Shown: positions 1 to 64,000 of the stretch, piece after piece
Position numbering within the stretch: position 1 is the first letter of the stretch
Layout of the letters: every line of letters begins with the position of its first letter
Source of the DNA: a virus
Lineage: Duplodnaviria > Caudoviricetes
IMG/VR virus record: IMGVR_UViG_3300027969_000040
Length of the DNA stretch: 64,000 nucleotides
Strand: one strand, 5' to 3'
Notes under the pieces: generated by a model
The model's database searches: none
Told to the model about the DNA's origin: nothing
The model's input: only the letters and a program-made list of their open reading frames with translations
Made by a program: the position numbers and the translations under genes

Positions 1-1
1 A

Positions 2-268
2 CTAAGTTTAACCACACTTTCACAAGATTTATTAATCACAGACTTGACTATAACAGTGTCAGATGATACCAATCTTTTTGCGCCTAGTATTATTTCGATT
101 ACGCCTGGTTTGATATTTATAAATGGCGAACTCATTGAATATTACACTAAGAGTAACAATGTTCTTGGACAATTGCGCCGAGGAGTGGGCGGAACTGGAA
201 CACCCATGGTGCATTCATTGGGCGCCGTAGTTGAAAATGCCAATCTCCCTGGGTCGATGAGACTATAA
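2..268 (+). CDS. C-terminal end of a large virion structural (baseplate/tail) protein, truncated by window start
   Basis: Frame is open from base 2 to TAA at 268; the ...NGELIEYYTKSNNVLGQLRRGVGGT... tail is typical of large baseplate proteins of this phage type; structural genes follow. Confidence 0.5.
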   Translation, partial: LSLTTLSQDLLITDLTITVSDDTNLFAPSIISITPGLIFINGELIEYYTKSNNVLGQLRRGVGGTGTPMVHSLGAVVENANLPGSMRL

Positions 269-286
269 TAAACCTGGAAAAATAAG

Positions 287-442
287 ATGATAAATAATGA
301 TAATAATCAGTTAGATCAAGATTCTTTAAAGGAATCCAAAAAAGTAGAAACACCGGACGAAGAGCCCGGTATAGCTGTGCAAGGGTTTTTAAAAATATTT
401 GATCCAGAATCTGGAGAAGTTTTAACCCACGGTAGAGCTTAA
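287..442 (+). CDS. Small conserved virion-associated protein (51 aa), missing from the ORF track
   Basis: Hand translation MINNDNNQLDQDSLKESKKVETPDEEPGIAVQGFLKIFDPESGEVLTHGRA; fills the gap between two + genes and resembles the N-terminus of the next ORF. Confidence 0.6.
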   Translation: MINNDNNQLDQDSLKESKKVETPDEEPGIAVQGFLKIFDPESGEVLTHGRA

Positions 443-457
443 TAAATTTAAAGGATA

Positions 458-1087
458 ATGATGCAATCACACGAAACAATACAACCAGGAATACAAGGTT
501 TTATTAAAATATCCGATGTTTCGGATAGTTCTCGCCCTATTATTTTAGTTGAAAAGAAAAATGCAATACATTATGAAAATATCAGTGAAGCATTAGCAAT
601 GGGTTTGGCTAATAAATCTAGTAATTTCATATATGAAATGCATTTTGGAAATGGTGGGACTACAGTAGACCAGACTGGTATCATAAACTATTTGCCACCA
701 AATGTTAATACACAAAATTCCAACTTATATTCCCCTACTTTTTTTAAAACAGTAGACGATACAAATGAAACAAACACCGACCCAATCAGGAACAAACTCG
801 AAGTTCGTCATATTCCGGGCACAGTATATTCTGACATTCTGGTAACTTGTCTCTTAGACTACGGCGAACCAGCTGGGCAATTAGCATTTGACAATAGTCC
901 TTACAGTGAAGATACCTTTGTGTTTGACGAGTTGGGACTTAAAGGGTGGAGCGCAACTGGTGCAGGATTGGGAAAGTTACTAACACATGTTATTTTTCAC
1001 CCAGTCCAAAAAAGTTTAAATCGATTAATTCAAATTGAATATACAGTAAGAATACAATCGCTAACTAATTTAACAGGATTAGCATAA
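458..1087 (+). CDS. Conserved virion structural protein (baseplate/tail associated)
   Basis: 209 aa ORF in the structural operon; ...HFGNGGT...FDELGL...LLTHVIFHPVQKSLNRLIQIEYTVRI pattern. Confidence 0.55.
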   Translation: MMQSHETIQPGIQGFIKISDVSDSSRPIILVEKKNAIHYENISEALAMGLANKSSNFIYEMHFGNGGTTVDQTGIINYLPPNVNTQNSNLYSPTFFKTVDDTNETNTDPIRNKLEVRHIPGTVYSDILVTCLLDYGEPAGQLAFDNSPYSEDTFVFDELGLKGWSATGAGLGKLLTHVIFHPVQKSLNRLIQIEYTVRIQSLTNLTGLA

Positions 1088-1108
1088 TGATATATCTAAA
1101 TAAATGGG

Positions 1109-1114
1109 TAAATA
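1109..1114 (+). promoter_or_regulatory. TAAATA late-promoter-like motif (T4 TATAAATA type)
   Basis: TAAATA about 25 nt upstream of the ATG at 1139; the same hexamer precedes many other genes in the window. Confidence 0.5.
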
Positions 1115-1138
1115 CTAGTAACTCGGAGTTAAAGTTTT

Positions 1139-2350
1139 ATGGCATATAATATATACAAATCAAATGGCGATTTGTTATCTATCGTCGACGACGGCTTTGC
1201 CGATATAAATTCTGCTAGTGTTGCATTAATAGGAAAAAATTTCCCAGGGTATGGTCAATACTTTAATGAAAATTTTATTCGCTTAACAGAAAATTTTTCT
1301 AGTGATAACGCACCAGACAATCAATTGACTGGGCAACTCTGGTATCAAACTAGTACTAGTCAGTTAAAGATATGGAACTCAACTGAATGGGTGTCTGCCG
1401 GTAAGCCAAATATTGTCAATGACAATGCCAGTACCAATAGGCATTTTATAACGTTTGTTGATAGTTTTGGAGGAACTCCGGATTTTAAAGTTGCGGCAAA
1501 TAGAGGTATAACTTTTATACCAAGTTATGGTTTTTTTGGAATTGGCGTAGAAAATCCAATGTCCAAATTAACAATTAGTACCAATATTGGCGGCGCACTA
1601 GCAAGCCCTTCACCAAATACAAATACTTCGGTGCATACATTAGGCGATAATGGAAAAGATAATGTAGTTATCATTGAAAGTTATGGTGGTAATGGCCCAA
1701 CATATAATATTGGTAATTCTCCTGTTTTAGCAATGCGTAGAAATAACGGAACTGGTGCCGGCAGAGAAGCAGTTAGAGCCTCTGACGTAATTGGTCGCCT
1801 AGTAGGACAAGGATACAACGGAACTTCCGCAACTACAGCCAGAGTTGGTATTAACTTTGAGTCTCCTGAAAATTGGAGCGCAACTTCTACCCCTACCAGG
1901 ATAGTATTCTATACAACACCAACTGGTACTATAACATCAGCAAACGCAATGGGTATATTAAGTAACCGTACAGTGGAATGTTATGGTAATGTATCAATCC
2001 AACAAAATCTGACTACAACCGGGTTTATCAGAGCCGGCGGTGACGTAACAGCATACTATACATCCGACGAAAGACTTAAAACAAATATTTTACCTATAGA
2101 CAATGCATTGGCTAAAACTATGTCATTAAATGGTGTTACATTCAATTGGAACGACTTAGCAACAGATAAAGATTTAACTGTTAGAGAAGCTGGACTAATT
2201 GCACAAGATTTGTTAAAGATATTACCCGAAGCAGTCACAGAAAGAGACAATGGATACTTAGCAGTTCAATATGAAAAAATAATTCCGTTATTAGTTGAAG
2301 CTATTAAAGAACTTTCAGCTGAAATTAATGCTCTTAAAAAAACTGTTTAA
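1139..2350 (+). CDS. Tail fibre with C-terminal intramolecular chaperone (Peptidase S74 / ICD) domain
   Basis: C-terminal SDERLKTNILPIDNALAKTMSLNGVTFNW...GLIAQD...LLVEAIKEL is the S74 signature ending in a coiled coil; N-terminal MAYNIYKSNG anchor. Confidence 0.85.
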   Translation: MAYNIYKSNGDLLSIVDDGFADINSASVALIGKNFPGYGQYFNENFIRLTENFSSDNAPDNQLTGQLWYQTSTSQLKIWNSTEWVSAGKPNIVNDNASTNRHFITFVDSFGGTPDFKVAANRGITFIPSYGFFGIGVENPMSKLTISTNIGGALASPSPNTNTSVHTLGDNGKDNVVIIESYGGNGPTYNIGNSPVLAMRRNNGTGAGREAVRASDVIGRLVGQGYNGTSATTARVGINFESPENWSATSTPTRIVFYTTPTGTITSANAMGILSNRTVECYGNVSIQQNLTTTGFIRAGGDVTAYYTSDERLKTNILPIDNALAKTMSLNGVTFNWNDLATDKDLTVREAGLIAQDLLKILPEAVTERDNGYLAVQYEKIIPLLVEAIKELSAEINALKKTV

Positions 2351-2371
2351 AATTAAAATTGGAATACTAGA

Positions 2372-5300
2372 GTGACTATACAATCTTGGACTACTGAACC
2401 TTTAACATCATTGTCGTTGAGCGAGGTTCAACGAGAGTTTGGCGGAGTTAATCCGATTAGCATGAGCGAGTATCGGGCAACAACAGTTGGCTATGTTGGA
2501 ATTGGAAGGACTGGGTATCCGTTTGGACAAGAAGTAGAAATCCCCGGTCTTGGATATTCAATTTCAATTAGTAATTTTTACGGATCAAGTTCTGTTCCGT
2601 ATGCTATATATCCGCAAAAAGTTTCGTTTAACGAAGGCGAAACAATGACATTTACTGTTACTGCCCCAGTTAGTAACGGAACAAAATTGTATTGGACTTT
2701 TGATGATGTAACTGTAAATGTTGTTGTATCACCAGCCACGCTTGATATTGGATACAAAGATGTAGCATACAGTGTTCAGCTAGTAGGATCGGGCGGTATT
2801 GGAAACTATAGATACGCCATTGGAAGAGGATCGTTGCCGTCGGGCTTGACTTTGTTCACCGGAAATGGGTTAATAGCAGGCAGACCAACAGTTACAGAAA
2901 GTAAAACATTTCTTATAAACACATTTGATACTGAGTTTAATTCAAATGCATTTTTATATACTATAAGAATTGACGAAGTGTTAATTTCTATACTACCAAC
3001 TAGTTTTACCGCTGCTAGCAAAAATGTACCTTTTACATATTCTATTAATGTGTCCGGCGGTGCAACACCGTATATAATTACAGTAGATAGTGGTACTCTA
3101 CCTACAGGGGTGTTGTTAACGCCAATGACAGATACAAGGGCTGACCTGGGCGGAACTCCAAGTGTGCCTGGCACATACAATTTTGTAATTAAAGCGGTTG
3201 ATTCCAATGGTGCAACCAAAACTCGTGCATATTCTTTTGCTGTAAATGATGTTGGTATTAGTATTAACCCGGCAGCATTACCTGCCGGTGTTGTTAATAC
3301 TCCTTACAGCCAAATCGCATATGCATCAGGAGGTACAAGTCCGTATACATATACGTTAAATGCTGGGTCAGAATTACCTATAGGACTAACGTTGTCGGCT
3401 AACACAGGATTGATCAGCGGGTCTCCTACTATAGCAGGGTCAAGATCGTTTACAATAAGAGCAACAGATGTAAATACAAATTATGGTATTAAACCTTACA
3501 CAATAACCATTGGTGGTGCAAGTGTAGTTGTTTTACCTGGTGCAATTACTAATGTATTTAAAAATGTACCATTTAGTATGAACATAACTGGTGCAGGTGG
3601 TAGCGCACCGTACGTGTATTCTATTATATACGGATCTGTGCCAACTGGGCTAACTTTTTTCACTGGGAATGGGTATCTTGCGGGAACTCCTACTGTAACT
3701 GGCGCGTATGTTTTTGAAGTAAAAGCCACCGATGCAGTTACAAATTTTGCTACTAGACGTTACACTGTAATGTGTGTACAAGTTGTAATATTATTCGATC
3801 CACCATTCTTGCCAAGAGCCAAAACAAATGTACCTTATACTCAACCATTAATTGTGTCCGGGGGGCAATCGCCGTATTCTTTTGCTGTAACCGCAAATGC
3901 ATTACCGGCTGGAATTTCTTTAAGTAGTAATGGGATTATTTCTGGTACTCCCACTGCACCTGTTACGATCAATTCGTTTACAGTAACAGCAACAGATTAC
4001 AATAATAATACTAGCACAAAAGTATATGCACTACTAGTGGATCCTGTTGAAATAATTGTTCTGCCAGATCTTTTAACCGACGGGCTCACTTCTATACCTT
4101 ATTCTAGAAGTCTAGCATCATCGGGCGGAACTCCTCCCTACACTTATACAGTGGTGTCTGGTATTTTACCGCCTGGTATTACACTATCAAGTTCTGGTGT
4201 ATTGTCTGGAACACCCACTGTGGTTGATTTGTATAATTTTACTATACGATCAACTGATGCAAATACTAATTCATTGGTAAAAGCATATTCTTTAGCAGTA
4301 TTAACTAACCAATGGTCATTATCATTAATTGGTTATAGTGAAGGCGCAGTGTCGGGTTCCCCAATTACAGTCACTGAAGGTTCGGCACTAACTTACATAA
4401 TCAATTGGCCTACTAATGTACCAGAGATTGCACTATCACAATTAAGAATAGTCGGCCCTAAATTAACCGATGCGTCAGACGTTGAATTGGAAACAATTGA
4501 CGTGGTCACCGGTATATACAATTACGATGTTGGTTTTAGCAATGAATACAATATAACCGGAGCACCATTAAATTTAGCAAAATCAATCGGTAGCAGTTTT
4601 TATCTATCTAATAATTCTTTTTTCACATCAAACGGAATCAGATATGGTCTTTATAGAAAACCGGATGCCAATGGACTAAGCTATTGGGTTAGATATGCAC
4701 AAGATAATAATTTAGCCGTAAGTGATCAAGCCTTCATTGATGCTTTCTTTTTAAAAGCAGAATTAGGAACAGGGGCGCCTGGTACAATTCAAGATGGTAC
4801 TAGATGCTTAAACAATACAAAAACTTTGTCTGTTGGTTATTACGAAGGTACTGACTTTTTTGATAGACCCGATACCAATGGAAGATCAGGCATTGCTAGT
4901 ATACATATAGTTGCAGATCAATTATTAGAAGGTGCCGAATCTTTTAATGTTAAATTATTCTATAATAGCGCAGTGGTTTCTACATGGGGCGGAGTGAATG
5001 TATCTGATACATCAACTCCGCCACCACCCAGTATTATATTGAGTGATATTGCAACCACTGGTCAGAGAGGCGACTTATACGATAGTACCATTAGTGCAAC
5101 GGGCGGCACAAGTCCGTATACAATATCATTTATTGGGGGAGTAATACCAAATGGTCTTACACTAGGCCCCACAGGCAATTTATTTGGCCGACCATCTAGT
5201 ACAGGGACTTTTAGTTTTACGATACAAGTAATAGATACAGCAAATTATTCAGTCACTAGGATTTATACTATTAGCATTAGTGGTAAAACTTTAATACTAA

Positions 5301-6055
5301 CTCCAAGTTCTTTGCCTGATTTTTATCTAGTAGGTCCAAGTTTGTCTCCGTACTATAATTCACAATTAAGTACGTCGGGCGGCATAGGTGATTATACATA
5401 TCAGGTTGTTGCAGGAACTTTACCATACAACTTAACATTAACAGAACGTGGATTAATAACACCAAATGCCAATCCAGGGGTTGCTGCTACTTATACATTT
5501 ACTATAAGATCAACCGACTCATATGGTAATTCAATTGATCGTCAGTATTCTATTGTTGACCACGAAACAACAAATACGCCACCACCACCACCACCACCTA
5601 CTCCGGGACCAACGCCTCCGTATTACCCACCGTCGCCGTACACACCTGCCAATAGATTAACAATAAACGGGTCTGTCAGACTAACTGCCGCATATACTTA
5701 TGTAAATGAATCAGGGGTGGCACCAAGAGTTGGAGTATTTTGGACTGCTGGGCACAATACAGTGCCTTACACGTATCGTATTGTAAATCCACCGAGTGAA
5801 ATTACATGGACTATATCACAAGGAAATTTACCCCCTGGATATGAATTAGTACCGTCAGGATTTGGGGCAGTTGTAATACAAGGAATAGCAAATACAACAA
5901 CATATTGCCAATATGGTGATTGTACTCCTGGTAATTTGGTATACAGTCCTAATAACCCTCCTACATTTACTATAAGAGCAACCGCCGCAAATGGTGATTA
6001 TGGAACTCTAGTAGATGGAATATTTGTGTTTAAAACTAACGGATTCCCCTCTTAA
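2372..6055 (+). CDS. Giant virion adhesin/fibre with about 7 putative Ig (He_PIG/cadherin-like) repeats
   Basis: Repeated GGxxPYxy...GxLPxGLxL...GxIxGxPT...FxIxAxD units; Pro-rich linker near the C-terminus. Confidence 0.8.
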   Translation: MTIQSWTTEPLTSLSLSEVQREFGGVNPISMSEYRATTVGYVGIGRTGYPFGQEVEIPGLGYSISISNFYGSSSVPYAIYPQKVSFNEGETMTFTVTAPVSNGTKLYWTFDDVTVNVVVSPATLDIGYKDVAYSVQLVGSGGIGNYRYAIGRGSLPSGLTLFTGNGLIAGRPTVTESKTFLINTFDTEFNSNAFLYTIRIDEVLISILPTSFTAASKNVPFTYSINVSGGATPYIITVDSGTLPTGVLLTPMTDTRADLGGTPSVPGTYNFVIKAVDSNGATKTRAYSFAVNDVGISINPAALPAGVVNTPYSQIAYASGGTSPYTYTLNAGSELPIGLTLSANTGLISGSPTIAGSRSFTIRATDVNTNYGIKPYTITIGGASVVVLPGAITNVFKNVPFSMNITGAGGSAPYVYSIIYGSVPTGLTFFTGNGYLAGTPTVTGAYVFEVKATDAVTNFATRRYTVMCVQVVILFDPPFLPRAKTNVPYTQPLIVSGGQSPYSFAVTANALPAGISLSSNGIISGTPTAPVTINSFTVTATDYNNNTSTKVYALLVDPVEIIVLPDLLTDGLTSIPYSRSLASSGGTPPYTYTVVSGILPPGITLSSSGVLSGTPTVVDLYNFTIRSTDANTNSLVKAYSLAVLTNQWSLSLIGYSEGAVSGSPITVTEGSALTYIINWPTNVPEIALSQLRIVGPKLTDASDVELETIDVVTGIYNYDVGFSNEYNITGAPLNLAKSIGSSFYLSNNSFFTSNGIRYGLYRKPDANGLSYWVRYAQDNNLAVSDQAFIDAFFLKAELGTGAPGTIQDGTRCLNNTKTLSVGYYEGTDFFDRPDTNGRSGIASIHIVADQLLEGAESFNVKLFYNSAVVSTWGGVNVSDTSTPPPPSIILSDIATTGQRGDLYDSTISATGGTSPYTISFIGGVIPNGLTLGPTGNLFGRPSSTGTFSFTIQVIDTANYSVTRIYTISISGKTLILTPSSLPDFYLVGPSLSPYYNSQLSTSGGIGDYTYQVVAGTLPYNLTLTERGLITPNANPGVAATYTFTIRSTDSYGNSIDRQYSIVDHETTNTPPPPPPPTPGPTPPYYPPSPYTPANRLTINGSVRLTAAYTYVNESGVAPRVGVFWTAGHNTVPYTYRIVNPPSEITWTISQGNLPPGYELVPSGFGAVVIQGIANTTTYCQYGDCTPGNLVYSPNNPPTFTIRATAANGDYGTLVDGIFVFKTNGFPS

Positions 6056-6062
6056 TAAATAA

Positions 6063-9000
6063 TTGATTATGACCATTAAAGTATCAGACTTCGCATCGAG
6101 CTCGTTATCGGGAAATGTAGTTTTAACTGCTAAAACAGCTATATTTACTACAACAATAGTAGCAGATGGCTTTCCTGAAGGTGCAGCAAAAATAATTGCA
6201 AAACTCAGGAAAGATAGCGAAACTGGCAATGTTTTGGCAGCGTCTGATACTATTTTAATTAATGATAATAGTCAAGCTGGAACTGGTGTTGCTATTACGG
6301 TATTACCTTTTACATTAGTACAACCAATTAGATTGGTTGCATATTCGAGGCAATTAACAGGAGCCGGTGGCACAGCGCCATATCAATTTTCTTATACCGG
6401 AAGTTTGCCCACTGGTTTAGATTTGTTACCTAACGGAATTTTAACAGGAATTCCTTTAGAAGTAGGAGTATTTAATTTTACAGTAACCGCTACTGATGTT
6501 AATACAGATTTTGGTAGTACTGTTTATCAATTGGCTGTAACAGGGCCGGGAATATATTTATTCCCTGCAACACTGAATGCAGGGTATACAAATTTATTGT
6601 ATAATACATCGGTTGCTGCAACCGGTGGCCTTCCTCCTTATGAGTTTACTATATCTCAAGGTGCATTACCAACAGGTGTGGTGTTAACCCTAAGCGGTAA
6701 TTTTGAAGGAAAACCTCAGGATGCAGGGCCTGTTGCCATAGTAGTAACAGCAACCGACTCCAATGGTAATACAGGATCTAAATCTTATATTATTAATATA
6801 AATCGTATTAGTGTTGTAGTAAGTCCGCCTACTCTACCTCCGGCATTTAAAAAATTACCATACTCTCAAGCAATAACAGGAACCGGGGGTACACTTCCTT
6901 ATTCTTGGTCTGTTATAAGTGATGATACTTTTCCAACTGGGATATTGTTAGACCCAGCAACTGGGGTAGTATCAGGAACGACTGTTGTAGTGGGAAGTAA
7001 ATCGATAACTGTTAAAATTACAGATAAAGATGGAAATTATGGAACTGCAAATTATACATTTTTATCTAATGAAGTAAGCATTTACATTACTCCTAATACA
7101 GCTATACTTGCTTCTATACAAATAAACTCAACTTATAACCAGGTCTTAACAGCAACTGGTGGTGTTTATTTGCCCAATACAACTCCTTCGTATACATGGA
7201 TAGTATTTTCCGGCGCATTGCCGCCGGGAATTACATTTAACGGAGTAAGCGGTACACTAGCCGGAAGGCCAACTGAAATTGGCAATTACTCTTTTTCAAT
7301 TCAAGCAACAGATGGATATCAAAATAGCGGAACAAGATCGTACCTCTTTAATGTATTACCAGTTACTGTTACAGTTTCTCCTGCTGAGCTGGGTCTTATT
7401 ACCATTGGTGAACCATATACACAAGTATTTTCAGCAACGGGCGGCGAAGCACCTTACACTTATTCAGTACATGCAGGAACATTACCATCGGGTATAACAC
7501 TAAATCCAAATGGAACATTAACAGGCACTACTTATGTAACCTTAGAGCGTAATGTTACTATCAAAATAACTGACGTGAACGGAAATTTTGTATTAAAACA
7601 AATTAAAGCATCGGTTGCATCCGACCATTGGATAATAAGTTTAAAAAATGTTAATAGTGTTTCTTTGGAATCATATAGTGCTGCTGAATCATCTAACAAT
7701 CCTGGTAGTATTAATACTATTAATGAAAATGAATATGCAACTAGAGTTGTAGTTTCGTCAAGGTATTCGACTGGTAACGAAACATTGTATTGGAATATAG
7801 CACAAGCACCGGGTGTATCTGCACACCCGGTGGGAAATGATTTTGGGATAATTACGGCAAGTACTGTTACTAAATCTATATACGATTTTGATACGTCTTT
7901 TGCAACCGAGTTTTCTTTTAACGCTGGTCAAATAACTTTAGCTAAATGGATAGCAACAAATCTCTATCAATCAAATAGTACATTTAATACAGATACCGGT
8001 ACCAAATACGGATTATTTAGAAAACCCGATGCAGCCGGTTTAGCAAGTTGGGTACGAGGGGCAACGGTTAATAATTGGGGTGTTGGCAATGTAAGTTTAG
8101 TTAATCAGTTTTTTAAAGGAGTAAGCACAGAGCTCGATTATTCTAGGTCGTTAACTTCTAATAAAACACTTTTGTCCGACGCAAACCAGTCTGGATCAAA
8201 TTTCTATGACAGACCCGACAGCGTCGGCGGCACAATTATTACATTCGATCCGTACACTTACACAAACGGATATAGTCAAGAGTTTAATGTAGTAGGGGCT
8301 GATTTAACATTGGCCCAATGGATTGGTGCTAATTTGTATACATCAAATGATCAATTTACTACAAATTTAACCCCAGCAGTACGATACGGATTATTCAGAA
8401 ATCCAGACCTATTAGGATTAAACGGATGGGTTAATAGAGCAAAAGTAATGAGTTGGGGTGTCAATAATGCAAATTTAATAAATGAATTTTTTTCTAACGC
8501 AGCAATAAGTGCGCTCGACGGCCCTAGATCACTAACAAACAAAAAAGATTTTATTGCAGGTCATTCACCTGGTGACGTATTTTATGATCGACCAAATAAA
8601 ACTGGAATGCTTGCACTGTCAGCCGTTGCAGATTCAACTACAGAAGGCGCTGAGCAGTTTATTGTAGAAATAAGACAAAATAGTTTAACAGGCCCAGTTG
8701 TTGCTGCAACCGATAATATCACTATTGCTGATAATAGTACGGCTAGTTCAACAGTTTATAATAATGATGCAATTGGATTTAGAAATTTTATTTACAGAGT
8801 AAGTGAAGGTGACACATTAAATTTTGAAGTGTTAGCACCTGGAAATGTACCAATTTCTGCACTGACTACTAATTTAACTCAGATAACAGTTTCTACTCCG
8901 TCTACAGCAACTCTTCCGGATTTTGTTGTAGGTACAAAAACTGTTCCAATGGTTGGAAGAGTAGGACTAGCAAGTCTGACAGTTGTGGCAGATATGTTAA

Positions 9001-11414
9001 CAGAGGGAGAGGAATATGTTACTATTGCAGTTGTATACAATGGAACACAACAATCTTCATTGGAAGGACCGGTATTGATTGCTGATACTTCAAAAGTAAC
9101 ATACGAATTTACCAATACCCCGGCTGGTGTCAACGAAGGTGATGTAGCAAATTTTAGTATACGTACCACTGGAGTATCCGACGGAACAAGATTATACTGG
9201 CGTATTAATCATATCACTACACAACCGGCAGACTTTTCTAACGCAGCAACAAAATTTGAGGTGTTATACGCATTTGCAAGTAACCCACTTGCACCTCTTA
9301 AACCGTCGTCTAATGCAGTAATTGATTATTGGATGATAAATGGTTTATCTACATTTAACTACAGCATATTAACAATCAGGTCTGGAGATCCAGCACTTGC
9401 ACAACAAATTGATGCAGCCCGAATTGCAGATTCAACAGGCACAACCGGACAAGCTATATTAGCTACACGAGCAGCAGTGTTAAAGGCCTATAACGAGTAT
9501 TATCAGGCCCAAATGTTTCCAGGTGAAAATGATATAAGGTATTGGATGACCAATGGATTGGGAATAAACAACAATACATTTATAATTGCAATTCAAAACG
9601 CAAACTCGGCCAACCCTGCATTGCAATTAGGGATACTACAGGAGAGAGCAGACCTCATTGGTATAAACACACGATGGGAAGTAATATATGCATTTGCTGG
9701 ATGTCCTTATGCAACAATTACTCCAACTGAGCTAGAAATAGCCGATTGGAGATGTAGAGGGCTGGCTGGGTTCCAACAAAATATGGTATCTAGATATACC
9801 GGAATAAGAGCATCTACAATTTCAGCTCAAAGAGATGCAGATAAGTTGATATCCGGTGGTGGTGCAGGACAATATGTTGTTAGTTCGAGAACGCAGGTAT
9901 TAGCAGCATATCAAGATGACCCTGACGCTAACCCGTATCCAACTGAAGTTGAAATACGTTATTGGATGGAACACGGATTGGGAGTTAACAATGTAACATT
10001 TAGTAATGCAGTACAGACAGACAAAACACAAAGCCCAACTACTTATGCTCAAAATTTAGCAATTAGAACACAACTAACAAGTAATAAGTCAAAAGCATGC
10101 AAAGGGTCAATTTTAGTACAGAGTGACACATGTACATTTGGTCTAAAAGCCAGGGCCGATATGTTAGCCGAAACTGAACAAAAATTTACAATAAGTTTAA
10201 GTACTACCGAAAACGGAGAACCAGTTGCAACTACTAGCATTATTACTATTGCAGATACTAGTGTGGAAATATATTCAACAGTTCCAGTAGATTATACTGG
10301 AATACAGTATTCTTATTCCAATTCTGTATCTGGTGGTACATCCTGGTATACAGTAGGTTATGGTTATCCAATATTAATTGATTCTACCAGTTTAAATTTA
10401 AATGGGTTGGGATCATTAGGAACGTCTCCTGGTGGATCGTTTGTAGTTAGCGGCGGTATAGGTGCTGTTACACCAACATTAAATGGAACATCTCCTAATT
10501 TTACTATTAATAATCCAACTAGTAACAATCTAATTTATCAAATTGTAGTAGAATACTTTGTTAGATCAAACTTAACAATTTTATATTCAATATATCGAGA
10601 AGTATCACCGGGCAACGATATTCTGATACAAGAAGATACCGCATTATTTAATAGAGTAACTGGATTAGATCCTGATGAATTTCCGTATAGTCGATATAAC
10701 TATTGGCCTTTAACTCAAACCGGATATGTTACCATTCCCGGGGGTACTACATATACATTTAAAATAAAAATGTCCGCCACTAGCTATAATTCTATTCCTG
10801 CTGGAAGTGGGCTAGTTTCTCAAAGCGCACCGCTTATAGTTTATTGTGATCCAAGTGGATTACGCAGAATTTCAGTCAATCTAGTTACATCAGTTAACCC
10901 AGGGTATGGATTACCTTTTTATTGGATCGAGGGACACTCAGATCAAAATTATATTCCGCCATCGATATATTATGTATATTTTAATACCATTGGGCAAACA
11001 ACAGTTGCAATAAACGAAGGTGCTTCATTTAATGTAATACTAACAGGACTATATCTGGCAGATGCTACATATACGTGGACTCTGTATCGTACTGCTGGTG
11101 GTGGTGCCGTTGCTGGCACCGACTTCATTACAGTAACTGGTACGGTTGCGGTAACTAGTAATTATGGATCATTTGGGGTAACTTCAAAATCTGATGCTCT
11201 AACAGAAGGAACAGCAACGTATTATGTTACTATTTCTCTTGCTGGATCAATAATAATAACTTCTGATACTATTGCAGTTACAGTCTACGATACTAGCTTG
11301 ACACCGCCACCACCACCACCGCCGTATTATCCACCACCACCACCACCATCACCACCGGCGCAAAGTTGGTGGTCATCCTGGATGAGCGGGTCCTGGGGCG
11401 ACTGGCGCTGGTAA
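6063..11414 (+). CDS. Giant virion adhesin/fibre (1783 aa) with He_PIG repeats, Calx-beta-like domains and DUF4214-like modules
   Basis: Five He_PIG-type units, EG...LYW...AD..TEG.E.F beta-sandwich units, R[KN]PDxxGLxxW motifs and a poly-Pro tail; the likely start is the ATG at 6069. Confidence 0.75.
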   Translation: MIMTIKVSDFASSSLSGNVVLTAKTAIFTTTIVADGFPEGAAKIIAKLRKDSETGNVLAASDTILINDNSQAGTGVAITVLPFTLVQPIRLVAYSRQLTGAGGTAPYQFSYTGSLPTGLDLLPNGILTGIPLEVGVFNFTVTATDVNTDFGSTVYQLAVTGPGIYLFPATLNAGYTNLLYNTSVAATGGLPPYEFTISQGALPTGVVLTLSGNFEGKPQDAGPVAIVVTATDSNGNTGSKSYIININRISVVVSPPTLPPAFKKLPYSQAITGTGGTLPYSWSVISDDTFPTGILLDPATGVVSGTTVVVGSKSITVKITDKDGNYGTANYTFLSNEVSIYITPNTAILASIQINSTYNQVLTATGGVYLPNTTPSYTWIVFSGALPPGITFNGVSGTLAGRPTEIGNYSFSIQATDGYQNSGTRSYLFNVLPVTVTVSPAELGLITIGEPYTQVFSATGGEAPYTYSVHAGTLPSGITLNPNGTLTGTTYVTLERNVTIKITDVNGNFVLKQIKASVASDHWIISLKNVNSVSLESYSAAESSNNPGSINTINENEYATRVVVSSRYSTGNETLYWNIAQAPGVSAHPVGNDFGIITASTVTKSIYDFDTSFATEFSFNAGQITLAKWIATNLYQSNSTFNTDTGTKYGLFRKPDAAGLASWVRGATVNNWGVGNVSLVNQFFKGVSTELDYSRSLTSNKTLLSDANQSGSNFYDRPDSVGGTIITFDPYTYTNGYSQEFNVVGADLTLAQWIGANLYTSNDQFTTNLTPAVRYGLFRNPDLLGLNGWVNRAKVMSWGVNNANLINEFFSNAAISALDGPRSLTNKKDFIAGHSPGDVFYDRPNKTGMLALSAVADSTTEGAEQFIVEIRQNSLTGPVVAATDNITIADNSTASSTVYNNDAIGFRNFIYRVSEGDTLNFEVLAPGNVPISALTTNLTQITVSTPSTATLPDFVVGTKTVPMVGRVGLASLTVVADMLTEGEEYVTIAVVYNGTQQSSLEGPVLIADTSKVTYEFTNTPAGVNEGDVANFSIRTTGVSDGTRLYWRINHITTQPADFSNAATKFEVLYAFASNPLAPLKPSSNAVIDYWMINGLSTFNYSILTIRSGDPALAQQIDAARIADSTGTTGQAILATRAAVLKAYNEYYQAQMFPGENDIRYWMTNGLGINNNTFIIAIQNANSANPALQLGILQERADLIGINTRWEVIYAFAGCPYATITPTELEIADWRCRGLAGFQQNMVSRYTGIRASTISAQRDADKLISGGGAGQYVVSSRTQVLAAYQDDPDANPYPTEVEIRYWMEHGLGVNNVTFSNAVQTDKTQSPTTYAQNLAIRTQLTSNKSKACKGSILVQSDTCTFGLKARADMLAETEQKFTISLSTTENGEPVATTSIITIADTSVEIYSTVPVDYTGIQYSYSNSVSGGTSWYTVGYGYPILIDSTSLNLNGLGSLGTSPGGSFVVSGGIGAVTPTLNGTSPNFTINNPTSNNLIYQIVVEYFVRSNLTILYSIYREVSPGNDILIQEDTALFNRVTGLDPDEFPYSRYNYWPLTQTGYVTIPGGTTYTFKIKMSATSYNSIPAGSGLVSQSAPLIVYCDPSGLRRISVNLVTSVNPGYGLPFYWIEGHSDQNYIPPSIYYVYFNTIGQTTVAINEGASFNVILTGLYLADATYTWTLYRTAGGGAVAGTDFITVTGTVAVTSNYGSFGVTSKSDALTEGTATYYVTISLAGSIIITSDTIAVTVYDTSLTPPPPPPPYYPPPPPPSPPAQSWWSSWMSGSWGDWRW

Positions 11415-11453
11415 TTTTTAATTATGATCAATCTAAAGTTAAGGTAAAATACA

Positions 11454-12683
11454 ATGCGCGACAGTATAACTATTAAAGAAAATCAATTTCAAGTTTGGTG
11501 GGAAATACGAACGGCAAACGTGCCAAACGGAACTACTCTTTATTGGACGTTGGGATTAGCCAACGGCGGCAGCCCGGGAGTTACGTTAGCCGATTTTGGA
11601 TTTGCACAAGAGTGGGGTACAGTAGTTATCAATGATAACTTTGCTAGTTTTCCAATGCGAGCAGTAGAGGATCAAGCATATGAGGGCCCGGAGTATTTTG
11701 TATTGCAATTAAGAACAAATAGTCAGTATGGTCCTGTTGTTGCAATTAGTAATTCTGTAAAAATTGTTGATACTAGTATTGGTGTACCAGCAGCACCGCC
11801 ATATTATGCACCGCCAGCAGCACCGCCAGCAGCACCGCCAGCAGCACCGCCAGCAGCAGCACCGGTACCGGTATATAGTTTACTAGCATCTACTTTAGTT
11901 ATAGAAGAAGGAAATTCGATTACTTATACTTTAACTGGACAAAATATTGTAAATGGTACATATTATTGGTATGTTAATCATACAGATACTTCTGCCTTGA
12001 ACTTTGTAGCAGAAAATGGATCGTTTACTGTTACAAATAATTCAGGAAACTTTGTTGTAAACTCTGTTGTTAATCAAATGTTATCAAGTGGAAATCGAGC
12101 ATTTACAGTAAGCGTCTATAAAGAGACCACTTCTACTGTTAGCTTCTATGGGCTATATACTTATTATTCACGTGTTATATTAGTAACATCTAGCATATGC
12201 TATCTGACAGATGTTGGAAGCCCTGGGCCTGGCGGCGGCGGCGGCGGCGGTGGTGGTAGTGTTGCAGTTAATGCGTATATGCCACGTACTACTAAGAGAG
12301 CAGCCGAAATAGACGTCGGAGATCCGTTAGTGTTATTGTCTTTCGATAGACAAGGTATGATGCCGGGTATAACATTAAGTAATAGAATCAGTCAACAAAA
12401 TTTATTAACACTTATCAGTGAGTCGGGTATTAGATTAACAGTGTCAGACAATACTCCGTTAACATTACCAAATGGTGCATATGTTAATAGCACACAAGCA
12501 TTGGGTAATTACTTACCGGTGAAAGATTCAGATGGTTTCCGTTGGGAACGAATTGTAGAAGTAGTCGATGCAGGCAAAGGCCTTGTTGCTACAATATCGT
12601 GCGAGAATCAATGCTATGCCGCAGGTGACGAGCCGGACCGATTTATATGGACACATAATTTTGCTGCAATGGAAAAACTATAA
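11454..12683 (+). CDS. Virion fibre/adhesin with C-terminal Hint (intein-like) domain
   Basis: Two Calx-beta-like units, a Gly9 linker, then SVAVNAYM...VGD...LTVSDNTPL...WERIVEV...THN, ending in the Hint penultimate His-Asn. Confidence 0.7.
   Translation: MRDSITIKENQFQVWWEIRTANVPNGTTLYWTLGLANGGSPGVTLADFGFAQEWGTVVINDNFASFPMRAVEDQAYEGPEYFVLQLRTNSQYGPVVAISNSVKIVDTSIGVPAAPPYYAPPAAPPAAPPAAPPAAAPVPVYSLLASTLVIEEGNSITYTLTGQNIVNGTYYWYVNHTDTSALNFVAENGSFTVTNNSGNFVVNSVVNQMLSSGNRAFTVSVYKETTSTVSFYGLYTYYSRVILVTSSICYLTDVGSPGPGGGGGGGGGSVAVNAYMPRTTKRAAEIDVGDPLVLLSFDRQGMMPGITLSNRISQQNLLTLISESGIRLTVSDNTPLTLPNGAYVNSTQALGNYLPVKDSDGFRWERIVEVVDAGKGLVATISCENQCYAAGDEPDRFIWTHNFAAMEKL
11808..11855 (+). repeat. 12-bp tandem repeat GCACCGCCAGCA x4 encoding (APPA)n linker
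   Basis: Read directly from the sequence. Confidence 0.9.
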
Positions 12684-12700
12684 AATAAAGGAATACACAA

Positions 12701-12997
12701 ATGAAATATCACATCAGAGCATTCAACAAAGTTCTAGGTCATTTATATGTTGAGTTTGAAGGATTTGGAAATAAAGCAATAAATGTACCAATCAACGATG
12801 CTGGGCTTTATATAACTGGTACCGAGCTAGATGAATATATAGAAAGTTTTATACCAGAAGCCGAAGTTAAAAGGAAAGCTGCACTAGCAGCCGGAATACC
12901 AAATTGGGAAGAAATTCAAAATTTAGTACCAGAGCCGGATCAGCAAATCTTTGTAACAAATTCTAATCCAGTTATTAATACTGGACCAGTTTTATAA
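12701..12997 (+). CDS. Small protein downstream of fibre genes (possible fibre assembly chaperone)
   Basis: 98 aa ORF with AAGGA RBS; last gene of the + strand structural block. Confidence 0.45.
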   Translation: MKYHIRAFNKVLGHLYVEFEGFGNKAINVPINDAGLYITGTELDEYIESFIPEAEVKRKAALAAGIPNWEEIQNLVPEPDQQIFVTNSNPVINTGPVL

Positions 12998-12998
12998 C

Positions 12999-13241
12999 TC
13001 AGAGCCATCTTAAACAAAAATAAGTTAAATCCTCAGGGTGTAACTTAGCAATAACTTTAAAAAAATAATTGTAATTGTTGGGGTCGATGGCTTGTTCCCA
13101 TCTGGGCTTTTCCACAGCATGTCTCATAACCCATCGACCTGCTTCACTGGTCTCCCATTTGTATAGAGGCTCGGAGGCATACACACTAGGATCTTCTGCC
13201 CAAGCATCTACTAGAAATGTATGGACAACAATCTCTTGCAT
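12999..13241 (-). CDS. Hypothetical protein
   Basis: 80 aa ORF contiguous with thyX. Confidence 0.55.
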   Translation of the reverse strand: MQEIVVHTFLVDAWAEDPSVYASEPLYKWETSEAGRWVMRHAVEKPRWEQAIDPNNYNYFFKVIAKLHPEDLTYFCLRWL

Positions 13242-13244
13242 ATA

Positions 13245-13928
13245 TTATTCTGACACGTATTCTTCGGCCATTGGGAATATAGCAGAAATGGCTTTAGCAC
13301 AGGCCAATGCTACAAGTTGATGTTCTTTTTGTGTACCATTTGCACTACGTAGTTCTATAAAGTGAACCCAGCTACGTAATGTGCCATTCATATATAAACG
13401 GCTAACAGTATTACCTTCGGGCAGTATAGCTCTAGCCTGCTCTTTAGCAATACCTTGGTCTATTGCCCATGAATAATGCTCATGTACTAGATCTATTACC
13501 TGTTGCTGTCTACGGTTCCACTCGGCAGTAATACCCTGTTGTTTTGCATCATTAGCATCAATTTCTATGCTGTTTTGTCTATTCTTGGTATCCTGTAAGC
13601 GTGCCTCTCTAAGAACAAAGCTAAGATCCTTAGTAGGGTCTGCATAGCGTTGACTAAACTCTTGGAAACTAAAACTACGGTGCCTAAGAATTTGACGTGC
13701 AATATCCCGTGTGGTTTCAATTTCTACACAAGCCGAAACCATTTCAAGTGGACTCCAATGTGCGTGTTTAACCAGATACCGAATAAGTTTCTCACTAGAT
13801 TCAGTATTGAATTGATTAGACGGATTGCTTACACGAGCACAGTAGGCAATTAGCTCTTGTGCATCGTTAATACCTTGTTGTTGAAATTCAGTCGTGGGTT
13901 GTGAGAATGAAACTAAAGTTACGTTCAT
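13245..13928 (-). CDS. thyX: FAD-dependent thymidylate synthase
   Basis: RHRSFSFQEFSQRY ThyX motif, HAHWSPLE, AKEQARAILP, NGTLRSWVHF. Confidence 0.95.
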   Translation of the reverse strand: MNVTLVSFSQPTTEFQQQGINDAQELIAYCARVSNPSNQFNTESSEKLIRYLVKHAHWSPLEMVSACVEIETTRDIARQILRHRSFSFQEFSQRYADPTKDLSFVLREARLQDTKNRQNSIEIDANDAKQQGITAEWNRRQQQVIDLVHEHYSWAIDQGIAKEQARAILPEGNTVSRLYMNGTLRSWVHFIELRSANGTQKEHQLVALACAKAISAIFPMAEEYVSE

Positions 13929-14266
13929 AGGTCTTTAAGTATTTGGTCGGTTATAGGTTGAATGGCTTTTGCAACATCGTCAACATCAACATAAAAGTCA
14001 ACATCAACAATAATATGATCCAAGGCTGTTAACCGTGAATCTAACATTTCTTCGATCGCGCTAGGATCGTTTCCCTCGTCGATTAATTCTTTAACATCGA
14101 TATTAACTACAGTTCCATCTATTAGATTTACATTAAGTGACCGAAGTAACGTAATAGGAATTTCATTTTTTTCTACATCTTTAAGAATTTTTTTCCATTG
14201 ATCTCGAGGAGAAACATTAATCTTTTTTAACTTTGGGCGCGGCTTTTTTCTTGGTGGGAGTGACAT
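13925..14266 (-). CDS. Hypothetical protein
   Basis: 113 aa ORF overlapping the thyX start by 4 nt. Confidence 0.6.
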   Translation of the reverse strand: MSLPPRKKPRPKLKKINVSPRDQWKKILKDVEKNEIPITLLRSLNVNLIDGTVVNIDVKELIDEGNDPSAIEEMLDSRLTALDHIIVDVDFYVDVDDVAKAIQPITDQILKDL

Positions 14267-14891
14267 TTTTTGCAGTTATAGGGTCGAGCGCAGCGGCTTC
14301 TGTTAACAGACGATCAGCTTCTTTTAAAAGTTGCTCGGCATTGGCTTTCATAGTCTCGGCTTGTTTGATTCGGTCTTTGGCCAAATCGGCATCACTTAAC
14401 ACTTGGTCCGCTGGTGCTTGAATAGACGCAGGAATGGATCTACTAGAGCTAGGAACTCCTACTTCTCTTGGTTCTGGTTTACGTTTCTTACCAGTCATTC
14501 CGCGATCCGCATCTAACTCGGCAAGACGCTTAATTGCACTTTCGCCTTGTGCCATTTCATTTAAGATTGTATTCATTTCATCTAAACGAACAGAGCTAGT
14601 ACTATTGGGTGTCAGTATAACTTGATTAGTTGGGATTTTTTTAAGTAATCCGTTTTTATGTAATGCTTCTAGACAGTTAGTTCCGTCGGACATTAGATTT
14701 CTAAATAAGACATCTGACAAACTTTCGGCTGCTTGACCCGGCGCACTTTCTAAAACCGACATTACTGTGTCGTGATACATTCTTGGAAGTAAATCACTAT
14801 ATGCAACTAAGCACATATGATCTTCCCCAGGCAGGGTTCTAAATATTAATACAATTTTTTTGTTGTTATGTTTGCCAATATGTTTATACAT
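14217..14891 (-). CDS. Conserved hypothetical phage protein with C-terminal coiled coil
   Basis: 224 aa ORF with AAGGA RBS. Confidence 0.65.
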   Translation of the reverse strand: MYKHIGKHNNKKIVLIFRTLPGEDHMCLVAYSDLLPRMYHDTVMSVLESAPGQAAESLSDVLFRNLMSDGTNCLEALHKNGLLKKIPTNQVILTPNSTSSVRLDEMNTILNEMAQGESAIKRLAELDADRGMTGKKRKPEPREVGVPSSSRSIPASIQAPADQVLSDADLAKDRIKQAETMKANAEQLLKEADRLLTEAAALDPITAKNVTPTKKKAAPKVKKD

Positions 14892-14902
14892 AATAATTTC
14901 CT

Positions 14903-15130
14903 TTAAGTAGTGCTATTGCTTGATTCATCGTTTTTAGCCACATTAGCTGCATTAATAAAGGTTGTAATACGATCGTATAACGCACCCACACTTGACAATT
15001 CGTCCGGTTTCCAAGCGCCTCTTTTTGTTACAGTTTCTATAATCTGTAACATTATGTTTAGGTCGTTTAAACTTAATGTTGGTGTGTTTGGTGGAATCTC
15101 ACTAGATTCGTTATTTGAAACTTCAGACAT
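14903..15130 (-). CDS. Hypothetical protein
   Basis: 75 aa ORF with GGAG RBS and upstream TAAATA (15155-15160). Confidence 0.6.
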   Translation of the reverse strand: MSEVSNNESSEIPPNTPTLSLNDLNIMLQIIETVTKRGAWKPDELSSVGALYDRITTFINAANVAKNDESSNSTT

Positions 15131-15188
15131 AAATTGATTCTCCGATGATACACTTATTTAAGTGCAATGGCCATCGACCAATAAATTT

Positions 15189-15488
15189 TTATAATTTAAA
15201 ACTATTAATGTCTGACAGCACCAATGCAAAATACGATGCTTCACTATGTATCTCAAATCCGGCACGTTTACGCATAGAAAATCCACTGCTACCATCGGCA
15301 ATGGATACTACATCACCAAAATAAAACCTACCTTCGAGATTTTCAAATATCCAATTGACTATCTGACTAGCAGGCCCGGTTAGATCAAAGTCCACCGCAA
15401 AAAAATGTGGCGGGCAATGATCTAATTTACGTAATCCGTGTACGTTTAACGGATTAATCTGGAATGACTGTAGTGATTGTAACGTCAT
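15189..15488 (-). CDS. Hypothetical protein
   Basis: ORF in the operon; ATG at 15488 chosen over the TTG start. Confidence 0.55.
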   Translation of the reverse strand: MTLQSLQSFQINPLNVHGLRKLDHCPPHFFAVDFDLTGPASQIVNWIFENLEGRFYFGDVVSIADGSSGFSMRKRAGFEIHSEASYFALVLSDINSFKL

Positions 15489-15723
15489 TAAAAACAATTT
15501 CGTTGGCTAGATCTTCTAAATCCAATCGATCTTTAAGATACTCGTTTGCAGTTTCGACAAAACTATTTAATAGATGTGGCTGACTTGTCATGATCGAAAT
15601 CTCAGCTGAGCGAGCCAAATCATCCAAGTAACGCTCACAATCTAGTAACTTAATTTGTAAGTCTGTAATTACTTGACGAGCTTGTTTAAGACGTTTTACA
15701 GAGTCTGGATTTACAATTTTCAT
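15454..15723 (-). CDS. Hypothetical coiled-coil protein
   Basis: ATG at 15723 overlaps the vWA gene stop (ATGA coupling). Confidence 0.6.
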   Translation of the reverse strand: MKIVNPDSVKRLKQARQVITDLQIKLLDCERYLDDLARSAEISIMTSQPHLLNSFVETANEYLKDRLDLEDLANEIVFNDVTITTVIPD

Positions 15724-16979
15724 TTGACTGCATCCTCGTAGTGAGCCCAAATACCAAACGGTGGTTGAGCAGATTCATTACCTTTAATAATCCAAACAGT
15801 ATCGCAGTAGTTGGCATCACCCCAAGACCCATTTGGGTAACCGTCAGTGAACACAACCAACTTCTTAGGCTCAATTCCGTTCTCTTTCATGAATTCAAAG
15901 TTGGCTTCAAACAAAGTGCCACCGCCACCTGCTGGCTCGTACTCGGAAATTTGTTTCATGTTGTCTTGTGTGAATTCTTGCATATTATGAACATCAGTAT
16001 CAAAACACCACACTTTAATTTTGTAGTCGGTATAAGAATCCATAATGCCTTGGATTTCTCCTAAGAATATTTTAAGTTCTTCGTTACCAATACTACCTGA
16101 AGTATCAATGGCTACACAGATATCAACAGTTTCTCCATACTTGGTACCTGGCAAGATAGCATCCATATGCCAGCCTCTGCGGTTAACTCGCATAAAGCTG
16201 TAGTCATCTTTGATTGTACTTTGAATCTGTTGCAACAATAATTCGCGCCAGTCGATAACCGACTCAGTCATATCTTTAATTAGACGCTTGACACCATCGG
16301 GCAAATCATTAGAACCAGCAGCCTGTGCGGCCTGCAATACTGCTTCTTTGATTTCGTCACGCATGGCTTTGCGTTCGTCTTTGCTCAGTTTAGGCCGACC
16401 GTTGCCATCGCCGTCTTGATCACCATCACCATTGCCATCACTGTCATCTTCGTCTAGATGCTCATCCAACATTTGATCAATTAATTTTTTAATGTCGATC
16501 TTTTTTGCATTCTTATACAAGTCGTCGTAGACTTCCTCGTAGCTCATGCCGCGATACTTGCGATCTAGTAGAATTGGAACAGTGGTAATTTTTTGACCAA
16601 TATTGTGATCTACTAGATCTTGATTAACGCAATAGTCAGCGGCAATGTTACTAAGCACCGGGTCACGATTTTCACGACGTCCCAAATGATCATATACCAC
16701 ATGCAACACTTCATGCCCAAACAAGAACTCGCATTCTTTTAAACTTAGGCGATTAATAAATTCGCTATTGTACCAAAAATTACGACCGTCGGTAGCGGCA
16801 GTAGAGCACCAACTATCACCATTGATTAATTTTAACCGTGTTGCCAAGTTACCAAAGAACCCAGCTCGCAATAACAAACCTACACGAGCTGTAATAAGTT
16901 TTTCGCGGGCAATTGCATCAATCTTGGGATTAGTAACTGTAACGACTTTTTGCTTTTCTGCTAGGGTAGTGTCAGACAT
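15720..16979 (-). CDS. Metallopeptidase-like/vWA domain protein (DUF2201 type)
   Basis: TAATDG, HEVLH (HExxH), acidic linker, vWA MIDAS DTSGS, GGGT and VFTDG; adjacent to a MoxR ATPase. Confidence 0.85.
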   Translation of the reverse strand: MSDTTLAEKQKVVTVTNPKIDAIAREKLITARVGLLLRAGFFGNLATRLKLINGDSWCSTAATDGRNFWYNSEFINRLSLKECEFLFGHEVLHVVYDHLGRRENRDPVLSNIAADYCVNQDLVDHNIGQKITTVPILLDRKYRGMSYEEVYDDLYKNAKKIDIKKLIDQMLDEHLDEDDSDGNGDGDQDGDGNGRPKLSKDERKAMRDEIKEAVLQAAQAAGSNDLPDGVKRLIKDMTESVIDWRELLLQQIQSTIKDDYSFMRVNRRGWHMDAILPGTKYGETVDICVAIDTSGSIGNEELKIFLGEIQGIMDSYTDYKIKVWCFDTDVHNMQEFTQDNMKQISEYEPAGGGGTLFEANFEFMKENGIEPKKLVVFTDGYPNGSWGDANYCDTVWIIKGNESAQPPFGIWAHYEDAVK

Positions 16980-17001
16980 AATATATCCTGGTTAAAATTG
17001 T

Positions 17002-17030
17002 ATTATACACTATTCTTATCCGTTTGTCAA
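17002..17030 (-). promoter_or_regulatory. sigma70-type promoter TTGACA-N17-TATAAT for the vWA gene
   Basis: Perfect consensus read on the minus strand. Confidence 0.85.
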
Positions 17031-17033
17031 GAT

Positions 17034-17059
17034 AAAAAAGAGGCTTGCGCCCCTTTTTT
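17034..17059 (-). terminator. Intrinsic terminator after the MoxR gene
   Basis: AAAAAAGGGGC-GCAA-GCCTCTTTTTT hairpin with GNRA loop and U tract. Confidence 0.75.
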
Positions 17060-18158
17060 ATTTAACTGCGGCAACCACGTACTTACCAAAACGCTTATGG
17101 AACTCGTCAAAGTTCTTGATCTTGCCAGGCACAAACGGAATGCCGTATGTGGTAATAGCAATACGCGATGCCATAACTACTAATTCAGTAGTGAAATTAT
17201 CCATGATGAAGCGGAAGAAATTATCCGTCATCTTAATCCACTCTTCTGACTTTGGACCCAGTTTATCAAAAGAATCTTTGAGCTCATAGCATAAGCTGAT
17301 AGTCAAAGAGTACATAGCACTGATCTCTTTAATTTTGAGTTCGGTAATACGACCTTTCAACACTTCAACTGGGTCGGGCATCTGACCTGCTACTTTACGA
17401 TGAGCCATAAACTTAACTGCAAGCCCTTCGCCTACTGCACCAGAGATCAAGTCAACAGTGCCAGAGTCCATGCCATCATCATCGTCTAGAAGTTCGCTAA
17501 CAAAGACCCACGAACGTGGTGTAGCAAAGGACCGTGTACTAGAGCGTGGATCAAAGTCGAACAAGTCTTGTTTAGCAAAACTCAAGTAACCAACCACATC
17601 TTTATGGATCTTGTTGTTAACTGCCCATGTCTGCCAGGATTCAAAGTCTACTCGTAGTTCCATATGAATAAAACGATTGCTCAATGGACTAGGCATACGG
17701 AAAGTAACACCTTTGTCGCTTTCGCGATTACCAGCCGCAACCATAACAACATTCTTAGGCAATACATACTTGCCGATACGACGGTTTAGAATAAGTTGAT
17801 AAGCCGCTGCCTGCACACTTGGAGCCGCTGAGTTTAGCTCATCAAGGAACAGAACAATAATAGGATACTGACTGGCCATTTCTTCGTCGGGCAAATCGAT
17901 AGGAGGAGCCCAATCCATTTTACTTTTTTCTTTGTTGAAGAAAGGAATGCCGCGCAGGTCAGTTGGATCCATCTGGCTTAGACGCAGATCAATCATATGC
18001 CCGCCCAAGTCTTCAGTAATGCCAGCTACCAGCTCGCTCTTACCAATTCCCGGGGGACCCCAAAAGAACACAGGTCGTTGTTTCTTAAAACAACGCATGA
18101 GACCACGACGTGCCTCAACTGGAGTAACTGTACGTGCATCTGAAATCTGAGTAGCCAT
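17058..18158 (-). CDS. MoxR-like AAA+ ATPase
   Basis: Walker A GPPGIGKS, Walker B LFLDE, AAGN, sensor NRF and TPRSW; paired with the vWA gene. Confidence 0.9.
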   Translation of the reverse strand: MATQISDARTVTPVEARRGLMRCFKKQRPVFFWGPPGIGKSELVAGITEDLGGHMIDLRLSQMDPTDLRGIPFFNKEKSKMDWAPPIDLPDEEMASQYPIIVLFLDELNSAAPSVQAAAYQLILNRRIGKYVLPKNVVMVAAGNRESDKGVTFRMPSPLSNRFIHMELRVDFESWQTWAVNNKIHKDVVGYLSFAKQDLFDFDPRSSTRSFATPRSWVFVSELLDDDDGMDSGTVDLISGAVGEGLAVKFMAHRKVAGQMPDPVEVLKGRITELKIKEISAMYSLTISLCYELKDSFDKLGPKSEEWIKMTDNFFRFIMDNFTTELVVMASRIAITTYGIPFVPGKIKNFDEFHKRFGKYVVAAVK

Positions 18159-18254
18159 GATAACCTTTCAAGTTAAATAAAAATGTATTATAGCATACAA
18201 TCAATAACCCGCACAATTGTATGGGTATTGATTGTAGTATTTTTGCAACACCTA

Positions 18255-18548
18255 TTAGGCTACTACAGCCTCATCCAAAACCAGCTCTAACATGCTGGCA
18301 GGAACTTTCCAAAGACCGTTGGTAGTTCGCACTGTGACGAACTTAATGGCAATTTTTTGAACAGTACCACGTACTAACATTCCGCGCCTGGAGTCACGAA
18401 ACTGCACGGTATCTCCTAAGTCCAGAGCACGGCGATTCTGTTTTGTTAGTTGGGCACGGGCAAACTTAACTGCATCAATAATGCTGGTCAGCTGATCGTT
18501 AGTAAAATCACCAAACATAATAGCGGTATTAATTTGAGTAATGTTCAT
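18255..18548 (-). CDS. Hypothetical protein (SH3-like beta-barrel)
   Basis: 97 aa ORF with GGAG RBS; LGDTVQF...GTVQKI...WKVPASML. Confidence 0.55.
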   Translation of the reverse strand: MNITQINTAIMFGDFTNDQLTSIIDAVKFARAQLTKQNRRALDLGDTVQFRDSRRGMLVRGTVQKIAIKFVTVRTTNGLWKVPASMLELVLDEAVVA

Positions 18549-18571
18549 AAAAGACTCCAGTTAGTTAAAGG

Positions 18572-18799
18572 TTAAACAGTTTCAATTTCAAGTTTAGTAA
18601 CACGCATTGCCTTGAGATTTTGATGAGTAGCACACAGGCGAACTGAATAATCATGTCCGGCGATCTGACCAACTAAGATATCAATCCAAGGAACAACTTG
18701 GTTGGCAGCGTTGAGGTTCAACGAAATGTTAGTGATAACACCTTCGAGATTGCCGGCTGCACTAGTCCAAGTAACTGTATCGTTAACATTAAGATTCAT
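18572..18799 (-). CDS. Hypothetical early protein
   Basis: ORF immediately downstream of a perfect sigma70 promoter with GGAG RBS. Confidence 0.6.
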   Translation of the reverse strand: MNLNVNDTVTWTSAAGNLEGVITNISLNLNAANQVVPWIDILVGQIAGHDYSVRLCATHQNLKAMRVTKLEIETV

Positions 18800-18831
18800 A
18801 ATCAACTCCGTTTGTTGCTGTCTATGTATGT

Positions 18832-18860
18832 ATTATAGTGCCTTTCGGGCTAGCAGTCAA
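18832..18860 (-). promoter_or_regulatory. sigma70-type early promoter TTGACT-N17-TATAAT
   Basis: Read directly on the minus strand. Confidence 0.8.
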
Positions 18861-18907
18861 CCGTTTTTTGTGGAATTTTTACAGATTTTTTGTTGTTTTT
18901 AAACAAC

Positions 18908-18930
18908 AAAGTGGGCCTAAAGCCCACTTT
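18908..18930. terminator. Intrinsic terminator hairpin
   Basis: AAAGTGGGC-CTAAA-GCCCACTTT perfect stem with A/T tracts, downstream of the 18953 gene. Confidence 0.8.
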
Positions 18931-18952
18931 TTGCTGGTTTTTTCAGCAGTTT

Positions 18953-19225
18953 TTACTTCTTGCTAGTACCTTGGTTTACAAAACCGTACATTTTTTCAGC
19001 AGTTTCTAGAACTTTGTCTAGTCCCGGAAAAGTTGGCATTGCTACTGTACTAACGATTTGACCTGTCTTCTCGTCACGAGTAGCAGTCAATTCCCATCCT
19101 TGGAATTTAGCATGGAAATCGTCTTGTACTAGGCTTTTAGCCATGCCTAAGATATCAGTGCGGATTTCATAACCGTTTTTGTTGAATTTAATTTCTGGTG
19201 TTTTTGGTAGTTCAAATGTTGACAT
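18953..19225 (-). CDS. Conserved small hypothetical protein
   Basis: Start MSTFELPK at 19225 with AAGGAG RBS. Confidence 0.65.
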   Translation of the reverse strand: MSTFELPKTPEIKFNKNGYEIRTDILGMAKSLVQDDFHAKFQGWELTATRDEKTGQIVSTVAMPTFPGLDKVLETAEKMYGFVNQGTSKK

Positions 19226-19226
19226 A

Positions 19227-19505
19227 TTATTCTCCTTGTGTGTTAATGTCTGTGTTGGCTGATTTTTTGACAGTCTTTGCCTTGACTGTTTTTTCCTCCG
19301 TTTGAGGATAGAAAACTTTACTAATTGAGTCGACGCTATAAGTGAGCATTTCGATTGTGTTGTTGACAATCATTTTACCAAATACTGTTTGAGCATCGAT
19401 AAAATTATTTGCAACTTTGTTTAGTCTATCGTCGGTGTAGACTTTGTTAGTCATCATTCTTTTAGATGACTGGAAGAGATCGATGTAAAAATCGGGTGTA
19501 AACAT
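19227..19505 (-). CDS. Small helical protein, phasin-like
   Basis: 92 aa amphipathic helix (FIDAQTVF) reminiscent of proteobacterial phasin-like proteins; recognised from memory only. Confidence 0.35.
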   Translation of the reverse strand: MFTPDFYIDLFQSSKRMMTNKVYTDDRLNKVANNFIDAQTVFGKMIVNNTIEMLTYSVDSISKVFYPQTEEKTVKAKTVKKSANTDINTQGE

Positions 19506-19574
19506 AATTGTGTCCTTGTGTGTATGTTAACTTATTTAGCTACTTAATGCAATAGCTAAACAGTTTTTAGTGGA

Positions 19575-19709
19575 TTAAATCCACCCTTTAAAGTCTTCCA
19601 TCATGATTCTCTTGGCACCTGCGTGATCACCACGTTGTGCAAGATGAGTAGCTGCACGGGCTTTGCCCATGTCGCCCAAAAAGTTATAAATTGATTTAAG
19701 TAATTTCAT
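19575..19709 (-). CDS. Small protein (44 aa), missing from the ORF track
   Basis: MKLLKSIYNFLGDMGKARAATHLAQRGDHAGAKRIMMEDFKGWI; ATGA-coupled to the upstream ORF. Confidence 0.6.
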   Translation of the reverse strand: MKLLKSIYNFLGDMGKARAATHLAQRGDHAGAKRIMMEDFKGWI

Positions 19710-19882
19710 ATCCACCCCTTTCCTGCGTGATGCAAATCAAATTGACGTGTCAGACGATCTACATCACATGTATTTTGTGGTGCGTGTCTAACAATATATT
19801 CTTCTAATGCCGATCCGTAAGTTTGTGGCTTTTCAAATGCCTGAAAAATCTTTTGGAAATAACCGGCTAGCTGGTTTAACAT
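19706..19882 (-). CDS. Small protein (58 aa), DUF3563-like, missing from the ORF track
   Basis: MLNQLAGYFQKIFQAFEKPQTYGSALEEYIVRHAPQNTCDVDRLTRQFDLHHAGKGWI with AGGAG RBS. Confidence 0.6.
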   Translation of the reverse strand: MLNQLAGYFQKIFQAFEKPQTYGSALEEYIVRHAPQNTCDVDRLTRQFDLHHAGKGWI

Positions 19883-19943
19883 ATTTTTCTCCTGTGTGTA
19901 ATGTTAGTAAAAACTCATGGTTTCTACTTACGTATTTACCTTG

Positions 19944-20327
19944 TCAAGATATATTCTGCGTATGATCTAGGTAAGATTGGAGGTTATTGTTATATAGAGT
20001 AAGAGCTAAACTAGTAACATCGTCGAACGTGCTAATAGAGGATTCATTCCTTATTAAATAAGGTTGTGTTAAAAACTTTTCTAATTGTACTAAAGTTTTT
20101 GGTAAAATATTGTGTTGGAGATTGTGTGAATAGTGTTGCACACCAAGTGCCACAAACTCGGAAAATCCTTCAAAAGTCAATCGCATGCTACGATCATTTG
20201 TAGGATTATACCAATACCTTATTCGGAAGTAATTGATTGAATGCTGCTCTACTTGCCCTGGAAATTTTTTTGTTTTTAACTCAACTAATGCTTTAGACCA
20301 TTCAAGTTGAGTTTTAACAATTGTCAT
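19944..20327 (-). CDS. Conserved hypothetical phage protein
   Basis: 127 aa ORF, ATGA-coupled to the upstream gene. Confidence 0.6.
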   Translation of the reverse strand: MTIVKTQLEWSKALVELKTKKFPGQVEQHSINYFRIRYWYNPTNDRSMRLTFEGFSEFVALGVQHYSHNLQHNILPKTLVQLEKFLTQPYLIRNESSISTFDDVTSLALTLYNNNLQSYLDHTQNIS

Positions 20328-20617
20328 ACAGCTGAATAAACAACAGGTCCTTGATTTAGTAAAACAACAGTAAAACTCTCAGTTTTAAATTGAGTGTTTA
20401 ATTTTTTCGCTAAACTAATAGCATGCCCCGGATTTGAAAAAGATACTTTTCTGTATTTTGGGCCAGGGTAGCTTACTAATATATTTTGTGTTTTTAAATT
20501 TACAGGTTTACCATTGTAATAAACTGCCCAAATTCCATCCGACGCTAGTACTTGGTCGCATTTATAGTTTGTTTTATTTAGATTTTCTAAAATTACAACA
20601 GGTTTGGGTCTACTCAT
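20324..20617 (-). CDS. Conserved hypothetical phage protein (MSRPKP...)
   Basis: 97 aa ORF, upstream TAAATA at 20650-20655. Confidence 0.65.
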   Translation of the reverse strand: MSRPKPVVILENLNKTNYKCDQVLASDGIWAVYYNGKPVNLKTQNILVSYPGPKYRKVSFSNPGHAISLAKKLNTQFKTESFTVVLLNQGPVVYSAV

Positions 20618-20674
20618 AACTCAGTCCTTTGATATATCATCATGTACTTTATTTATGCGTAGTTAATTAACTCT

Positions 20675-21139
20675 TTATTGTATTACTTCCAATAATTTAG
20701 AATTTGCTTCGCTCTGTGTGATAAATGGACCAAAAAATTTATTTCTGGCCAGCACAATTTTCTTAGGACAAAACACACTAGACCATTCGTCTTCTATATT
20801 AACTAAGTAATACCCTGCACAGTAAAAACTTTTACTTTTTGGTTCTTTAGTAAACAACGGCAACCTGGACTTTAAATCAAATATGCCATTATAGGGGATA
20901 CTATCACAAGGAAATTCGAGAACTTGGTTGGTATTCTCTTTTTTTGCTTTCCCTATCTTGGTGGGTGCAATGTTGTATTTAGAACTTAATATCTTAAATG
21001 ATGGAAACTTTTCACGTGATGTACCACGTACTAGAACAACACCATCGGGCGCGGCCTGTATAGTACCTATTTTTTGGCCATTGTTTTCAACAATCCAAAA
21101 TTTATTTTTAATAACTGTTTTAGCAATCATTGAACTCAT
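20675..21139 (-). CDS. Hypothetical protein
   Basis: 154 aa ORF in the operon. Confidence 0.6.
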   Translation of the reverse strand: MSSMIAKTVIKNKFWIVENNGQKIGTIQAAPDGVVLVRGTSREKFPSFKILSSKYNIAPTKIGKAKKENTNQVLEFPCDSIPYNGIFDLKSRLPLFTKEPKSKSFYCAGYYLVNIEDEWSSVFCPKKIVLARNKFFGPFITQSEANSKLLEVIQ

Positions 21140-21149
21140 AATTAATCCT

Positions 21150-21557
21150 TTATTTTGTTTTTTCTGCTATCTCTTTATAACCTGCCCAACTGGGATGAAT
21201 ACCATCTGGTTGTAATCGAGTAATGGGAATAACAGTATCGCCAAAGCCAGATGCCACTTCCTGAACTATTGCTTGTATCTCAGGTTTAATAGCAGGTAAT
21301 ATCCAATAAACTCTTTTAGCTGATACCAATTGACGTATCCGTGCAATCTCTTCTCGAGTATGTACACCTTTGTGATCATTTGATCCTAGACTAATGATTA
21401 GAGTTTCGGCTTTGGGCAATGCACCTTGATCTCCAACGAGATATTGCTTGCGCCATTGCCAGCTATTAATTCCACCTTTGGCAATGGCCACACAATCAGG
21501 GCGAAATTGTTTTGTACCAACAGCAATGCTGTCACCTATAATTAGACAATCAATCAT
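21150..21557 (-). CDS. SGNH/GDSL hydrolase (esterase/deacetylase)
   Basis: IGDSI (block I), KGG, SLGSND (block III), DGIHP (block V). Confidence 0.85.
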   Translation of the reverse strand: MIDCLIIGDSIAVGTKQFRPDCVAIAKGGINSWQWRKQYLVGDQGALPKAETLIISLGSNDHKGVHTREEIARIRQLVSAKRVYWILPAIKPEIQAIVQEVASGFGDTVIPITRLQPDGIHPSWAGYKEIAEKTK

Positions 21558-22555
21558 ATAACTGGATTAGGATAACTTGATCCTAGCAATTCACCAAAAC
21601 TAGTAGCATTCTCGCTTAACTTGTTTAATTCAAATTTACCACAGAACTTTAGAAACTGAGCGCCAACCATGGGTTTGGATTTAACAATGCTATTCTCGGC
21701 AATAGTCTCTGCTATCTTCAGTTTAATATTGTCAGGTTGGGCAGACAAATCAACTAGTACACGATTGCGCTCGTAGTCGTCTTTAACTCTGTGCTCTTGA
21801 CCATTGTGGTCAGACCAACGTTGCAACATGAGATTGTTCCAGGAAAATCCTTTATGATCTCGGTCGTTGTAGGCTTCTTCCAATCCCACCTTGTTCTTGC
21901 TGCCTTTAGTACGCACACCCGGATAGGCACTAAAGACATTATCAGTGGGGTCGCCACGCATACATTTCTCAAATAGTATCCAGCTGGGGTCGGGGATACG
22001 TTTAGGTTCTTTGGTCTTTTTATCAATTACAGGTTTGCCTTTTTTATCAAGGATACCATCTAAGGTATGCAATTCATCTGCAATACCATTATATTGTTTT
22101 ACGTTAGTAGCCAACAACTGATGAAAATCGGTGTCGCTGCTAACAATAACATGATTGTCAAGTGGATGACTTTGTATCCACCCTGCAATTAAATCATCTG
22201 CTTCTAACTCAGGATGACGTAAGGTAGTACAGTTAGTGCGATCGGTGAAGAAATCCTTAAGAGAATCAAGTCCTTCCCAAAACATCTTATCTTCTTCTTG
22301 TTCTACTACAGTAGCAGCGGCTCTGGCTACTGTACGATTGGCTTTATAAGGAGGATAAAAGTCCTTACGCCACGATCGGCCTTCGTTGCAGATAACTACA
22401 TGATCAGCACGTTGATCTCTCCAGCATTTATTAATGCTGCTCATAGTTACGTGTAATCCAAATGCTACTCGTTCTTCTAAAGTACTGCCTCTATGTGCAG
22501 CATGACGAGCTCGGAAATAAGTATTTGCTAAATCAATGAGTAGGTATGTAGTCAT
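21554..22555 (-). CDS. rnh: 5'-3' exonuclease / RNase H (T4 rnh family)
   Basis: LLID.AN, EADD, VSSDTDF.QL, GDPTDN motifs of FEN/5'-nucleases. Confidence 0.9.
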   Translation of the reverse strand: MTTYLLIDLANTYFRARHAAHRGSTLEERVAFGLHVTMSSINKCWRDQRADHVVICNEGRSWRKDFYPPYKANRTVARAAATVVEQEEDKMFWEGLDSLKDFFTDRTNCTTLRHPELEADDLIAGWIQSHPLDNHVIVSSDTDFHQLLATNVKQYNGIADELHTLDGILDKKGKPVIDKKTKEPKRIPDPSWILFEKCMRGDPTDNVFSAYPGVRTKGSKNKVGLEEAYNDRDHKGFSWNNLMLQRWSDHNGQEHRVKDDYERNRVLVDLSAQPDNIKLKIAETIAENSIVKSKPMVGAQFLKFCGKFELNKLSENATSFGELLGSSYPNPVI

Positions 22556-22586
22556 ACCGCAATGTTAACATAGATTTGTTTGACTG

Positions 22587-23036
22587 TCAACGGTACTCTG
22601 ATCGATTCGAGTCTAATTTTGTTTTATTTACATAACGTGTATCAGGATCTGCTTGTTCTTGCTCAAATGCTTCGGTTAATACATTTCGGCAAATTTCCTG
22701 GAACCACAAATCAACAATTTGTTGATCGGTCTTTCCTTTGTATCCTGCACGAACCAACTTGGCCAAGAAAATCTCATTCCAGTCTAGCTCGAATGCACCA
22801 TTGCCAACATTATCAGGATCAATTTCTACACCAATAACAGATACCCATGGTTCACCGGCAGCAGTAGCTTTATCTTTTTCTGACGTTACCGATACTGCTA
22901 CTACAGGCTCTTTAGGCTTGCTTTTACTACGGCGTGCTTTCGGTGCTTTGGGTTCTTCGGGGACTACAACCGGATTGGCCTCGGGCGGTGGCAGTATAGA
23001 TTCTTTTTTTCCAAATACTTTATCAAATAGTCCCAT
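22587..23036 (-). CDS. Conserved hypothetical phage protein
   Basis: 149 aa ORF; GAFELDWN...DLWF motif. Confidence 0.65.
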   Translation of the reverse strand: MGLFDKVFGKKESILPPPEANPVVVPEEPKAPKARRSKSKPKEPVVAVSVTSEKDKATAAGEPWVSVIGVEIDPDNVGNGAFELDWNEIFLAKLVRAGYKGKTDQQIVDLWFQEICRNVLTEAFEQEQADPDTRYVNKTKLDSNRSEYR

Positions 23037-23155
23037 GATTTTAAATCTTTCTTTATAGTTATTCTCTATCTACTCTAGCATCTTCGTTGGAACGATAGCA
23101 CATATATAATACGCCTACAATATAACCAAGAAAGAAACACAAAAAGTAATTCATG

Positions 23156-23353
23156 CTAGTTAATGCCAAACCGTTGTTTAATCATGCCAGCTGCTCCCAA
23201 ACTGGTCATTTGAGTAGTACTGCCTTTATCACATATATCAATGCACTCTAATAGGATTAGTTTTGCAAAACGCTCTTGTATATCCGGATTAATGTCAGGA
23301 TAAAAACTTCCACCGGCCATTAATTGTAAATTTTTAAGTAATTCTTTATTCAT
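23156..23353 (-). CDS. Hypothetical protein
   Basis: Starts right after the queE stop. Confidence 0.55.
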   Translation of the reverse strand: MNKELLKNLQLMAGGSFYPDINPDIQERFAKLILLECIDICDKGSTTQMTSLGAAGMIKQRFGIN

Positions 23354-23354
23354 A

Positions 23355-24221
23355 TTAAGTACCCCACTCATTTTTAAATAACGGTACTTGTAGCCTATCG
23401 CTGTACCGTAGTCCGTGTTTCATTGCCAACAATGCCACATTACGATTGTTTAATGCATACACACTTTCAACACCGCCCACTGGCATTAGATACACATGCC
23501 CTGTAAATCCTGCTGTACGATATTCAGCAATGGCACGTTCTGCATCTTCAAAATCTTCCTGTGTGGCAATAACAAACTTTAAATATGCTGTGCCGTATTC
23601 TTCATATTCACAAACTACTTCGGGTAGAATAGCTTCTTCCCACTTCTCACCACTACAAGGCAATTTGGCACTTACTGAGAAGGTAATCTCACGCCAAAAG
23701 TCTTGATCATGATGTGATTTCCATATGTGCAAATACAAAGCAAAGTCTAGAGCAAGTTTCTGAGTACCATTGGTTTCAAATGTAATTTCTTTCAAGCCGG
23801 CCATCTTGGGATGATTTAATAAATCTGGATAAGCACGTTGCCATCCCAGCAATGGTTCGCCTCCGGTGATAACCAAATGCTCATCGCGCCACTCACCATG
23901 CGGAAGTATTTCCATAATGCGTTCTACAATTGCATCTGTCGTTAACATTGGACTTAGATCTTTAAATGCTGGATCCCAACTAGCATAGCTATCGCAGCCT
24001 GTGCTTACTAACGGAAGCTCTTCGTACTTTTGAAAAGGGGTAACCAATGAATGTGTAGCTGCAATACCAGCAGCCTCCATACTTAATTCTCCGCGTGGCA
24101 TACCAAACCCTGCACATTTGAAATTACATCCAAATGTGCGTAAGAATACAGACGGTACACCCATGTAACGTCCTTCACCTTGTATGCTGTAGAACAGTTC
24201 TGCTATTTTAATTTTGCTCAT
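23355..24221 (-). CDS. queE: 7-carboxy-7-deazaguanine synthase (radical SAM)
   Basis: ELFYSIQGEG...PSVFLRTFGCNFKC...CDS, VITGGEPLL, ETNGT, SAKL, LKFVI, YLMP, RLQ. Confidence 0.9.
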   Translation of the reverse strand: MSKIKIAELFYSIQGEGRYMGVPSVFLRTFGCNFKCAGFGMPRGELSMEAAGIAATHSLVTPFQKYEELPLVSTGCDSYASWDPAFKDLSPMLTTDAIVERIMEILPHGEWRDEHLVITGGEPLLGWQRAYPDLLNHPKMAGLKEITFETNGTQKLALDFALYLHIWKSHHDQDFWREITFSVSAKLPCSGEKWEEAILPEVVCEYEEYGTAYLKFVIATQEDFEDAERAIAEYRTAGFTGHVYLMPVGGVESVYALNNRNVALLAMKHGLRYSDRLQVPLFKNEWGT

Positions 24222-24496
24222 AGTGGTATATAAATGTTAGACCATTTTTTAAGTTTTACAATCTTGGCTTTTTTTGCAATTTCTAAGTTGTCTATGGATA
24301 TTACACCCAATTCAAGCATGATGTCAATCATTGCGAGCATATCGCCCAATTCTTCTTCGAGATGTTCTCGATTAGTTTTAGGTTTACCCGGTTTTACATT
24401 ATCAGCACCAAATCGATTAATTTTGCTAACTGCTTGAATTACCTCTGCACATTCCTCTTGAAGAATGTCCATTACTTCTTTTTCTCTGGCGTTCAT
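24218..24496 (-). CDS. MazG-like NTP pyrophosphohydrolase
   Basis: LQEECAEVIQAVSK...LEEELGDMLAMI (EExxE...EExxD). Confidence 0.8.
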   Translation of the reverse strand: MNAREKEVMDILQEECAEVIQAVSKINRFGADNVKPGKPKTNREHLEEELGDMLAMIDIMLELGVISIDNLEIAKKAKIVKLKKWSNIYIPL

Positions 24497-24990
24497 TCAA
24501 ATAAATCCTCGTTCCATTCGCGATGACCTTCTCGATAAGCCATATTGGCCTGTGTTTCGCGTACTTCTACGCGATAGCACCATAGACGCTGACTTTCGCT
24601 TTCGCCCCAATAGTCAGGAATATAAACACCGTTTACATACTTGTAAAGCATATCTGCTAAACTTTCACACCCCATGGCTGGCAGGATAGTCAGTTTGGCC
24701 AACTTGCGGCGTTCCATTTCTTTGTAGAACTCAAGTTCTGGATCATCATGTGCCACCAGAGTTGTGTGATCAAATTGGTCTTCTAAGATCTTTTTAAGTT
24801 CTTTCAATCCGCCGTAGTCAGCGACCCAGTTGCGAACGTCTAGATCGTTGGTTCCAAAATAGAACTTCATACTAAACGAGTAACCGTGATTCATATTGCA
24901 ATGACTGTTGGCCCTCCATTGTCTATATGCGCAAGGAAATGCGTCGATATATTCTTTTGTACTAGTGTACTTGTATGCGATTGGGGTCAT
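24493..24990 (-). CDS. queD: 6-carboxy-5,6,7,8-tetrahydropterin synthase
   Basis: CxxxHGY-type HCNMNHGYS, WVADYG.LK, QFDHTTL, CESLA, VEVRET. Confidence 0.85.
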   Translation of the reverse strand: MTPIAYKYTSTKEYIDAFPCAYRQWRANSHCNMNHGYSFSMKFYFGTNDLDVRNWVADYGGLKELKKILEDQFDHTTLVAHDDPELEFYKEMERRKLAKLTILPAMGCESLADMLYKYVNGVYIPDYWGESESQRLWCYRVEVRETQANMAYREGHREWNEDLFE

Positions 24991-25000
24991 GCTGTTTCTC

Positions 25001-25062
25001 CTATGTTAATTATAGCATAGGCGGCGGAGTTTGTAAAGCGGGACGATGCCGATAGACCGCTA
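25001..25062 (-). promoter_or_regulatory. Structured 5' leader of queD (riboswitch/operator candidate)
   Basis: GC-rich AGCGG/CCGCT stem followed by a CCTATG/CATAGG hairpin that sequesters the AGGAG RBS. Confidence 0.4.
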
Positions 25063-25074
25063 TATGTACTTATC

Positions 25075-25518
25075 TTATTGTTCGGATACGTTTAGTATTT
25101 GAACTGCTGGTACATCATCTTCGAGAATATTACCATTTTCGTCTACTAGACAAATTCTAATTGGATTGCTAATACGCATATAAGAACTATCAATGCTCCA
25201 TTGATCTACAATTCCATCAATGCCATTTCTTCCCCAATTGATACCAATATTATTTACATCTTCATCAGTAAAGTCACCAAAAAATTTATAAAATGTTTGA
25301 AATTGATTTTTATATACGCCAGTTTCTAAAGGAAAATGCAAATTATCATCATTAATTTCTTGCTGTGTAATTGGATTATCTAAACTTCTGGTTCCGTATC
25401 CAGATACGAATGTATCTGTTACACTCCAACCTCGGTCGTTGTTTACTGACTTGATATTATAATATACACTTATACTACCGTCGTTATTTACTGGATACAC
25501 TCTGTATGAGTTTGTCAT
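25075..25518 (-). CDS. Hypothetical protein
   Basis: 147 aa AT-rich ORF; upstream TAAATA at 25548-25553. Confidence 0.55.
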   Translation of the reverse strand: MTNSYRVYPVNNDGSISVYYNIKSVNNDRGWSVTDTFVSGYGTRSLDNPITQQEINDDNLHFPLETGVYKNQFQTFYKFFGDFTDEDVNNIGINWGRNGIDGIVDQWSIDSSYMRISNPIRICLVDENGNILEDDVPAVQILNVSEQ

Positions 25519-25563
25519 GATTATTTTTCCTTGCTATATTTTTATTTTATTTAGTACTTGCAC

Positions 25564-26034
25564 TTATTCAAACTCGTCACTATCATAATAATCACTAATA
25601 CCATATTCCTCATCCAGTTCGGGGGGTATAGTATCAACTAACTCTTCTTTTGATAAATGACTGTAGTCGTATTGTTGATCGTCACCGTTATCCCAAATAC
25701 CACAAAATCCTATTCCTGGTTCGTAGTAAGTTGCATATACACTAAATCCTTGATCTAGTAATGATTTATACGCCATTAACGGTGGTGCCCATGCACTAGT
25801 AAAACTAAGTGTAATTTTATTTGGAGTCACTTCTAAGAAGCCGTCGTTTTCTCCAATGTCCCATTTAGTACCCCAGTTTTCAATATTCCATGTATACCAA
25901 TTTTCGTTATGTTCCGTTGGTCTTGGAACTAATGTGTTTAAAAATTCACCTTTGGCAAAGGCATTACCGGCACGTTCAATTACTTCTGGGTCGTTATGTT
26001 CTAAAATTAATTTGTTATCACACCAATTTGGCAC
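25564..26034 (-). CDS. DUF1281/Api92-like ferredoxin-fold protein
   Basis: MPNWCDN start, NWGTKWD, FTSAWAPP, YYEPG signatures. Confidence 0.75.
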   Translation of the reverse strand: MPNWCDNKLILEHNDPEVIERAGNAFAKGEFLNTLVPRPTEHNENWYTWNIENWGTKWDIGENDGFLEVTPNKITLSFTSAWAPPLMAYKSLLDQGFSVYATYYEPGIGFCGIWDNGDDQQYDYSHLSKEELVDTIPPELDEEYGISDYYDSDEFE

Positions 26035-26045
26035 AATGGTTCTCC

Positions 26046-26258
26046 TTAGGCAGCAGATTTTTTACGAGATGTCTTAACAGGGGCTTCTACACTTAGTATA
26101 GCAGCCTTTACTTCATTAAGCAAGGCTTCGTCGTCCCATTTTAATTCAGTACGCCCATTTGGAAAAGTTGTAACAGTTAAATGATTTCCTTTAACTATCT
26201 TTACTACATCCAACCCGGTAGCATTGACTACCTCAGATTTCTTTTTTTTAGTTGCCAT
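26046..26258 (-). CDS. Hypothetical protein
   Basis: 70 aa ORF; ELKWDDEAL motif. Confidence 0.55.
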   Translation of the reverse strand: MATKKKKSEVVNATGLDVVKIVKGNHLTVTTFPNGRTELKWDDEALLNEVKAAILSVEAPVKTSRKKSAA

Positions 26259-26664
26259 TTTGTGCTTCCTCTATTTCTTCAATTTTTAATAAATTATGAA
26301 ACCAATACTCTGACCGATCAAACACCCAACCAGAATCATCTAATGATTTATAAATGTCTATTCCAATTAAATTTTTAATTTTAGTTTGTTCCTCACTGCT
26401 GACTTGTGATGGAAACAACCAAGTTGCTGCTGATCCGCTAGCTTTAGGAACAAGCGTTAACAAACTCCAACTATATTCGGTACCTTTTGTTAATTCAATT
26501 CCGTCAATGTTTTCTAAATTCATATCAGGCATAGTATGGTTCCAGCATACAAATTCTGAATATTCAAATGTCTCACGCCGTGAAATAGTCAAACTGCCTT
26601 TATACCAATATTGCTGCTCAATTATTTTGTTTTTGTATTGAGGTGATATTTTCCATTTTTTCAT
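26248..26664 (-). CDS. Hypothetical protein
   Basis: 138 aa ORF, ATGA-coupled to folE. Confidence 0.6.
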   Translation of the reverse strand: MKKWKISPQYKNKIIEQQYWYKGSLTISRRETFEYSEFVCWNHTMPDMNLENIDGIELTKGTEYSWSLLTLVPKASGSAATWLFPSQVSSEEQTKIKNLIGIDIYKSLDDSGWVFDRSEYWFHNLLKIEEIEEAQNGN

Positions 26665-27371
26665 CGCGGCGCAAACTCCTGCTGTAGTTTGATGTTATCA
26701 AAAAACTCCTTCTTGGTGCTTTGATCTGTTTGAAATGCACCTCGAAGCACAGTAGTTTGAGTTAGACTGCTATGTGCCATGATACCACGATTCTCACAGC
26801 ATCCATGTGTAGCTTGGATATAAACACCTAGGTCTGTTGCTCCTGTAGCTTTTTGGATTTCTCTAGCAATGTCATTGGCCAGTTCTTCCTGCAAAGTACC
26901 ACGACGAGCGCACCAATGAGCAATACGAGTGTACTTAGACAAACCAATGAGCTTTTCTGCGGCGATAATCCCAATATAAGCGATACCAGATACAGGCTGG
27001 TGATGATGGCTACACATACTGCGTAGTTCACTTCTAACCACAAGCATGCCTTCGTATCTATCTGCTGAATCATTTGGAAAAGCCGTTGCATTCGGTGCTG
27101 GTTCATATCTACCTTCCATAATTTCATTAAAATACATTTTAGCTAATCGACGTGCAGTACCTTTACTATTAGGATCTGTTTCACGATCAATTAATAATCT
27201 ATCCAGTACAGTTTCAAATGCTAGTGTAGCTTCGTCAATTAAAATGTCTTTATCCAATCCGCTGATATATTCGCTAATATTATCGCCTGCCCAGAATCGT
27301 TTGTTATCGCGTTTCATCTTAGAGCGAATATGATCGCCGAGATAAATTTCTTTGTTGTCTGTTTCACTCAT
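26661..27371 (-). CDS. folE: GTP cyclohydrolase I
   Basis: TARRLAKMY, SMCSHH (Zn ligands), IGLSKYTRI, RRGTLQEEL, HGC, RG. Confidence 0.95.
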   Translation of the reverse strand: MSETDNKEIYLGDHIRSKMKRDNKRFWAGDNISEYISGLDKDILIDEATLAFETVLDRLLIDRETDPNSKGTARRLAKMYFNEIMEGRYEPAPNATAFPNDSADRYEGMLVVRSELRSMCSHHHQPVSGIAYIGIIAAEKLIGLSKYTRIAHWCARRGTLQEELANDIAREIQKATGATDLGVYIQATHGCCENRGIMAHSSLTQTTVLRGAFQTDQSTKKEFFDNIKLQQEFAPR

Positions 27372-27415
27372 TTTATTTTTTCTCCGATGTTAAGGCAGAG
27401 GATTGCCATGTTTGT

Positions 27416-27445
27416 ATTATATATTATTTAGACCAACAGAGTCAA
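27416..27445 (-). promoter_or_regulatory. sigma70-type promoter TTGACT-N18-TATAAT for folE
   Basis: Read directly on the minus strand. Confidence 0.6.
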
Positions 27446-27448
27446 TAA

Positions 27449-28417
27449 TTATGATAGGGTTTTTTGCCATTGCCATGCAGTGGCAACAATATTTTCAATG
27501 GTACTATTACGTGGTCGCCATGAGGTTAATGTTTTAAATTTTATACTTTCAGCTACAAGTTTATCTGGATCTCCCTCTCGACGAGGACCAATTTCTACAT
27601 CAATTTTTTCTCCGACTGTTTGACTACAGGCATTAATAATTTCTTTATTACTATACCCATGTCCGGTTCCTAAATTATATGCTTCGAATCTTCCAGGATT
27701 AAAACTTTCAGCTAAACATACAGATTCTAAATGTGCCTGCGCGATATCAGTTACATGCAAATAATCGCGTATGCAAGTGCCATCTGCGGTATCATAATCA
27801 TTTCCGTTTAATACAAATGATTTCTTATTTTGATATGCACCTAATATCCGAGGAATTATATGTGTTGCATCAATAGTATGACCTAATGCTCCACTGGCAT
27901 CTGCACCGCATGCATTAAAATAACGCAATGCAATGCCTTTATATCCATGTGCATTGCAATGATCTGCAATAACTTGTTCGCACATGAGTTTACTCCAACC
28001 ATATGGGTTCATTGGCTCTTGGTCCGACGACTCGCTAATAGGATTAGAGCAGTAATTACCGTATGTAGCGGCACTACTACTAAAAACAATTTTGCCGGGC
28101 CAACCATGCAATTGATCTAACAAAATGTTGGTTTTTGATACATTATTATTATAATATTCGCCGGGATTAGTCATGCTAGGGCCTACCAGGCTTGTACCAG
28201 CACAATGTATAATAGCATCGGCATTGTTTGTTTTTGCAGCAGTTGCAGCAACATCAGTGTAGTCGGCTATTAACATATTGTCTATGTAATGTGCAGCTTC
28301 TGGTATAGTTATAGTGCGGTCAACACCAATAACGTAGTACCCTGCTTCTTTAAAAGTCTTAGCAGTATGACTACCAATAAATCCAAATGCACCAGTAATT
28401 ACAACTCTTTTGCTCAT
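27449..28417 (-). CDS. galE: UDP-glucose 4-epimerase (extended SDR)
   Basis: GAFGFIGSH, FSSSAATYG, YGWSK (YxxxK), LRYFNACGA, IRDYLHVTD, YNLGTG, RREGDP. Confidence 0.92.
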   Translation of the reverse strand: MSKRVVITGAFGFIGSHTAKTFKEAGYYVIGVDRTITIPEAAHYIDNMLIADYTDVAATAAKTNNADAIIHCAGTSLVGPSMTNPGEYYNNNVSKTNILLDQLHGWPGKIVFSSSAATYGNYCSNPISESSDQEPMNPYGWSKLMCEQVIADHCNAHGYKGIALRYFNACGADASGALGHTIDATHIIPRILGAYQNKKSFVLNGNDYDTADGTCIRDYLHVTDIAQAHLESVCLAESFNPGRFEAYNLGTGHGYSNKEIINACSQTVGEKIDVEIGPRREGDPDKLVAESIKFKTLTSWRPRNSTIENIVATAWQWQKTLS

Positions 28418-28418
28418 A

Positions 28419-29597
28419 TCAATATTTTGTTTCGTGTGTATGCTTACGATAGTCGGTACTCATGCGCAACCACTTGTTACCTTTGCCTTCTAGTATATCA
28501 CATATGCGATCAATAGTACCGTCATTCCAATCACTAATCAATCCCTGACTTACATGATGATATCCTAGCAAATCTTCTAGCTTGGCAATAGCATCGTCGA
28601 GACTCCAAGGTATATACATTCGAGTATAGTCGTTAGCAAAGGTCTCAGGGAAACTGCGATAAGCAGGGTAAAGTACATTACAACCAAGAGTGTCCGCTTC
28701 TGATACAGTGTTTGAGACCCAATCTTGTAAAGCGCAATTAAAAAGCACACGAGTGTCATTAAGGAGACTGTAGTAGTCATTCTTTTCCAAGTCCTCATAG
28801 ATAGTAAGCATACCACGTGCTTGTAGATCGCGTGTACGTGCCATGTAGCTGTCGTTATTGCTCTTTAATTTTGCACCACTAAAGATACAAAACTCTACTG
28901 GATGATTTGGATATTGAGTATGCCATGATTCGATGAGATCCATGTAGAAGTCTGGCTGCTTCTCTTGATCCCAACGTGCAGCAAAGCCCACACGCATAGC
29001 ACGATCACCAAATTCTTTTAACTCGCCAGGTACACGAGCACGTACTTCGTCCTTGCCAAATGCTAGGCCTGAAATATTGTAGATTGGTGCCTGCCAACCT
29101 GCAATCTTCATGTGCATTACCATTTCTTCATTAGTTGCGAGTACTCCGTCCACAAACGAGTCCACCATTTTTTCATAATGAGCCATCCAAGTTGACATAC
29201 CCCACACATGTACAAAATCATCAGGATCAATAGACTGGGCAAGACAACGAACAAAAATACGAGGACGGTGGTTAGCAGGGATTTGATTGAGGATATAAGG
29301 AAGGCTCTCCATACCGGGCTGAAACATGTCCTCAAAATAGACCACATCTTCATTGTTTAATTCTCCTGCTTTCATCATCTTAATCAGATTCATTAACTGA
29401 CTCATACCAAAGTATGTGCGTCCGTGTGCATCTAATACTTGTCCGGTTACAATTGCTTGGTCATTACTGAGTGTTTCGCCGGGTACTATAACATAGTCAA
29501 TGCCGCGTTGTTCGAACACAGCACGATTCCACTCTTGTAGTTGCAAAGTATATCTTGCTTTATAAGGTTCAAGACCCATGTAGTAGAGTTTACGCAT
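28419..29597 (-). CDS. GT-B fold glycosyltransferase (GT4-like)
   Basis: Start MRKLYYMG at 29597; FAARWDQEK, ALQDWVSNTVSEADTLGCNVLYP (E-x7-E-like sugar-nucleotide motif). Confidence 0.75.
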   Translation of the reverse strand: MRKLYYMGLEPYKARYTLQLQEWNRAVFEQRGIDYVIVPGETLSNDQAIVTGQVLDAHGRTYFGMSQLMNLIKMMKAGELNNEDVVYFEDMFQPGMESLPYILNQIPANHRPRIFVRCLAQSIDPDDFVHVWGMSTWMAHYEKMVDSFVDGVLATNEEMVMHMKIAGWQAPIYNISGLAFGKDEVRARVPGELKEFGDRAMRVGFAARWDQEKQPDFYMDLIESWHTQYPNHPVEFCIFSGAKLKSNNDSYMARTRDLQARGMLTIYEDLEKNDYYSLLNDTRVLFNCALQDWVSNTVSEADTLGCNVLYPAYRSFPETFANDYTRMYIPWSLDDAIAKLEDLLGYHHVSQGLISDWNDGTIDRICDILEGKGNKWLRMSTDYRKHTHETKY

Positions 29598-29608
29598 GAT
29601 ATTCCTTA

Positions 29609-29851
29609 TTAACGAGCATCGTTTCCATAACGACGTCCTTGACGTATCATCCATCCCCAGTTGTCACGAGGCCAGCGTCCATTCTGGAAACGTAGATAGT
29701 CTCCAAATGGGCTATACTCATTACCCAGATGGGCTTCGTTAAACGGAAAACCATAATCCGCACAAAATTTGCGATACTTATCGAGGTCGTCAAAAATACG
29801 ACTCACTTCTGGTTTCATGACAAAATATTTTTTAAGTTGATGATTAGACAT
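29609..29851 (-). CDS. Conserved hypothetical protein
   Basis: Start MSNHQL with AAGGA RBS. Confidence 0.6.
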   Translation of the reverse strand: MSNHQLKKYFVMKPEVSRIFDDLDKYRKFCADYGFPFNEAHLGNEYSPFGDYLRFQNGRWPRDNWGWMIRQGRRYGNDAR

Positions 29852-29871
29852 AATATAATCCTTTAATAAAG

Positions 29872-30321
29872 TTAAACAGAAATTTGTTTGGCACTGTAGC
29901 GATGGTAAAAAATATTGCAACCGTTCTCTCCATCTTCGGAGACTTCAATTTCTATATCTCTATCTGGGTATCGAGTAGCAATAACTTGATATAGTTCATC
30001 ACTAATCATTTCGCAGCTTTTATGATCTAGTTGTAGTGAATCTTTGTACAAGTTTTCAATCCAACGTTTAAATTGAATAAATTCAATATCACGATCGGCA
30101 TGAAATACTTGGATAGAAACTTTAAAGTGAAATATATGACGATGCGGAAATCCTAGGAAACTCACATCATATTCATCACCGGTTGCCAATGTTGGATCGG
30201 TTGCTGCTGCTGGATACATATGGATACCTTCTTTACGGAAGGTGATCCAAATTAATCTCTTTGCTCGGTCGGCGATACGATTTCTTTTTTCTGCTAGTGC
30301 AGTTTCGGTTTGTGTAAACAT
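29872..30321 (-). CDS. dpdL: QueD-paralog T-fold protein, DpdL-like (putative CDG decarboxylase)
   Basis: LGFPHRHIF matches the LxxxHRHxF signature; DIEFI.FK, SCEMIS, VSEDGENG T-fold motifs; lies in the deazaguanine locus. Confidence 0.6.
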   Translation of the reverse strand: MFTQTETALAEKRNRIADRAKRLIWITFRKEGIHMYPAAATDPTLATGDEYDVSFLGFPHRHIFHFKVSIQVFHADRDIEFIQFKRWIENLYKDSLQLDHKSCEMISDELYQVIATRYPDRDIEIEVSEDGENGCNIFYHRYSAKQISV

Positions 30322-30353
30322 CTTTATTAAATAAAGTTAGTTGATAGATATGC

Positions 30354-30382
30354 AGTATACACTGCGGCGATAACAAAGTCAA
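30354..30382 (-). promoter_or_regulatory. sigma70-type promoter TTGACT-N17-TATACT upstream of the dpdL-like gene
   Basis: Read directly on the minus strand. Confidence 0.7.
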
Positions 30383-30392
30383 CGACTTTGAA

Positions 30393-30899
30393 TTATAATA
30401 CAGAGTCTTTGGTGTATTCCCGCCAGCTGGTAAAGTTAGCAGGGTTGGTTAAAGAGTGTAGGCTGTGACACCATACACCGGGATTAGTGGCATCAAAATC
30501 TTTGTCATCAATTTTGACAGTGGCATTATATCCCAGCTGTTGCAAGTAGGGTATCTTAACCGATATCATTGGGATAAAGTTGTGATACTCAGTAAGGCCG
30601 CACTCTAGTAGGCCTTCTACAGATCGAACATCAATATCCAATGAGCATAAGTAACCTGCTCTCAGGAACGGTGTAATCATATCTTGCCACTGGTCCCAGG
30701 TGCCGGCATCGTTAACATCGGGATTGGGAAAACTCATGTTAGCACCAAAGTAAATATGCTCACATCCGTTAATGTGTTGGGCAATATCATCTTCGGTTTG
30801 TACTCCGACTACAAACAGGGTTTTCTTGCCGTACGCAGGAGTACGCTCAATTTCAATGCCGTAGAAGAAACTTACTTCTTCGTGACCTTCTCTAATCAT
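30393..30899 (-). CDS. Conserved hypothetical protein coupled to dpdA
   Basis: 168 aa ORF, ATGA overlap with the dpdA stop; GIEIERTPAYGKKTLFVVG, HIYFGAN, NPGVWCH motifs. Confidence 0.65.
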   Translation of the reverse strand: MIREGHEEVSFFYGIEIERTPAYGKKTLFVVGVQTEDDIAQHINGCEHIYFGANMSFPNPDVNDAGTWDQWQDMITPFLRAGYLCSLDIDVRSVEGLLECGLTEYHNFIPMISVKIPYLQQLGYNATVKIDDKDFDATNPGVWCHSLHSLTNPANFTSWREYTKDSVL

Positions 30900-32527
30900 G
30901 ATACTTCCTTTTCTTCAAACAAATCATTAAACTTTGTGCGACCGTTAAGGGCCTTCTTACCGATGAATCCACGACCGCCAATAATATCCATCCAATAGTT
31001 ACGGTAGTGTTGTATAATAGCTTCTGATTCTTCTCTAACATCCGTAGCAAAGATAGCATCTACTATGTCTTTGAACATTTCATAATCGCCATTGTTTTTA
31101 CGCATCATACCAGGATACTCGCCTGCATCGTATGTTCTATTAGCACGTTGTACAGCTTCGATATGTGTCCATACGTTATGACCCATTAGTAGTGCATAAC
31201 TAAAACTATCCCAGCTAGTTTTGCCTTCTTTGCCATTTTTATTTACATCACCCGGCTTATAGTAACAGATGTCTTTCATTTTAAGCAGGCTACTGATAGG
31301 GCTTTCGTCAAAGTGGTTGACCCACTTTTCTTGTACAGCAGTAACACCATAGGGTCTTAGATCAGTTGCATACTTCTTATCATCTACAATAGGACTCATA
31401 CGATAACACCATTTACCTTCGTGCGGCAAATCAATCTCATGATATACTTGTCCATTGGCAGTAGCTAAGAATGGGCTGGCGCAATCAAAGCTGATAGTAA
31501 AGGCTGGATTGACGTACTTTCTGACAGCTCTTTGTATGTCAGTTAACAATACTGCCCACTCTAATTTGCTAGTACCCAAGAAGTGCATCCAATCATGTAC
31601 ACCTTCTTGCAGCAAGTTGTCGTGGCGTAATGCTATTAATCTTTTTAGTATAAGATGCACATCACACATATTCTGTCCGCCCATTGCCCAACCATCAAAG
31701 TGTTTATCTGGATAGACTGTGGGATCACAAAATACTTTCATAGCCTGATACCAATCCTCGGCACTGGTATGATTATCACCTTGCAATACATTTAAGTATT
31801 TTGCACCACCGTTGTTCTTGCCACGGCGATGACGCATAAAGTATTCGTTATTGTATTTTGTTGCAGCAACCGCCTCTGGCAAGGTAGTAATACCGCAGGC
31901 ATTGCTGGCTTTCTTGTCATGAATAACCCAAGTTGGGATATCCAAGATCATTCCATAATCGGAAATACTGTCTAACCAAGTAAGCACGCCGCCGCGTTTC
32001 TTTTGTGCTGCATCAATTTTATCTTGATACAGTTTGGCGTGATTGATGTTAACAGTCTTTGGTACACCTTTTTTCATTACAGGATTGCCAGCTTTGTCTA
32101 GTACAGGGCGCACTTCGATGCCCAGTGCCTGCATAGCTGCCATTTTCTGTGTAACTTCTGGGCCATTAGGGTCACGCCACTCGCCTTCCCACAAGCCCTT
32201 GGCAATCTGAAATCCGCCCGAATCACCTAACATAAAAGTGCCAGGCTTGCGATTACGAACCATGTCCTCACTGGCGTCTGGTTTATTCAGATCCAAATTA
32301 GCATGACCTGCACTATACAAACTCCACCGATAAGGAAACAAACCCTTCTGGTCATCTAACCAATTCATCTGCTCCATGTCTGTCAGACCTTGGGGAAAAC
32401 GTGCAGGGTCTACGTAGTCATTATTGACACGTTGCTTTCCCACAAAAGTAGCATAGAAACCTGATATAGCTGGTAAGAATACAGCATAATCGTTTTGTTT
32501 TGCGGTTAAATTATCCTGCGACATCAT
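30896..32527 (-). CDS. dpdA: tRNA-guanine transglycosylase-like DNA base-exchange enzyme (DpdA family)
   Basis: TGT barrel motifs GDSGGFQ, LD.P, LNVLQG, DGWAMGG, HFLG, SFD in register; located with folE/queD/queE. Confidence 0.75.
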   Translation of the reverse strand: MMSQDNLTAKQNDYAVFLPAISGFYATFVGKQRVNNDYVDPARFPQGLTDMEQMNWLDDQKGLFPYRWSLYSAGHANLDLNKPDASEDMVRNRKPGTFMLGDSGGFQIAKGLWEGEWRDPNGPEVTQKMAAMQALGIEVRPVLDKAGNPVMKKGVPKTVNINHAKLYQDKIDAAQKKRGGVLTWLDSISDYGMILDIPTWVIHDKKASNACGITTLPEAVAATKYNNEYFMRHRRGKNNGGAKYLNVLQGDNHTSAEDWYQAMKVFCDPTVYPDKHFDGWAMGGQNMCDVHLILKRLIALRHDNLLQEGVHDWMHFLGTSKLEWAVLLTDIQRAVRKYVNPAFTISFDCASPFLATANGQVYHEIDLPHEGKWCYRMSPIVDDKKYATDLRPYGVTAVQEKWVNHFDESPISSLLKMKDICYYKPGDVNKNGKEGKTSWDSFSYALLMGHNVWTHIEAVQRANRTYDAGEYPGMMRKNNGDYEMFKDIVDAIFATDVREESEAIIQHYRNYWMDIIGGRGFIGKKALNGRTKFNDLFEEKEVS

Positions 32528-32876
32528 AATCTCTTGTTAATGCCAATAGCAAATCTAATTTACTTTTAGCTTGTTCCACTTCTTCGATGGCACCTACTAG
32601 CTGTGGATACTGATCTTTAAGCAATTCTATATCACGTTCTTGCTGCATCTTGTACTGGGCCCACTCTATAGCCTCTTGTGCTTGATTACCAAGTCCCACG
32701 GTGGCATAGCTGGTGTTCATGACAATCCAATTTGCGCCATTAAACACCTCCATGTTTGTACCGTTAATACGAAGCATACCTTGTGCGGGATTACTTGAAT
32801 TGGTACTAATATAAGGCACAGAGGTATCACCCCCTGTAACTATTACATGCTTCTCACCCATGAGACCTTTTATCAT
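32511..32876 (-). CDS. Conserved hypothetical protein
   Basis: 121 aa ORF, ATGA-coupled to the clamp gene. Confidence 0.6.
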   Translation of the reverse strand: MIKGLMGEKHVIVTGGDTSVPYISTNSSNPAQGMLRINGTNMEVFNGANWIVMNTSYATVGLGNQAQEAIEWAQYKMQQERDIELLKDQYPQLVGAIEEVEQAKSKLDLLLALTRDYDVAG

Positions 32877-33604
32877 TTTGTCATTGCGGGTATAGTATAA
32901 TTATAAACAGCAATGCCAGAATCGACTGTGATCTGTGCTGCACCTTCATCGCTAAAACGCATAGTTTTATCGCCCGGCAAACCTAAAATGTTTTTAACAA
33001 CATTAACAGGCCATGGCCAACCTCTTGTTAAATTGCCTGAGATATTAGTTTCAAATACAAAGCTACCTGCATGGGTACTGTTGTCACCAAAATAGAATTT
33101 AAGATCCTTACCTTCTACTTTAGCAATAAATGTTGTTTCTTCGCTATTAGCCTGGCTTTGAAATACAAATCGTTGTATACCTAACACAGTAGGAGCAACA
33201 TCGACACCCCATTTAACATCTTTAAATTTCATTGTTTTGATCTTGTCGTTAACAATAGATGCACCCATAAAGCGATAGTCGTTTTTAAAGTCTCCTACTT
33301 TATTTTCAAAGTGGATGCCAGATGGTACTGCGGCACCATTAACAGTTTGTCTGCTAATACTAATTTGTGCATCTTCCTTGTATTCGGGAATATTTAAAAT
33401 AGTGTTTAGTTTGCCCAAGTTAGGCATTCCAAACTGTCCAATGAACTCTGCCACTGGACCATGAAAGGTAGCATCAAGAATAACACTTTTGTCTTCTGCA
33501 ATAGCGTTAACAAGAGTTTCTTCTTCTGTACCTGTAATTTTAATTAAGTCAATCACACCCAGGTTGTGTGTGTGCTTGACCATATCTAATAGTGCGTCTT
33601 TCAT
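32873..33604 (-). CDS. DNA polymerase sliding clamp (gp45/PCNA-like)
   Basis: 243 aa with two-fold beta/alpha pattern (FGMPNLGKL, DFKNDYRFM), next to the DNA polymerase; a clamp loader is present at 59861. Confidence 0.65.
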   Translation of the reverse strand: MKDALLDMVKHTHNLGVIDLIKITGTEEETLVNAIAEDKSVILDATFHGPVAEFIGQFGMPNLGKLNTILNIPEYKEDAQISISRQTVNGAAVPSGIHFENKVGDFKNDYRFMGASIVNDKIKTMKFKDVKWGVDVAPTVLGIQRFVFQSQANSEETTFIAKVEGKDLKFYFGDNSTHAGSFVFETNISGNLTRGWPWPVNVVKNILGLPGDKTMRFSDEGAAQITVDSGIAVYNYTIPAMTK

Positions 33605-33670
33605 AGTGGTTCCTTATAATAGTTGATATAATACATGATATATTTAGATTTTGCAAACGTTTCGATGAAA

Positions 33671-36331
33671 TTATTCGAACGTGAATAATTGATCAAATGT
33701 AGTTTTTGTTCCGGTATTGTCTCTAATGTCCCAATCCAGAACTCCTAATAAGTTATCAACCTTTTGGTCAACAATAGTTGCTTCCATTAGGTCGTTATCA
33801 AATGGTAAGTCTTTAAACCATTGTGGTATGTGAGTTTCGTCAGTTGGATAGCCAACAGATGTAAATCCTAATGGATTTGCTTTTAGTTTACAAACAATAG
33901 TTTTCATTCCGTCGATTATGCTCATACTGCGATTGTCGCTATTCATACGCCTCAACGAATTCCAATTGATTGCTGCACGAACATGCCCTGGCATATTAGA
34001 TCTACCTTTACGTTCTTCAAGTTCGGCAAACTTAGTTAAGTTGTTTACACGTTTAGGTGTACCTTTCTCCCAGGCTGGCCGCTCTTGAAAACTCAATTTA
34101 AAAGTTAACACACGTTGGTAGATTTCTTTCTTCTCGGCACCTGTTAGTACTGCTAATAATAGTTCACTTAAAAAGTCTTGTACAACCTTAGGAGTATCAC
34201 TACGCTTTAAGTCCAACCCCATTGCCTTTACCTTGCCTAACTTACCATTGACATTCTGTTTGTTTCCTTCAAGGTCGACAATAAGAACTGCATAGCGTTT
34301 CTTTTTAATAAACAACCCTTTACTAGCTACTAGCTCTCGGCCGCCAACAATAATACTGCCCATTTCTCTTGGACAATGGAATGCTCTTTCCATGAACCCC
34401 GGGAAACTGGTATTAACTTGATTGGCGATGTTATCGTACAGCTCGATGCACATTTCTTCAGTCCACTTCATATTACCAGCAGCAACGTCATCCTTGATAA
34501 CTGGCCACGCTGAGAAATAAACTGAGTCTGTGTCACCGTAAATAATAGAGTCACCTGTATGATCGTACTTGCCTGTTATGCATTCATTGGTATGTGCATC
34601 CATATGTCTAGCAATAACACGCCCAGTTAAGGTGGTCGATTGGCCAATTCGCTTATCAAAAAACCTACAGCCAGGATTAAGAATAGCACCGTACAAGCTG
34701 TTGAGATTAATCTTTTTAACCAGCTGACGTTTGTCCCAGAATGCTTTATCTTCATTTGTTTTAGCTTCCTTCTTCTTAGCCTGAAGTTCTTTACGCTCTG
34801 CATACCAACGTTCCAGTAATCCGGGCACAATACCTTTAGCATCGTACTTAAAGATAGTACCATTGGCACTAAGTATCCAAGGTTGATTGCCTTCGAATAC
34901 TAAACGCCAAACATCAGCGGCAGACATAGTATCATTACCGCCGCCCTCCCAGTCAATGGTTATGTCTGTGCCAGGCTCCATATTCATTACACTGGTATAT
35001 TCTAAGCTACCAAACAAGTTTTCCCAGGCGTCTGCAAAACTTGAACCTGCATCCATCTTTTCTTTTATGTATTGATCGGTCCTTGTTTGTCTGAGCTGTC
35101 CGACAATAGTCTCACATGCCATGTTGAGGGCACGAATAGCCGAGGGATAGAGCGAGTTGATGTCGATTGCTCCAATCCATTCGTGCATACCCTTTTTGGG
35201 GTAAGCAACGTAGGCACCTGCTGCTTGCGTTTCACCTTGTTCATCTTGATTACTCCTATTTTGAACTATTAAACCTTGACGATGTGCTTCATTAATAATG
35301 GCTTGTTCGGTAACAGCCACAGCCCCCATAGTAGTAGGAAGCAATACAGTATTGTCGTGTGCCAATTCGTTGGCAAGATCAATAAAGCGAAGTTTCTTAT
35401 CCAACTTGGCCAACAACATGGTGTCTTGCCTGTTGTAGTCAATAAATTTAGGAAAATCTTTATTGTATAATTGATCCAATGTACCTTCGTACTGGAGTTT
35501 GCGTTCTTCAAGTTCGTACTCGCCGATAGCATCTAAGCTGTAGCTATGACGTTCTTCATATGTGTATTTGCGATACAGTTGCATATAGTCCATATGCACA
35601 CGACCAATCAAGTCGAATGTGATGTTTTCAGCACCAAAACGTTCAAAGGTTCTCTTTTTAGGAAATTGATTCCATAAGCAATAACGACGGGTATCGTCTT
35701 TGCTGAGTACTTTGATAGTACGCATTACCATATACGGAACGTCAAAGCCCTCTGAGTTCCACCCGCTTAGTATGTCTGCATCCTCAATGAGGTCAAGGAA
35801 TGTTTTAATCATATCATCTTCGCGAGCAAAGATAAAACAATTATCAAACTGACTGGCTACTTCTTGTGCAGTATCCCAGCTATAGCTTTTTGGTGGTACT
35901 GCTAGTGTAATCAATTTATCAAGCCAAGACAAGTAAACTGAAATTGCAGTAATGGGATTAAATGGATCTTCGGGTCTGCTGTACCCGCGCACAGGATCAA
36001 AGTCCACCTCAATATCAAAAAAGCAAATGTTCAAATTAGGTGCATCCTTACCTAAATAGTTTTCTTCTAAACATCTTACCAATGGTTTAATGTCAGATTC
36101 CCACAGTTTATTTTTTGGATGTATTTTAATTTCTTTATAGAACTCTTTGCCGTTACGAGTACTAAACCTGCTGACAGGCGTACCGTATATGGTTGTAAAT
36201 TTACCTCTAGGGTCGTCGTAGTAGAATAGATAGTTAGCAGGATATTCTTGATATACCCTGCGACCTTCTACTCGTTCTACTACATGAATCCTGTCGTTCT
36301 CTTTATCAAAAAGTGCGTCAACATAACTCAT
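33671..36331 (-). CDS. polB: Family B DNA polymerase with 3'-5' exonuclease
   Basis: FDIE, SGWNSEGFD, YNRQD exonuclease motifs; DINSLYPS, KINLNSLYG, YGDTDS and KKRY polymerase motifs. Confidence 0.97.
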   Translation of the reverse strand: MSYVDALFDKENDRIHVVERVEGRRVYQEYPANYLFYYDDPRGKFTTIYGTPVSRFSTRNGKEFYKEIKIHPKNKLWESDIKPLVRCLEENYLGKDAPNLNICFFDIEVDFDPVRGYSRPEDPFNPITAISVYLSWLDKLITLAVPPKSYSWDTAQEVASQFDNCFIFAREDDMIKTFLDLIEDADILSGWNSEGFDVPYMVMRTIKVLSKDDTRRYCLWNQFPKKRTFERFGAENITFDLIGRVHMDYMQLYRKYTYEERHSYSLDAIGEYELEERKLQYEGTLDQLYNKDFPKFIDYNRQDTMLLAKLDKKLRFIDLANELAHDNTVLLPTTMGAVAVTEQAIINEAHRQGLIVQNRSNQDEQGETQAAGAYVAYPKKGMHEWIGAIDINSLYPSAIRALNMACETIVGQLRQTRTDQYIKEKMDAGSSFADAWENLFGSLEYTSVMNMEPGTDITIDWEGGGNDTMSAADVWRLVFEGNQPWILSANGTIFKYDAKGIVPGLLERWYAERKELQAKKKEAKTNEDKAFWDKRQLVKKINLNSLYGAILNPGCRFFDKRIGQSTTLTGRVIARHMDAHTNECITGKYDHTGDSIIYGDTDSVYFSAWPVIKDDVAAGNMKWTEEMCIELYDNIANQVNTSFPGFMERAFHCPREMGSIIVGGRELVASKGLFIKKKRYAVLIVDLEGNKQNVNGKLGKVKAMGLDLKRSDTPKVVQDFLSELLLAVLTGAEKKEIYQRVLTFKLSFQERPAWEKGTPKRVNNLTKFAELEERKGRSNMPGHVRAAINWNSLRRMNSDNRSMSIIDGMKTIVCKLKANPLGFTSVGYPTDETHIPQWFKDLPFDNDLMEATIVDQKVDNLLGVLDWDIRDNTGTKTTFDQLFTFE

Positions 36332-36618
36332 TGTGTAAGCATCCTTGTTAATCCTATACTATCAATTGTAATCAGCAGTGAGTAGTTTGCCAGCATGCCA
36401 AAAGATCTACGGCTATAACTAGCCCACCCATACATACAACACTGAATAATAAAAACAGGATAAATGTAAATAAGAGGCGGATTGGGTACTGTGAGTGCCA
36501 TAGTGATACTGCATCCAATTGAAATAACCCAAGCCGCAGCTTCAACGATAAAACGAACAGGGTTAGTTTTATAGTCGTTTTTGATCCACGTAAAAACATT
36601 ACGGATACTGTCGTTCAA
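36328..36618 (-). CDS. Small membrane protein
   Basis: Three hydrophobic segments. Confidence 0.6.
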   Translation of the reverse strand: MNDSIRNVFTWIKNDYKTNPVRFIVEAAAWVISIGCSITMALTVPNPPLIYIYPVFIIQCCMYGWASYSRRSFGMLANYSLLITIDSIGLTRMLTQ

Positions 36619-36878
36619 AGTGTCTTGCCTACAGTTTCCAATATAGTATTTAGATCGTCGTGATCGCGATTGGTCTCGCCTAGTTTACTCTTGCTGGCTA
36701 TCTTAATTGCTTTTTTAAGAATAGCAGGCTTAACTTCAAGTTCTTCAGCAATTGCTTTGATGGTTTCGTTGAGCCCTGTGCTTAGTGCTTCAACTTCGGC
36801 CATTACTTGCATGCCTTCATTGATAATTTGTGTTAGTTTAATTTTTTGATCGCCGCTAAACATACGTGATGATGACAT
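36615..36878 (-). CDS. dsDNA-binding protein (T4 DsbA / GapR-like)
   Basis: KLTQIINEG...IKAIAEELEVKPAILKKAIKI helical pattern. Confidence 0.6.
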   Translation of the reverse strand: MSSSRMFSGDQKIKLTQIINEGMQVMAEVEALSTGLNETIKAIAEELEVKPAILKKAIKIASKSKLGETNRDHDDLNTILETVGKTL

Positions 36879-36906
36879 AAAGATCCTTTATAGTGAATTA
36901 TAGTTA

Positions 36907-36935
36907 ATTATAGATTACTTATTTCACAAAAGCAA
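36907..36935 (-). promoter_or_regulatory. sigma70-type promoter TTGCTT-N17-TATAAT for the replication operon
   Basis: Read directly on the minus strand. Confidence 0.6.
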
Positions 36936-36945
36936 GTGTTTAGAT

Positions 36946-37050
36946 AAAAAAAGTGCTCACTTTCGAGATTCCCGGTAGCGAATCGGGCCGTCCCGCGCCA
37001 GCAGCCGGCGCACACTTAATATAACGCAAAGGTCCTAAGATAGTGTGTTC
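36946..37050. ncRNA. GC-rich structured intergenic element (unidentified ncRNA candidate)
   Basis: Stems CCCG/CGGG, GCGCC/GGCGC and ACAC/GTGT, possible pseudoknot pairings and an adjacent terminator-like hairpin; no ORF. Confidence 0.4.
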
Positions 37051-37053
37051 GTA

Positions 37054-37449
37054 TTAACCGTTAATGTAATTTGGATATGCTTTATTAAACTTACGCATAA
37101 TAATGCCAGCTACGCTATTAGCTTCGTTTTCTTCATTGCTACCAGTTTCGCCACTGTTAGCATTGAGTTGATTTTCTTGATGTTGTTTAAAATGAACAAG
37201 TTCGTGTGCCAGTGTTCTACAAATATCAATTGGATGTCTGCGATCTATACCCAAACTAATGGTCATATCTGATGGGGAAAAACTACCAAATGTAGGCTGC
37301 TCTTGTTGATTCATTGATTTGAAAATGTTAATTTCGGGTAAGTTAGTTAGTCCTAGTTCTTCCATGGCCAATGGAAGTAAATCCTTTATTGCACTGTATA
37401 CAACTTGGTAGGATTCCTTTGATTCAACTAGGAATTCAACAGCTCTCAT
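37054..37449 (-). CDS. Zincin-like metallopeptidase domain protein, probably virion core
   Basis: MRAVEFLVE start; RTLAHELVHFKQ (HExxH) with downstream ENEAN third ligand. Confidence 0.7.
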   Translation of the reverse strand: MRAVEFLVESKESYQVVYSAIKDLLPLAMEELGLTNLPEINIFKSMNQQEQPTFGSFSPSDMTISLGIDRRHPIDICRTLAHELVHFKQHQENQLNANSGETGSNEENEANSVAGIIMRKFNKAYPNYING

Positions 37450-40400
37450 TATTCTTGATCTCGCCAACGTTTCTCTGCAGAGTCCCAATATCTTCCACCA
37501 ACTACATTTTTGGTTTCTGTTTTAGATTCTTCATATGGTTGCTCTTGTGTATCAGGCTCATTGGTAGCCGGTACAACTTGATCGTAGTCTTTCATGGTCA
37601 GAGTATTACCATTACTACTTAGATTTACTAGTTTTTCTGCCACATCGTGCAAATCTAAGTCAGTTTTTGCATCTTCTCTAGCAAATTCCATTACACGCAA
37701 TAGCATAGGAACATCCATGGTGACAGTATCAGTTGGGTTAGATGATGCTTCTTCGTCTAAGTTTATTAATTTTAGATAGTGGCGCTGTAGATATTCTTTA
37801 GCCCATTTTGCATCATCAAATAATGGACCAACACGTACACCTGAATGATTTAACACTTCAAATCTTTCGCCCTTGCTACCGTCCGGTCTCATGATATTAA
37901 CTTTACGTACACGCGGTCTGCCAGATTTAATTTCTTCGCCCTCAGGAATCATACCATTGCGGGCACTGTCTTCTAATTCTAAGTATGCAGCCTTGGCTTT
38001 TTGATAGTTGGTCTCGTCACCAATTTTATCGTAATGTTGCATCAGGTCGTGCAGTCGATCTGCTTCTTTAATATAATCGCGCATGCTCATTTTAGCAGGT
38101 TCGGCAGATTCGTTTTTATCTTGCCACCAGTAATTACCGTTAACAGGTTTTGATTTAGGCAACGATGGTGTTTTATTCAACATACGGCTACGTGCAGCTA
38201 GCGCCATTTTTTTTAATGTTTCTGGATCTTTGCCACTTAGATTAGGATGAGTGGAAGACTGGAAACGTTTAATCCATGTGTCTGGGGAATCGTTTGCAGT
38301 TAGTTTACCTTCGTCTATTTGTTGTGCTAGTATGCGTTCGACTTGTTTAATCCAGCTATTTAAATTATTCGATTCAATACCTTGTGCATTGTTTCCAACC
38401 ATGCCTGCAACAGAATTAATAGCATCACTTACACGATCAGACCCATATTTTAGTAAATCTGGTCGTTTTTCTGTAATGCCCTTAACAATGGCACTTATAA
38501 CAGAACTATTCGATACGCCCTCCGCCACACCTTGCTCTTTAACCAAACGTAATGCTGTAGCAGGTAGATTGTTGGCTTGCCCGCCATCGTCTAGGTCAAT
38601 GTAATAGGTTTTTGGGGCACCTTTAAAGGCACCGTGCTTAATTTCTCTAATCCAACCGGTCTTACCAGCGTGTTCGCCTTTGACAACTTTTACCTTCTTG
38701 GCTAGCCCCTTGCCTTCCGCCACACCTTGCTTGTCAATACTTCCCCGTATACCGCATTTAGCACAATGATATTGTGTTAGCGTTGGGTGTTCTTTTTTCT
38801 TTACAGGACCATGGCAATGTGGGCAGGTACCTGTGGCCATTGCCTTGACTTCTTTACTCATATCTTCTTCGGAGCCTTCCGCCACACCTTCATTAGGTTT
38901 ACAGTTGCGAACCTGGCCGCCATTCTTACCTTTCTTAGTACCTACTGCATGTTTGCCTGGCCAGCAACGAGTAAATCCGTTGCTATCTTTGGCACCTTTC
39001 TTAATCTCATTCAAGTTGCCGTGTGTTTGACACATGCCGCAGTCTTCACACACCATTTCCATCTCTACTGATTCGTTGTGTTTTTTCTTGCCAGCACAAT
39101 GTGCTCGTTGGCTGAACCCTTTGGGGTGACTACAGTTGATACTGTTCTTGTATTTTTGGCTCCACTCCTCTGCCACACCTTGTGCCGGTGCTTGAGGTTT
39201 AGATTGATTTTTTTGTACCCATTGCATTACTTGAGTTTTTAGTTGTAATGGAACTGTATCTTGTTTACCGTTTACAAAATCTACTACATCTATAGTTCTG
39301 TTACCAAATGGGCCTTCGCCAGCGGAGTTAGTGCCTACAATACCTTGTGCATTTTGTCCAGCCGTACCTAAGTCTGGATCAGACCCTTTTGCTAAAAATT
39401 TATCAAGTCCTAATGTACTAGCAGTATTAGGTGGCACCCAAGACATTGATGTAAAAGTTACATTGTCGTATGCTGTATGCCCGCCCAATCCTTCACTTCC
39501 TCTATAATCTGCTTTAATATAATTACCGTCGGCCATTTTGAAATAAACTGTGCGAGGTGCAAACATATCTAATTCATTCAATTGATCCTTTGCTACACTG
39601 TGCTCGCCGGTACCTATATAGTGATGGTCGTGTACTTTATAACCTTTTTTGCGATAGTGAGCAATGGCAGATTTAATTGCCTTATCACGATTGTCGCTAG
39701 TTACCTTCACAGTTTTTTGTATAGTTTCTTTACGTTTGCTAACCATTGCGTGATTAGGGTCTGTAACAGTTAAACTAATACGATGTACAGATTTTGTGCT
39801 TTCGTCAACTTGATCTCCGTTGCCAACTAATCTAATTAGATGCCCTTGTTTAAAATATGTTGGGTGATACATTACTACATTAAAGGTACTATCGTTGTTA
39901 TAGGAAATCTTTACATCACCTCCAGCAGCAACAATCTTACTTTTTATATCTTTTGTTGCTTGTGCATTTTTATTGGGCCCATACATAGCATTAGCCATTT
40001 GGTCTGCTAATTGTAATAGATATTGTTTCTCGTCTCCGCCACCTTCATCTGGTGCAAACTCTTTTAATTTTCTTTGAGCATCAATTTGTGCCAATTGCTT
40101 TCTAGCAGACTGATCTCCGGAGTGGGCGCGATCTATTAGCTTTGCCATGTCAGCTTTTAATTTGGCTATTTTATTATCGATTGAATTAATATTACCTTTG
40201 ACAACGTCATCTGGTACTGCGACTTTTGCACTGCCTGGGAAGTCTCTAAATTCGCCTTCGTTCATTACTCTGCTACTTAAATCGTTAATTTGAATTTCAA
40301 GATTTGCAATTTGTTTTTGATCTTTAACTTTAACTGGATATGGTTTTCCATTCCACTCAAACTGTTGCGCACCTTGTTTAGCGGCTGCAAGATGTGCTTT

Positions 40401-41159
40401 TGCAAAAGCCAATGCTTCCTCTGTTGTACCAAATACTTTACTGGCTAGCCATTTAAGAGTTTTGTAAGTTATTACTCCACCTAATACTGCCATTGCTCCT
40501 GTCAGCAATCCTGCACCTAGTGCCGGAGCAAATAAAGCAATACCCCCGCCAGAGCTTGCCATAGTAACACCAGCAGTGGAACCAGTTAATCCTGCCCCTA
40601 CACCAACCCCTAATGCTTTGTTTAACTCGGTGTCGTGCATAAACGAATCTGCATTTCTGAGTTTATTTCCTAGTTCACTTCCCGGAAATAATGCTTCGTT
40701 TACTTCAGACTCGTTCTTAACAAGTCCCATATCTTCAAGGTACTCAACTGCCTTTAATAAATTGGGTGTTGTTTTTTCTGTAGTCTTACCGTTATGTGTA
40801 ATTCTTAATACATTTGTATCGCCGTCGGTACTGATAGTAGCAGTAACTTCTGAATTATCTGGATCTATGTAACTTAATATTTCTTTAAATTTATCTTCTA
40901 TAGTTTCTTTTTCTTTTTTATCAGCGTAAGTTCCGTTTTTACCTCTGATTAAATTGTGTACTTTGCCTTCTTTGTCGGTTCTGGTCATTGCGGCAGGTTT
41001 AAGGAATGCAGCATCGTATGCAACAGCCGTTCCGAATTTCTTTTCCAATGTGGAAAGGTCGTATGCTTTTGCTTCTTTGTCTTCGGTTTGAATTGTTTTA
41101 TTTTTAATCTGACCTAAAAATTCACGATCGTCATCGCTGAACATATCTAATACATACAT
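37449..41159 (-). CDS. Large modular internal head protein / polyprotein (1236 aa)
   Basis: Mosaic of short modules separated by recurring (V/L/I)-x-E sites (VNE, MNE, LKE, LNE, four GVAE); contains Cys-rich, Zn-ribbon and KOW-like modules. Confidence 0.6.
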   Translation of the reverse strand: MYVLDMFSDDDREFLGQIKNKTIQTEDKEAKAYDLSTLEKKFGTAVAYDAAFLKPAAMTRTDKEGKVHNLIRGKNGTYADKKEKETIEDKFKEILSYIDPDNSEVTATISTDGDTNVLRITHNGKTTEKTTPNLLKAVEYLEDMGLVKNESEVNEALFPGSELGNKLRNADSFMHDTELNKALGVGVGAGLTGSTAGVTMASSGGGIALFAPALGAGLLTGAMAVLGGVITYKTLKWLASKVFGTTEEALAFAKAHLAAAKQGAQQFEWNGKPYPVKVKDQKQIANLEIQINDLSSRVMNEGEFRDFPGSAKVAVPDDVVKGNINSIDNKIAKLKADMAKLIDRAHSGDQSARKQLAQIDAQRKLKEFAPDEGGGDEKQYLLQLADQMANAMYGPNKNAQATKDIKSKIVAAGGDVKISYNNDSTFNVVMYHPTYFKQGHLIRLVGNGDQVDESTKSVHRISLTVTDPNHAMVSKRKETIQKTVKVTSDNRDKAIKSAIAHYRKKGYKVHDHHYIGTGEHSVAKDQLNELDMFAPRTVYFKMADGNYIKADYRGSEGLGGHTAYDNVTFTSMSWVPPNTASTLGLDKFLAKGSDPDLGTAGQNAQGIVGTNSAGEGPFGNRTIDVVDFVNGKQDTVPLQLKTQVMQWVQKNQSKPQAPAQGVAEEWSQKYKNSINCSHPKGFSQRAHCAGKKKHNESVEMEMVCEDCGMCQTHGNLNEIKKGAKDSNGFTRCWPGKHAVGTKKGKNGGQVRNCKPNEGVAEGSEEDMSKEVKAMATGTCPHCHGPVKKKEHPTLTQYHCAKCGIRGSIDKQGVAEGKGLAKKVKVVKGEHAGKTGWIREIKHGAFKGAPKTYYIDLDDGGQANNLPATALRLVKEQGVAEGVSNSSVISAIVKGITEKRPDLLKYGSDRVSDAINSVAGMVGNNAQGIESNNLNSWIKQVERILAQQIDEGKLTANDSPDTWIKRFQSSTHPNLSGKDPETLKKMALAARSRMLNKTPSLPKSKPVNGNYWWQDKNESAEPAKMSMRDYIKEADRLHDLMQHYDKIGDETNYQKAKAAYLELEDSARNGMIPEGEEIKSGRPRVRKVNIMRPDGSKGERFEVLNHSGVRVGPLFDDAKWAKEYLQRHYLKLINLDEEASSNPTDTVTMDVPMLLRVMEFAREDAKTDLDLHDVAEKLVNLSSNGNTLTMKDYDQVVPATNEPDTQEQPYEESKTETKNVVGGRYWDSAEKRWRDQE
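38521..39181 (-). repeat. Four dispersed copies of about 15-bp AAGGTGTGGC[GA]GA encoding [QE]GVAE[GE]
   Basis: Copies near 38521, 38713, 38876 and 39168, with unrelated spacers. Confidence 0.85.
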
Positions 41160-41160
41160 A

Positions 41161-41700
41161 TTAACCTCCCTGCCCTGACATATTTTGTTTTACTGTGTTT
41201 GTAAGTGTCCCCAATTGGCTTGACGATAAGCCAGCATTGGCTAACATCTGTGCCATTGCTGCTAATCCTTGTGGATTAATTGGCGGTGTTGGTTTTGGTG
41301 TTTGCCCCGGCGTAGAACCAACTGTTGTTGTTTTTGGTGCAGTGTTGGCCGCAGTAGTAGGCGGTGTAGTCTGACCAGCAGATGTAGTTGGTGCAGCTTG
41401 CCCTGCAGATGCAGACGGTGTAGTTTGAGCTTGCCCTGCAGATTGCCCTACAGTTCCGACTACACCTACTTCGTTTATACTTCTTACATATTTTTGGTCT
41501 TTAAAATATTCAACCAATGAATCAACACTATCGTGATAATCGATTCCTGATTCAAGCAAATCATTTACAGATTGTTTAATGAAATGTCTTTCATTCTCAG
41601 TTATACCGCCGTATACATTTTTATCTTCAACGATATCGTTTACACGTACCAGGCCTTCTACAATCCTGTTTAATAGTGTTGATGAAATAGAGTCAATCAT
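41161..41700 (-). CDS. Hypothetical internal head protein with Ala/Thr/Pro-rich tail
   Basis: 179 aa; IVE, ITE and INE sites; low-complexity C-terminal half. Confidence 0.55.
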   Translation of the reverse strand: MIDSISSTLLNRIVEGLVRVNDIVEDKNVYGGITENERHFIKQSVNDLLESGIDYHDSVDSLVEYFKDQKYVRSINEVGVVGTVGQSAGQAQTTPSASAGQAAPTTSAGQTTPPTTAANTAPKTTTVGSTPGQTPKPTPPINPQGLAAMAQMLANAGLSSSQLGTLTNTVKQNMSGQGG

Positions 41701-42659
41701 TTGCTGGTCCTTGACTTGGGACGGCCACCAAACAATTCACCTGCTTGTTGTCCACCCATATTAGTTGCCATACCACCACTTGAACTAGCACCTGCCGTTG
41801 ATTCAAATTCTGCATCTGGCGCATCTACATCGCCTATTTTACTAGAGTTCATTGTGATGCCTTTATATTTAATTTTTAGATTAGAATACATGTTACCACG
41901 TTGTCTTAAAAAATTACTTAACCATTTGTCGGCCTGTATAATAACTTGTTTTGGTGCGCCTCCCCAATTATATTTTTCTATCATTGGTGTTAGATCAAAT
42001 TCCTTATACTCACCACCCATTAGCATAGATGCCATTAATTTATTTGGATCGGTCTGATCGGCTGCTTTTGCTAACCCAGGTGCTGCTGCTACTGCTGCGG
42101 CTGCACCAGCGCGCCCAAGGAATCCTCTACGGTTCATATCAGCTTCCGTCACACTTTGCTGACCTAATACAGGACCAACTTGAATACCTTTGCTTGCTAG
42201 TAAATCTTTAATACGACCGGCTCTGTTACTAGCGGCTTCATACTCTTGCTGTGTTTTGGCATTTTTTACAGCCATGACTGCTTGTTGGTATTGTTGTTTC
42301 CACTCATTAGCACCGGGTGTTTTGATAGAGGAGCCGTCTGGATAATCGCCTTCCTCTACAATGCCAAGAGTATTCATGTTCTCGTCGGCAACTTTGTTCT
42401 CCATATGAGAACCTAATTCGTATTCTAACCATTCTTTTACATTACGTAAGTAATCATTCGCCAAAGTTATCTTTTCGCTTGCCCACCCCGGTATACCATC
42501 TTCCTCGCTGATTTTTTTAAGCATTCTATGCAGTTCCATGGCATTTGATGCAGAATGATAACATTCTTCTCTGGCCATTTGTACTTCGTGGTCCATATGC
42601 ATAGACTCAGCTGCTTGGACAATTGGGTGTTTTTCGGGTATAAAATCTATAGGTTTCAT
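41697..42659 (-). CDS. Modular internal head protein containing an internal Tat signal peptide
   Basis: DHEVQMA...WASEKITLANDYL module; VTE-AD-MNRRGFLGRAGAAAAVAAAPGLAKA; upstream TAAATA at 42682-42687. Confidence 0.65.
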   Translation of the reverse strand: MKPIDFIPEKHPIVQAAESMHMDHEVQMAREECYHSASNAMELHRMLKKISEEDGIPGWASEKITLANDYLRNVKEWLEYELGSHMENKVADENMNTLGIVEEGDYPDGSSIKTPGANEWKQQYQQAVMAVKNAKTQQEYEAASNRAGRIKDLLASKGIQVGPVLGQQSVTEADMNRRGFLGRAGAAAAVAAAPGLAKAADQTDPNKLMASMLMGGEYKEFDLTPMIEKYNWGGAPKQVIIQADKWLSNFLRQRGNMYSNLKIKYKGITMNSSKIGDVDAPDAEFESTAGASSSGGMATNMGGQQAGELFGGRPKSRTSK

Positions 42660-42696
42660 AGTAGTAAATTGGTTAGTAATGTATTTATGTTACAGT

Positions 42697-44295
42697 TTAA
42701 TACGCACTGTTGGACTTGATGATAACTTGATCAATGGGTAAACTAGCCACTGAGTTATTAAGGCTAGTCCAGGACTCGATTCCTGTATTCTTATTAGGGG
42801 TAAACAATACTTTATCGTTTTTAACTTCACCAGTAGCTATTCCTACTGGTTTACCTTTCCACCAAACAACATCGCCGCTTTTAACACGCTCTGCTTTATT
42901 CAAAAATTGGTCTGGTGGTGTAATGCCTTCTGTTACTTTATTTTCTAACTTATTAAAGAATATTACAATTGCTTGTTTTACATCTTCGGCAGCATATAAT
43001 CTATCATTAGTGATAGCCAATCGTTTAGAAAACAGATCTCCGTCTTCTTTACTTTTAGCATATTCCTTTGCTGCAAGACTAGAAAAATGTGCTCGCGCTG
43101 CATATAGTCTACGTAATTCCATCCATTCTTCTTCGTCTGGCGTGGGTCTTGGATCGTGTTGCAGCAAAGACAATCGCTTCATTCTTTCTGCATATTTTAC
43201 CAACTCCACAGCTACTTTTTCTGCAAGGTGACCTTCGTATGGTTTTTCTTGTATAGGGGTATAGTCATTGACATCGTCCCAATTTGGATCTACAAGATCG
43301 CCTTCGGGATCGAGCTCGGAGCGTGACAAGTATTGAACAAGTTTTTTTGCTAGATTGCTGTTGGTATCAGACATTTTTAAAAAGGCAAGGCGTCCTGCAT
43401 TCAGCCCCCTTTCTGCAAATAATCGTGCTAACTCTACTAATTCCCTAGTATCTTTTTCAACTTCAGGATCTGACTCGGGGTCTAAGAACGTTCTTGTAAA
43501 TTTTATAATTTCGCTGGCATATTTATAAGGTCTGTAGTCTGTTACACGTTGTTTAAAATCTTCTTCTAAGTTAGTTGCAGCGTCAACAACTGGGTCATAT
43601 GGTATTTTATTAAAAATATGTACCAACTCAGGGGTTGCTTGCCCGTATAATTGTGTTAAGAATTCTTTACTGGCATTTTCATCTTCCCGCACCATATTCC
43701 ATAACATCCTGCATTCAGTGCCATGGCTAGCATCGTATGTCTTTCCATTGATATTAACCTGTGCTGGTTTTTCTGCTACAACTATTACATAGCTATGTTT
43801 GTCTGCGGTAGTTGATTCTGCAATGGATTTAAATGTTAAGAATGGTTTAAGATCACCAACATTTTTACCAGGCGGTATTCTGGACTTCCTGGGTGACCCG
43901 TCTTTTTTCGGTTTGGGTGTAAATTGTGTATAGACACTATCAACTTCTAGTCGTTGTTTATCTGGTTCGCCTACAGCAAAAATGGCTATTGTTTTACTAG
44001 GATCAAATCCTAATATTCTTGCATAATCTTGAATTTCGTAAGGTTGATTGGCTTCAACAATACGATCGTTATGTACACCTGCGGCATGCATTAGCTGTAC
44101 TTTATCAGTAAAGCTAAATGGACTTTTAGGTAGATCTACATTATTACTAGTACCAATGAATACATTATCACGACCAAATTTTCTTTGCAGTTCGTTAAAA
44201 ACCGCACTATGCCCTTTATGAAACGGCTGGAACCTTCCTGGGTAAATAACCACAATGTGGGTTGCTTGGGATTCAAAAAGGTCAAATACAAACAT
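42697..44295 (-). CDS. Cytidylyltransferase-like (HxGH) nucleotidyltransferase with C-terminal extension
   Basis: YPGRFQPFHKGH, PFSFTDK, SHGTECR; MFVFDLFE leader; upstream TAAATA at 44313-44318. Confidence 0.8.
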   Translation of the reverse strand: MFVFDLFESQATHIVVIYPGRFQPFHKGHSAVFNELQRKFGRDNVFIGTSNNVDLPKSPFSFTDKVQLMHAAGVHNDRIVEANQPYEIQDYARILGFDPSKTIAIFAVGEPDKQRLEVDSVYTQFTPKPKKDGSPRKSRIPPGKNVGDLKPFLTFKSIAESTTADKHSYVIVVAEKPAQVNINGKTYDASHGTECRMLWNMVREDENASKEFLTQLYGQATPELVHIFNKIPYDPVVDAATNLEEDFKQRVTDYRPYKYASEIIKFTRTFLDPESDPEVEKDTRELVELARLFAERGLNAGRLAFLKMSDTNSNLAKKLVQYLSRSELDPEGDLVDPNWDDVNDYTPIQEKPYEGHLAEKVAVELVKYAERMKRLSLLQHDPRPTPDEEEWMELRRLYAARAHFSSLAAKEYAKSKEDGDLFSKRLAITNDRLYAAEDVKQAIVIFFNKLENKVTEGITPPDQFLNKAERVKSGDVVWWKGKPVGIATGEVKNDKVLFTPNKNTGIESWTSLNNSVASLPIDQVIIKSNSAY

Positions 44296-44347
44296 AAAAA
44301 TTCCTTATCTAATATTTATGGTCATTGATAAGAATCGTTGAATCAAA

Positions 44348-44378
44348 AAAAAAGACTGAAATAATTTCAGTCTTTTTT
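44348..44378. terminator. Intrinsic terminator
   Basis: AAAAAAGACTGAAA-TAA-TTTCAGTCTTTTTT perfect inverted repeat. Confidence 0.85.
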
Positions 44379-44391
44379 ATGTATTGTAATT

Positions 44392-45246
44392 TTATTCTGC
44401 TGGTGTTGGTGCTTTTGGCGCTTTAGAAAAGTCCGGCATTTGACTCAAATCACCTTTGTATTCATAGTGCCCGATGTGATTTAACAAGACTTTGTTATGT
44501 GCCCAAATTTCGCCGCCAATAGCTTGCCAGCGTCGGCAGAACAGCCAATCTTCGCTAAGATAGTGGCCTTTTGCATCAATTGCTGTGTCAAATATAGCAT
44601 ACATCATTGGTTCGTATTGCTTGCCTAACCCTACATCATCTACATACTTGGTTTCTGGATGTGCAGCAATTAGTTGCTCATATACGCTACGTTTAAAGAT
44701 TAAAAATCCAGTTCCCATAGTATCTACTGTAAAGATATCGCCCTGTATTTTAGTCTGCGGCAACAAGTTAATCACATAGTTACTAGGAATGCTTTTCTTA
44801 GGATACAATCCGCCGATGACATCTTTTTCATAAACAAGCATTTGAAATATTGATTCTGCATCAAATCTGATATCTGCATCAATGAACATAAAATGTGTAG
44901 CCTTATCATTAGTCATCATTTTAGCCATTAAATTATTACGGCCACGAGTAATTAAACTCTCGTTAACCATAGTATCTAAACTCCAATTGAGTCCTGTCCG
45001 TTGAGCCATTAATATGAAACGTAATAAACTGGTCATGGTAGGTTCGCTACACATACCGCCGTAGCATGGAATTCCAATATGCAAATGAAGTTTACTAAAA
45101 TCGTACGGAGTGCCATTTTGTTGCTTCTCTTGTACTGCTTCACTTTGTTTTTTCATTATATCGGCAATTTTTTGTACAACGTCTGTAGCACTTTCACCGG
45201 GCAAATTAATTGGATTGCTCGATTCTGATTGATTATTATTTTCCAT
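44392..45246 (-). CDS. GT-A fold glycosyltransferase (family 2-like)
   Basis: IGIPCYGG, ESLITRGRN, HFMFIDADI (DxD), GTGF, LSEDW.FC, HIG. Confidence 0.85.
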   Translation of the reverse strand: MENNNQSESSNPINLPGESATDVVQKIADIMKKQSEAVQEKQQNGTPYDFSKLHLHIGIPCYGGMCSEPTMTSLLRFILMAQRTGLNWSLDTMVNESLITRGRNNLMAKMMTNDKATHFMFIDADIRFDAESIFQMLVYEKDVIGGLYPKKSIPSNYVINLLPQTKIQGDIFTVDTMGTGFLIFKRSVYEQLIAAHPETKYVDDVGLGKQYEPMMYAIFDTAIDAKGHYLSEDWLFCRRWQAIGGEIWAHNKVLLNHIGHYEYKGDLSQMPDFSKAPKAPTPAE

Positions 45247-45256
45247 TTTTTTCTTT

Positions 45257-45982
45257 CTATTGATTTTTCTGATTGATTATAGTTTGATTTACTGACCCAA
45301 TTAAGGATGGTGATAACATTTTGAGTATATCTAACATCTTAATATCATTAAGATATATGAAGCCGCCTTGAAAATATTTATATCTATCCGATAGCCTCTC
45401 CAATATAAACTTTGATATTTTTATCTCTCCATCTAAATTTTTTATATAATTTACTAGTGCATGTCGATCCTCAAGTTTGATGAAACCTTCTTTTAAGCGT
45501 ACCTTATACGGATGATCACTTTCTTTTTTAGTGATAATAAAACCTTGATCTAACAATTTTTTGTCCGAATCAAATTCTAACAACGAAACCGAACTCAATC
45601 TAGTTTTATGCTCGCTTAAAATTTCATTAGCTACATTATACAAGTAAGATTCTGAATCTGCAAATACAGTGAAAGAATAATAACTAATTCTAAATTTTAC
45701 TTTAACATTGGTTGGTGTTGTATAATATTTGTAAAAGTCTTCTAGTGTTTTTAAACTTGCATTTTGATTTTTGTATCTGACAAATCTGTCTGTGTTTCTA
45801 TAATTAAAAGCCTTCACAGTTGATGGTAGTTTATCAGCAGTTTTACAATTAATCAAACATCTTGCACCTTGTAAATTATAAGTTAAACTGTAACAAAACT
45901 CGTTAAAAAATTTCTTCTTAGTATAAAGAAATCGCAAGTCTCGATTTAGTTTACTCCACTCTGATAAATCCATTTTTGTCAA
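45257..45982 (-). CDS. Hypothetical protein
   Basis: 241 aa ORF overlapping the clpA end. Confidence 0.55.
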   Translation of the reverse strand: MTKMDLSEWSKLNRDLRFLYTKKKFFNEFCYSLTYNLQGARCLINCKTADKLPSTVKAFNYRNTDRFVRYKNQNASLKTLEDFYKYYTTPTNVKVKFRISYYSFTVFADSESYLYNVANEILSEHKTRLSSVSLLEFDSDKKLLDQGFIITKKESDHPYKVRLKEGFIKLEDRHALVNYIKNLDGEIKISKFILERLSDRYKYFQGGFIYLNDIKMLDILKMLSPSLIGSVNQTIINQKNQ

Positions 45983-48254
45983 CTGATGGTACCCCTTCGA
46001 TCAATAGCTGCATGTTATAGGCAATTACAGTAAAAGTCAAATCTTTTTCCTGGCAATCTACATTAATAATAGATCCGTTTTCCAAATTCTCAAACAATAT
46101 TTTTTTACTAATAGGTACTTTAATCAAATCGTTAATTACACGATTCAATGGCCTTGCGCCCATTCTCTTATCAAACCCTTTTTCAACTAGTAAGTCAACG
46201 GCACGTTCAGTTAGACGCAATTTAATTTGTCTATCGGATAGTAAATCATTGATTTCTGACATAAATTTAGCGACAATCTTTTTCATGCTAAACTGATCTA
46301 ATGTTTTAAACTTACATATAGCATCAAGTCTATTTCGAAACTCGGGTTTAAAAAATTCCTTAACTGCCTTATCGTCCTCACCTGTGCGCTCTAACGATTG
46401 ACCAAATCCAATGGTATTGCGTTCGTTATCGGCAGCGCCTAGATTACTAGTCATAATTAAAATAGAGTTACGTGCATCGGCTTTTTTACCATTGCTACCA
46501 GTAATAAATCCTTCATCCATAAATTGCAACAAGATATTTGTTACATCAGGATGAGCTTTTTCAATCTCATCTAATAGGATAATTGAGTTTGGATTTTGTT
46601 CTAAAGCACTAATTAATAATCCACTGCCAGCTGCTGAATCTTCATATCCAACATACCCAGGAGGTGCACCGATTAACTTAGCCATGCTATGTTTTTCTTG
46701 GTACTCACTCATATCGTAGCGAACCATCTTCATTGACAAATTGGTTGCAAGTAACTTAGCTAATTCAGTTTTTCCAGTACCAGTTGGCCCCAAGAATAAA
46801 AAGCTACCAATTGGTTTGTTAATTGATTTAATACCTGCTTTACTTACGAATATTCGCTCTAACACAGAAGTTACGGCATCCTCTTGACCGTACAGCCCTT
46901 GGTTTATATTGATTTCTAAATTAACAAGGCTATTAGTATTATCACTGCCAATTTGATCAACTGGTATCTTAGTAGCGCGACTTAGTGCTTCTACAATCTG
47001 CGATTTGCCTAATACAAAGTCTGAATCTTGCTTGATTTGTATTTTTTGTTTAGCACATGCAGTATCCATTAAGTCTATTGCTTTGTCTGGCAGCTTTTTG
47101 TCAGGTTGATATCTAATGCTATAATCAACGGCGGCATCAATTGATTCATCTGAAATTTTAATGTTATGGAATTTTTCAAAATTTAATCTTATACCTTTAA
47201 GTATAAGTTTCGAATCACTTGCACTAGGTTCGTCTACAGTTAATCGTTGAAATCTACGCATCAATGCTCGATCTTTTTCGAAGCTTTGTACATATTCATC
47301 CCATGTAGTAGATGCGATAACTTTAATCTTGCCCTTAGTTAATGCAGGTTTAATCATGTTACTAAAGTCGACCGAGCTAGAAGAGCCACCGCCAGCGCCA
47401 CGCATCTGATGTGCCTCGTCGATGAATAGTATAGTTTTTTCTTTCATTATCAATGCTTTGATAACATTCTGAAATTTTTCTTCAAACTCGCCTCTATACT
47501 TACTTCCAGCTAATAAGCTACCTATATCTAAGTTATACACAGTATATGACTTTAGATATTCTGGTACATTACCGTCTACTATATTTTTAGCAAGTCCTTC
47601 TGCTAACATTGTTTTACCAACGCCCGGATCACCAACTAATAGGATATTGGCTTTATTACGTTTAGCCAATATATGAGACATTTCTGTTAGTTCAAACTCT
47701 CGTCCAATAATAGGATCAAGTTCACCTTTCTTGGCCAAGTTGTTCAGATTTGTACAAAACTCATCTAACATTTCTTCGGCACGCTCTGCATTTATATTTG
47801 GAGAATTTAAATCCGACTCGGTATTAAATTTTTTGTATAATTCCATTAGGGTTGCACGATCAATTCCGTACTTTAACATAAAATAGAATGCATAGCTATT
47901 TGATTCCATTGAAATGCTTAATACCAAGTCAATGATTTTAATACGGTTAGATCCGTGAAACAACACTTGTGTTAGTGCTCTATTAAATACACGTTCTAAC
48001 GTTTGTGTTTTTCTTGGAGTATGCGATTCTTCGACTACTAAATGTGTTTGTGCATTTAAATAATGGCTTAGTTCACCCACCAGGCCGTTGACATCAAAAT
48101 TTAATTTTATCAATATCTTCTTAAAAGGACTATATTGAAAAATAGCCAATGCTAGATGTTCTAAAGTTACATATTCATGTTTAAGCGACTTAGCAGCCTC
48201 GCTGGCTTTAAGTATAATTTCTTCAATCTCTGCATTTGGTCTCATTGACGACAT
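45951..48254 (-). CDS. clpA: ATP-dependent Clp protease ATP-binding subunit (ClpA-like)
   Basis: N-domain HEYVTLEH, two AAA modules (GDPGVGKT/LFIDEAH and GPTGTGKT/LLDEIEK), PEFRNRLD, MGARPL; no ClpB M-domain. Confidence 0.9.
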   Translation of the reverse strand: MSSMRPNAEIEEIILKASEAAKSLKHEYVTLEHLALAIFQYSPFKKILIKLNFDVNGLVGELSHYLNAQTHLVVEESHTPRKTQTLERVFNRALTQVLFHGSNRIKIIDLVLSISMESNSYAFYFMLKYGIDRATLMELYKKFNTESDLNSPNINAERAEEMLDEFCTNLNNLAKKGELDPIIGREFELTEMSHILAKRNKANILLVGDPGVGKTMLAEGLAKNIVDGNVPEYLKSYTVYNLDIGSLLAGSKYRGEFEEKFQNVIKALIMKEKTILFIDEAHQMRGAGGGSSSSVDFSNMIKPALTKGKIKVIASTTWDEYVQSFEKDRALMRRFQRLTVDEPSASDSKLILKGIRLNFEKFHNIKISDESIDAAVDYSIRYQPDKKLPDKAIDLMDTACAKQKIQIKQDSDFVLGKSQIVEALSRATKIPVDQIGSDNTNSLVNLEININQGLYGQEDAVTSVLERIFVSKAGIKSINKPIGSFLFLGPTGTGKTELAKLLATNLSMKMVRYDMSEYQEKHSMAKLIGAPPGYVGYEDSAAGSGLLISALEQNPNSIILLDEIEKAHPDVTNILLQFMDEGFITGSNGKKADARNSILIMTSNLGAADNERNTIGFGQSLERTGEDDKAVKEFFKPEFRNRLDAICKFKTLDQFSMKKIVAKFMSEINDLLSDRQIKLRLTERAVDLLVEKGFDKRMGARPLNRVINDLIKVPISKKILFENLENGSIINVDCQEKDLTFTVIAYNMQLLIEGVPSVDKNGFIRVE

Positions 48255-48264
48255 TACAGTTCCT

Positions 48265-49101
48265 TTATGTTAATAAATTTTCTAATGCTTTATGCTGATC
48301 CGATGTAATAGTCGACGGAACAGTTAGTGAAATTTCAACATGCAGATCGCCACGTATAGGTTGATTTACATCCCATAACCCTTGAGATGGAATTCTAAAT
48401 TTAGAATTATTTTGTGTACCCGGCGGGATTCTAATTTCAAATTGTGTATGATCTAACCCTGACACCATTGCCTTTGTTCCTACTACAGCATCGATGCAAT
48501 TAACACTTATTGTTTTTATTAGATTCAACCCGGCTATTACAAATTCAGGATGCTGTCTTATTCGTAAATCAACTAGTAAGTCTCCAGGCGGCAAGTTAGA
48601 ATGTGAAGTATCACCTTTTCCTTGGTATCTAATTTGCATACCAGTTTGAACTCCCCTGGGGATTTCAATCTCTACAGTTTTATTTGATCCATTTGAATTT
48701 CGGACATTAATATGATGCGATTGAGTGTTAAGTGTTGATTCTAAATCTAGTTCAATTCCTACCCTTAGGTCTGCATTTTTAGCAGGTTGCCCGTGATGTC
48801 TGAAATTAAATCCTCCTGCAAATTGCCGGAATAGATCATCAATACCACCACCGCCACCACCAAAACTAAAGTGATGAAAATTACCACCGCCACCACCTTG
48901 CCCAAACATTTTTTGTTGTTCCCATTGGGCACGTTTTTGTGGATCGGATAGTGTTGAGTATGCTTCCTGTATCTCTTGGAATTTATTTTGATCACCACCC
49001 CGGTCTGGATGATGCTGCATAGCCAACTTTTTATACGCTTTCTTAATCTCGTCATCGCTCGCGTTAGCGTTGACACCTAAAATATTAAAATAATCAGTCA
49101 T
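48265..49101 (-). CDS. DnaJ/CbpA-like co-chaperone (no Zn finger)
   Basis: J domain with HPD, G/F-rich linker, C-terminal DnaJ domain (GDL, IPPGTQ). Confidence 0.9.
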   Translation of the reverse strand: MTDYFNILGVNANASDDEIKKAYKKLAMQHHPDRGGDQNKFQEIQEAYSTLSDPQKRAQWEQQKMFGQGGGGGNFHHFSFGGGGGGIDDLFRQFAGGFNFRHHGQPAKNADLRVGIELDLESTLNTQSHHINVRNSNGSNKTVEIEIPRGVQTGMQIRYQGKGDTSHSNLPPGDLLVDLRIRQHPEFVIAGLNLIKTISVNCIDAVVGTKAMVSGLDHTQFEIRIPPGTQNNSKFRIPSQGLWDVNQPIRGDLHVEISLTVPSTITSDQHKALENLLT

Positions 49102-49174
49102 AGTTATATAGTACAAATAAAAAAAGGTACAGCAGTTATAATACTATACCTTTGAGGAAATGTCAATATATTTA

Positions 49175-49423
49175 TTATTTCTTTTTCTTGTCCTCAGGAA
49201 TTTCCGTTCCTTCTAATTTTTTATGCACTTTGATCTTTTTACAATCTTGTGCTTGTTTTCCAGTTTTTTTGTCCATAACTGGTTTCCCAGCTTTGTCCAC
49301 TTTATCGTGGCAAACTTCTTTCATTTCGCCACCGGCATGAGCAGTGCTAGACATTATAACTGTACTAGCCATAAAGCATACAGTATATATACCTATGAGT
49401 TGTGCTATTAATAATTTTTTCAT
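49175..49423 (-). CDS. Small secreted/periplasmic protein
   Basis: MKK + hydrophobic + AHA signal peptide; two Cys in a Lys-rich mature part. Confidence 0.65.
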   Translation of the reverse strand: MKKLLIAQLIGIYTVCFMASTVIMSSTAHAGGEMKEVCHDKVDKAGKPVMDKKTGKQAQDCKKIKVHKKLEGTEIPEDKKKK

Positions 49424-49442
49424 GTTGTTTTCCTTTAATTTT

Positions 49443-50051
49443 TTATAACATTGGTTGCTGTGGTTGCATTGGTGCTGGTTTGCCACCAAACCCTGTTATA
49501 ACTGTTGCTGTGCCACCAAACCCTCCTGCTGCTGGTGTACCAAACCCTCCTGCTGCTGGGGTACCAAACCCACCACCGCCACCTGTTGAGCCAAACCCAC
49601 CACCGCCACCGCCACCTGTTGAGCCAAACCCACCACCGCCACCGCCACCTGTTGAGCCAAATCCGCCTCCACCCATGACAGGTTGGTTGCTTACGCTAAC
49701 GCTACCTTGACCTGGTGGAACATATGTTGTTCCTAACCCTGCTCCACCCAAGCCACCATTGTTGGCGCCATTTAGTTTTTCCTGTGTGCGGCCATGTGCA
49801 GCAATACCTAGTACCGCGCCCATGGCAATATGGAACAATCCAGCACCCTGCAAGGTCAATGGTTGCCATTGTGAATTAACTGCCCCGTGGCTAAGACTTT
49901 GCAATAGACTCCAAAGCACTGGGAATACCACCATGTCCATGGTACAGATCAGCATGTACATCCAACCCATCATTGGACGCCATTTGCTGTTCATCCAATC
50001 TTCTTTTTTCTTTTCGCTTGCGCTGATTTTTTCTGCTGTTTCGTCTGCCAT
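49443..50051 (-). CDS. Putative holin (GTA 3TM holin-like) with Gly/Phe-rich tail
   Basis: WMNSKWRPMMGW...WQPLTLQG.GLFHIAMGAVLG; upstream TAAATA at 50073-50078. Confidence 0.6.
   Translation of the reverse strand: MADETAEKISASEKKKEDWMNSKWRPMMGWMYMLICTMDMVVFPVLWSLLQSLSHGAVNSQWQPLTLQGAGLFHIAMGAVLGIAAHGRTQEKLNGANNGGLGGAGLGTTYVPPGQGSVSVSNQPVMGGGGFGSTGGGGGGGFGSTGGGGGGGFGSTGGGGGFGTPAAGGFGTPAAGGFGGTATVITGFGGKPAPMQPQQPML
49505..49675 (-). repeat. Tandem coding repeats: (GGFGSTGGGG)x3 and (GGFGTPAA)x2
   Basis: CCACCTGTTGAGCCAAA x3 and CCAAACCCTCCTGCTGCTGG x2 read directly. Confidence 0.9.
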
Positions 50052-50096
50052 AATTGAAATCTCCTAGTGTAAATATTTACCATAAATACTAATAAT

Positions 50097-50717
50097 ATGA
50101 TGACTCGAACAATTTTAAATCAAAATCCATTTATTATCACTCTTGATGATGCAATTCCTGCAGAAATAATTAAAGAAATGGTGTCAGAAAACGATTATGT
50201 TAATAGTTTGGGATATGTTCATGATAGCAAATCAAGTAGCGCAGTTGATCATCGCACAAGTATGTCATGTTTTGATCCTAATAACAAATATGATAATGTA
50301 AGAAGAATAGTACTTAGCTGTTTAGAAAAAGAATTTAATTGTATACATTCAATTGATGCATGCGAAACTTGGCAGTTTACGCAATACTCTTCTAATCAAT
50401 ACTATAAACCACACTGGGATTTTTTTAATGTAAACGATCCCCGTTATACCAACTCGGTGCATAACGATCGTGTTGGTACGGTTATTATATATTTGAATGA
50501 TTCATACTCAGGCGGCACTACAAATTTTACTAAATTAAACTTATCTGTAACACCAAAAGCCGGTAGAATTCTTTATTTTAACTATCCAACTGTGCATGGT
50601 GATAGTTATGTAAGAGATTTAACATTACACGAAGGCGCAACTGTTCATACTGGAATTAAACGTATAGCCACAATGTGGATTAGAGAAAGTGCAATTATTC
50701 CGGGTGCCATTTTATAA
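50097..50717 (+). CDS. 2OG-Fe(II) oxygenase, prolyl-4-hydroxylase-like
   Basis: RTS, Q.TQY, YKPHWD (HxD), TVIIYLND, GGTTNF, HEG, G.KRIATMW; upstream TAAATA at 50083-50088. Confidence 0.88.
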   Translation: MMTRTILNQNPFIITLDDAIPAEIIKEMVSENDYVNSLGYVHDSKSSSAVDHRTSMSCFDPNNKYDNVRRIVLSCLEKEFNCIHSIDACETWQFTQYSSNQYYKPHWDFFNVNDPRYTNSVHNDRVGTVIIYLNDSYSGGTTNFTKLNLSVTPKAGRILYFNYPTVHGDSYVRDLTLHEGATVHTGIKRIATMWIRESAIIPGAIL

Positions 50718-50737
50718 CCGATGGTTATAAATACAGG

Positions 50738-50857
50738 ATGCATTTTAATATAATCATCACTTTCAACGATCTGTTATTTTTACTAGGGTGCGTGCCATTA
50801 GTTATGATATTTTGGGTAATGTTTAAAGATTGGTCTAACGATAGAAATAGGTATTAA
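50738..50857 (+). CDS. Small membrane protein (39 aa), missing from the ORF track
   Basis: MHFNIIITFNDLLFLLGCVPLVMIFWVMFKDWSNDRNRY, preceded by TATAAATA (50726-50733) and AGGA. Confidence 0.45.
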   Translation: MHFNIIITFNDLLFLLGCVPLVMIFWVMFKDWSNDRNRY

Positions 50858-51471
50858 TTTTTAATTCCTAATGCTTCATCTGTTTTTTTCTTCTGTTCCT
50901 GCTCTCTAGCCCATTGTTGTTCTCTGCGAATTCTTTGAGCTTTTGCCTGTGCAGCTTCGAATGCTTTCTGTTCTTCGGCCATGCTGTAAAACTGAACTCC
51001 TAGCATAACAAATGCACTGATAACAAGCCCGCCAGCCAATACATATAAAGCTAGCATAAAATATTTGGCCATCTTTTCTTTATGCGCCTGTTTAGCTTTG
51101 GCCAGTGCTTCTTCGCCCTCGCGTTTTTCTTTTAATAATCTAGCACGTTCTTTAACCATTTCTTCCCAGATTTGTGGTTTACCCAGTTGCCAATAAATCA
51201 TATCCTTTAAGGCTCTTTCGTCCTCGCGCAGTTGATTGCTGTGCATAGCAAACTCAAGGGCCTGCCGCCCGAGCTGGGCATCTGTTTTACCCATAGAACT
51301 ATGCTTGGCTTGAATACTGGCCATATGCACTTGGTCGGCTGCTTCAAAGAAATGTCCCACTTGCCCAATGATGCTATTAACATCTTTGCCCATGGCAATG
51401 GCTTGTTTAATGCCACTGATTGCTGATTGTGCTGCCGAAAAGGCCAGGCTGATGCTAATCGGATCAATCAT
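50854..51471 (-). CDS. Membrane protein with coiled coils
   Basis: MIDPISI start, one TM segment. Confidence 0.6.
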   Translation of the reverse strand: MIDPISISLAFSAAQSAISGIKQAIAMGKDVNSIIGQVGHFFEAADQVHMASIQAKHSSMGKTDAQLGRQALEFAMHSNQLREDERALKDMIYWQLGKPQIWEEMVKERARLLKEKREGEEALAKAKQAHKEKMAKYFMLALYVLAGGLVISAFVMLGVQFYSMAEEQKAFEAAQAKAQRIRREQQWAREQEQKKKTDEALGIKN

Positions 51472-51474
51472 GTA

Positions 51475-51714
51475 TCACCCGCTGAGTTTACATATTTCGG
51501 GATATAATCTATTAGAGCAATCCCTGATTGCCCATTCGATGCAAGTTACTTTGCCTTCAACGGGAGTGCTTGTCCATTGCCAGCGTATACAAACACGCAC
51601 CCGGTCTTTTTTTAATAGGTTTTGTTGGGACGACGCCACTACGATCGTGGACAATACAACGGATATTACAATCCATTTCAATATTGTTGATGTTCTGGCG
51701 GTGATCGATGCCAA
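51475..51714 (-). CDS. Small membrane-anchored protein with four Cys
   Basis: N-terminal TM; C.RW.W...C.EW...DC motif. Confidence 0.55.
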   Translation of the reverse strand: MASITARTSTILKWIVISVVLSTIVVASSQQNLLKKDRVRVCIRWQWTSTPVEGKVTCIEWAIRDCSNRLYPEICKLSG

Positions 51715-51788
51715 TGTGACTCTCCATAATAGCAGTATTATATACTACTATTTAAATGGAAAGTCCAATTTGATAAAGCTAGCTTTAA

Positions 51789-52325
51789 CTAGATCCAGAG
51801 CCAATAACCCTGTGCCATTAGAATTAATCCTATCACGCCAACTGCCCAACTGGCTCTATACATGTTGTTGTTGACAGTTAGTATGGCAGCAGATAATAAT
51901 ACAATTGCCAGCTGAAATAGCATACCCGAGAATGTTAACCAAGGACTGTGCAATCTTGCTTCATCACGAGTAGCGTCTTGTGCCTTTGCTTTTTCAAGAA
52001 GTTCTTTTTTACCTTCGCCTTTTTCGGGTTCACTCTCGTAGCGAGCAATTTTTGCTTCTAGTTTAGCAATACGATCTTTATCTTTGGCTTGTTTGGCATC
52101 TTCTAATTGGCCTTCGGCAATCATTTGTTTAATACTCTTGGACTGATAAAATCCATAAGTGTTGCTGGCTTTTAGTAAATTAGTCTGTGCAATGCCGCTA
52201 AAGTTATTGGCAAGGTAAGTGTTGCCTGCTAAAAATAGTGCCATAAAGACAATTACCAATCCTGCTTTGTCTTTGATTTGTGCTTCACGCTCTGAACGTG
52301 ATAAAGGTTTTGCTTCATCTGCCAT
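51789..52325 (-). CDS. DUF4337-like membrane protein
   Basis: Three TMs, FYQSKSIK motif. Confidence 0.6.
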   Translation of the reverse strand: MADEAKPLSRSEREAQIKDKAGLVIVFMALFLAGNTYLANNFSGIAQTNLLKASNTYGFYQSKSIKQMIAEGQLEDAKQAKDKDRIAKLEAKIARYESEPEKGEGKKELLEKAKAQDATRDEARLHSPWLTFSGMLFQLAIVLLSAAILTVNNNMYRASWAVGVIGLILMAQGYWLWI

Positions 52326-52328
52326 TTC

Positions 52329-52667
52329 TTACTCCTTCATTGCGCCAATTTTCTTTGGACCAAATCCCTGTCTATCTTCCAAGACAGCAATGTGCTGACG
52401 GTTCTCCATGATAGCATCACGGTTCTTTTGGATTTCTTTTTCAAGATCTTGACGCAGTTTCTCACGTGCCAATTCAGCACCGCTGTTACTTGCTTGTTTA
52501 TTGTCCGTAGTAACAACCAAACTAACTTTCTGATTTAAAATTGTCACATCATGTTGGATAGCACTTAACGATGAAATTAAATATCCAACTGATCCAACTA
52601 ATAAAGGTAATAGAGCAAACAATAGTTTCTCTACAAATGCACCTTTTTCTTTGTTTTCTTCTGCCAT
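52329..52667 (-). CDS. Membrane-anchored coiled-coil protein (lysis region)
   Basis: N-terminal TM and coiled coil; downstream of the endolysin. Confidence 0.55.
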   Translation of the reverse strand: MAEENKEKGAFVEKLLFALLPLLVGSVGYLISSLSAIQHDVTILNQKVSLVVTTDNKQASNSGAELAREKLRQDLEKEIQKNRDAIMENRQHIAVLEDRQGFGPKKIGAMKE

Positions 52668-52689
52668 TTTTCGCTCCTTAGTACTTTTA

Positions 52690-53313
52690 TTAAGCACCTA
52701 GAACATGTAGTGCATGTTCGTAGTGTTTGATACGATCTTCTAAACCAATGTAACCACCATTGATTTTTCGGGTCATTGTTTTAATATCGCCGGCGTCGGC
52801 CTGTACATTTAAATTATTGCTTTCCCAGAACCAGCAGGCACTTTGTACAGCACCTTCAAATGTGGCTAAAAATTCTGGAATATCTTCTACAGGTGTTTCT
52901 ATACTTTCTGCAAACCGGGTATAGTTATCCTTGCCAGTGAGCTGAATTAATCCACGACCGCAATACTTGTAGCCATCACCACTATGCTCGTCGCCATTGC
53001 CCATACGATTAGCATAGACTCGATTGGCAATCATTTCTTGCTTGCCTGCATATGCATTGGCTAAATCGTCACTGGGAAAATACTTAGGAAATACCTTACG
53101 TAAGGTTACAGCACGATAGTTTAAGTTTTCTTTTAAAAATACAAACCCGCCACTTTCATGAGCGCATTGTGCAAGGAATGCTGCTACTCTGTTTGGGGTA
53201 TTAATATCGTAATCCGGAAGGGCTAATTCTAGTGCATGATACCAATGGTCAAGATAGGGATTTTTTGGAAGTAATTGAGATAGTTGTTCAATTGATAAAA
53301 TAAAATCTGACAT
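52690..53313 (-). CDS. Endolysin, glycoside hydrolase family 19
   Basis: AAFLAQCAHESGGF, YCGRGLIQLTGKDNY, SACWFW, TRKINGG..GL.DR. Confidence 0.92.
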   Translation of the reverse strand: MSDFILSIEQLSQLLPKNPYLDHWYHALELALPDYDINTPNRVAAFLAQCAHESGGFVFLKENLNYRAVTLRKVFPKYFPSDDLANAYAGKQEMIANRVYANRMGNGDEHSGDGYKYCGRGLIQLTGKDNYTRFAESIETPVEDIPEFLATFEGAVQSACWFWESNNLNVQADAGDIKTMTRKINGGYIGLEDRIKHYEHALHVLGA

Positions 53314-53316
53314 GAT

Positions 53317-53433
53317 TTACTCCTTACGAAATATAGCTAAAACTTTAGCCTGTATATTTTTAGCAAATTCGGGTTGTGGAAAATTCCACCCTACAAATGC
53401 ACCTAGTGCTAACCAAAACAATGTTTCTAACAT
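53317..53433 (-). CDS. Small membrane protein (38 aa) in the lysis cassette, missing from the ORF track
   Basis: MLETLFWLALGAFVGWNFPQPEFAKNIQAKVLAIFRKE with AAGGAG RBS. Confidence 0.6.
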   Translation of the reverse strand: MLETLFWLALGAFVGWNFPQPEFAKNIQAKVLAIFRKE

Positions 53434-53434
53434 A

Positions 53435-53716
53435 TTAATCTCCTTGTACTTCTTCAAATATTTTCTTCTGTGCCTGGTACCATTCTATCCATGCATCACT
53501 TTTTACAGCACATTCATAATATGTTGTATAATTTAATGTAACAGTTTTTGTAAAATCAATAATACTAACTGAATCACCTTCTATAGTTTTTAACTGCGGA
53601 CATTTTTCCATTATTAATATAGGAGCGTCGGGAAATCTAACAGTAACTGGTACGGTAGTACTACATCCTGCAATTAATAAAATAGATGCAATGGCAAGTA
53701 ATTTAATTAATTTCAT
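53435..53716 (-). CDS. Outer-membrane lipoprotein, o-spanin (Rz1-like)
   Basis: Lipobox LIAG-C followed by a Pro-rich segment. Confidence 0.75.
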   Translation of the reverse strand: MKLIKLLAIASILLIAGCSTTVPVTVRFPDAPILIMEKCPQLKTIEGDSVSIIDFTKTVTLNYTTYYECAVKSDAWIEWYQAQKKIFEEVQGD

Positions 53717-54174
53717 TTATTAGCCTCGATGGGTTGATTTAATGCTGCTGCATTGTGTGTATTAACAATAATTTGCGGAATAGGGCAATTTTCTACAAAC
53801 TTGATAACTTCTCGATCTTTAACTACTTCACGATCAACATAGTTGATAATATCGTCACCGCGTGTTCTAACCAGTTCAAGTTTCTTAACAGTTTTAGTTA
53901 CAATTTGAACATTGGTTTCTTGGCTTTTTGCTTCAGCTTCTGCAACCTTGACCTGCATTTCTGCCACACGGGCTTCCCATGCTGCTTGATTACTCATTGC
54001 ACCTTCAAACCATACGCCTGTTACAATTAGTAATATTGCTCCAACTTGTATAGGCAATCGGTAAGTACTAATAACTGGTATGAATTTTAATACAAGACTA
54101 GCAAGTAATCCTAATACACCTGCTAACAGTATGGCATGGAATATCCAATCGGGTAAAAAATTCATTAGCCACAT
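53713..54174 (-). CDS. Inner-membrane spanin (Rz-like)
   Basis: N-terminal TMs, periplasmic coiled coil and C-terminal CPIP; ATGA-type coupling to the o-spanin. Confidence 0.7.
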   Translation of the reverse strand: MWLMNFLPDWIFHAILLAGVLGLLASLVLKFIPVISTYRLPIQVGAILLIVTGVWFEGAMSNQAAWEARVAEMQVKVAEAEAKSQETNVQIVTKTVKKLELVRTRGDDIINYVDREVVKDREVIKFVENCPIPQIIVNTHNAAALNQPIEANK

Positions 54175-54758
54175 TATCTAATTCCTGCTGCTATTCTTAA
54201 ACTCTCTGTAAAATCATTTTTAGGTGCTTCTGTATTAACGTTAATACCAGCAGCGGTTTTCAATTGATCTATGGAGTTTTGTTTTTGTTTGTTCTTAGCT
54301 CTATATTGGGCCGGTGTGTTTGGGATAGCCAAATCCAATGATTCCTGATCGATAGCAATTGGAGTTTTTAAATTAGAGTATTCCAATTGCCATGAATCCA
54401 TTTTATTTCCGGTTAACTGCTCTAAGTCTCGGAACATTTTCATTAAGTTTTCTGGCACATCCGGTGTGCGTTCCATCTCAACAAATACTAGATACGATCC
54501 ATCAAATAGTTCACCAGAACTAACATCGGCATCTGCTACCCATTCGTATCCTTTTTCAATAAAATTAACAAGATCGACAGCTGGTTGTTTACTTTGTAGT
54601 TGGAACGTTATAACTACAATTTCGTCGTCTGTTCCCATTTTACTTTTGTATTCGTCGATAGTCACGCGAGTAGAAACCAAACGATCAAGATCGCCGTGTT
54701 CGAGCCCTTCTTCTAAGGGCTTATTAAATGTTTGGTTGTGAAAATGTATTTTGTTCAT
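54174..54758 (-). CDS. Conserved hypothetical phage protein
   Basis: IDEYKSKMG.DDEIVV motif; start MNKIHF. Confidence 0.6.
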   Translation of the reverse strand: MNKIHFHNQTFNKPLEEGLEHGDLDRLVSTRVTIDEYKSKMGTDDEIVVITFQLQSKQPAVDLVNFIEKGYEWVADADVSSGELFDGSYLVFVEMERTPDVPENLMKMFRDLEQLTGNKMDSWQLEYSNLKTPIAIDQESLDLAIPNTPAQYRAKNKQKQNSIDQLKTAAGINVNTEAPKNDFTESLRIAAGIR

Positions 54759-55272
54759 TTGGTAATCCGCTTTGATCTTTGTAAACATCGTCCTCTAGTC
54801 CAACTTCGTATGCTTGTTCAATGTCCTCAATGTCAATTGTTTCTGATTCTAATTCGAGACTGCCTTGATGTATATCATGCATTAATTGTTTAGGCATAGT
54901 AATAGTTACTAGCCAAATTTGTTTTTTTGCTAATTTTGGAACTTTTGTACCCGATTTGAAATCCGACGGGTCGTCAACATGTACAGAATATGCTAAAGAT
55001 TCTTCTTGGTATGTGACGTTGCACTTATAATCAAGCAACCTCTCGCCGCCGCGTGGATCGGGCATTAAATTATAAGGCCACATAAATGTGCAAGTAACGA
55101 AATATTTTTCGTAAATAGGACCCTCGACTAGTTCGCCTTTGTTCCAATTTTTAAATACATAAGTGTCAAGTTCATCTAATACACGTTCAAAATCCATAAG
55201 ACTTTCTAACGCACTGTTGGTCATATAGATATTTTTTGTATTTGCAATAACATCTTTAATGTGTTTGGCCAT
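54724..55272 (-). CDS. Conserved hypothetical phage protein
   Basis: 182 aa; MPDPRGGERL motif; upstream TAAATA at 55291-55296. Confidence 0.65.
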   Translation of the reverse strand: MAKHIKDVIANTKNIYMTNSALESLMDFERVLDELDTYVFKNWNKGELVEGPIYEKYFVTCTFMWPYNLMPDPRGGERLLDYKCNVTYQEESLAYSVHVDDPSDFKSGTKVPKLAKKQIWLVTITMPKQLMHDIHQGSLELESETIDIEDIEQAYEVGLEDDVYKDQSGLPNEQNTFSQPNI

Positions 55273-55449
55273 ATCCGCCCTTGTTTAAATTATTTATTAC
55301 TTTTTCAAGTATACTATATTTACCAAACTGTGCAGGCTTGAGCTAGTGTTTGAGTACAGCTTAATACTTAGTCCTAATAAAAAAATGTAATCTACTAGTA
55401 AAACCCGCAGGCAGATAGCCTTAAATATTTTTGTGCGCAGGAGGCACAG

Positions 55450-56244
55450 ATGAATCAAAATCAAAATCTATTAAATTTCAGGAGAATCCATTTGTCATCA
55501 TCAGCTAAACGTAAACAACCTAGCCGCTCGTCCCGTAATCAATATAAAGAAGTAGATAATAATGTAGTAGGAATCAACGATTTTAGTCGCAGCAAACGTC
55601 AAGTTACATTACTACCAAAAACACTCAAACAGGAAGAATACATCGATTTACTAATAAACCCAAAGAAACTTATAATTTTTGCCACAGGCCCTGCAGGCAC
55701 TGGCAAAACAATGTTGGCTGTAATGGCCGCAATCAAAGCCTACAAAGAAGGTCAAATTAATAAAATTATTATAACCAGACCTGCCGTGGGTGTAGATGAT
55801 GAGCAGCACGGATTCCTTCCGGGGGATCTTAATGCTAAAATGGAGCCCTGGACTCGCCCAATTATGGACGTCATAGGCGAATACTATTCAACCCGTGAAA
55901 TCGCAGATATGCTAGCTAACCAAACCATAGAGATCTCTCCCCTAGCATATATGAGAGGCAGAAACTTTAAGCGTAGTTGGATCATCTTTGATGAATCTCA
56001 AAACGCCACACTTAACCAGATGAAGATGGTTCTTACTCGCCTCAGCGAAGGGTCTAAATTAGTAGTCACCGGTGACTTACATCAAATGGATAGAAAATTT
56101 GAAGCAGACAATGGCCTAAGAGATTTTATTGACCGACTAGAAAAATCTGGTAGTTCGGCAATTGCCAATGTTAACTTTTCTCGACGAGATGTACAACGGC
56201 ATCCTGTTGTTGCGGAGGTACTAAAATTATACGGAGAAAATTAA
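55450..56244 (+). CDS. phoH: PhoH-like ATPase
   Basis: GPAGTGKT, TRPAV, GFLPG, PLAYMRGR, DESQN, GDLHQMD, RHP.V. Confidence 0.93.
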   Translation: MNQNQNLLNFRRIHLSSSAKRKQPSRSSRNQYKEVDNNVVGINDFSRSKRQVTLLPKTLKQEEYIDLLINPKKLIIFATGPAGTGKTMLAVMAAIKAYKEGQINKIIITRPAVGVDDEQHGFLPGDLNAKMEPWTRPIMDVIGEYYSTREIADMLANQTIEISPLAYMRGRNFKRSWIIFDESQNATLNQMKMVLTRLSEGSKLVVTGDLHQMDRKFEADNGLRDFIDRLEKSGSSAIANVNFSRRDVQRHPVVAEVLKLYGEN

Positions 56245-56249
56245 TAACA

Positions 56250-56276
56250 AAATAAATGGGCCTAGCCCATTTATTT
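56250..56276. terminator. Bidirectional terminator between convergent phoH and HNH-like gene
   Basis: AAATAAATGGGC-CTA-GCCCATTTATTT perfect inverted repeat. Confidence 0.85.
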
Positions 56277-56831
56277 TATGTTCAAGTGTTTAAAATACTC
56301 GTAATGTTTTTCTAACGTCCATGTCGTTGGATCTATAGCGGTCCCATCATGTGTTTGATACTTTGCATCAAACACATTGGTATAACGTTCAAACGGCAAC
56401 CACATGTTAGGAGTCTTACTAGACCAACCTGCATCTTTGAGCATTGCATGTTTAGCACGACTTAATCTTACTGTGGGCGCATTTAATGCTTGCTCGATGG
56501 TGATTGCACTAGCCAGCAGCAAATCACGAATACGACTTGCTGGTATCAGGTGTTCAAAGTCGCACTCGTCGTCGGCGTCAACTTCATGATAATGTGCTTT
56601 CATGCCGTCCCGTTGTTCAATGCAGTATTCATGATATCTACGTAGGTAGTATTCAATGTCTTTACGAATTTCTTGTAGCCATTGCTGGTCATTTTTAACA
56701 GACTGATATTCAATTAACAATTTTTCAATTTGTATTAAACATCGTTTAGCAAGTGTCCTATAGGTATCGGGGCTACGTTTAGTTTTACCATACACTGGTG
56801 CCGTAAAAGCCTCGAGCAAATCTTTAATCAT
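56271..56831 (-). CDS. Putative HNH-like nuclease
   Basis: DFEHLIP motif resembling the DUF1524/HNH His-Me finger. Confidence 0.4.
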   Translation of the reverse strand: MIKDLLEAFTAPVYGKTKRSPDTYRTLAKRCLIQIEKLLIEYQSVKNDQQWLQEIRKDIEYYLRRYHEYCIEQRDGMKAHYHEVDADDECDFEHLIPASRIRDLLLASAITIEQALNAPTVRLSRAKHAMLKDAGWSSKTPNMWLPFERYTNVFDAKYQTHDGTAIDPTTWTLEKHYEYFKHLNIK

Positions 56832-57369
56832 TGGTATCCTCAAATAAATTGTTCCATAAATCAACGCTTACAAATGCCTTGCCGTCAATATATGCTTCGT
56901 CTTTAATATTACCAATTGGCTTGTATCCAAATTGATCAACGTGTTCTTTTATTAGCTTTCTTTCAAGTTGCTTAACATGCCATTTTTTATCTGACGCATT
57001 GGGACTTTGAATTTCAGTTTGATCCATGATAATAATTTTCATACCGTTACGATTTAAATGATTACCTGTCTGTGCAAAATATTCAGCATCAATATCAATC
57101 ATATCTTTACCACTAGACCCGTGCAGTCTAATACCCCATCCGTCTAGGTTACCAGCCTGCCGATAAATTCTCTCTCCGGAATCCGAAGTAGTATTAGATG
57201 GAATGCTCAGTCCATATTTAATAACAATGCCGTTGAATATAAATGCATAGACATAATCAGAAATTTTTAAAGATTTCATAGCCTTTAAAATTTCTGAATA
57301 ATGCCGCATTTCACCAAGGTCGAACTCCCATGTAGGGCACGGGTCCCCGGTTATATATTTTACGCTCAT
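56824..57369 (-). CDS. Putative GIY-YIG-like nuclease
   Basis: YVYAF...IKYGLS...R..., LERKLI..H...P.GN pattern. Confidence 0.5.
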   Translation of the reverse strand: MSVKYITGDPCPTWEFDLGEMRHYSEILKAMKSLKISDYVYAFIFNGIVIKYGLSIPSNTTSDSGERIYRQAGNLDGWGIRLHGSSGKDMIDIDAEYFAQTGNHLNRNGMKIIIMDQTEIQSPNASDKKWHVKQLERKLIKEHVDQFGYKPIGNIKDEAYIDGKAFVSVDLWNNLFEDTND

Positions 57370-58427
57370 ACTATTTCCTGATTTAATTGTGGGATTAAGC
57401 CGTCTGCAATGTTATCTTCAATGATACCCATAGTAGAACCTGCACCATGATATGGAAGATTAATAGTGCCACCTGCCAGCAAATAAATTTCACGCAAAAA
57501 ATTACTCATTGCTTCAGGAGCACTCCAGCTGGCACCCGGACGAACATGTGCCCATTGTATTTTGGCTTTGGAGTGAATTGTTCCTGAACTGTTGAATACT
57601 GTCTTTACAATTTTTAATACTTCTTTCATCCAGCCTGCAGGCATTGCAGTAGTTTCTACCCTTGCTAACTTATGCAATTCCAACAGACCAATGTAGACAC
57701 CCTGATCAATTTCCTCACCAATTGGAAATACTTCTTTAATGGTACTAAGTATTTCTAACAATACTTTACCGCTGTCATCAACCTCAATACCTTTTTGGGC
57801 ATACTTAAAGTGACTAAAATAATAATCGTTGTCTCCACGAAGATTATCACTATTGCGTGACCCTTTGTCTTGTAAGTCAATTCTGGCAGAGTCAAATTGA
57901 TCTTGCATTATTTTAGCACGAACTACTTTAACATCTCGACTACCGTTTTTATAACGTACCAATGCATTACGATGCAAGTCGCCAGGTGTCAGACGCTTAA
58001 CACCAGTGTCATTAAGCATTTCAAATGCATAGCTGGCAAAATTAGGATCGTCTGTTTCTACCACAGCACATGGAATTTCTGTGAATCCTAAAATGCCAGC
58101 TGCAATAGTACGATGTTGTGCATCATACAAATATGTATTCGGCTTACCAATAAAGCGACATGCAGACCCAGGCGAACAAATACGCGGATCCCACTTACGC
58201 ATGATATTGATAATATGCTTGTGAATAACATCACGTTGTACTTCATAGTCAATCCAAAGATCTTCAATCTTTAACATTGCGCTAATGGGGAATTTATGTG
58301 ATAAAGCCTGGGCACGAGCTTGCCAGGCATTAATATCTTTTTGTGTTACACCGTAGTGTGCTTTGAGTTGGTTTTCGACTTCGGCGATAACGTCGGTCAG
58401 TTTACGTGTGAGGCGTTTTGCAGCCAT
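57366..58427 (-). CDS. ParB/Srx-like N-terminal domain protein
   Basis: IDYEVQRD...WDP...YLYDAQHRTIAA (DGQHR-like motif). Confidence 0.65.
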   Translation of the reverse strand: MAAKRLTRKLTDVIAEVENQLKAHYGVTQKDINAWQARAQALSHKFPISAMLKIEDLWIDYEVQRDVIHKHIINIMRKWDPRICSPGSACRFIGKPNTYLYDAQHRTIAAGILGFTEIPCAVVETDDPNFASYAFEMLNDTGVKRLTPGDLHRNALVRYKNGSRDVKVVRAKIMQDQFDSARIDLQDKGSRNSDNLRGDNDYYFSHFKYAQKGIEVDDSGKVLLEILSTIKEVFPIGEEIDQGVYIGLLELHKLARVETTAMPAGWMKEVLKIVKTVFNSSGTIHSKAKIQWAHVRPGASWSAPEAMSNFLREIYLLAGGTINLPYHGAGSTMGIIEDNIADGLIPQLNQEIV

Positions 58428-58522
58428 ATATGCTCCTTGGGTTAAATCGGAGCACCATGCTCCTACCGCTACTTGAACAAATGACGCACTATGCACCCTA
58501 CGTTCTCCTAGCAAGTTCTTCT

Positions 58523-58551
58523 ATTATAAGGCAAAAACTGCCTATTGTCAA
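58523..58551 (-). promoter_or_regulatory. sigma70 promoter TTGACA-N17-TATAAT for the ParB-like operon
   Basis: Perfect consensus on the minus strand. Confidence 0.85.
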
Positions 58552-58569
58552 CCTCTTTTTGAGGTTTTT

Positions 58570-59157
58570 TTACGGGATAAACGTAACAATATTGTATATT
58601 TCCCGCCAGTTTTTAACGGTTGTATACTGAGCACTAGGTTTGTCCATGTTATGCCCGTGTTCCATTAATATACTAGATAATCCCATTGAATTACCCGTTA
58701 TAGCATTGTCAATTTTATCCTCAATCCACCAAAGTTTTGAACCTTTATAAGGTGCAAGAGCTTGATCCTTGTCTGCACCTGTGTCTAAGAAAACAAATTT
58801 CTCAAATGCAGTCTTACCAAATAATTTGCGTAAGTTCATTTTACGTAGTTCTTGGGCATTTTTATCTGCACTCAAACTAGTAATACAATGAAACACATAA
58901 CCATGTTCTTCATGCAGACGTTTAACATAGTACATACTATCTCTAAGTGCTGGCAAGAATCCAATGGCAGCACTTTCGTTGAACATTTTAATTAATTTCT
59001 TACTTTGTTCAACATCAATGCCATATCGTTTGCCTATGCAGTATTTCAAATTGCCACCTTCTTGTTTGGCAAATCCGTGTTGCTGCATCCAAATATCAAA
59101 TGCGTATTCCCAGTCTAACAATACTCCATCTGCATCAGTAAGTATAATTTTTTCCAT
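58570..59157 (-). CDS. HAD-superfamily 5'(3')-nucleotidase-like phosphatase
   Basis: ILTDADGVLLDW (DxD), ITS, K, WIEDK motifs. Confidence 0.8.
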   Translation of the reverse strand: MEKIILTDADGVLLDWEYAFDIWMQQHGFAKQEGGNLKYCIGKRYGIDVEQSKKLIKMFNESAAIGFLPALRDSMYYVKRLHEEHGYVFHCITSLSADKNAQELRKMNLRKLFGKTAFEKFVFLDTGADKDQALAPYKGSKLWWIEDKIDNAITGNSMGLSSILMEHGHNMDKPSAQYTTVKNWREIYNIVTFIP

Positions 59158-59405
59158 TATCGTCCCTGGTTGCGTAATATCCAAGCTCTGATTGTTTCAA
59201 TGTTATTTTCAAGTCGCCGATTTTTCATTTCTAAATATTCTAATCGTTGACGCATAACAGACATCTCTGCAGACACCGATTCAACTGATTGTTTAGTGTC
59301 TTTGAGTTCTTTAACTTGACCTAATAGCGTCGGAGGTGGTGGCGCATTGGGATCTCTTACCCTGGTCTTTTTTTGCCGATATAATTTATTAAGCAGCGGG
59401 TTCAT
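59157..59405 (-). CDS. Hypothetical coiled-coil protein
   Basis: 82 aa ORF in the operon. Confidence 0.55.
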   Translation of the reverse strand: MNPLLNKLYRQKKTRVRDPNAPPPPTLLGQVKELKDTKQSVESVSAEMSVMRQRLEYLEMKNRRLENNIETIRAWILRNQGR

Positions 59406-59856
59406 AGTGTTCGTTGGTACTAATTGATCCAGATATTACTGCTGAAATTTCAGCATTTTCTATAGCAGGTGTTTCAACTAATATTTCGTCTGCACCAATA
59501 TCTACTACATGAGTAACGTCGCTGGGTTTGCTTAAAAACCTAGTCATATACTCTGGATCTAATTGATCCATAATATCTTTTGTATACTTGGGATAGCCAG
59601 ACATGAAATATGCAAACATTGTATCAAAATTACTATCTGGTTCCCATGCATTTCTGACTACTATTTTATTTCCAAGATCCAAGATAATCTTAGCGGTTGT
59701 TTTGTCGGATGTTTTTAAGTTCCTAACAACAGCCACTTGTTCGTCGTATTGTACAGCATTTTGTTCTTTCATCCAGCCCTTGTCCTGTGTTCTAACACTT
59801 TTAGATTTGGGACGAATATAGTAATATGCTACCAAGTATATAGTTTGTTTTTTCAT
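59389..59856 (-). CDS. Hypothetical protein
   Basis: 155 aa ORF following the clamp loader. Confidence 0.6.
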   Translation of the reverse strand: MKKQTIYLVAYYYIRPKSKSVRTQDKGWMKEQNAVQYDEQVAVVRNLKTSDKTTAKIILDLGNKIVVRNAWEPDSNFDTMFAYFMSGYPKYTKDIMDQLDPEYMTRFLSKPSDVTHVVDIGADEILVETPAIENAEISAVISGSISTNEHYEPAA

Positions 59857-59860
59857 TTGT

Positions 59861-60796
59861 TTACCTATTTAGTGAAATGAGTTCTGTTAATGTTGCACTT
59901 AAATTAATTTCTGCATCTGCGCAACTGTTGTGATTAACCAATCCTCTACGGATAATTAAAATAGCTTCATCTTTACCTTCTTCTGTGTCACTCCAAAGAT
60001 CAAGATTATCGTAAGTCCATCGAAATACTTCTTCCATTTCTTCTGGCCTTGCTTGGCTACATATCAATTCTCGTGCCTGCCTAAACTTGCCCATTTTAAA
60101 TAAATTAACTGCATCTAATCTAAAATCATTAGCAGCAGATCCGATTTCTTTTGGCTCGTTTAATTTTCCGCTTACGCTATTTGTCTGCACTAAGTTCAAA
60201 CATTTACGTAGATCTGGATATGTAGCTTTTACATAGCTATCTAATGTGTCTAGGTCAAAGTCGATATTTTCTTCCATTAGCACCATAGCAGCTCTTGCGG
60301 TGAATTCTGTTTGATCTGTTTTCTCAATATGAATTTCATGACATCTGCTATGCAATGGCGGAATAATTTTGTTTGGATAATTACACGTTAAAATAAATCT
60401 AACATTCTCACTGTAATCTTCCATCAGATTACGCATTGCCGGTTGTACACTTTCTTTATTTAAATAGTCTGCTTCATCAATTAATACTATCTTAAATGTA
60501 CCAAATGGCATAGTTTGACAAAAGCCTTCTAGCTTGTCGCGCAACCAATCAATCTTACGACCTTCCTTACTACCATTGACCATTAATACATCAATATCCT
60601 CAACTCCTAGTTGATTAATTAGTATTTTGGCCAATGTAGTTTTACCAGTGCCTGCTGGACCGTGCAATAGTAAATGCGGAATGGATTTATCTTTAATCCA
60701 AAATTCAACTTGTTCCTGTACGGATGGGTCTGTAAATACGTATCCGTCTACATTCGTAGGACGATATTTCTCTACCCAAAGTTGTGTAACTGACAT
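59861..60796 (-). CDS. Clamp loader subunit (RFC small / T4 gp44-like)
   Basis: LWVEKYRP, GPAGTGKT, LIDEAD, LTCNY, SRC, DLRK. Confidence 0.92.
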   Translation of the reverse strand: MSVTQLWVEKYRPTNVDGYVFTDPSVQEQVEFWIKDKSIPHLLLHGPAGTGKTTLAKILINQLGVEDIDVLMVNGSKEGRKIDWLRDKLEGFCQTMPFGTFKIVLIDEADYLNKESVQPAMRNLMEDYSENVRFILTCNYPNKIIPPLHSRCHEIHIEKTDQTEFTARAAMVLMEENIDFDLDTLDSYVKATYPDLRKCLNLVQTNSVSGKLNEPKEIGSAANDFRLDAVNLFKMGKFRQARELICSQARPEEMEEVFRWTYDNLDLWSDTEEGKDEAILIIRRGLVNHNSCADAEINLSATLTELISLNR

Positions 60797-60825
60797 GTGT
60801 GTGCCTTTAAAAAGTGTTATTACTA

Positions 60826-60854
60826 ATAATAACACAAGGTTGTGTGAAAGTCAA
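60826..60854 (-). promoter_or_regulatory. sigma70-type promoter TTGACT-N17-TATTAT for the clamp loader
   Basis: Read directly on the minus strand. Confidence 0.6.
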
Positions 60855-61231
60855 CGGTCTCTGGCAACTTCGTTGGCATGAATAGCAGTACTCATAGTGT
60901 CATCGTACTGTTCTTCATCGGACAATAGTAACATGTCATTTGGATCAATACGCCTGATAGTATGTTTACCGGTTTCGTCTTCAATTTCGACTCCCCGGGT
61001 CCATCTACCATGTGAAATTAAAACCCATTGACCTACATCAACATCTTTTTGCTCAGGGCCTACTGCATAGACTCTAGCCCAACGGGGACGTATACCGTGT
61101 GTTTTACCGTTGTCGCTAGGAATAAAAATCCCAGAATTGGTTAGACGTTCTTTAAAATTCATATCCGCAACCAGAATTGAATTTCCAATTGGGGTAATTT
61201 TTTTAACTTTATGTATCAGTGGGATTCCCAT
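60851..61231 (-). CDS. groES: GroES-like co-chaperonin
   Basis: TPIGNSILV...SGIFIP...VYAVGP...VDVGQWV Cpn10 pattern. Confidence 0.75.
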   Translation of the reverse strand: MGIPLIHKVKKITPIGNSILVADMNFKERLTNSGIFIPSDNGKTHGIRPRWARVYAVGPEQKDVDVGQWVLISHGRWTRGVEIEDETGKHTIRRIDPNDMLLLSDEEQYDDTMSTAIHANEVARDR

Positions 61232-61235
61232 TTTA

Positions 61236-61559
61236 TTAATTTCCGTCGTTAACTATCGAGTCTGCTAAACTTCCTCTTAGAGATCCTGCTCTAACTGCTG
61301 GTGCCACCGGCGCCTGTTGTATTAAGATGCTTTCGTCTGCGGTTAGTTCGTTTTCAGCAACAGCCACAGTGGGTGTATTCAATTGATAATAATCATTCAT
61401 AATTTGATTACGTGATCGAATAACTTCGCCCCCTGGCCCTAACTCGTCTCCCCTAGCATTAACTTTCATATTGCCAACTGCAATAGTATCTTCGTTGCTT
61501 AGTCTCAGTTTGTCGATGTCAATTGATCGTCCAAGTGCTGATCGGTGTGTATTTGCCAT
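61236..61559 (-). CDS. Conserved hypothetical phage protein
   Basis: AVGNMKVNARGDELGPGG motif. Confidence 0.65.
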   Translation of the reverse strand: MANTHRSALGRSIDIDKLRLSNEDTIAVGNMKVNARGDELGPGGEVIRSRNQIMNDYYQLNTPTVAVAENELTADESILIQQAPVAPAVRAGSLRGSLADSIVNDGN

Positions 61560-61562
61560 AAT

Positions 61563-62078
61563 TTAATCCTTTAAAAATTCCTCAATGGGTAAATCGTAGT
61601 AAAGCGAATTAATTTTATGTACTCCTAATAGGTATAATACATAGCTGGCCACGCTACTACCTCTGCCAACTCCCCATACTATGTTATTCTTTCTCATAGT
61701 GTCTACTAGATATTTAAGATAACACAGCAACGGAAACATTTTTTTCTCTTGAAACAACAATAATTCTTGCCCTACACGTTGCAAGTCTTCATCCGATTTA
61801 CATAATTCAAGTATATGTTTAGCAATATCAATGTTTTTATATTCATCTGGCATAAACCAGGATTCTTGATTTTGTTGATCAAATTCTTCTAACGAAATAT
61901 CAGAAACAACATATTGTTGTAGCTTTGGAAAATTAACATGAGTTTCATCTACACTTTTATTATAAAGTTGTGGATTATCTATTAGGAAATTCCCCAAATC
62001 TAAATCTGGTTTGTCGTATAATAAACTGAACAAGTTTTGTTCAGTTAAATGCCGCTGCCCGAATTGATCGTAATTCAT
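61563..62078 (-). CDS. Stand-alone fragment of DNA polymerase III alpha (DnaE-like)
   Basis: RVGQEL..F...YL...V...WGVGRGSSVASYVLYLLGV...L.IEEFL; ends before the PDIDxD catalytic motif. Confidence 0.75.
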   Translation of the reverse strand: MNYDQFGQRHLTEQNLFSLLYDKPDLDLGNFLIDNPQLYNKSVDETHVNFPKLQQYVVSDISLEEFDQQNQESWFMPDEYKNIDIAKHILELCKSDEDLQRVGQELLLFQEKKMFPLLCYLKYLVDTMRKNNIVWGVGRGSSVASYVLYLLGVHKINSLYYDLPIEEFLKD

Positions 62079-62326
62079 TAGTTAATATCAATTATATTTT
62101 TAAAATTAGCATTCTTATTTGCATCATCAAATATTTTCTGCTGACGTTTGATAATTTCTTGTTGATAGTCATCCATTATCATTGACAGTTGATTTATTAA
62201 ATTGTAGTCTCCCATCCTCTGAACTTGTAGCCGTCTTTTAACAAGACTGTTATATTTTTCAGTGAGTTCCTCTATTTTAAGATTAGATAAATCTGGTAAT
62301 AATGGATGCATAATAAATTCTCTCAA
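62078..62326 (-). CDS. Hypothetical protein
   Basis: 82 aa helical ORF. Confidence 0.55.
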   Translation of the reverse strand: MREFIMHPLLPDLSNLKIEELTEKYNSLVKRRLQVQRMGDYNLINQLSMIMDDYQQEIIKRQQKIFDDANKNANFKNIIDIN

Positions 62327-62511
62327 CTAAAATCTTTGAACATTTCTTTTCTTCCTGGCTCGCCCAAAGTAATATCAAATAAATCTTTGGTACGTTGTAG
62401 CATAACACATGCTAGCATTAACATTTCGTTTTTATCATCTGTTAACTGTATAGAAGAATCGATCAATATCATTAATTCTGCCATGCGATCTTTAGTGGGG
62501 TTAATGCTCAT
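62323..62511 (-). CDS. Hypothetical protein
   Basis: 62 aa ORF coupled to both neighbours. Confidence 0.55.
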   Translation of the reverse strand: MSINPTKDRMAELMILIDSSIQLTDDKNEMLMLACVMLQRTKDLFDITLGEPGRKEMFKDFS

Positions 62512-62957
62512 TATAGATCGCCATCTTGCCGATTTTCGCTATAAAAAGGATCAAATTTTCCCCCGGGGTAGCGAGACTCTAGCTTACGTACATTTTCAGC
62601 AATAACATCATTTGGATCTAAGTTTAATGCTCTGCAAGCATTAACCCAATACCACATGATATCTCCTAGTTCACGTTTCATATGAAAAAGTGATTCGTCA
62701 TTGAATGCTTTTCCTTGGAAAAATATCTTCTTTGGAATTTCAATAAATTCTCCGCTTTCAGCAGCAAGCCCTAAACATGCTGTAAACAACAACGGGACAT
62801 TGACATCGGGGCCGTGTTTCATTTCTCCATCTATCAATTCATAATTGGCGTCAATACGGTCGCATGTGTCCATAAATGTAGTTAAGTCATTACTAGGCAT
62901 ACTAGTAACTTCTTCTACAAACTTTTGATATTTGTTTAAATCAATCTGCATTAACAC
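62511..62957 (-). CDS. MazG-like NTP pyrophosphohydrolase
   Basis: LGLAAESGEF.E..KK...RELGDIMWY...N..KL..RYP. Confidence 0.88.
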   Translation of the reverse strand: MLMQIDLNKYQKFVEEVTSMPSNDLTTFMDTCDRIDANYELIDGEMKHGPDVNVPLLFTACLGLAAESGEFIEIPKKIFFQGKAFNDESLFHMKRELGDIMWYWVNACRALNLDPNDVIAENVRKLESRYPGGKFDPFYSENRQDGDL

Positions 62958-62970
62958 TCCTGTTTTAATG

Positions 62971-62999
62971 ATTGTATACTATACATTAATAAAGGTCAA
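62971..62999 (-). promoter_or_regulatory. sigma70-type promoter TTGACC-N17-TACAAT
   Basis: Read directly on the minus strand upstream of the MazG-like gene. Confidence 0.6.
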
Positions 63000-63000
63000 C

Positions 63001-63999
63001 TTATAAGGCAAGGATGGCATTTTTAAAGGCTGTAAAATTTGCCGACGACGATGCAATGCTCTTTAAACTTGCAACTGTTATTGAACCGTTGTTAATTCTC
63101 GACGAACTCGACGATATTACTTTTTCACCGTTTGTTATTACACTACCTAACAATACCTTTGAAAATCCATTGGCTATAATATCTGCCCCTGTTGTTATAA
63201 GTATGTTCTGGCGGTCGCCACCTACTAGTTCTGCATAAATGTAAGTAGTTGCATTTGCTGGTACAGCTACTATTGTGTCGGGTACCTTGGCATAATACCC
63301 ACCAATGAATAACGGATATGATTTTAAATAAACTGATAATCCAACTGTGGGTTCTGACGATATGTTCATATCGTATCTTCCTGAACCGTCGGCAAACCAT
63401 TCATCCTCGTTATGCATAGCACCGGTTACAACATTCTTAGATGAACTAATCAATACACTAGTATGGGCCTCAGTTCCAATCATGCAATAGTAACCAAACG
63501 TAGTACTAAATCCAAAACTACAACCATACCATGGACTTATACTAGAGTAAGTGGTAGGAACGGTGCGAGTAAATTTGTTCCAATCGTATGTAGTCATAGT
63601 GTTTGAACTAATATTAAATTCTAGTATCTTAAAGAAAGCACCGCCGGGAACATATATTTCAATGTAATGTAGGAATCTACCATTAGCGGTTAAACAAGCC
63701 GTGCCGTTATTAACACTCCAGGAATTAGCAGTATCCCCGCGTTGACCATTGGCATAGTCGTTTTCTGTAGTTACAAATGGTCCGTATATATCATTCCAGC
63801 CGCCGCTGCTGTAGTGCGCAATATAAAATTGATGTGCGGGCCCAGATACAACCGCCCAGAATTTTTTATCCCCATCTAATCCGTTATATACAGTGTTTCC
63901 GGCTAATACAACATTGGTTACACTACCAATTGTAGTTGGAATTGCAGGAATAGTAAATCCAGTAGAAGTGTAAACTCTAACGCCATTCAAGACAGTTAT
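63001..63999 (-). CDS. C-terminal part of a beta-rich virion/tail fibre-like protein, truncated by window end
   Basis: Frame is open to the window edge; rich in Thr, Gly, Asn and aromatic residues. Confidence 0.5.
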   Translation of the reverse strand: MTVLNGVRVYTSTGFTIPAIPTTIGSVTNVVLAGNTVYNGLDGDKKFWAVVSGPAHQFYIAHYSSGGWNDIYGPFVTTENDYANGQRGDTANSWSVNNGTACLTANGRFLHYIEIYVPGGAFFKILEFNISSNTMTTYDWNKFTRTVPTTYSSISPWYGCSFGFSTTFGYYCMIGTEAHTSVLISSSKNVVTGAMHNEDEWFADGSGRYDMNISSEPTVGLSVYLKSYPLFIGGYYAKVPDTIVAVPANATTYIYAELVGGDRQNILITTGADIIANGFSKVLLGSVITNGEKVISSSSSRINNGSITVASLKSIASSSANFTAFKNAILAL

Positions 64000-64000
64000 A

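Follow-up and report, generated by a model that had tools for sequence, protein, structure and literature searches.

A phage locus for 7-deazaguanine in DNA with a linked glycosyltransferase: a candidate system for a sugar-bearing deazaguanine base

The 64,000-nucleotide stretch of DNA analysed here (the window; IMG/VR record IMGVR_UViG_3300027969_000040) comes from an uncultured large phage that carries the known genes for replacing guanine by 7-deazaguanine in DNA. We hold with moderate confidence that this system, once guanine has been exchanged, most likely adds a hexose to the deazaguanine base. Gene linkage suggests that a glycosyltransferase (GT) encoded in the locus would transfer the sugar. 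A literature search found no paper on glycosylated deazaguanine in DNA. If the reading is right, DNA should contain a purine with a sugar that has not been described so far, which can be tested in phages that are already in culture.

The module lies on the minus strand in the order PolB, clamp-like protein, DpdA-like protein, u168, DpdL, 80-aa ORF, GT, GalE, FolE, QueD, MazG and QueE, with PolB at the head of the co-oriented block (Table 1). All genes named in the original prediction were recovered on this strand, at or near the positions proposed for them. The lack of queC that it had claimed was also borne out, as none was found among the approximately 39 ORFs of the window to which this check extended and none scored over the cut-off in the whole related contigs, whose near-complete members measure 328-352 kb. 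The split PolB of phage PA5oct shares 44-47% identity with PolB of the window. The clamp-like protein is kept in 69 of 82 related loci and had no match in Pfam; family searches with the neighbouring 121-aa ORF gave no match either. The four ORFs between folE and queD show patchy conservation among relatives and did not match Pfam, and the 156-aa ORF matches phrog_20518, a family of unknown function.

Table 1. Features of the deazaguanine module and the adjoining replication genes
Feature	Position	Strand	Basis or remark
QueE (7-carboxy-7-deazaguanine synthase)	23355..24221	-	Radical_SAM E 4.9e-6
MazG-like pyrophosphohydrolase	24218..24496	-	PF03819 E 9.5e-7
QueD (6-carboxytetrahydropterin synthase)	24493..24990	-	PTPS PF01242 E 2.9e-15
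Promoter-like site upstream of queD	25009..25037	-	TTTACA-17-TATAAT with upstream TG, 11/12 matches
Four small ORFs (138, 70, 156, 147 aa) between folE and queD	25075..26664	-	
FolE (GTP cyclohydrolase I)	26661..27371	-	PF01227 E 1.2e-38
Promoter-like site upstream of folE	27416..27445	-	TTGACT-18-TATAAT, 11/12 matches; consensus match only
GalE (UDP-glucose 4-epimerase)	27449..28417	-	TIGR01179 309.1 bits, cut-off 262.3
GT4-like GT-B glycosyltransferase, 392 aa from M20	28419..29597	-	AF2 pLDDT 94.8
80-aa basic ORF between dpdL and GT	29609..29851	-	pI 9.4
DpdL (QueD paralogue, proposed CDG decarboxylase)	29872..30321	-	LGFPHRHIF; phrog_17812 E 7.9e-35
Promoter-like site upstream of dpdL	30354..30382	-	TTGACT-17-TATACT, 10/12 matches; consensus match only
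u168 (conserved unknown, 168 aa)	30393..30899	-	4-nt overlap of its start with the dpdA stop
DpdA-like DNA-guanine transglycosylase candidate, 543 aa, TGT fold	30896..32527	-	AF2 model and motifs
121-aa ORF between clamp and dpdA	32511..32876	-	Present in 31 related loci
Clamp-like protein, 243 aa	32873..33604	-	Clusters with annotated sliding clamp of Phosso and PA5oct EST35_0314
PolB (family B DNA polymerase)	33671..36331	-	PF00136 E 1.1e-33; PF03104 E 6.6e-18

FolE, QueD and QueE belong to families with an established chemistry that leads from GTP to 7-carboxy-7-deazaguanine (CDG), and the phage enzymes would make CDG in the same way. QueD is 49% identical to its counterpart in phage ACP17 and QueE 47% identical to the protein annotated as QueE in BUCT-ZZ01, with the QueE models of NCBIfam matching below their cut-offs. 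The gene for MazG overlaps both of its neighbours. Because QueC is lacking, the pathway would have no onward route from CDG to preQ0 and would stop before it. Instead, DpdL would turn CDG into 7-deazaguanine. Its motif conforms to the published signature LxxxHRHxF, and the protein is 57% identical to DpdL of ACP17 and 37% identical to that of phage phiST. Cui et al. 2023 put forward this decarboxylation by DpdL, which is consistent with the DNA of phiST, with the activity itself never reconstituted (PMC10516641).

Insertion of 7-deazaguanine into DNA in place of guanine would fall to the DpdA-like protein, a candidate for this exchange according to its predicted fold and catalytic motifs. The AF2 model (pLDDT 90.1) found only tRNA-guanine transglycosylase of Z. 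mobilis among its best 50 PDB matches (E 2.7e-8), and the motifs around D102 (GDSGGFQ) and D348 (FDCASP), including both aspartates, are invariant across the family. The protein did not match Pfam even at E 10; it is 32% identical to EST35_0316 of PA5oct. Homologues of u168 occur directly upstream of dpdA in ACP17 (31% identity) and in 38 related loci, and profile searches of Pfam, PHROGs and the PDB returned no match for it. The 80-aa ORF, also without a match in a family search, keeps its position in 73 of 82 related loci.

The GT is assigned a GT-B fold with high confidence from its structural model. Its ORF was called as 28419-29654, and homologues are 392 aa long and begin at M20, so that 29597 is the likely start. 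The closest PDB structures are MshA, BshA, SenB and glycogen synthase, with GT4 enzymes on top. Of the family, which comprises 801 clusters at 50% identity, 44 of 60 members match PF00534, and the window protein itself reaches only E 0.086. The retaining GT4 enzymes MshA, BshA and PimA, the top fold matches (E down to 1e-12, TM 0.6-0.68), share with it, in the C-terminal domain, the position and spacing of an Arg, a Lys and a pair of acidic residues. In the phage family these are the conserved R208 and K213 (R-x4-K) and D292 and E300 (D-x7-E), a spacing that we take to be that of the GT4 donor-binding and EX7E motifs. Identity to the three enzymes is just 9-15%, however, and the first acidic residue is Asp in place of Glu. 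The N-terminal acceptor domain also differs from theirs in having its own conserved set of residues (E10, Y12, R15, Y16, T17, W23, D56, R60, Q67, D90, D124, D127, W137 and E142). The GT is acidic (pI 5.1; family median 5.7), and its structural matches MshA, BshA, SenB and LmbT act on small molecules, not on DNA.

The argument that the GT is functionally part of the deazaguanine locus comes from its co-occurrence with the other genes across lineages, which upheld the core of the original prediction. The 82 close loci retain the order PolB-clamp-DpdA-(u168)-DpdL-80aa-GT, with DpdL present in 79 of them. Where the GT is 31-38% identical, DpdL and FolE adjoin it in 13 of 13 loci, and a gene with LxxxHRHxF stands beside it in all 17 distant loci. 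Among 24 non-redundant loci, with GT identity as low as 30-38%, DpdL was found in every one (QueE in 20, FolE in 19), and no GT was found away from DpdL. The orders DpdL-GT, GT-DpdL and DpdA-GT-DpdL all occur, and this variation argues against simple inheritance of the adjacency. The pairing spans unrelated backbones (PolB jumbo phages, T4-like phages and PolA phages), and six cultured phage groups carry the GT beside DpdL or DpdA, namely PA5oct, ACP17, X1, BCSR5, Phosso and BUCT-ZZ01. A GT that did not co-occur with dpdA had been named beforehand as a refutation; instead dpdL, dpdA, folE and queE accompany it in every lineage examined, down to identities near 30% and despite several changes of gene order. 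Conversely, DpdL is found without the GT in phiST, RHph_I1_18, Ahp1, Bakedbeans, D479 and MA9V-3. Since every GT of the non-redundant set comes with DpdL and DpdL also occurs without the GT, the GT most likely works downstream of DpdL.

Such linkage could also arise if these phages needed the GT as a helper in the production or insertion of plain 7-deazaguanine, leaving the final base free of sugar; the GT might then act by way of a short-lived glycosyl intermediate or as a structural partner to DpdL or DpdA. We regard this as unlikely, yet as deserving some weight: the GT of ACP17 is placed between dpdA and dpdL, and the DpdA types of GT-bearing phages differ from DpdA3 of phiST. On the other hand, phiST makes 100% dDG without a GT, and reconstitution failed for that phage too. 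Moreover, the residues that bind the donor have been conserved, and GalE or other SDRs that act on sugar nucleotides are found beside the GT repeatedly, a pattern that suggests genuine sugar consumption. Rather improbable is a GT that acts on something other than deazaguanine, be it a different base, a protein of phage or host or a glycan on the host surface, and that is linked to the locus through a shared early or anti-defence block. GT4 acceptors are mostly not nucleic acids, the protein is acidic, and phage GTs that glycosylate host or virion are common among its structural neighbours. Adjacency to DpdL nevertheless persists at about 30% identity across rearrangements and unrelated backbones, the GT never leaves DpdL in the non-redundant set, and a scan of about 39 window ORFs found no dCMP or dUMP hydroxymethylase, turning up ThyX alone. 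Very improbable is a soluble, huimycin-like glycosylated 7-deazapurine that would affect the host in the course of infection and stay out of DNA. In its favour, a GT with a UDP-sugar produces huimycin and dapiramicin as glycosylated free bases of 7-deazaguanine, and the closest structural matches of the phage GT take small-molecule acceptors. Against it, known natural-product clusters have no nucleic-acid insertion enzyme, whereas here a DpdA-like gene with TGT fold and intact catalytic motifs shares its block with the nearby genes for PolB and the clamp, and the DNA of PA5oct, which contains a modified G of unknown chemistry, resists cutting at G-containing restriction sites.

Under the preferred reading of a hexose on the base, the GT4-like enzyme would move the sugar from an NDP-sugar onto deazaguanine. 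GalE passes its equivalog cut-off, has a UDP-glucose 4-epimerase as nearest PDB relative (E 3e-69) and starts 1 nt from the GT stop. UDP-galactose from this enzyme is probably the donor in this phage. The galactosyl source first proposed is thus plausible here, and it does not extend to the system as a whole, because galE adjoins the GT in only one sublineage and elsewhere is missing or gives way to different sugar enzymes. Close relatives carry genes for radical-SAM and B12-radical-SAM proteins, an FkbM methyltransferase and extra sugar SDRs within the module, as expected of a diversifying hypermodification. The modified G in PA5oct DNA and the occurrence of N-glycosylated 7-deazaguanines among natural products also speak for the preferred reading. 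The genes dpdL, the 80-aa ORF, the GT and galE may form a single transcription unit with its own promoter-like site; an Rfam search of the queD leader matched no family.

As 7-deazaguanine offers no hydroxyl or other classical acceptor, the sugar would have to be joined through an N- or C-glycosidic bond. Candidate acceptor atoms are C7, on the major-groove side, and N2, the position used in huimycin. To our knowledge, no retaining enzyme of GT4 type forms a C-glycosidic link to a nucleobase. The carboxyl group of CDG, also suggested originally as acceptor, was considered and is unlikely, because the GT depends on DpdL and the proposed decarboxylation takes that carboxyl off; a sugar ester is disfavoured with it. 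As to timing, we lean slightly towards addition on DNA after insertion over addition to the free base. Counted against a hexose are the acidic GT, its small-molecule-acceptor matches, the inconstant GalE, the weak PF00534 match, the never reconstituted DpdL and a structural match to T4-type DNA alpha-GTs that is no better than that to generic GT4 enzymes.

Among the closest known systems is that of Cellulophaga phage phiST (DpdL/DpdA3), whose DNA is proven to contain plain 7-deazaguanine and is fully dDG (Cui, Hutinet et al., NAR 2023, PMC10516641). Both loci encode FolE, QueD, QueE, MazG, DpdL with LxxxHRHxF and a TGT-fold transglycosylase, lack QueC and adjoin replication genes; the MazG gene of phiST is a neighbour of dpdL. 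In phiST, however, GT and GalE are absent, an ATPase-like gene takes the place of u168, and DpdA3, of 259 aa, does not significantly match the 543-aa protein of the window in a profile comparison. The alpha- and beta-glucosyltransferases of T4, which modify 5-hydroxymethylcytosine, are likewise phage GT-B enzymes that use a UDP-sugar on a DNA base, presumably against restriction. This analogy, drawn originally, stands for the fold and does not stand for the acceptor: the T4 enzymes use a hydroxymethyl group provided by dCMP hydroxymethylase, neither of which is evident in the window, and T4-type DNA alpha-GTs are structurally no closer than generic GT4 enzymes, ranking just 28th and 49th among similar viral structures. 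QTMAN (GTDC1) and QTGAL of animal tRNA queuosine place a sugar on a 7-deazaguanine derivative that is already within nucleic acid, and QTMAN is a GT-B enzyme of GT4 type. They attach it to a hydroxyl on the cyclopentenediol side chain, and the window pathway cannot make this chain; no member of the GT family matched the N-terminal domain of QTMAN (PF12038) at E 0.1, and the 30 best structural matches in Swiss-Prot do not include QTMAN. In the biosynthesis of huimycin, and also of dapiramicin, a GT (HuiG for huimycin) uses a UDP-sugar to glycosylate a 7-deazaguanine scaffold that FolE, QueD and QueE supply, with the sugar of huimycin located on the exocyclic N2. The huimycin cluster differs in serving bacterial secondary metabolism, in using QueC (preQ0 scaffold) and O6-methylation, and in having no DNA insertion enzyme. 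Glycosylation of huimycin and dapiramicin is the sole chemical precedent that we found for a glycosylated 7-deazaguanine.

The locus carries all of its genes, from 36331 down to 23355, on the minus strand, and every gene that the original prediction had recognised in it was recovered. FolE, QueD, MazG and GalE were clearly identified with Pfam. QueE gave a weak Radical_SAM match but shares 47% identity with the protein annotated as QueE in Synechococcus phage BUCT-ZZ01. Promoter-like sites, which are consensus matches only, precede dpdL, folE and queD, so that dpdL, the 80-aa ORF, the glycosyltransferase (GT) gene and galE may form one transcription unit. The promoter-like site in the leader before queD is strong. 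An Rfam search of 23000-37300 on both strands at E 1 returned no match and does not support a known preQ1-type riboswitch. The window, with a GC content of ~38%, belongs to a large phage genome; the largest of the related IMG/VR contigs measure 328-352 kb and have completeness ratings of 92-100%. Megablast with the whole locus found no DNA-level relative among GenBank phages. Other products of the window include tail-fibre-like proteins, ThyX, a ClpB-like ATPase, DnaJ and a clamp-loader ATPase. The ClpB-like double AAA+ ATPase (767 aa) adjoins the DnaJ homologue (283 aa), forming a phage-encoded chaperone pair, and a MoxR-like AAA ATPase (366 aa) adjoins a DUF2201 metallopeptidase/VWA protein (419 aa). 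A 532-aa protein with an N-terminal cytidylyl/adenylyltransferase domain, weakly like NMN adenylyltransferase, may have a role in NAD salvage.

Features of the locus in gene order, followed by other features of the window and of related loci
Feature	Sequence	Coordinates	Strand	Remark
PolB	window		minus	first of block (from 36331)
243-aa protein	window		minus	Phosso homologue annotated sliding clamp
121-aa ORF	window		minus	
543-aa protein	window	30896-32527	minus	DpdA-like
u168 (168 aa)	window	30393-30899	minus	start overlaps stop of 543-aa gene
149-aa protein	window	29872-30321	minus	DpdL
LGFPHRHIF in DpdL	window	30156	minus	
80-aa ORF	window	29609-29851	minus	
GT	window	28419-29597	minus	followed by GalE, FolE
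GalE	window		minus	
FolE	window		minus	
Four small unknown ORFs	window		minus	after FolE
QueD, MazG, QueE	window		minus	block ends at 23355
Leader before queD	window	24991-25074		
MoxR-like/DUF2201 pair	window	15720-18158		
532-aa protein	window	42697-44295		
ClpB-like/DnaJ pair	window	45951-49116		
Inserted radical-SAM/FkbM genes	L006	6956-8092		between dpdA, dpdL, GT
Inserted radical-SAM/FkbM genes	L030	3675-5276		between dpdA, dpdL, GT
Inserted radical-SAM/FkbM genes	L030	6128-7342		between dpdA, dpdL, GT
Inserted radical-SAM/FkbM genes	L019	7299-8486		between dpdA, dpdL, GT
Inserted radical-SAM/FkbM genes	L031	6374-7423		between dpdA, dpdL, GT
EST35_0320	L003 (PA5oct)	9645-10163		just after dpdL
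Phosphoribosyltransferase-like gene	L003 (PA5oct)	10175-10609		
Phosphoribosyltransferase-like gene	L001 (BUCT-ZZ01)	5093-5554		
447-aa hypothetical	L001 (BUCT-ZZ01)	6968-8350		after folE
Three shared genes	L087 (X1)	7837-9449		directly upstream of GT
Three shared genes	L090 (BCSR5)	13267-15105		directly upstream of GT
GT family member P0158	L093	1888-3855		adjoins DpdL gene

The association of the GT with the deazaguanine genes was assessed at increasing distance. The order PolB, clamp, DpdA, (u168), DpdL, 80-aa ORF and GT is kept in 80 IMG/VR loci whose GTs are 75-97% identical. At 31-38% identity to the GT of the window, in 12 IMG/VR loci and one Logan contig, DpdL lies directly beside the GT in all cases and FolE or QueE adjoins the pair, with both orders occurring. 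The pattern of GT, DpdL and FolE or QueE recurs in a further four distant representatives, and a gene with the LxxxHRHxF signature stands by the GT in 17/17 distant loci. The original prediction had asked for co-occurrence across phages, and this was found: in ORF clustering of 24 non-redundant GT loci, DpdL is present in all 24, QueE in 20, FolE in 19 and QueD in 15. Among GenBank phages, six cultured groups have the GT next to DpdL or DpdA, namely the PA5oct group (GT EST35_0317, hhalign E 5e-24), ACP17, Xanthomonas phage X1 (whose relative BUDD has DpdL), Burkholderia phage BCSR5, Sinorhizobium phage Phosso and BUCT-ZZ01. Conversely, phiST, RHph_I1_18, Ahp1, Bakedbeans, D479 and MA9V-3 possess DpdL but no GT of this family: a search through their entire records found none and did recover the GT in four positive controls. 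The dependence therefore runs in one direction, with the GT requiring DpdL and DpdL managing without the GT. The DNA of phiST contains 100% dDG, the 7-deazaguanine nucleoside (PMC10516641). Since the GT occurs only with DpdL and DpdL occurs without the GT in this phage, the simplest reading is that the GT would act on 7-deazaguanine downstream of DpdL.

The identity of DpdL was examined by sequence comparison. DpdL is defined by LxxxHRHxF in place of the QueD motif CxxxHGH (PMC10516641), and in the 149-aa protein the signature reads LGFPHRHIF. Its identity is 57% to ACP17 DpdL (E 8e-41) and 37% to phiST DpdL (E 3e-13), and it matches phrog_17812 (E 7.9e-35); Pfam and NCBIfam gave no match. The gene context agrees, with DpdA, FolE, QueD and QueE all in the window and no QueC over the cut-off in related contigs. 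No QueC was detected among the window ORFs scanned, which cover the window in part, and the absence noticed originally extends beyond the window: in five related contigs, two of which have a completeness of 92-100%, none scored over the family cut-off. The same search matched 14/14 control genomes, 12 of them over the cut-off. With no QueC found in these scans, the pathway stops at 7-carboxy-7-deazaguanine (CDG) or at 7-deazaguanine. DpdL is the proposed CDG decarboxylase that would convert CDG to 7-deazaguanine, a step put forward in Cui et al. without experimental demonstration there (PMC10516641).

The 543-aa protein is a candidate for the enzyme that swaps DNA guanine for deazaguanine. Its AF2 model (pLDDT 90) has the (beta/alpha)8 fold of tRNA-guanine transglycosylases (TGTs) in structure comparison, and its best 50 PDB matches are all TGTs (best E 2.7e-8). 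GDSGGFQ (D102) and SFDCASPF (D348) are invariant across 28 family sequences; mapped by motif likeness, without residue-level superposition, they presumably correspond to D102 in DSGGFQ and D280 in FDCV, which we take to be the catalytic aspartates of Z. mobilis TGT. At the sequence level, no match was obtained in Pfam, including TGT (PF01702) and DpdA (PF23859), even at E 10, in NCBIfam, or against PDB sequences with phmmer and the family profile. Language-model likeness was 0.92 to TGT clusters and 0.87 to DpdA clusters. The closest cultured homologue is PA5oct EST35_0316 (32% identity), with which the protein groups together with those of Phosso and Vibrio phage 2.275.O. The hhalign probability was 42% against ACP17 DpdA and 0.6% against phiST DpdA3, and no profile-level similarity to the DpdA3 subfamily (phiST, Campylobacter phages) was seen. 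Because it is remote to the former and has no detectable likeness to the latter, we call the protein DpdA-like and assign it to its own subfamily. For the exchange of guanine itself there is an indirect hint from PA5oct: its DNA is resistant to enzymes whose sites contain G, from which a preprint infers a modified G, giving no chemistry.

The two small proteins of the cluster, u168 and the 80-aa protein, are conserved parts of the module. Neither has a match in Pfam or NCBIfam, and for u168 the PDB profile search and PHROGs were also empty. A GH18-like identity of u168 was discarded, since its atlas feature similarity of 0.83 or below is at chance level.

Homologues of the GT are 392 aa long, which makes M20 its probable start. 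Its model (pLDDT 94.8) shows a GT-B fold with two Rossmann domains, and the closest structures are the GT4 enzymes MshA, BshA, SenB, PimA and glycogen synthase. Against PF00534 (Glycos_transf_1) the GT of the window scores E 0.086 (12.8 bits, below the cut-off of 26.4), but the model is matched by 44/60 family members, with a best E of 4.5e-10. With phmmer no PDB sequence was found, and the profile search gave weak GT matches only. In the family alignment, the pair R208/K213 is invariant and the pair D292/E300 nearly so; RWDQEKQP and QDWVSNTVSE are present in the window GT. The spacing of these residues is, without superposition, that of what we take to be the GT4 donor-binding and EX7E motifs. 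One family member, P0158 (655 aa), is extended at its C-terminus by ~290 residues in which no Pfam match and no further domain could be recognised; its contig is short. A scan of viral contigs with P0232 found nothing. A QTMAN identity is not supported for this family, as none of the 60 family members matched QTMAN_N (PF12038) at E 0.1 and QTMAN is absent among the best 30 Swiss-Prot structural matches.

As to the acceptor, three observations lean towards a small molecule, which would be the free base before insertion: the best structural matches of the GT use such acceptors, the GT is acidic, and models of T4-type DNA alpha-GTs resemble it no more closely than generic GT4 enzymes do. 7-Deazaguanine lacks a hydroxyl, so the sugar would have to be N- or C-linked. 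The only chemical precedent found is the glycosylation of the 7-deazaguanine free base by a GT in huimycin and dapiramicin. There the sugar is linked to N2. From the way TGTs bind preQ1 and queuine, we infer that TGT-type insertion would tolerate bulk at C7 and not at N2, so that the sugar may be added before or after insertion and at either position. The carboxyl group of CDG, which had been proposed as an alternative site, was set aside as an unlikely ester-linked position because the GT depends on DpdL, the proposed decarboxylase.

The source of the sugar was considered next to the diversity of the module. GalE scores 309.1 bits against TIGR01179 (equivalog cut-off 262.3), and every one of its best PDB relatives is a UDP-glucose or UDP-galactose 4-epimerase. 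In the window, 1 nt separates the GT and GalE genes. The idea that the two together place a sugar on the base stands in part: linkage assigns the GT to the deazaguanine genes, but among relatives GalE is next to it in one sublineage only. The other sublineage encodes, ~7 kb away, a protein that shares 28-30% identity with GalE. Close relatives have a radical-SAM gene between the dpdA and u168 genes, and their module also carries a B12-binding radical-SAM protein, a SPASM radical-SAM protein and an FkbM methyltransferase; the GT is followed by additional genes for an SDR, an epimerase or a dehydratase. These insertions show the pattern of a diversifying hypermodification and not that of a housekeeping glycan pathway, and the modified base probably differs among close relatives.

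Several cultured phages carry further genes in their clusters. PA5oct EST35_0320 (172 aa) is 33% identical to the first 117 residues of the window GalE and may be a truncated Rossmann/SDR remnant or a small NAD-binding protein of the same module. The clusters of PA5oct and BUCT-ZZ01 contain a phosphoribosyltransferase-like gene, annotated in BUCT-ZZ01 as xanthine-guanine PRTase (27% identity, E 2e-10); it hints that some phages may also make a deazaguanine nucleotide. The locus in the window showed no homologue of it. Of the three genes shared by X1 and BCSR5, one codes for a PAPS-reductase-like PP-loop protein (42% identity) and two are of unknown function; none has a counterpart in the window. 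The 447-aa hypothetical protein of BUCT-ZZ01 is a second, weak match to the GT family profile in that cluster (E 3.9e-5) and may be a second GT-B enzyme.

We give even chances to the following reading: PA5oct, ACP17, X1, BCSR5, Phosso, BUCT-ZZ01 and an abundant lineage of uncultured jumbo phages would have DNA that contains glycosylated 7-deazaguanine, the first purine with a sugar on it in any genome, N- or C-linked and elaborated in relatives by radical-SAM, methyltransferase and sugar-tailoring enzymes into a family of hypermodified purines. Full-text literature up to November 2026 contains no report of glycosylated deazaguanine in DNA. If true, the glycosylated purine would be, as far as we know, a new class of natural DNA base and would need glycosyltransferase chemistry on a base without a hydroxyl. 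It would identify the modified G of PA5oct, a therapeutic jumbo phage. The GT family numbers 801 clusters at 50% identity and occurs commonly in environmental phages, so a wide distribution of the base would follow. It could also explain why dDG pathways resist reconstitution; dDG was not reconstituted from ACP17 or phiST genes, and missing enzymes were suspected (Cui et al., PMC10516641). Such a base bears on restriction and type IV defence, on the sequencing of these phages and on enzymes for site-specific DNA tagging. The prediction can be tested now by mass spectrometry, because six cultured phage groups carry the module.

To our knowledge, all known sugar decorations of phage DNA are on pyrimidines, namely glucosyl- and arabinosyl-hmC, base J and sugar-modified thymidines. 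T4-type DNA glucosyltransferase systems use a hydroxymethylated pyrimidine as acceptor. Among the part of the window ORFs that was scanned, ThyX and no dCMP or dUMP hydroxymethylase was found, and the GT has no special structural likeness to the T4 enzymes, so that T4-like hmC glucosylation was rejected. We regard the locus as a new form of the DpdL-type deazaguanine system, one that has a glycosyltransferase dedicated to it, and its gene content predicts a sugar-bearing purine in DNA.

What the first reader, a model, noticed from the sequence alone, without database searches (positions are those of the whole stretch)
37449..44295. Cluster of polyprotein-like internal head proteins: cassettes separated by Glu protease sites
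Seen: the 1236-aa ORF is a chain of unrelated 30-120 aa modules delimited by VNE, MNE, LKE, VDE, LNE, four GVAE, IDE and LDE. The GVAE delimiters are near-identical DNA repeats. Neighbours begin with similar leaders (MYVLDMF, MFVFDLFE, MRAVEFLVE) and have TAAATA promoters. Inference: a packaging-leader plus protease-released payload system delivering many small effectors on injection, with the repeats acting as recombination points for cassette exchange.
Basis: partly seen in the sequence, partly recalled or inferred. Interest (0 to 1): 0.7.

Follow-up and report, generated by a model that had tools for sequence, protein, structure and literature searches.

The report
Phage cargo polyproteins with fixed linkers
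A giant uncultured lake phage related to T4 has five adjacent genes that start with T4-style "load me into the head" tags; the largest strings about a dozen swappable small proteins together with a short linker that looks like a head-protease cut site and that is also the DNA joint where related phages exchange modules.

Summary
The 1236-aa ORF (37449-41159, minus strand) is a chain of about 12 unrelated modules.

**Shown here**
- Four copies of the QGVAE|G linker are encoded by a near-identical 18-20 nt repeat that uses rare codons.
- Each module recurs alone, at varying positions, in hundreds of metagenomic phage proteins.
- Homology blocks end at hydrophobic-x-Glu sites.
- Near-identical relatives differ by whole cassettes swapped exactly at the linkers. 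One cassette has moved between two genes of the cluster.
- AlphaFold gives compact modules, with low confidence exactly at the linkers.
- A contig 96% identical to the window carries a T4 gp21-type head protease.

**Inferred, not measured**
- Short relatives put a 9-residue leader resembling the T4 capsid-targeting tag exactly where the polyproteins have the linker.
- Eleven mid-protein Tat export signals were found; nine sit 2-4 residues after such a site.
- So cutting after Glu is likely. Head packaging and injection are plausible.

**Novelty**
It is a new variant of the T4 internal-protein system. I found no paper describing it. This scan has noted the same linker system in at least ten other genomes.

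The parts
44348..44378 (-). Terminator-like hairpin with a T-run just upstream of the cluster; it closes the preceding gene
44313..44320 (-). CATAAATA, a T4-late-promoter-like motif 23 nt upstream of the ATG of the 532-aa gene
   Evidence: a consensus match only
42697..44295 (-). Gene 1 (532 aa, P0004). Leader MFVFDLFE, then an NMNAT-like cytidylyl/adenylyltransferase domain (Pfam match aa 17-110; homology block aa 1-232), then further modules
42682..42689 (-). Second CATAAATA motif, 29 nt upstream of the ATG of the 320-aa gene
41697..42659 (-). Gene 2 (320 aa, P0003). Leader MKPIDFIPE, one mobile cassette, an internal Tat signal, and a C-terminal domain of unknown function
42141..42350 (-). 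70-aa mobile cassette (P0003 aa 104-173) between IVEE| and QSVTE|. It is absent from the ortholog in L001 and present inside the polyproteins P0007 and P0006 between GVAE linkers
42063..42137 (-). Internal twin-arginine (Tat) signal (P0003 aa 175-199); its RR lies 4 residues after the SVTE site
41161..41700 (-). Gene 3 (179 aa, P0002). Possible leader ending IVE15 and a Thr/Pro/Gln-rich low-complexity middle. It has no relatives among the proteins retrieved with P0001, and its start overlaps the stop of gene 2
37449..41159 (-). Gene 4 (1236 aa, P0001): the polyprotein of about 12 modules. Its start overlaps the stop of gene 3
40257..40694 (-). Module aa 156-301 with a Gly/Ala-rich hydrophobic stretch (aa ~185-235, Kyte-Doolittle >1.4). 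It recurs in at least 15 other cluster representatives at varying positions
39573..39800 (-). Module aa 454-529: basic (pI 9.9), compact beta-beta-alpha-beta fold. It is the most widespread module of the N-terminal half and also occurs in cultured cyanophage BUCT-ZZ01
39168..39572 (-). Module aa 530-664, shared at about 80% identity with otherwise unrelated proteins P0010 and P0012
39165..39184 (-). Linker repeat 1 (QGVAE|E, aa 660-665)
38877..39167 (-). Module aa 665-761: Cys-rich (7 Cys), basic. It is the most widely shared module, found in about 95 of the 120 listed long relatives and in most of the 1143 shorter ones; its first part also occurs in T4-like cyanophages
38874..38893 (-). Linker repeat 2 (EGVAE|G, aa 757-762)
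38715..38876 (-). Module aa 762-815: helix plus CPxC...CxxC zinc-ribbon. It is present twice in P0011, one copy 92% identical
38712..38731 (-). Linker repeat 3 (QGVAE|G, aa 811-816)
38520..38714 (-). Module aa 816-880: KOW/SH3-like beta-barrel, pLDDT 83-95
38517..38536 (-). Linker repeat 4 (QGVAE|G, aa 876-881). The IMG/VR contig and two Logan contigs end here
37452..38519 (-). C-terminal modules aa 881-950, 951-1136 and 1137-1236. These are conserved in close relatives; aa 881-948 is missing in P0008, and aa 1146-1196 matches an uncultured 735-kb phage
37054..37449 (-). Gene 5 (131 aa, P0005). Leader MRAVEFLVE, then an HExxH zincin-like module. The same module lies inside polyproteins of other phages, directly after a KLAE site

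Best explanation
This is a T4-type internal-protein (head cargo) system, elaborated into polyproteins.

**Shown**
- Five co-oriented genes (44295 down to 37054) form one unit. Two late-promoter-like motifs precede it, and three of the four gene junctions overlap stop and start.
- The genes encode proteins made of independent small modules.
- In the 1236-aa protein the modules are joined at hydrophobic-x-Glu sites. Four of these are the standard linker QGVAE|G.
- The linker's 18 nt are conserved at silent positions, and they are the exact joints at which related phages gain, lose, replace and relocate cassettes in frame.

**Inferred**
1. The N-terminal leaders act like the T4 capsid targeting sequence and bring the proteins into the scaffolding core of the prohead.
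2. The phage's gp21-type (Peptidase_S77) prohead protease then cuts after Glu, both at the leader end and at the linkers.
3. This frees 54-186-aa pieces, many of them basic, together with enzymes such as the NMNAT-like domain and the HExxH module.
4. The pieces stay in the head and enter the next host with the DNA.
5. Pieces that begin with a Tat signal would then be exported to the periplasm.

**My odds**
- Modularity and exchange at the linkers: about 0.95.
- Cutting after Glu: about 0.75.
- Head packaging and injection: about 0.6.
For: **(1) Mosaic structure**
- 129 long and 1143 shorter relatives were found, from capped candidate lists. Most share only 4-22% of the protein, at 40-95% identity.
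- 477 cluster representatives match the N-terminal half, in discrete blocks (aa 151-300, 354-456, 450-525, 518-660) that lie at any position in the hit.

**(2) Where homology ends**
- On P0001, block ends pile up at aa 301, 453, 520-529, 664, 761, 815, 880 and 950.
- Of 1425 unique boundaries in 120 proteins, 40.7% lie within 4 aa of [LIVM]xE against 16.3% for random positions. Control motifs ([LIVM]x D/K/Q/N/S and [DNKQ]xE) give ratios of only 0.6-1.1.

**(3) Cassette exchange seen directly**
- P0006 and P0007 are 98% identical to P0001 in the first 524 aa and also align in the C-terminal part, but carry different cassettes between the linkers.
- In DNA, window 38537-39592 is replaced and 42140-42350 is deleted in L001.
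- That 70-aa cassette sits in gene 2 here, but inside the polyprotein in P0007, and at a different place in P0006.
- One Logan contig joins both flanks around 436 nt of other sequence, and contigs from three metagenomes end at the repeats.

**(4) Linker DNA**
At 32 sites in five loci the codons are GGT 31, GTG 30 and GCG 30. GTG is only 11% of Val codons and GCG only 4% of Ala codons in this phage's genes.

**(5) Leader and linker are equivalent**
- Short relatives start MRANEFITE, MKSSEFITE or MKINEVITE immediately before the same module start (WSQKYK) that follows QGVAE in P0001.
- T4 IPII and IPIII start MKTYQEFIAE.
- T4-like cyanophage S-SM2 SSM2_108 starts MKTLKQFLKE and ends in the same module.
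- A strict leader pattern fits 148 of 371 family proteins against 1 of 76 other ORFs of the window.
- T4 work shows that the first 10 residues suffice for head targeting, with processing determined at residues 8 and 10 (PMC9026906; PMC3012670).

**(6) Fission and fusion at the sites**
The modules of genes 1, 4 and 5 are fused in P0115, with GVAE or KLAE before each.

**(7) Internal Tat signals**
Eleven lie at residues 177-879 of their proteins. Nine have a hydrophobic-x-Glu site ending 2-4 residues before the RR. This makes sense only if the site is cut.

**(8) Protease**
- A contig 95.8% identical in DNA to the window has the full head set: portal, acidic core protein, Peptidase_S77 (E 3e-25), scaffold and Gp23-type capsid protein.
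- S77 is found in 6 of 11 module-bearing viral contigs of 85 kb or more, and in 3 of the 3 that are at least 90% complete.

**(9) Structure**
In aa 655-885, the stretch aa 724-877 folds as three compact units (pLDDT 75-95), while aa 655-721, the first part of the Cys-rich module, is low. Confidence falls below 50 exactly at aa 760-763, 813-817 and 878-883; pTM is 0.35. Module 455-514 is compact with loose flanks.
Against: - No proteomic or biochemical datum exists for any member; cutting, packaging and injection are all inferred.
- The window itself does not contain the protease. It is seen on a 96%-identical relative's contig, about 35 kb beyond the window's start.
- The cluster lies among replication and chaperone genes (DnaJ, ClpB, PolB), about 70 kb from the head genes.
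- P0001's own leader lacks the terminal Glu.
- P0001 has 20 [LIVM]xE sites, and only about half coincide with module borders, so the motif alone does not define cuts.
- The late-promoter motif is a 7-8-nt consensus match.
- No module of P0001 has a known function.
- The first 67 residues of the Cys-rich module fold with low confidence.
Confidence: 0.6

Rival explanations
1. The polyproteins are cut, but in the cytoplasm of the infected cell, and the products are not head cargo. The arrangement would be a way to make many small proteins from one message, as RNA viruses do. The protease could be the S77 enzyme acting outside the prohead, a host enzyme, or another phage enzyme. The products, including those exported by Tat, would act in the producing cell, for example in superinfection exclusion or host takeover.
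For: - The cluster lies among replication and chaperone genes, far from the head module.
- Tat signals need a working cytoplasm and translocon, which the producing cell offers.
- Nothing shows the proteins are in virions.
Against: - The leaders match the T4 capsid-targeting tag in length and pattern, and recur on 40% of family members. A signal of that kind has no role if nothing is packaged.
- gp21-type proteases are activated inside the prohead (PMC9026906).
- T4's own ip genes also lie away from its head genes.
Confidence: 0.2
2. The proteins are never cut. They are multidomain 'polyvalent' proteins, and QGVAEG is only a flexible spacer and recombination joint.
For: - Polyvalent proteins of phages are often delivered whole, the N4 virion RNA polymerase being one example (PMC5512222).
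- The linkers are predicted to be disordered, as any spacer would be.
Against: - Tat signals inside proteins, placed 2-4 residues after the sites, would be useless.
- A start codon plus a cleavable leader replaces the linker in short relatives.
- Genes split and fuse exactly at the sites.
- Boundaries favour Glu over Asp, Gln and Lys.
- A spacer need not keep Val-Ala-Glu.
Confidence: 0.1
3. The cutting enzyme is the small HExxH zincin-like module itself. It is gene 5 here and is embedded in polyproteins elsewhere. This would match the embedded metallopeptidases proposed for polyvalent proteins.
For: - Gene 5 is translationally coupled to the polyprotein.
- The module recurs inside polyproteins.
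- A homolog lies within the 11-23 kb fetched around the polyprotein gene in L001, L002/L003, L004 and L005; L006 gives only a 20-residue match.
- Iyer et al. propose self-release by embedded peptidases (PMC5512222).
Against: - Cutting after Glu with a hydrophobic residue three positions before is the known rule of the gp21/S77 family, not of zincins (PMC9026906).
- The module carries a leader and a cut site of its own, like any other cargo.
- Its Pfam matches are weak and below the curated cut-off (best: Peptidase_M78, E 7e-4, 19.8 bits against 22).
Confidence: 0.05

Closest known systems
T4 and T-even internal proteins IPI, IPII, IPIII and Alt: a capsid targeting sequence removed by prohead protease gp21 (PMC3012670, PMC9026906)
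   Same: - A short N-terminal leader of the same pattern (MKTYQEFIAE in T4; MRAVEFLVE, MFVFDLFE and MRANEFITE here), ending in hydrophobic-x-Glu.
- A gp21-type protease and a T4-type head gene set in the same phage lineage.
- Highly variable, often basic cargo behind a conserved leader.
- Genes that lie away from the head genes.
   Different: - Here many cargo units are chained in one ORF of up to about 12 modules, joined by a standard internal linker (QGVAE|G). T4 IPs are single units cut once.
- The linker's DNA is itself conserved and serves as the exchange joint.
- There is no sequence similarity to the T4 IPs.
- Nothing has been measured.
Polyvalent proteins of phages and conjugative elements (Iyer, Burroughs, Anand, de Souza, Aravind 2017, PMC5512222)
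   Same: - Large phage proteins combining many unrelated domains, thought to be delivered with the DNA and to act early.
- Extensive mosaicism.
- Relatives here carry enzymes of conflict type: a zeta-toxin-like kinase, a deaminase, a sigma-70 region 4 and an NMNAT-like domain.
   Different: - Release there is proposed to come from embedded peptidase domains. Here it would come from the head protease acting at a standard linker.
- Modules here are mostly very small (50-150 aa).
- None of the hallmark polyvalent domains was found in P0001.
Processed inner-body and ejection proteins of giant phages phiKZ, 201phi2-1 and SPN3US (PMC9026906, PMC5694885, PMC10052503)
   Same: A gp21-related protease cuts many head proteins after Glu at a short motif, often at several sites per protein, and the products are ejected into the host.
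   Different: - Those cuts mainly remove propeptides from dedicated structural or ejection proteins.
- No standard repeated linker, no cassette arrays and no DNA-level conservation of the site have been reported there.
- This phage belongs to another lineage: its DNA polymerase is closest to Sinorhizobium phage Phosso, Agrobacterium phage Atu_ph07 and the large Erwinia/Serratia phages such as Serratia phage BF.
Recombination at conserved motifs in T-even tail-fibre adhesins (gp37/gp38). This rests on my own recall of Tetart et al. 1998, which I did not check here
   Same: Short conserved sequence motifs inside a coding region act as in-frame joints for swapping variable segments between phages.
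   Different: Those motifs are structural parts of one protein, not cut sites between independent proteins, and the swapped segments are variants of one domain rather than unrelated modules.

Membership tests
T4-type internal proteins (capsid-targeted, gp21-processed head cargo) | N-terminal leader of about 8-10 residues with the capsid-targeting pattern, ending in hydrophobic-x-Glu | tested here: met
   Genes 1, 2 and 5 start MFVFDLFE, MKPIDFIPE and MRAVEFLVE, and T4 IPII/IPIII start MKTYQEFIAE. A strict pattern fits 148 of 371 family members against 1 of 76 control ORFs. P0001's own leader (MYVLDMF...) lacks the terminal Glu.
T4-type internal proteins (capsid-targeted, gp21-processed head cargo) | The phage encodes a gp21-type (Peptidase_S77) prohead protease and T4-type head genes | tested here: met
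   Found on an IMG/VR contig 95.8% identical in DNA to the window, not in the window itself: S77 at E 3e-25 and Gp23 at E 1e-80. S77 is also present in 3 of 3 near-complete module-bearing contigs.
T4-type internal proteins (capsid-targeted, gp21-processed head cargo) | Protein present in the mature head, with the leader removed after Glu | not testable with these tools
   This needs virion mass spectrometry. No cultured member has been studied; I found no proteomics for BUCT-ZZ01.
T4-type internal proteins (capsid-targeted, gp21-processed head cargo) | Sequence similarity of the cargo to T4 IPI, IPII or IPIII | tested here: not met
   Pfam, PHROGs and NCBIfam gave no internal-protein family for any of the five proteins. 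T4-like phages themselves share only the leader, not the cargo (PMC3012670).
Polyvalent proteins (Iyer et al. 2017) | One polypeptide that combines many unrelated domains, in a phage, with mosaic architectures among relatives | tested here: met
Polyvalent proteins (Iyer et al. 2017) | Presence of the hallmark domains (MPTase, ART, and others) and release by an embedded peptidase | tested here: inconclusive
   None was found in P0001. The HExxH module of gene 5 is only weakly similar to M78-type zincins, below the curated cut-off. It is embedded in some relatives.
Twin-arginine (Tat) exported proteins (for the piece of gene 2 after aa 173) | RRxFL motif, a hydrophobic Ala/Gly-rich region and an AxA site at the N-terminus of the exported chain | tested here: inconclusive
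   The motif is present: TIGR01409 scores 16.7 bits, exactly at its cut-off, and the Pfam TAT_signal model hits relatives. However, it lies at aa 175-199 and becomes N-terminal only if the SVTE site is cut.

The most novel reading that the evidence does not exclude
The 18-nt linker would be more than passive microhomology. It would be a dedicated, dual-coded site that is both a protease cut site in the protein and a recognised recombination signal in the DNA. That would make these genes an in-frame, protein-level counterpart of an integron cassette array. Some of the released pieces would be routed by the next host's own Tat system into its periplasm after injection.
Probability: 0.12. Interest if true: 0.9.

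Novelty: new variant of a known kind. Interest (0 to 1): 0.72.

Why it matters
If the inference holds, T4-related phages of lakes and oceans carry a general 'plug-in' system for head cargo.
- Any small protein or enzyme placed between two standard linkers would be loaded, cut free and delivered with the DNA.
- Phages would trade these plug-ins in frame at the linker.

That would explain more than a thousand unannotated mosaic phage proteins. It would also point to a large reservoir of early-acting anti-host or anti-defence proteins, and it would offer a natural design for loading multiple cargos into T4-type capsids.

The Tat signals placed just after cut sites would be an unreported way for a phage to reach the periplasm. 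The claim can be tested directly in cultured cyanophages.

Tried and rejected
**Searches that found nothing**
- DNA search of the ORF against 50,697 phage records: no match.
- Pfam, PHROGs, NCBIfam and PDB sequence searches of P0001: nothing above threshold except a sub-threshold KOW motif.
- Foldseek against PDB. For aa 655-885 there were only weak KOW/SH3 hits (best E 2e-3). For aa 445-535 nothing was significant; a faint resemblance to T7 Gp2 (E 0.6) is not evidence.
- ESM Atlas feature search of the Cys-rich module: only unnamed viral clusters below the reliable score.
- Papers: no hit for GVAE with phage, for DUF6321 with phage, or for polyprotein with prohead protease that describes this system.

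**Resources not available**
- The whole genome of the window is not held.
- P0001 itself is not on record in the contig index.
- ENA records could not be searched as genomes.

**Results I do not rely on**
- TATAAATA as a full octamer is not enriched.
- A first alignment for aa 300-532 was misaligned by MAFFT on its left half and was dropped in favour of A4.
- Joints in the Logan contigs with fewer than 30 letters on one side, such as 38545 to 42348, are probably repeat-mediated and are not used as evidence. Only the contig that carries both flanks is used.
- Metatranscriptome contigs (run X23) cover parts of genes 1, 2 and 4. This is only a weak hint of transcription, because DNA carry-over cannot be excluded.
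- The random value for the G.AE row is a script artefact and is ignored.

**Not attempted**
- No complex prediction of the protease with a linker peptide was tried, since enzyme-substrate pairs are a poor use of that test.

Full report
**Setting**

The window is part of a large uncultured freshwater phage.
- Its family-B DNA polymerase (33671-36331) is closest to those of Sinorhizobium phage Phosso (51%), Agrobacterium phage Atu_ph07 (45%) and the large Erwinia/Serratia phages such as Serratia phage BF (42%).
- The runs that hold this stretch are lake and river metagenomes.
- No whole genome is held.
- The finding covers five co-oriented genes on the minus strand: 532 aa (42697-44295), 320 aa (41697-42659), 179 aa (41161-41700), 1236 aa (37449-41159) and 131 aa (37054-37449).
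- The same block, between a DnaJ/ClpB pair and the polymerase, is present in related contigs L001 and L002/L003.

**Observation check**

- The four GVAE sites are encoded by 20-nt repeats that are 75-100% identical.
- GVAE is the commonest four-letter word in 120 relatives: 265 occurrences against 3.2 expected. The wider consensus is [E/K/Q]-Q-G-V-A-E-G.
- CATAAATA lies 23 and 29 nt before the start codons of the first two genes. The other three starts overlap the preceding stops, so the five genes look like one unit behind a terminator hairpin.
- The full T4 octamer is not enriched in the window.

**The protein is a mosaic**

- A word-indexed search found 129 proteins of 679-2163 aa. Apart from three close relatives, each shares only 4-22% of P0001, at 40-95% identity. 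A further 1143 shorter proteins were found. Both candidate lists were capped.
- Coverage along P0001 is stepwise. About 95 of the 120 listed long relatives share aa 661-760, and 3-20 share each of the other parts.
- An exhaustive HMMER search with aa 1-660 found 477 cluster representatives. Their matches fall into discrete query blocks (aa 151-300, 354-456, 450-525, 518-660) located anywhere from residue 3 to residue 1108 of the hit.
- No colinear full-length homolog exists outside three close relatives.

**Borders**

- On P0001, the starts and ends of local alignments cluster at aa 301, 453, 520-529, 664, 761, 815, 880 and 950.
- Across 120 proteins, 1425 unique boundaries lie within 4 residues of [LIVM]-x-E in 40.7% of cases, against 16.3% for random positions.
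- The control motifs [LIVM]-x-D/K/Q/N/S and [DNKQ]-x-E show no enrichment, with ratios of 0.6-1.1 (first pass).

**Cassette exchange seen directly**

- P0006 and P0007 are 98% identical to P0001 over the first 524 residues and also align in the C-terminal part. Between them they carry different, and different numbers of, cassettes, each bounded by GVAE|G.
- P0008 lacks aa 368-450 and aa 881-948, with breaks at LKE/VDE and at GVAE/IDE.
- In DNA, L001 matches the window at 93-96%, except that window 38537-39592 is replaced by 1652 unrelated bases and window 42140-42350 is missing.
- The missing 70 codons are a cassette of gene 2 that sits between IVEE| and QSVTE|. L001's ortholog reads straight from IVEE into the Tat signal. 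The same cassette lies between GVAE linkers inside P0007, and at yet another place in P0006.
- Its downstream joint in gene 2 (CAA AGT GTG ACG GAA GCT) is a decayed copy of the linker.
- An IMG/VR contig 95.8% identical to the window ends exactly at repeat 4.
- Logan contigs of three independent DNA metagenomes stop at the repeats. One contig joins 38203-38534 to 39172-39526 around 436 other bases.

**The linker is conserved as DNA**

At 32 GVAE sites in the window and four other loci, including diverged phages, the codons are GGT (31), GTG (30), GCG (30) and GAA/GAG (25/7). In this phage's genes GTG makes up only 11% of Val codons and GCG only 4% of Ala codons. The peptide alone does not explain this. 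Possible explanations are:
- spread of the linker by recombination together with the cassettes;
- selection for the DNA as an exchange joint;
- less likely, a translational pause at rare codons.

**Why cutting after Glu is likely**

1. *Leader and linker are equivalent.* Short relatives consist of a 9-residue leader (MRANEFITE, MKSSEFITE, MKINEVITE) followed at once by the same module start that follows QGVAE in P0001. T4 IPII and IPIII begin MKTYQEFIAE. The T4-like cyanophage S-SM2 protein SSM2_108 begins MKTLKQFLKE and ends in the same module. In T4, the first ten residues suffice for head targeting, residues 4 and 7 matter for targeting, and residues 8 and 10 for processing (PMC9026906).
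2. *Genes split and fuse at the sites.* The NMNAT-like domain of gene 1, the Cys-rich module of gene 4 and the HExxH module of gene 5 are one polypeptide in P0115, each preceded by GVAE or KLAE.
3. *Internal Tat signals.* Eleven distinct twin-arginine signals lie at residues 177-879 of their proteins. In nine, a hydrophobic-x-Glu site ends 2-4 residues before the RR. Pfam and TIGRFAM models recognise them.
4. *The protease.* The 96%-identical contig has, in order, a portal, an acidic core protein, Peptidase_S77, a scaffold and a Gp23-type capsid protein. S77 is present in 6 of 11 module-bearing viral contigs of at least 85 kb, and in all 3 that are at least 90% complete.
5. *Structure.* In the model of aa 655-885, the stretch aa 724-877 forms three compact units: a beta-hairpin, a helix plus zinc ribbon, and a KOW/SH3-like barrel. 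Residues 655-721, the first part of the Cys-rich module, stay at low confidence. pLDDT falls below 50 exactly at aa 760-763, 813-817 and 878-883, and pTM is low at 0.35, so the units have no fixed mutual arrangement. Residues 455-514 form a compact beta-beta-alpha-beta unit with loose flanks.

**What is not shown**

- No member has been seen in a virion or seen cut.
- The protease is not in the window.
- The cluster lies with replication and chaperone genes, though the T4 ip genes are also remote from T4's head genes.
- P0001's leader belongs to a second class (M-x-h-x-D-h-F/Y, no Glu) that recurs in relatives and may target without being removed.
- Only about half of the 20 [LIVM]-x-E sites in P0001 coincide with borders.
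- Functions are unknown. The predicted pieces are 54-186 aa, and seven of the twelve are basic (pI 7.9-9.9).
- Relatives carry a zeta-toxin-like kinase, a deaminase, sigma-70 region 4, DUF6321, DUF5872 and zinc ribbons.

**Comparison with what is known**

- The nearest known system is the T4 internal proteins and Alt: a capsid targeting sequence plus gp21 processing.
- It also fits the broad notion of polyvalent proteins (PMC5512222), and the Glu-specific multi-site processing known from phiKZ-type phages (PMC9026906).
- Three features look new: chaining many cargo units in one ORF, a standard internal linker, and conservation of that linker's DNA as the in-frame exchange joint.
- Seven paper searches found no description of it.
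- Within this scan, the same linker system has been noted in at least ten other genomes, with the same reading. I treat that as agreement, not as independent proof.

**Verdict**

This is a new variant of a known kind, with interest 0.72.

Noticed in passing
window 42063-42137 (P0003 aa 175-199): A twin-arginine export signal lies in the middle of the 320-aa protein, right after an SVTE site. Ten further internal Tat signals, most with the same spacing, occur in relatives. The domain behind it (aa 200-320) has no known family.
   Followed up: partly
window 45951-49101: A phage-encoded ClpB-like double AAA+ ATPase (767 aa) and a DnaJ (278 aa) lie just upstream of the cargo cluster. They keep that position in L001 and L002/L003. 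A link to folding or unfolding of the cargo is possible but untested.
   Followed up: partly
window 56271-56831 (minus strand): A 186-aa ORF starts MIKDLLE, another leader-like N-terminus outside the cluster. It has no Pfam family.
   Followed up: partly
window 55291-55297, 20650-20656 and 50082-50088: ATAAATA also lies 15-39 nt upstream of three other gene starts (55272 and 20617 on the minus strand, 50097 on the plus strand). This could be the local form of the T4-type late promoter.
   Followed up: no
L010 7697-8674 (minus strand; contig of the 96%-identical relative): The acidic 325-aa protein between the portal and the protease contains MNQFEKLIEYIINE near its N-terminus and SVVAE near its C-terminus. 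These resemble the leader and the cut site, and the protein may be a prohead core protein.
   Followed up: no
window 38517-39184: Public assemblies break at the linker repeats: the IMG/VR contig ends at 38529, and Logan contigs end at 38529, 38712-38731, 38890 and 39164-39175. These genes are therefore likely to be fragmented or chimeric in many metagenome assemblies.
   Followed up: yes
L012 943-2781 (Synechococcus phage BUCT-ZZ01, ON615601.1): A cultured freshwater T4-like cyanophage encodes a 612-aa protein built from several of the same small modules separated by x-x-Glu sites. It offers a laboratory handle for testing the system.
   Followed up: partly
L002 5286-6884: In a diverged relative, the 532-aa first gene of the cluster joins the NMNAT-like domain to a segment whose His-Asp motif resembles the HD domain of ppGpp hydrolases, judged by eye and not tested, then a GVAE linker and a further small C-terminal module.
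   Followed up: no

Follow-up and report, generated by a model that had tools for sequence, protein, structure and literature searches.

Residues 175-199 of a 320-amino-acid protein from an uncultured freshwater jumbo phage form what is, by its sequence, a genuine and clearly non-random twin-arginine (Tat) signal peptide. Judged from its copies in other phages, this signal and the domain of about 90 amino acids that follows it (named here DPNKL) together are a mobile cassette, carried by modular proteins of uncultured lake jumbo phages. We tentatively favour, at somewhat less than even probability, a reading in which these proteins are polyproteins targeted to the capsid and the signal-DPNKL cassette would be exposed by a cut of the prohead protease within the head.

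A twin-arginine signal within a modular phage protein

The DNA analysed here, 64,000 nucleotides in length (the window), is part of a 260-kb contig, and a matching stretch is present in lake and river metagenomes from 14 studies. Among its genes are one for a family-B DNA polymerase (PolB), one for a ClpB-like ATPase and one for a fusion protein of cytidylyltransferase-like type; adjoining the modular-protein genes are genes for chaperones of the ClpB and DnaJ types and for such a fusion protein. Comparison of PolB places Sinorhizobium phage Phosso (51%) closest among cultured phages, ahead of Agrobacterium phage Atu_ph07 (45%) and Rak2-like phages (42%). The phages that carry the modular proteins are related to T4-type phages: they share the T4 type of PolB, and relatives of the window phage have S77 proteases. 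Searched with megablast and tblastn for cultured relatives of the 320-residue gene, 50,697 phage records gave no match, and the whole open reading frame (ORF) fell into no family of Pfam or PHROGs. Searches of the literature gave no description of the Tat cassette, of a family linked by QGVAEG or GVAEG, or of injected or virion-delivered Tat substrates of phages. The positions of the features discussed below are collected in Table 1.

Table 1. Features of the 320-residue protein and its gene, in window coordinates; a slash marks a putative cut.
Feature	Residues	Position	Strand	Remarks
T4-late-promoter-like box, ATAAATA		42682..42688	minus	22 nt upstream of the start of the 320-residue ORF
Modular ORF (P0001)	1-320	41697..42659	minus	stop codon included
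Leader, MKPIDFIPE	1-9	42633..42659	minus	resembles the T4 capsid-targeting sequence; ends I-P-E
N-module	10-103	42351..42632	minus	helical hairpin; ends in linker variant GIVEE
Middle module (GDYPDGSSIK...)	104-172	42144..42350	minus	ends in QQSVTE, a variant of QGVAE
Ala173-Asp174	173-174	42138..42143	minus	proposed P1'-P2' of a putative cut after Glu172 (V-T-E/A-D)
Tat-type signal peptide	175-199	42063..42137	minus	reads MNRRGFLGRAGAAAAVAAAPGLAKA
RR of the signal	within 175-199	42126-42131	minus	
AKA	end of signal	42063-42071	minus	AxA site with a basic residue at -2
Passenger DPNKL domain	200-288	41796..42062	minus	from alignment and AF2 model
C-terminal tail, GGMATNMGG..ELFGG..K-rich	289-320	41700..41795	minus	common to many family proteins

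The ATAAATA sequence is depleted in the window, with 13 copies where 34 +/- 6 were expected, and about half of these copies lie 10-55 nt upstream of ORF starts, including that of the neighbouring 532-residue gene. The start of the 320-residue ORF has no Shine-Dalgarno sequence. We infer that this pattern fits a T4-type late promoter for the 320-residue gene. Parts of the ORF are represented in contigs of a metatranscriptome library from a lake; transcript starts are not resolvable in them and DNA carry-over is possible.

We searched the window in six frames with a TatFind-style regular expression (RR-x-[FGAVML]-[LITMVF], at least ten uncharged residues, then AxA) and found one match, compared with an expectation of 0.015 from nucleotide shuffles and of 0.007 from amino-acid shuffles of the window's ORFs. 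The matching segment, residues 175-199, is preceded by (G)QQSVTE-AD and followed by ADQTDPNKL. The consensus of a Tat n-region is (S/T)-R-R-x-F-L-K; homologues of the segment read S-R-R-G-F-L-K, and the window protein N-R-R-G-F-L-G(R). The first-pass annotation had described this motif as a textbook RRxFL, which holds for the motif itself, with the reservation that the window allele lacks the consensus Lys after FL and has G-R instead of K-G. The h-region, AGAAAAVAAAPGLA, has 14 uncharged residues with a mean Kyte-Doolittle value of 1.3 and leads into A-K-A; a Tat signal typically has a moderately hydrophobic, uncharged h-region of about 12-20 residues and, in its c-region, an AxA that frequently includes a basic residue. 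The window copy scored 13.2 bits against the Pfam family TAT_signal (PF10518), below the cut-off of 22.7, and a marginal 16.8 against TIGR01409, for which the cut-off is 16.7. Fragments from two syntenic alleles of the gene, P0002 and P0003, exceeded both cut-offs (29.5 and 29.2 bits on PF10518), and a further homologue, P0007, lay close to the PF10518 cut-off, at 23.7 bits when scanned as a fragment and 22.3 when scanned whole. Together, the coordinates, the statistics of the regular expression and the scores of the homologues bear out the assignment of a Tat-like segment, with RRxFL and AxA, to residues 175-199.

The location of the segment is the feature that departs from the usual description of a Tat signal, which lies at the N-terminus: here it begins at residue 175 of 320. 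It had been assumed that a Tat signal has to lie near an N-terminus in order to work, and this is wrong, as internal signals are known from class IV (the Streptomyces Rieske protein) and class V (FecR) Tat substrates (2026 review, PMC13673990). It follows that unmasking is not logically required for the phage signal. As in those substrates, the twin-arginine signal of the phage protein lies far from the N-terminus, behind what would be a cytoplasmic part. The class IV and V signals, however, are cellular and serve as uncleaved membrane anchors, whereas the phage signal has a short h-region and a conserved AxA and comes after a protease-type site. The shortness and weak hydrophobicity of the h-region, with the conserved AxA, point to cleavage rather than anchoring of the phage signal.

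The DPNKL domain behind the signal is predicted to adopt a small beta-beta-alpha-alpha-beta-beta fold (core pLDDT about 88 in the AF2 model). This model had no significant match in the PDB (best Foldseek E-value 0.41; best VIA Z 5.7) and no match in the ESM Atlas, and we found no bacterial homologue or donor of the domain in 185,579 prokaryote species genomes. The DNA pattern of the n-region, sought among prokaryote genomes, matched in one unrelated Rubrobacteraceae MAG only.

Modules, linkers and leaders of the protein family

An exhaustive profile search yielded 1181 representative relatives, nearly all of which match a single piece of the 320-residue protein: residues 1-85 (almost always at the relative's own N-terminus), 101-173 or 199-290. 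The N-module is N-terminal in hundreds of relatives, and the middle module recurs in many other arrangements. The family as a whole consists of dozens of small modules, found in every order, with Q-G-V-A-E-[GDNE] linkers between them; strict linkers number 213 and occur in 130 of 248 proteins. The linker of the window is conserved at the DNA level as well (CAAGGTGTGGCGGAAGG), with codons that are rare in this genome of 38% GC.

Three syntenic alleles of the gene (P0001 of the window, P0002 and P0003) differ from one another by whole modules, and their breakpoints fall exactly at the linkers. Their junctions read GIVEE/G...SVTE/AD in the window, GIVEE/G...GVAE/D in P0002 and GIVEE/D in P0003; the middle module is missing from P0003, and a different module takes its place in P0002. 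The prohead protease of T4, gp21, cuts after L/I-X-E (PMC9026906). Because QGVAEG is conserved far beyond this loose specificity, even as DNA, the linkers may serve recombination rather than cleavage.

The beginnings of these proteins resemble the T4 capsid-targeting sequence (CTS) MKTYQEFIAE, which gp21 removes (PMC8442874). A leader with [LIVFM]-x-E within residues 4-14 is present in 203 of 246 family proteins; its consensus is MK(T/P)TDFI(K/P)E, as in MKTTDFIKE, and variants include MRFTEFISE and MKANEFITE. The leader of the window protein is of the CTS type, with the length of about 10 amino acids, the likeness to MKTYQEFIAE and the hydrophobic-x-Glu end that define such a leader.

By these features, the family looks like a set of polyprotein versions of the T4 internal proteins (IPI-III and Alt). 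Likenesses to the latter are the short N-terminal leader of the form M-K-x-x-[DE]-F-I-x-E, the Glu-specific sites with a hydrophobic P3, the hypervariable locus and late expression, which here would come from the promoter-like box. The T4 internal proteins, in contrast, are single, small and cut once, whereas the present proteins, known from sequence alone, are long arrays of shuffled modules; the family differs further in that its six-residue linker is conserved even as DNA and that one of its modules is an export signal. Another comparison is with the polyvalent proteins of phages and conjugative elements, which Iyer and co-workers reportedly described in 2017 as large, multi-domain proteins that are delivered along with DNA and presumably processed to yield individual effectors. 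They differ from the window family in modules, linker and leader, and we know of no export signal described in them.

Copies, contexts and selection of the signal cassette

Nine further alleles of the signal were obtained by protein searches and by screening contigs of IMG/VR and of JGI metagenomes for a degenerate DNA pattern that encodes MSRRGFLKGAGA. In all of them, the signal precedes a DPNKL domain of one of two subtypes and lies inside a family protein, and the DNA pattern matched no bacterial gene in the metagenome collection. The signal starts anywhere from residue 11 to about residue 450 of the relatives, never at the true N-terminus. We found no free-standing gene with the signal at its own N-terminus; there were two short homologues only, both signal-less, of which P0123 is a free-standing 110-residue version of the domain.

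We compared codon alignments of the copies by Nei-Gojobori counts. The segment D-MSRRGFLKGAGA has no amino-acid change among the nine copies outside the window, at synonymous divergence (pS) of up to 0.84, close to saturation, and pN/pS over the whole signal is about 0.05-0.35. The AxA site is kept among the alleles as AKA, AHA, ARA or AQA, so that K, H, R or Q occupies position -2. The allele of the window is mosaic: relative to its closest relative, L010, its mature domain has a pS of 0.02, and its signal a pS of 0.52 and a pN of 0.11. Similarly, in contigs from other lakes the match to the window extends to position 42083, where a signal of the L010 type takes over. The mosaic allele still has RR-x-FL, the h-region and AKA. 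From these counts we conclude that the signal is under purifying selection. That loss of the RR in homologues would speak against the proposed unmasking and export had been stated in advance; the RR is kept wherever the cassette exists.

The same data bear on the idea that the segment is merely left over from the start of a captured gene, or is a flexible Ala-rich spacer, and is neither exposed nor exported. The score of the window copy below the Pfam cut-off is compatible with this idea, as are the free shuffling of the family's modules and the finding that most homologous domains are signal-less: 29 of the 35 DPNKL domains in a first sample lack the signal, and at all ten IMG/VR loci found by means of the DPNKL domain the linker runs directly into DPNKL. 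These counts do indicate that the domain does not need the periplasm. A relic or spacer is nevertheless hard to reconcile with the strong purifying selection that has kept the RR n-region through deep synonymous divergence, with an AxA conserved together with a basic -2 residue, or with a divergent window allele that keeps every Tat feature, and we regard it as very improbable.

The sequence in front of the signal is likewise constrained. The nine upstream contexts read VTE/AD (the window), VAE/D (twice, behind different modules), VEE/D, MEE/D (twice), TDE/D, IAE/D and MRATEFVTE/D; the last is that of L032, in which a CTS-like leader is fused straight to the signal (MRATEFVTE/D-MSRRGFL). Every context outside the window reads x-x-E/D-M, and P1 is Glu in all nine. 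P3 is V, I or M in eight of the nine, compared with a background of 0.195 (P about 1.6e-5, or about 1.4e-3 with related contexts merged to six); T-D-E/D is a poor site of the gp21 type. The hydrophobic-x-Glu site that the first-pass annotation had placed before the signal is thus found in most contexts, and the search that it had proposed, for a Glu site together with RRxFL in homologous phage proteins, turned up x-x-E/D before the RR n-region in every one that carries the signal.

The Met that begins the signal raises the question of whether Met175 is a second translation start, such that the late mRNA would yield both the 320-residue protein and a 146-residue Tat pre-protein. The first-pass annotation had offered an internal start from a weak GGAAG as its alternative, and this GGAAG is indeed present, 5 nt before the ATG of Met175. 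The Met is kept in ten of ten alleles; the upstream 17 nt pair with the anti-Shine-Dalgarno sequence as those of many true starts do in seven of nine contexts, that of L013 having GGAGG and 5 nt; and phages commonly have nested starts, the gene for T4 gp21 included (PMC9026906). The alternative is, however, disfavoured by strong local mRNA structure, as a stretch of 53 nt surrounding the Met has a folding energy of -8 to -14 kcal/mol. For true starts in the window the median is -3.4, with only 0-4% of them as structured, and for internal ATGs it is -7.7. Most contexts have a spacer of just 2 nt, and the likeness to a Shine-Dalgarno sequence is a by-product of the Glu and Asp codons before the Met. 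Nor does the kept Met carry extra information, since the whole n-region is invariant. The leader of L032 has its own start 10 codons upstream, and no free-standing version of the signal gene was found. Finally, a family protein designated P0174 has an internal Sec-like signal (NEDWKSALAGGALAASMALGGAGGAHA, followed by QD) that comes after LNE/D and has no Met, so that a new start cannot explain this case. We therefore give an internal start a low probability. P0174 also hints that Sec-type signals may be used in the same way as the Tat signal.

Proposed routes from the polyprotein to the periplasm

Unmasking in the head would proceed as follows. The 320-residue protein, made late, would enter the prohead, where a prohead protease of the gp21 type would cut after Glu172 (V-T-E/A-D) and leave a new N-terminus two residues before MNRRGFL. 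The freed pre-protein of about 16 kDa would then be recognised by a host Tat translocase in a cytoplasm, most simply that of the next cell after ejection, and signal peptidase I would trim it after AKA to place a small folded domain in the periplasm. Its putative role there might be in exclusion, anti-defence or lysis control. Each of these stages, namely packaging, cleavage, ejection, export and a periplasmic role of the cassette protein, we infer from the sequence. Unmasking would account together for the hydrophobic-x-E/D in front of the signal, the fusion of leader and signal in L032, the linker after the domain (EEQGVAE/G or EEQGVAE/N in several alleles) and the CTS-like leaders.

A candidate protease is present among the relatives of the window phage. 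Both Phosso and Atu_ph07 encode a Peptidase_S77 protein, that is, a prohead protease of the gp21 type, above the Pfam cut-off, and one IMG/VR record of 184 kb combines an S77 protease with distant family modules that have the leader MRLQELVE. Peptidase_S77 was not found in five IMG/VR fragments with family genes, which are only 12-27% complete. The protease was also sought upstream of the window by exact-protein look-up, a walk that led onto a different contig and stopped there at an 11-kb fibre gene.

The order of the modules bears on whether a cut is needed at all. The signal could work in place, as the internal Tat signal of an uncut late protein: TatBC would bind it, the upstream modules would stay in the cytoplasm, and the part behind it would cross the membrane and be freed by signal peptidase, much as in a class V substrate such as FecR, except that the signal would be cleaved. 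Such a route has precedent, as Tat signals that follow a folded cytoplasmic domain within a protein are well documented (PMC13673990); the conservation of the signal and the late-type promoter box on the gene agree with it, and no protease has to be assumed. Yet up to 500 residues of charged modules can come after the cassette, so that several relatives would have to export 300-500 residues of charged or DNA-binding-type modules, among them one that is ParB-N-like. This ParB-N-like module precedes the cassette in P0007 and follows it in L026 (38% identity, E 2e-21), and in-place export would thus put it in inconsistent locations. With a module order this variable, only separate release would give each module a consistent location. 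Moreover, class IV and V signals, so far as known, anchor their proteins without being cleaved, whereas this h-region is short and Ala/Gly-rich and its AxA conserved, and the invariable hydrophobic-x-E/D in front of the signal is left unexplained. We consider export in place unlikely.

The positional evidence that favours a cut in the head would serve equally for linker cuts in the producing cell's cytoplasm, made by a dedicated protease or after fragments have left proheads. Tat export would then take place late in the same infection, with nothing delivered by the virion, and the product might, for example, time lysis or exclude further phages. At six residues, the linker QGVAEG has a higher specificity than the sites of gp21, and late-acting periplasmic phage proteins are known, such as T4 RI with its cleavable signal (cited in PMC13673990). 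The CTS-like leaders on 203 of 246 proteins point instead to targeting to the head, and no candidate cytoplasmic protease was identified adjoining the genes; we hold this route to be quite unlikely.

Unmasking by way of the head, the mechanism put forward in the first-pass annotation, is in our assessment the likeliest single explanation of the observations, held with less than even confidence beside its rivals. Its furthest-reaching form, in which the virion delivers a dormant Tat pre-protein that was cut free during head maturation and is re-exported by the Tat translocase and signal peptidase of the next host, we consider possible but rather doubtful. In L032, the leader of 10 residues would not mask the signal, so that export could compete with packaging.

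Two-step targeting of this kind is known from the chloroplast lumen, where a first cut in a bipartite transit peptide takes off an N-terminal targeting segment, and the N-terminus so created bears a Tat signal. The phage cassette would resemble these transit peptides in being targeted in two steps. The transit peptides belong to eukaryotic organelle import, however; their first part is a short transit peptide rather than a series of folded modules, and no virion is involved.

If unmasking is true, it would be the first case of viral two-step targeting, to the capsid and then to the periplasm, and would give injected phage proteins a new route to the cell envelope. This route would bear on superinfection exclusion, on defences that act in the periplasm against DNA entry and on the control of lysis, and in the virion-delivered form the product would be an effector aimed at the envelope that acts before any phage gene is expressed. 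If the signal acts internally instead, class V Tat substrates would be extended to viruses and to cleaved signals. The QGVAEG-linked polyprotein family of lake jumbo phages comprises more than 1000 representative clusters, none of them annotated, and the signal provides a testable handle on it.

Mosaic structure of the signal segment and shuffled modules

Comparison of the Tat-type signal segment (42063-42137) with the allele closest to the window (metagenome locus L010, 8325-9224) gave a pS of 0.52 in the signal segment, against 0.02 in the adjoining domain. In contigs of three other lake samples, divergence from the window begins at 42083, within the h-region. The signal-peptide segment of the window is mosaic. 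We found that the QGVAE linker is conserved at the DNA level (see table), in codons that are rare for the window genome, and that relatives use these same codons. The linker may serve as micro-homology for module shuffling, either alongside or in place of a role as a cut site.

Among the shuffled modules of the family is a ParB-N-like module carrying the motif DG(N/H)HRF, present in the phage protein P0007 (residues 140-272) and at locus L026 (6860-7372); its position differs between phages, as it precedes the Tat cassette in P0007 and follows it in L026. Many family proteins also share a C-terminal tail, GGMA...(S/E)LFGG and then a Lys-rich end (window copy, 41700-41795, minus strand). This tail could be a second, C-terminal processing element or a DNA-binding element.

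Features of the window and of a related phage protein
Feature	Location	Strand	Sequence or context
Cytidylyltransferase-like domain fused to family modules (532-aa neighbour)	window 42697-44295	-
Sec-like signal	P0174 (351 aa), residues about 105-140		WKSALAGGALAASMALGGAGGAHA, then QD
QGVAE linker, DNA-conserved copies	window 38520-39179 and 42144-42155	-	DNA CAAGGTGTGGCGGAAGG
ATAAATA sites	window 42682, 44313, 49169, 50082, 55291, 6055
Gly/Ala-rich membrane-like stretch	window about 40410-40600	-	ALGVGVGAGLTG...LLTGAMAVLGGVITY, within 1236-aa ORF (neighbouring giant polyprotein)

Sec-like signal and membrane-like stretches

In P0174, another family protein, the Sec-like signal lies immediately behind LNE/D-E-LNE/D (slash, proposed cut after Glu) and lacks a Met; downstream are a Pro/Ala-rich spacer and then a beta-rich domain. 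Besides the Tat-type signal, this predicted one is a second type of export signal buried within family proteins. A stretch similar to the Gly/Ala-rich one of the giant polyprotein also occurs in an ORF of L120 (297-1406), whose IMG/VR record also encodes an S77 protease.

Neighbouring genes and candidate late promoters

The 532-aa neighbour carries the leader MFVFDLFE/S ahead of its cytidylyltransferase-like domain and family modules. In the relatives P0058, P0068 and P0069, this enzyme type is joined directly to a DPNKL domain that lacks the signal. The window contains 2.6-fold fewer copies of ATAAATA than expected. Of the 13 present, about half are correctly oriented and precede an ORF start by 10-55 nt. 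The motif probably serves as this phage's late promoter. A ClpB-like disaggregase (767 aa) adjoins the polyprotein genes in the window (44392-49116), and a DnaJ-like protein is also found beside such genes in relatives (L006, L010 and L013). These neighbours are possibly chaperones that unfold or refold packaged or ejected proteins.
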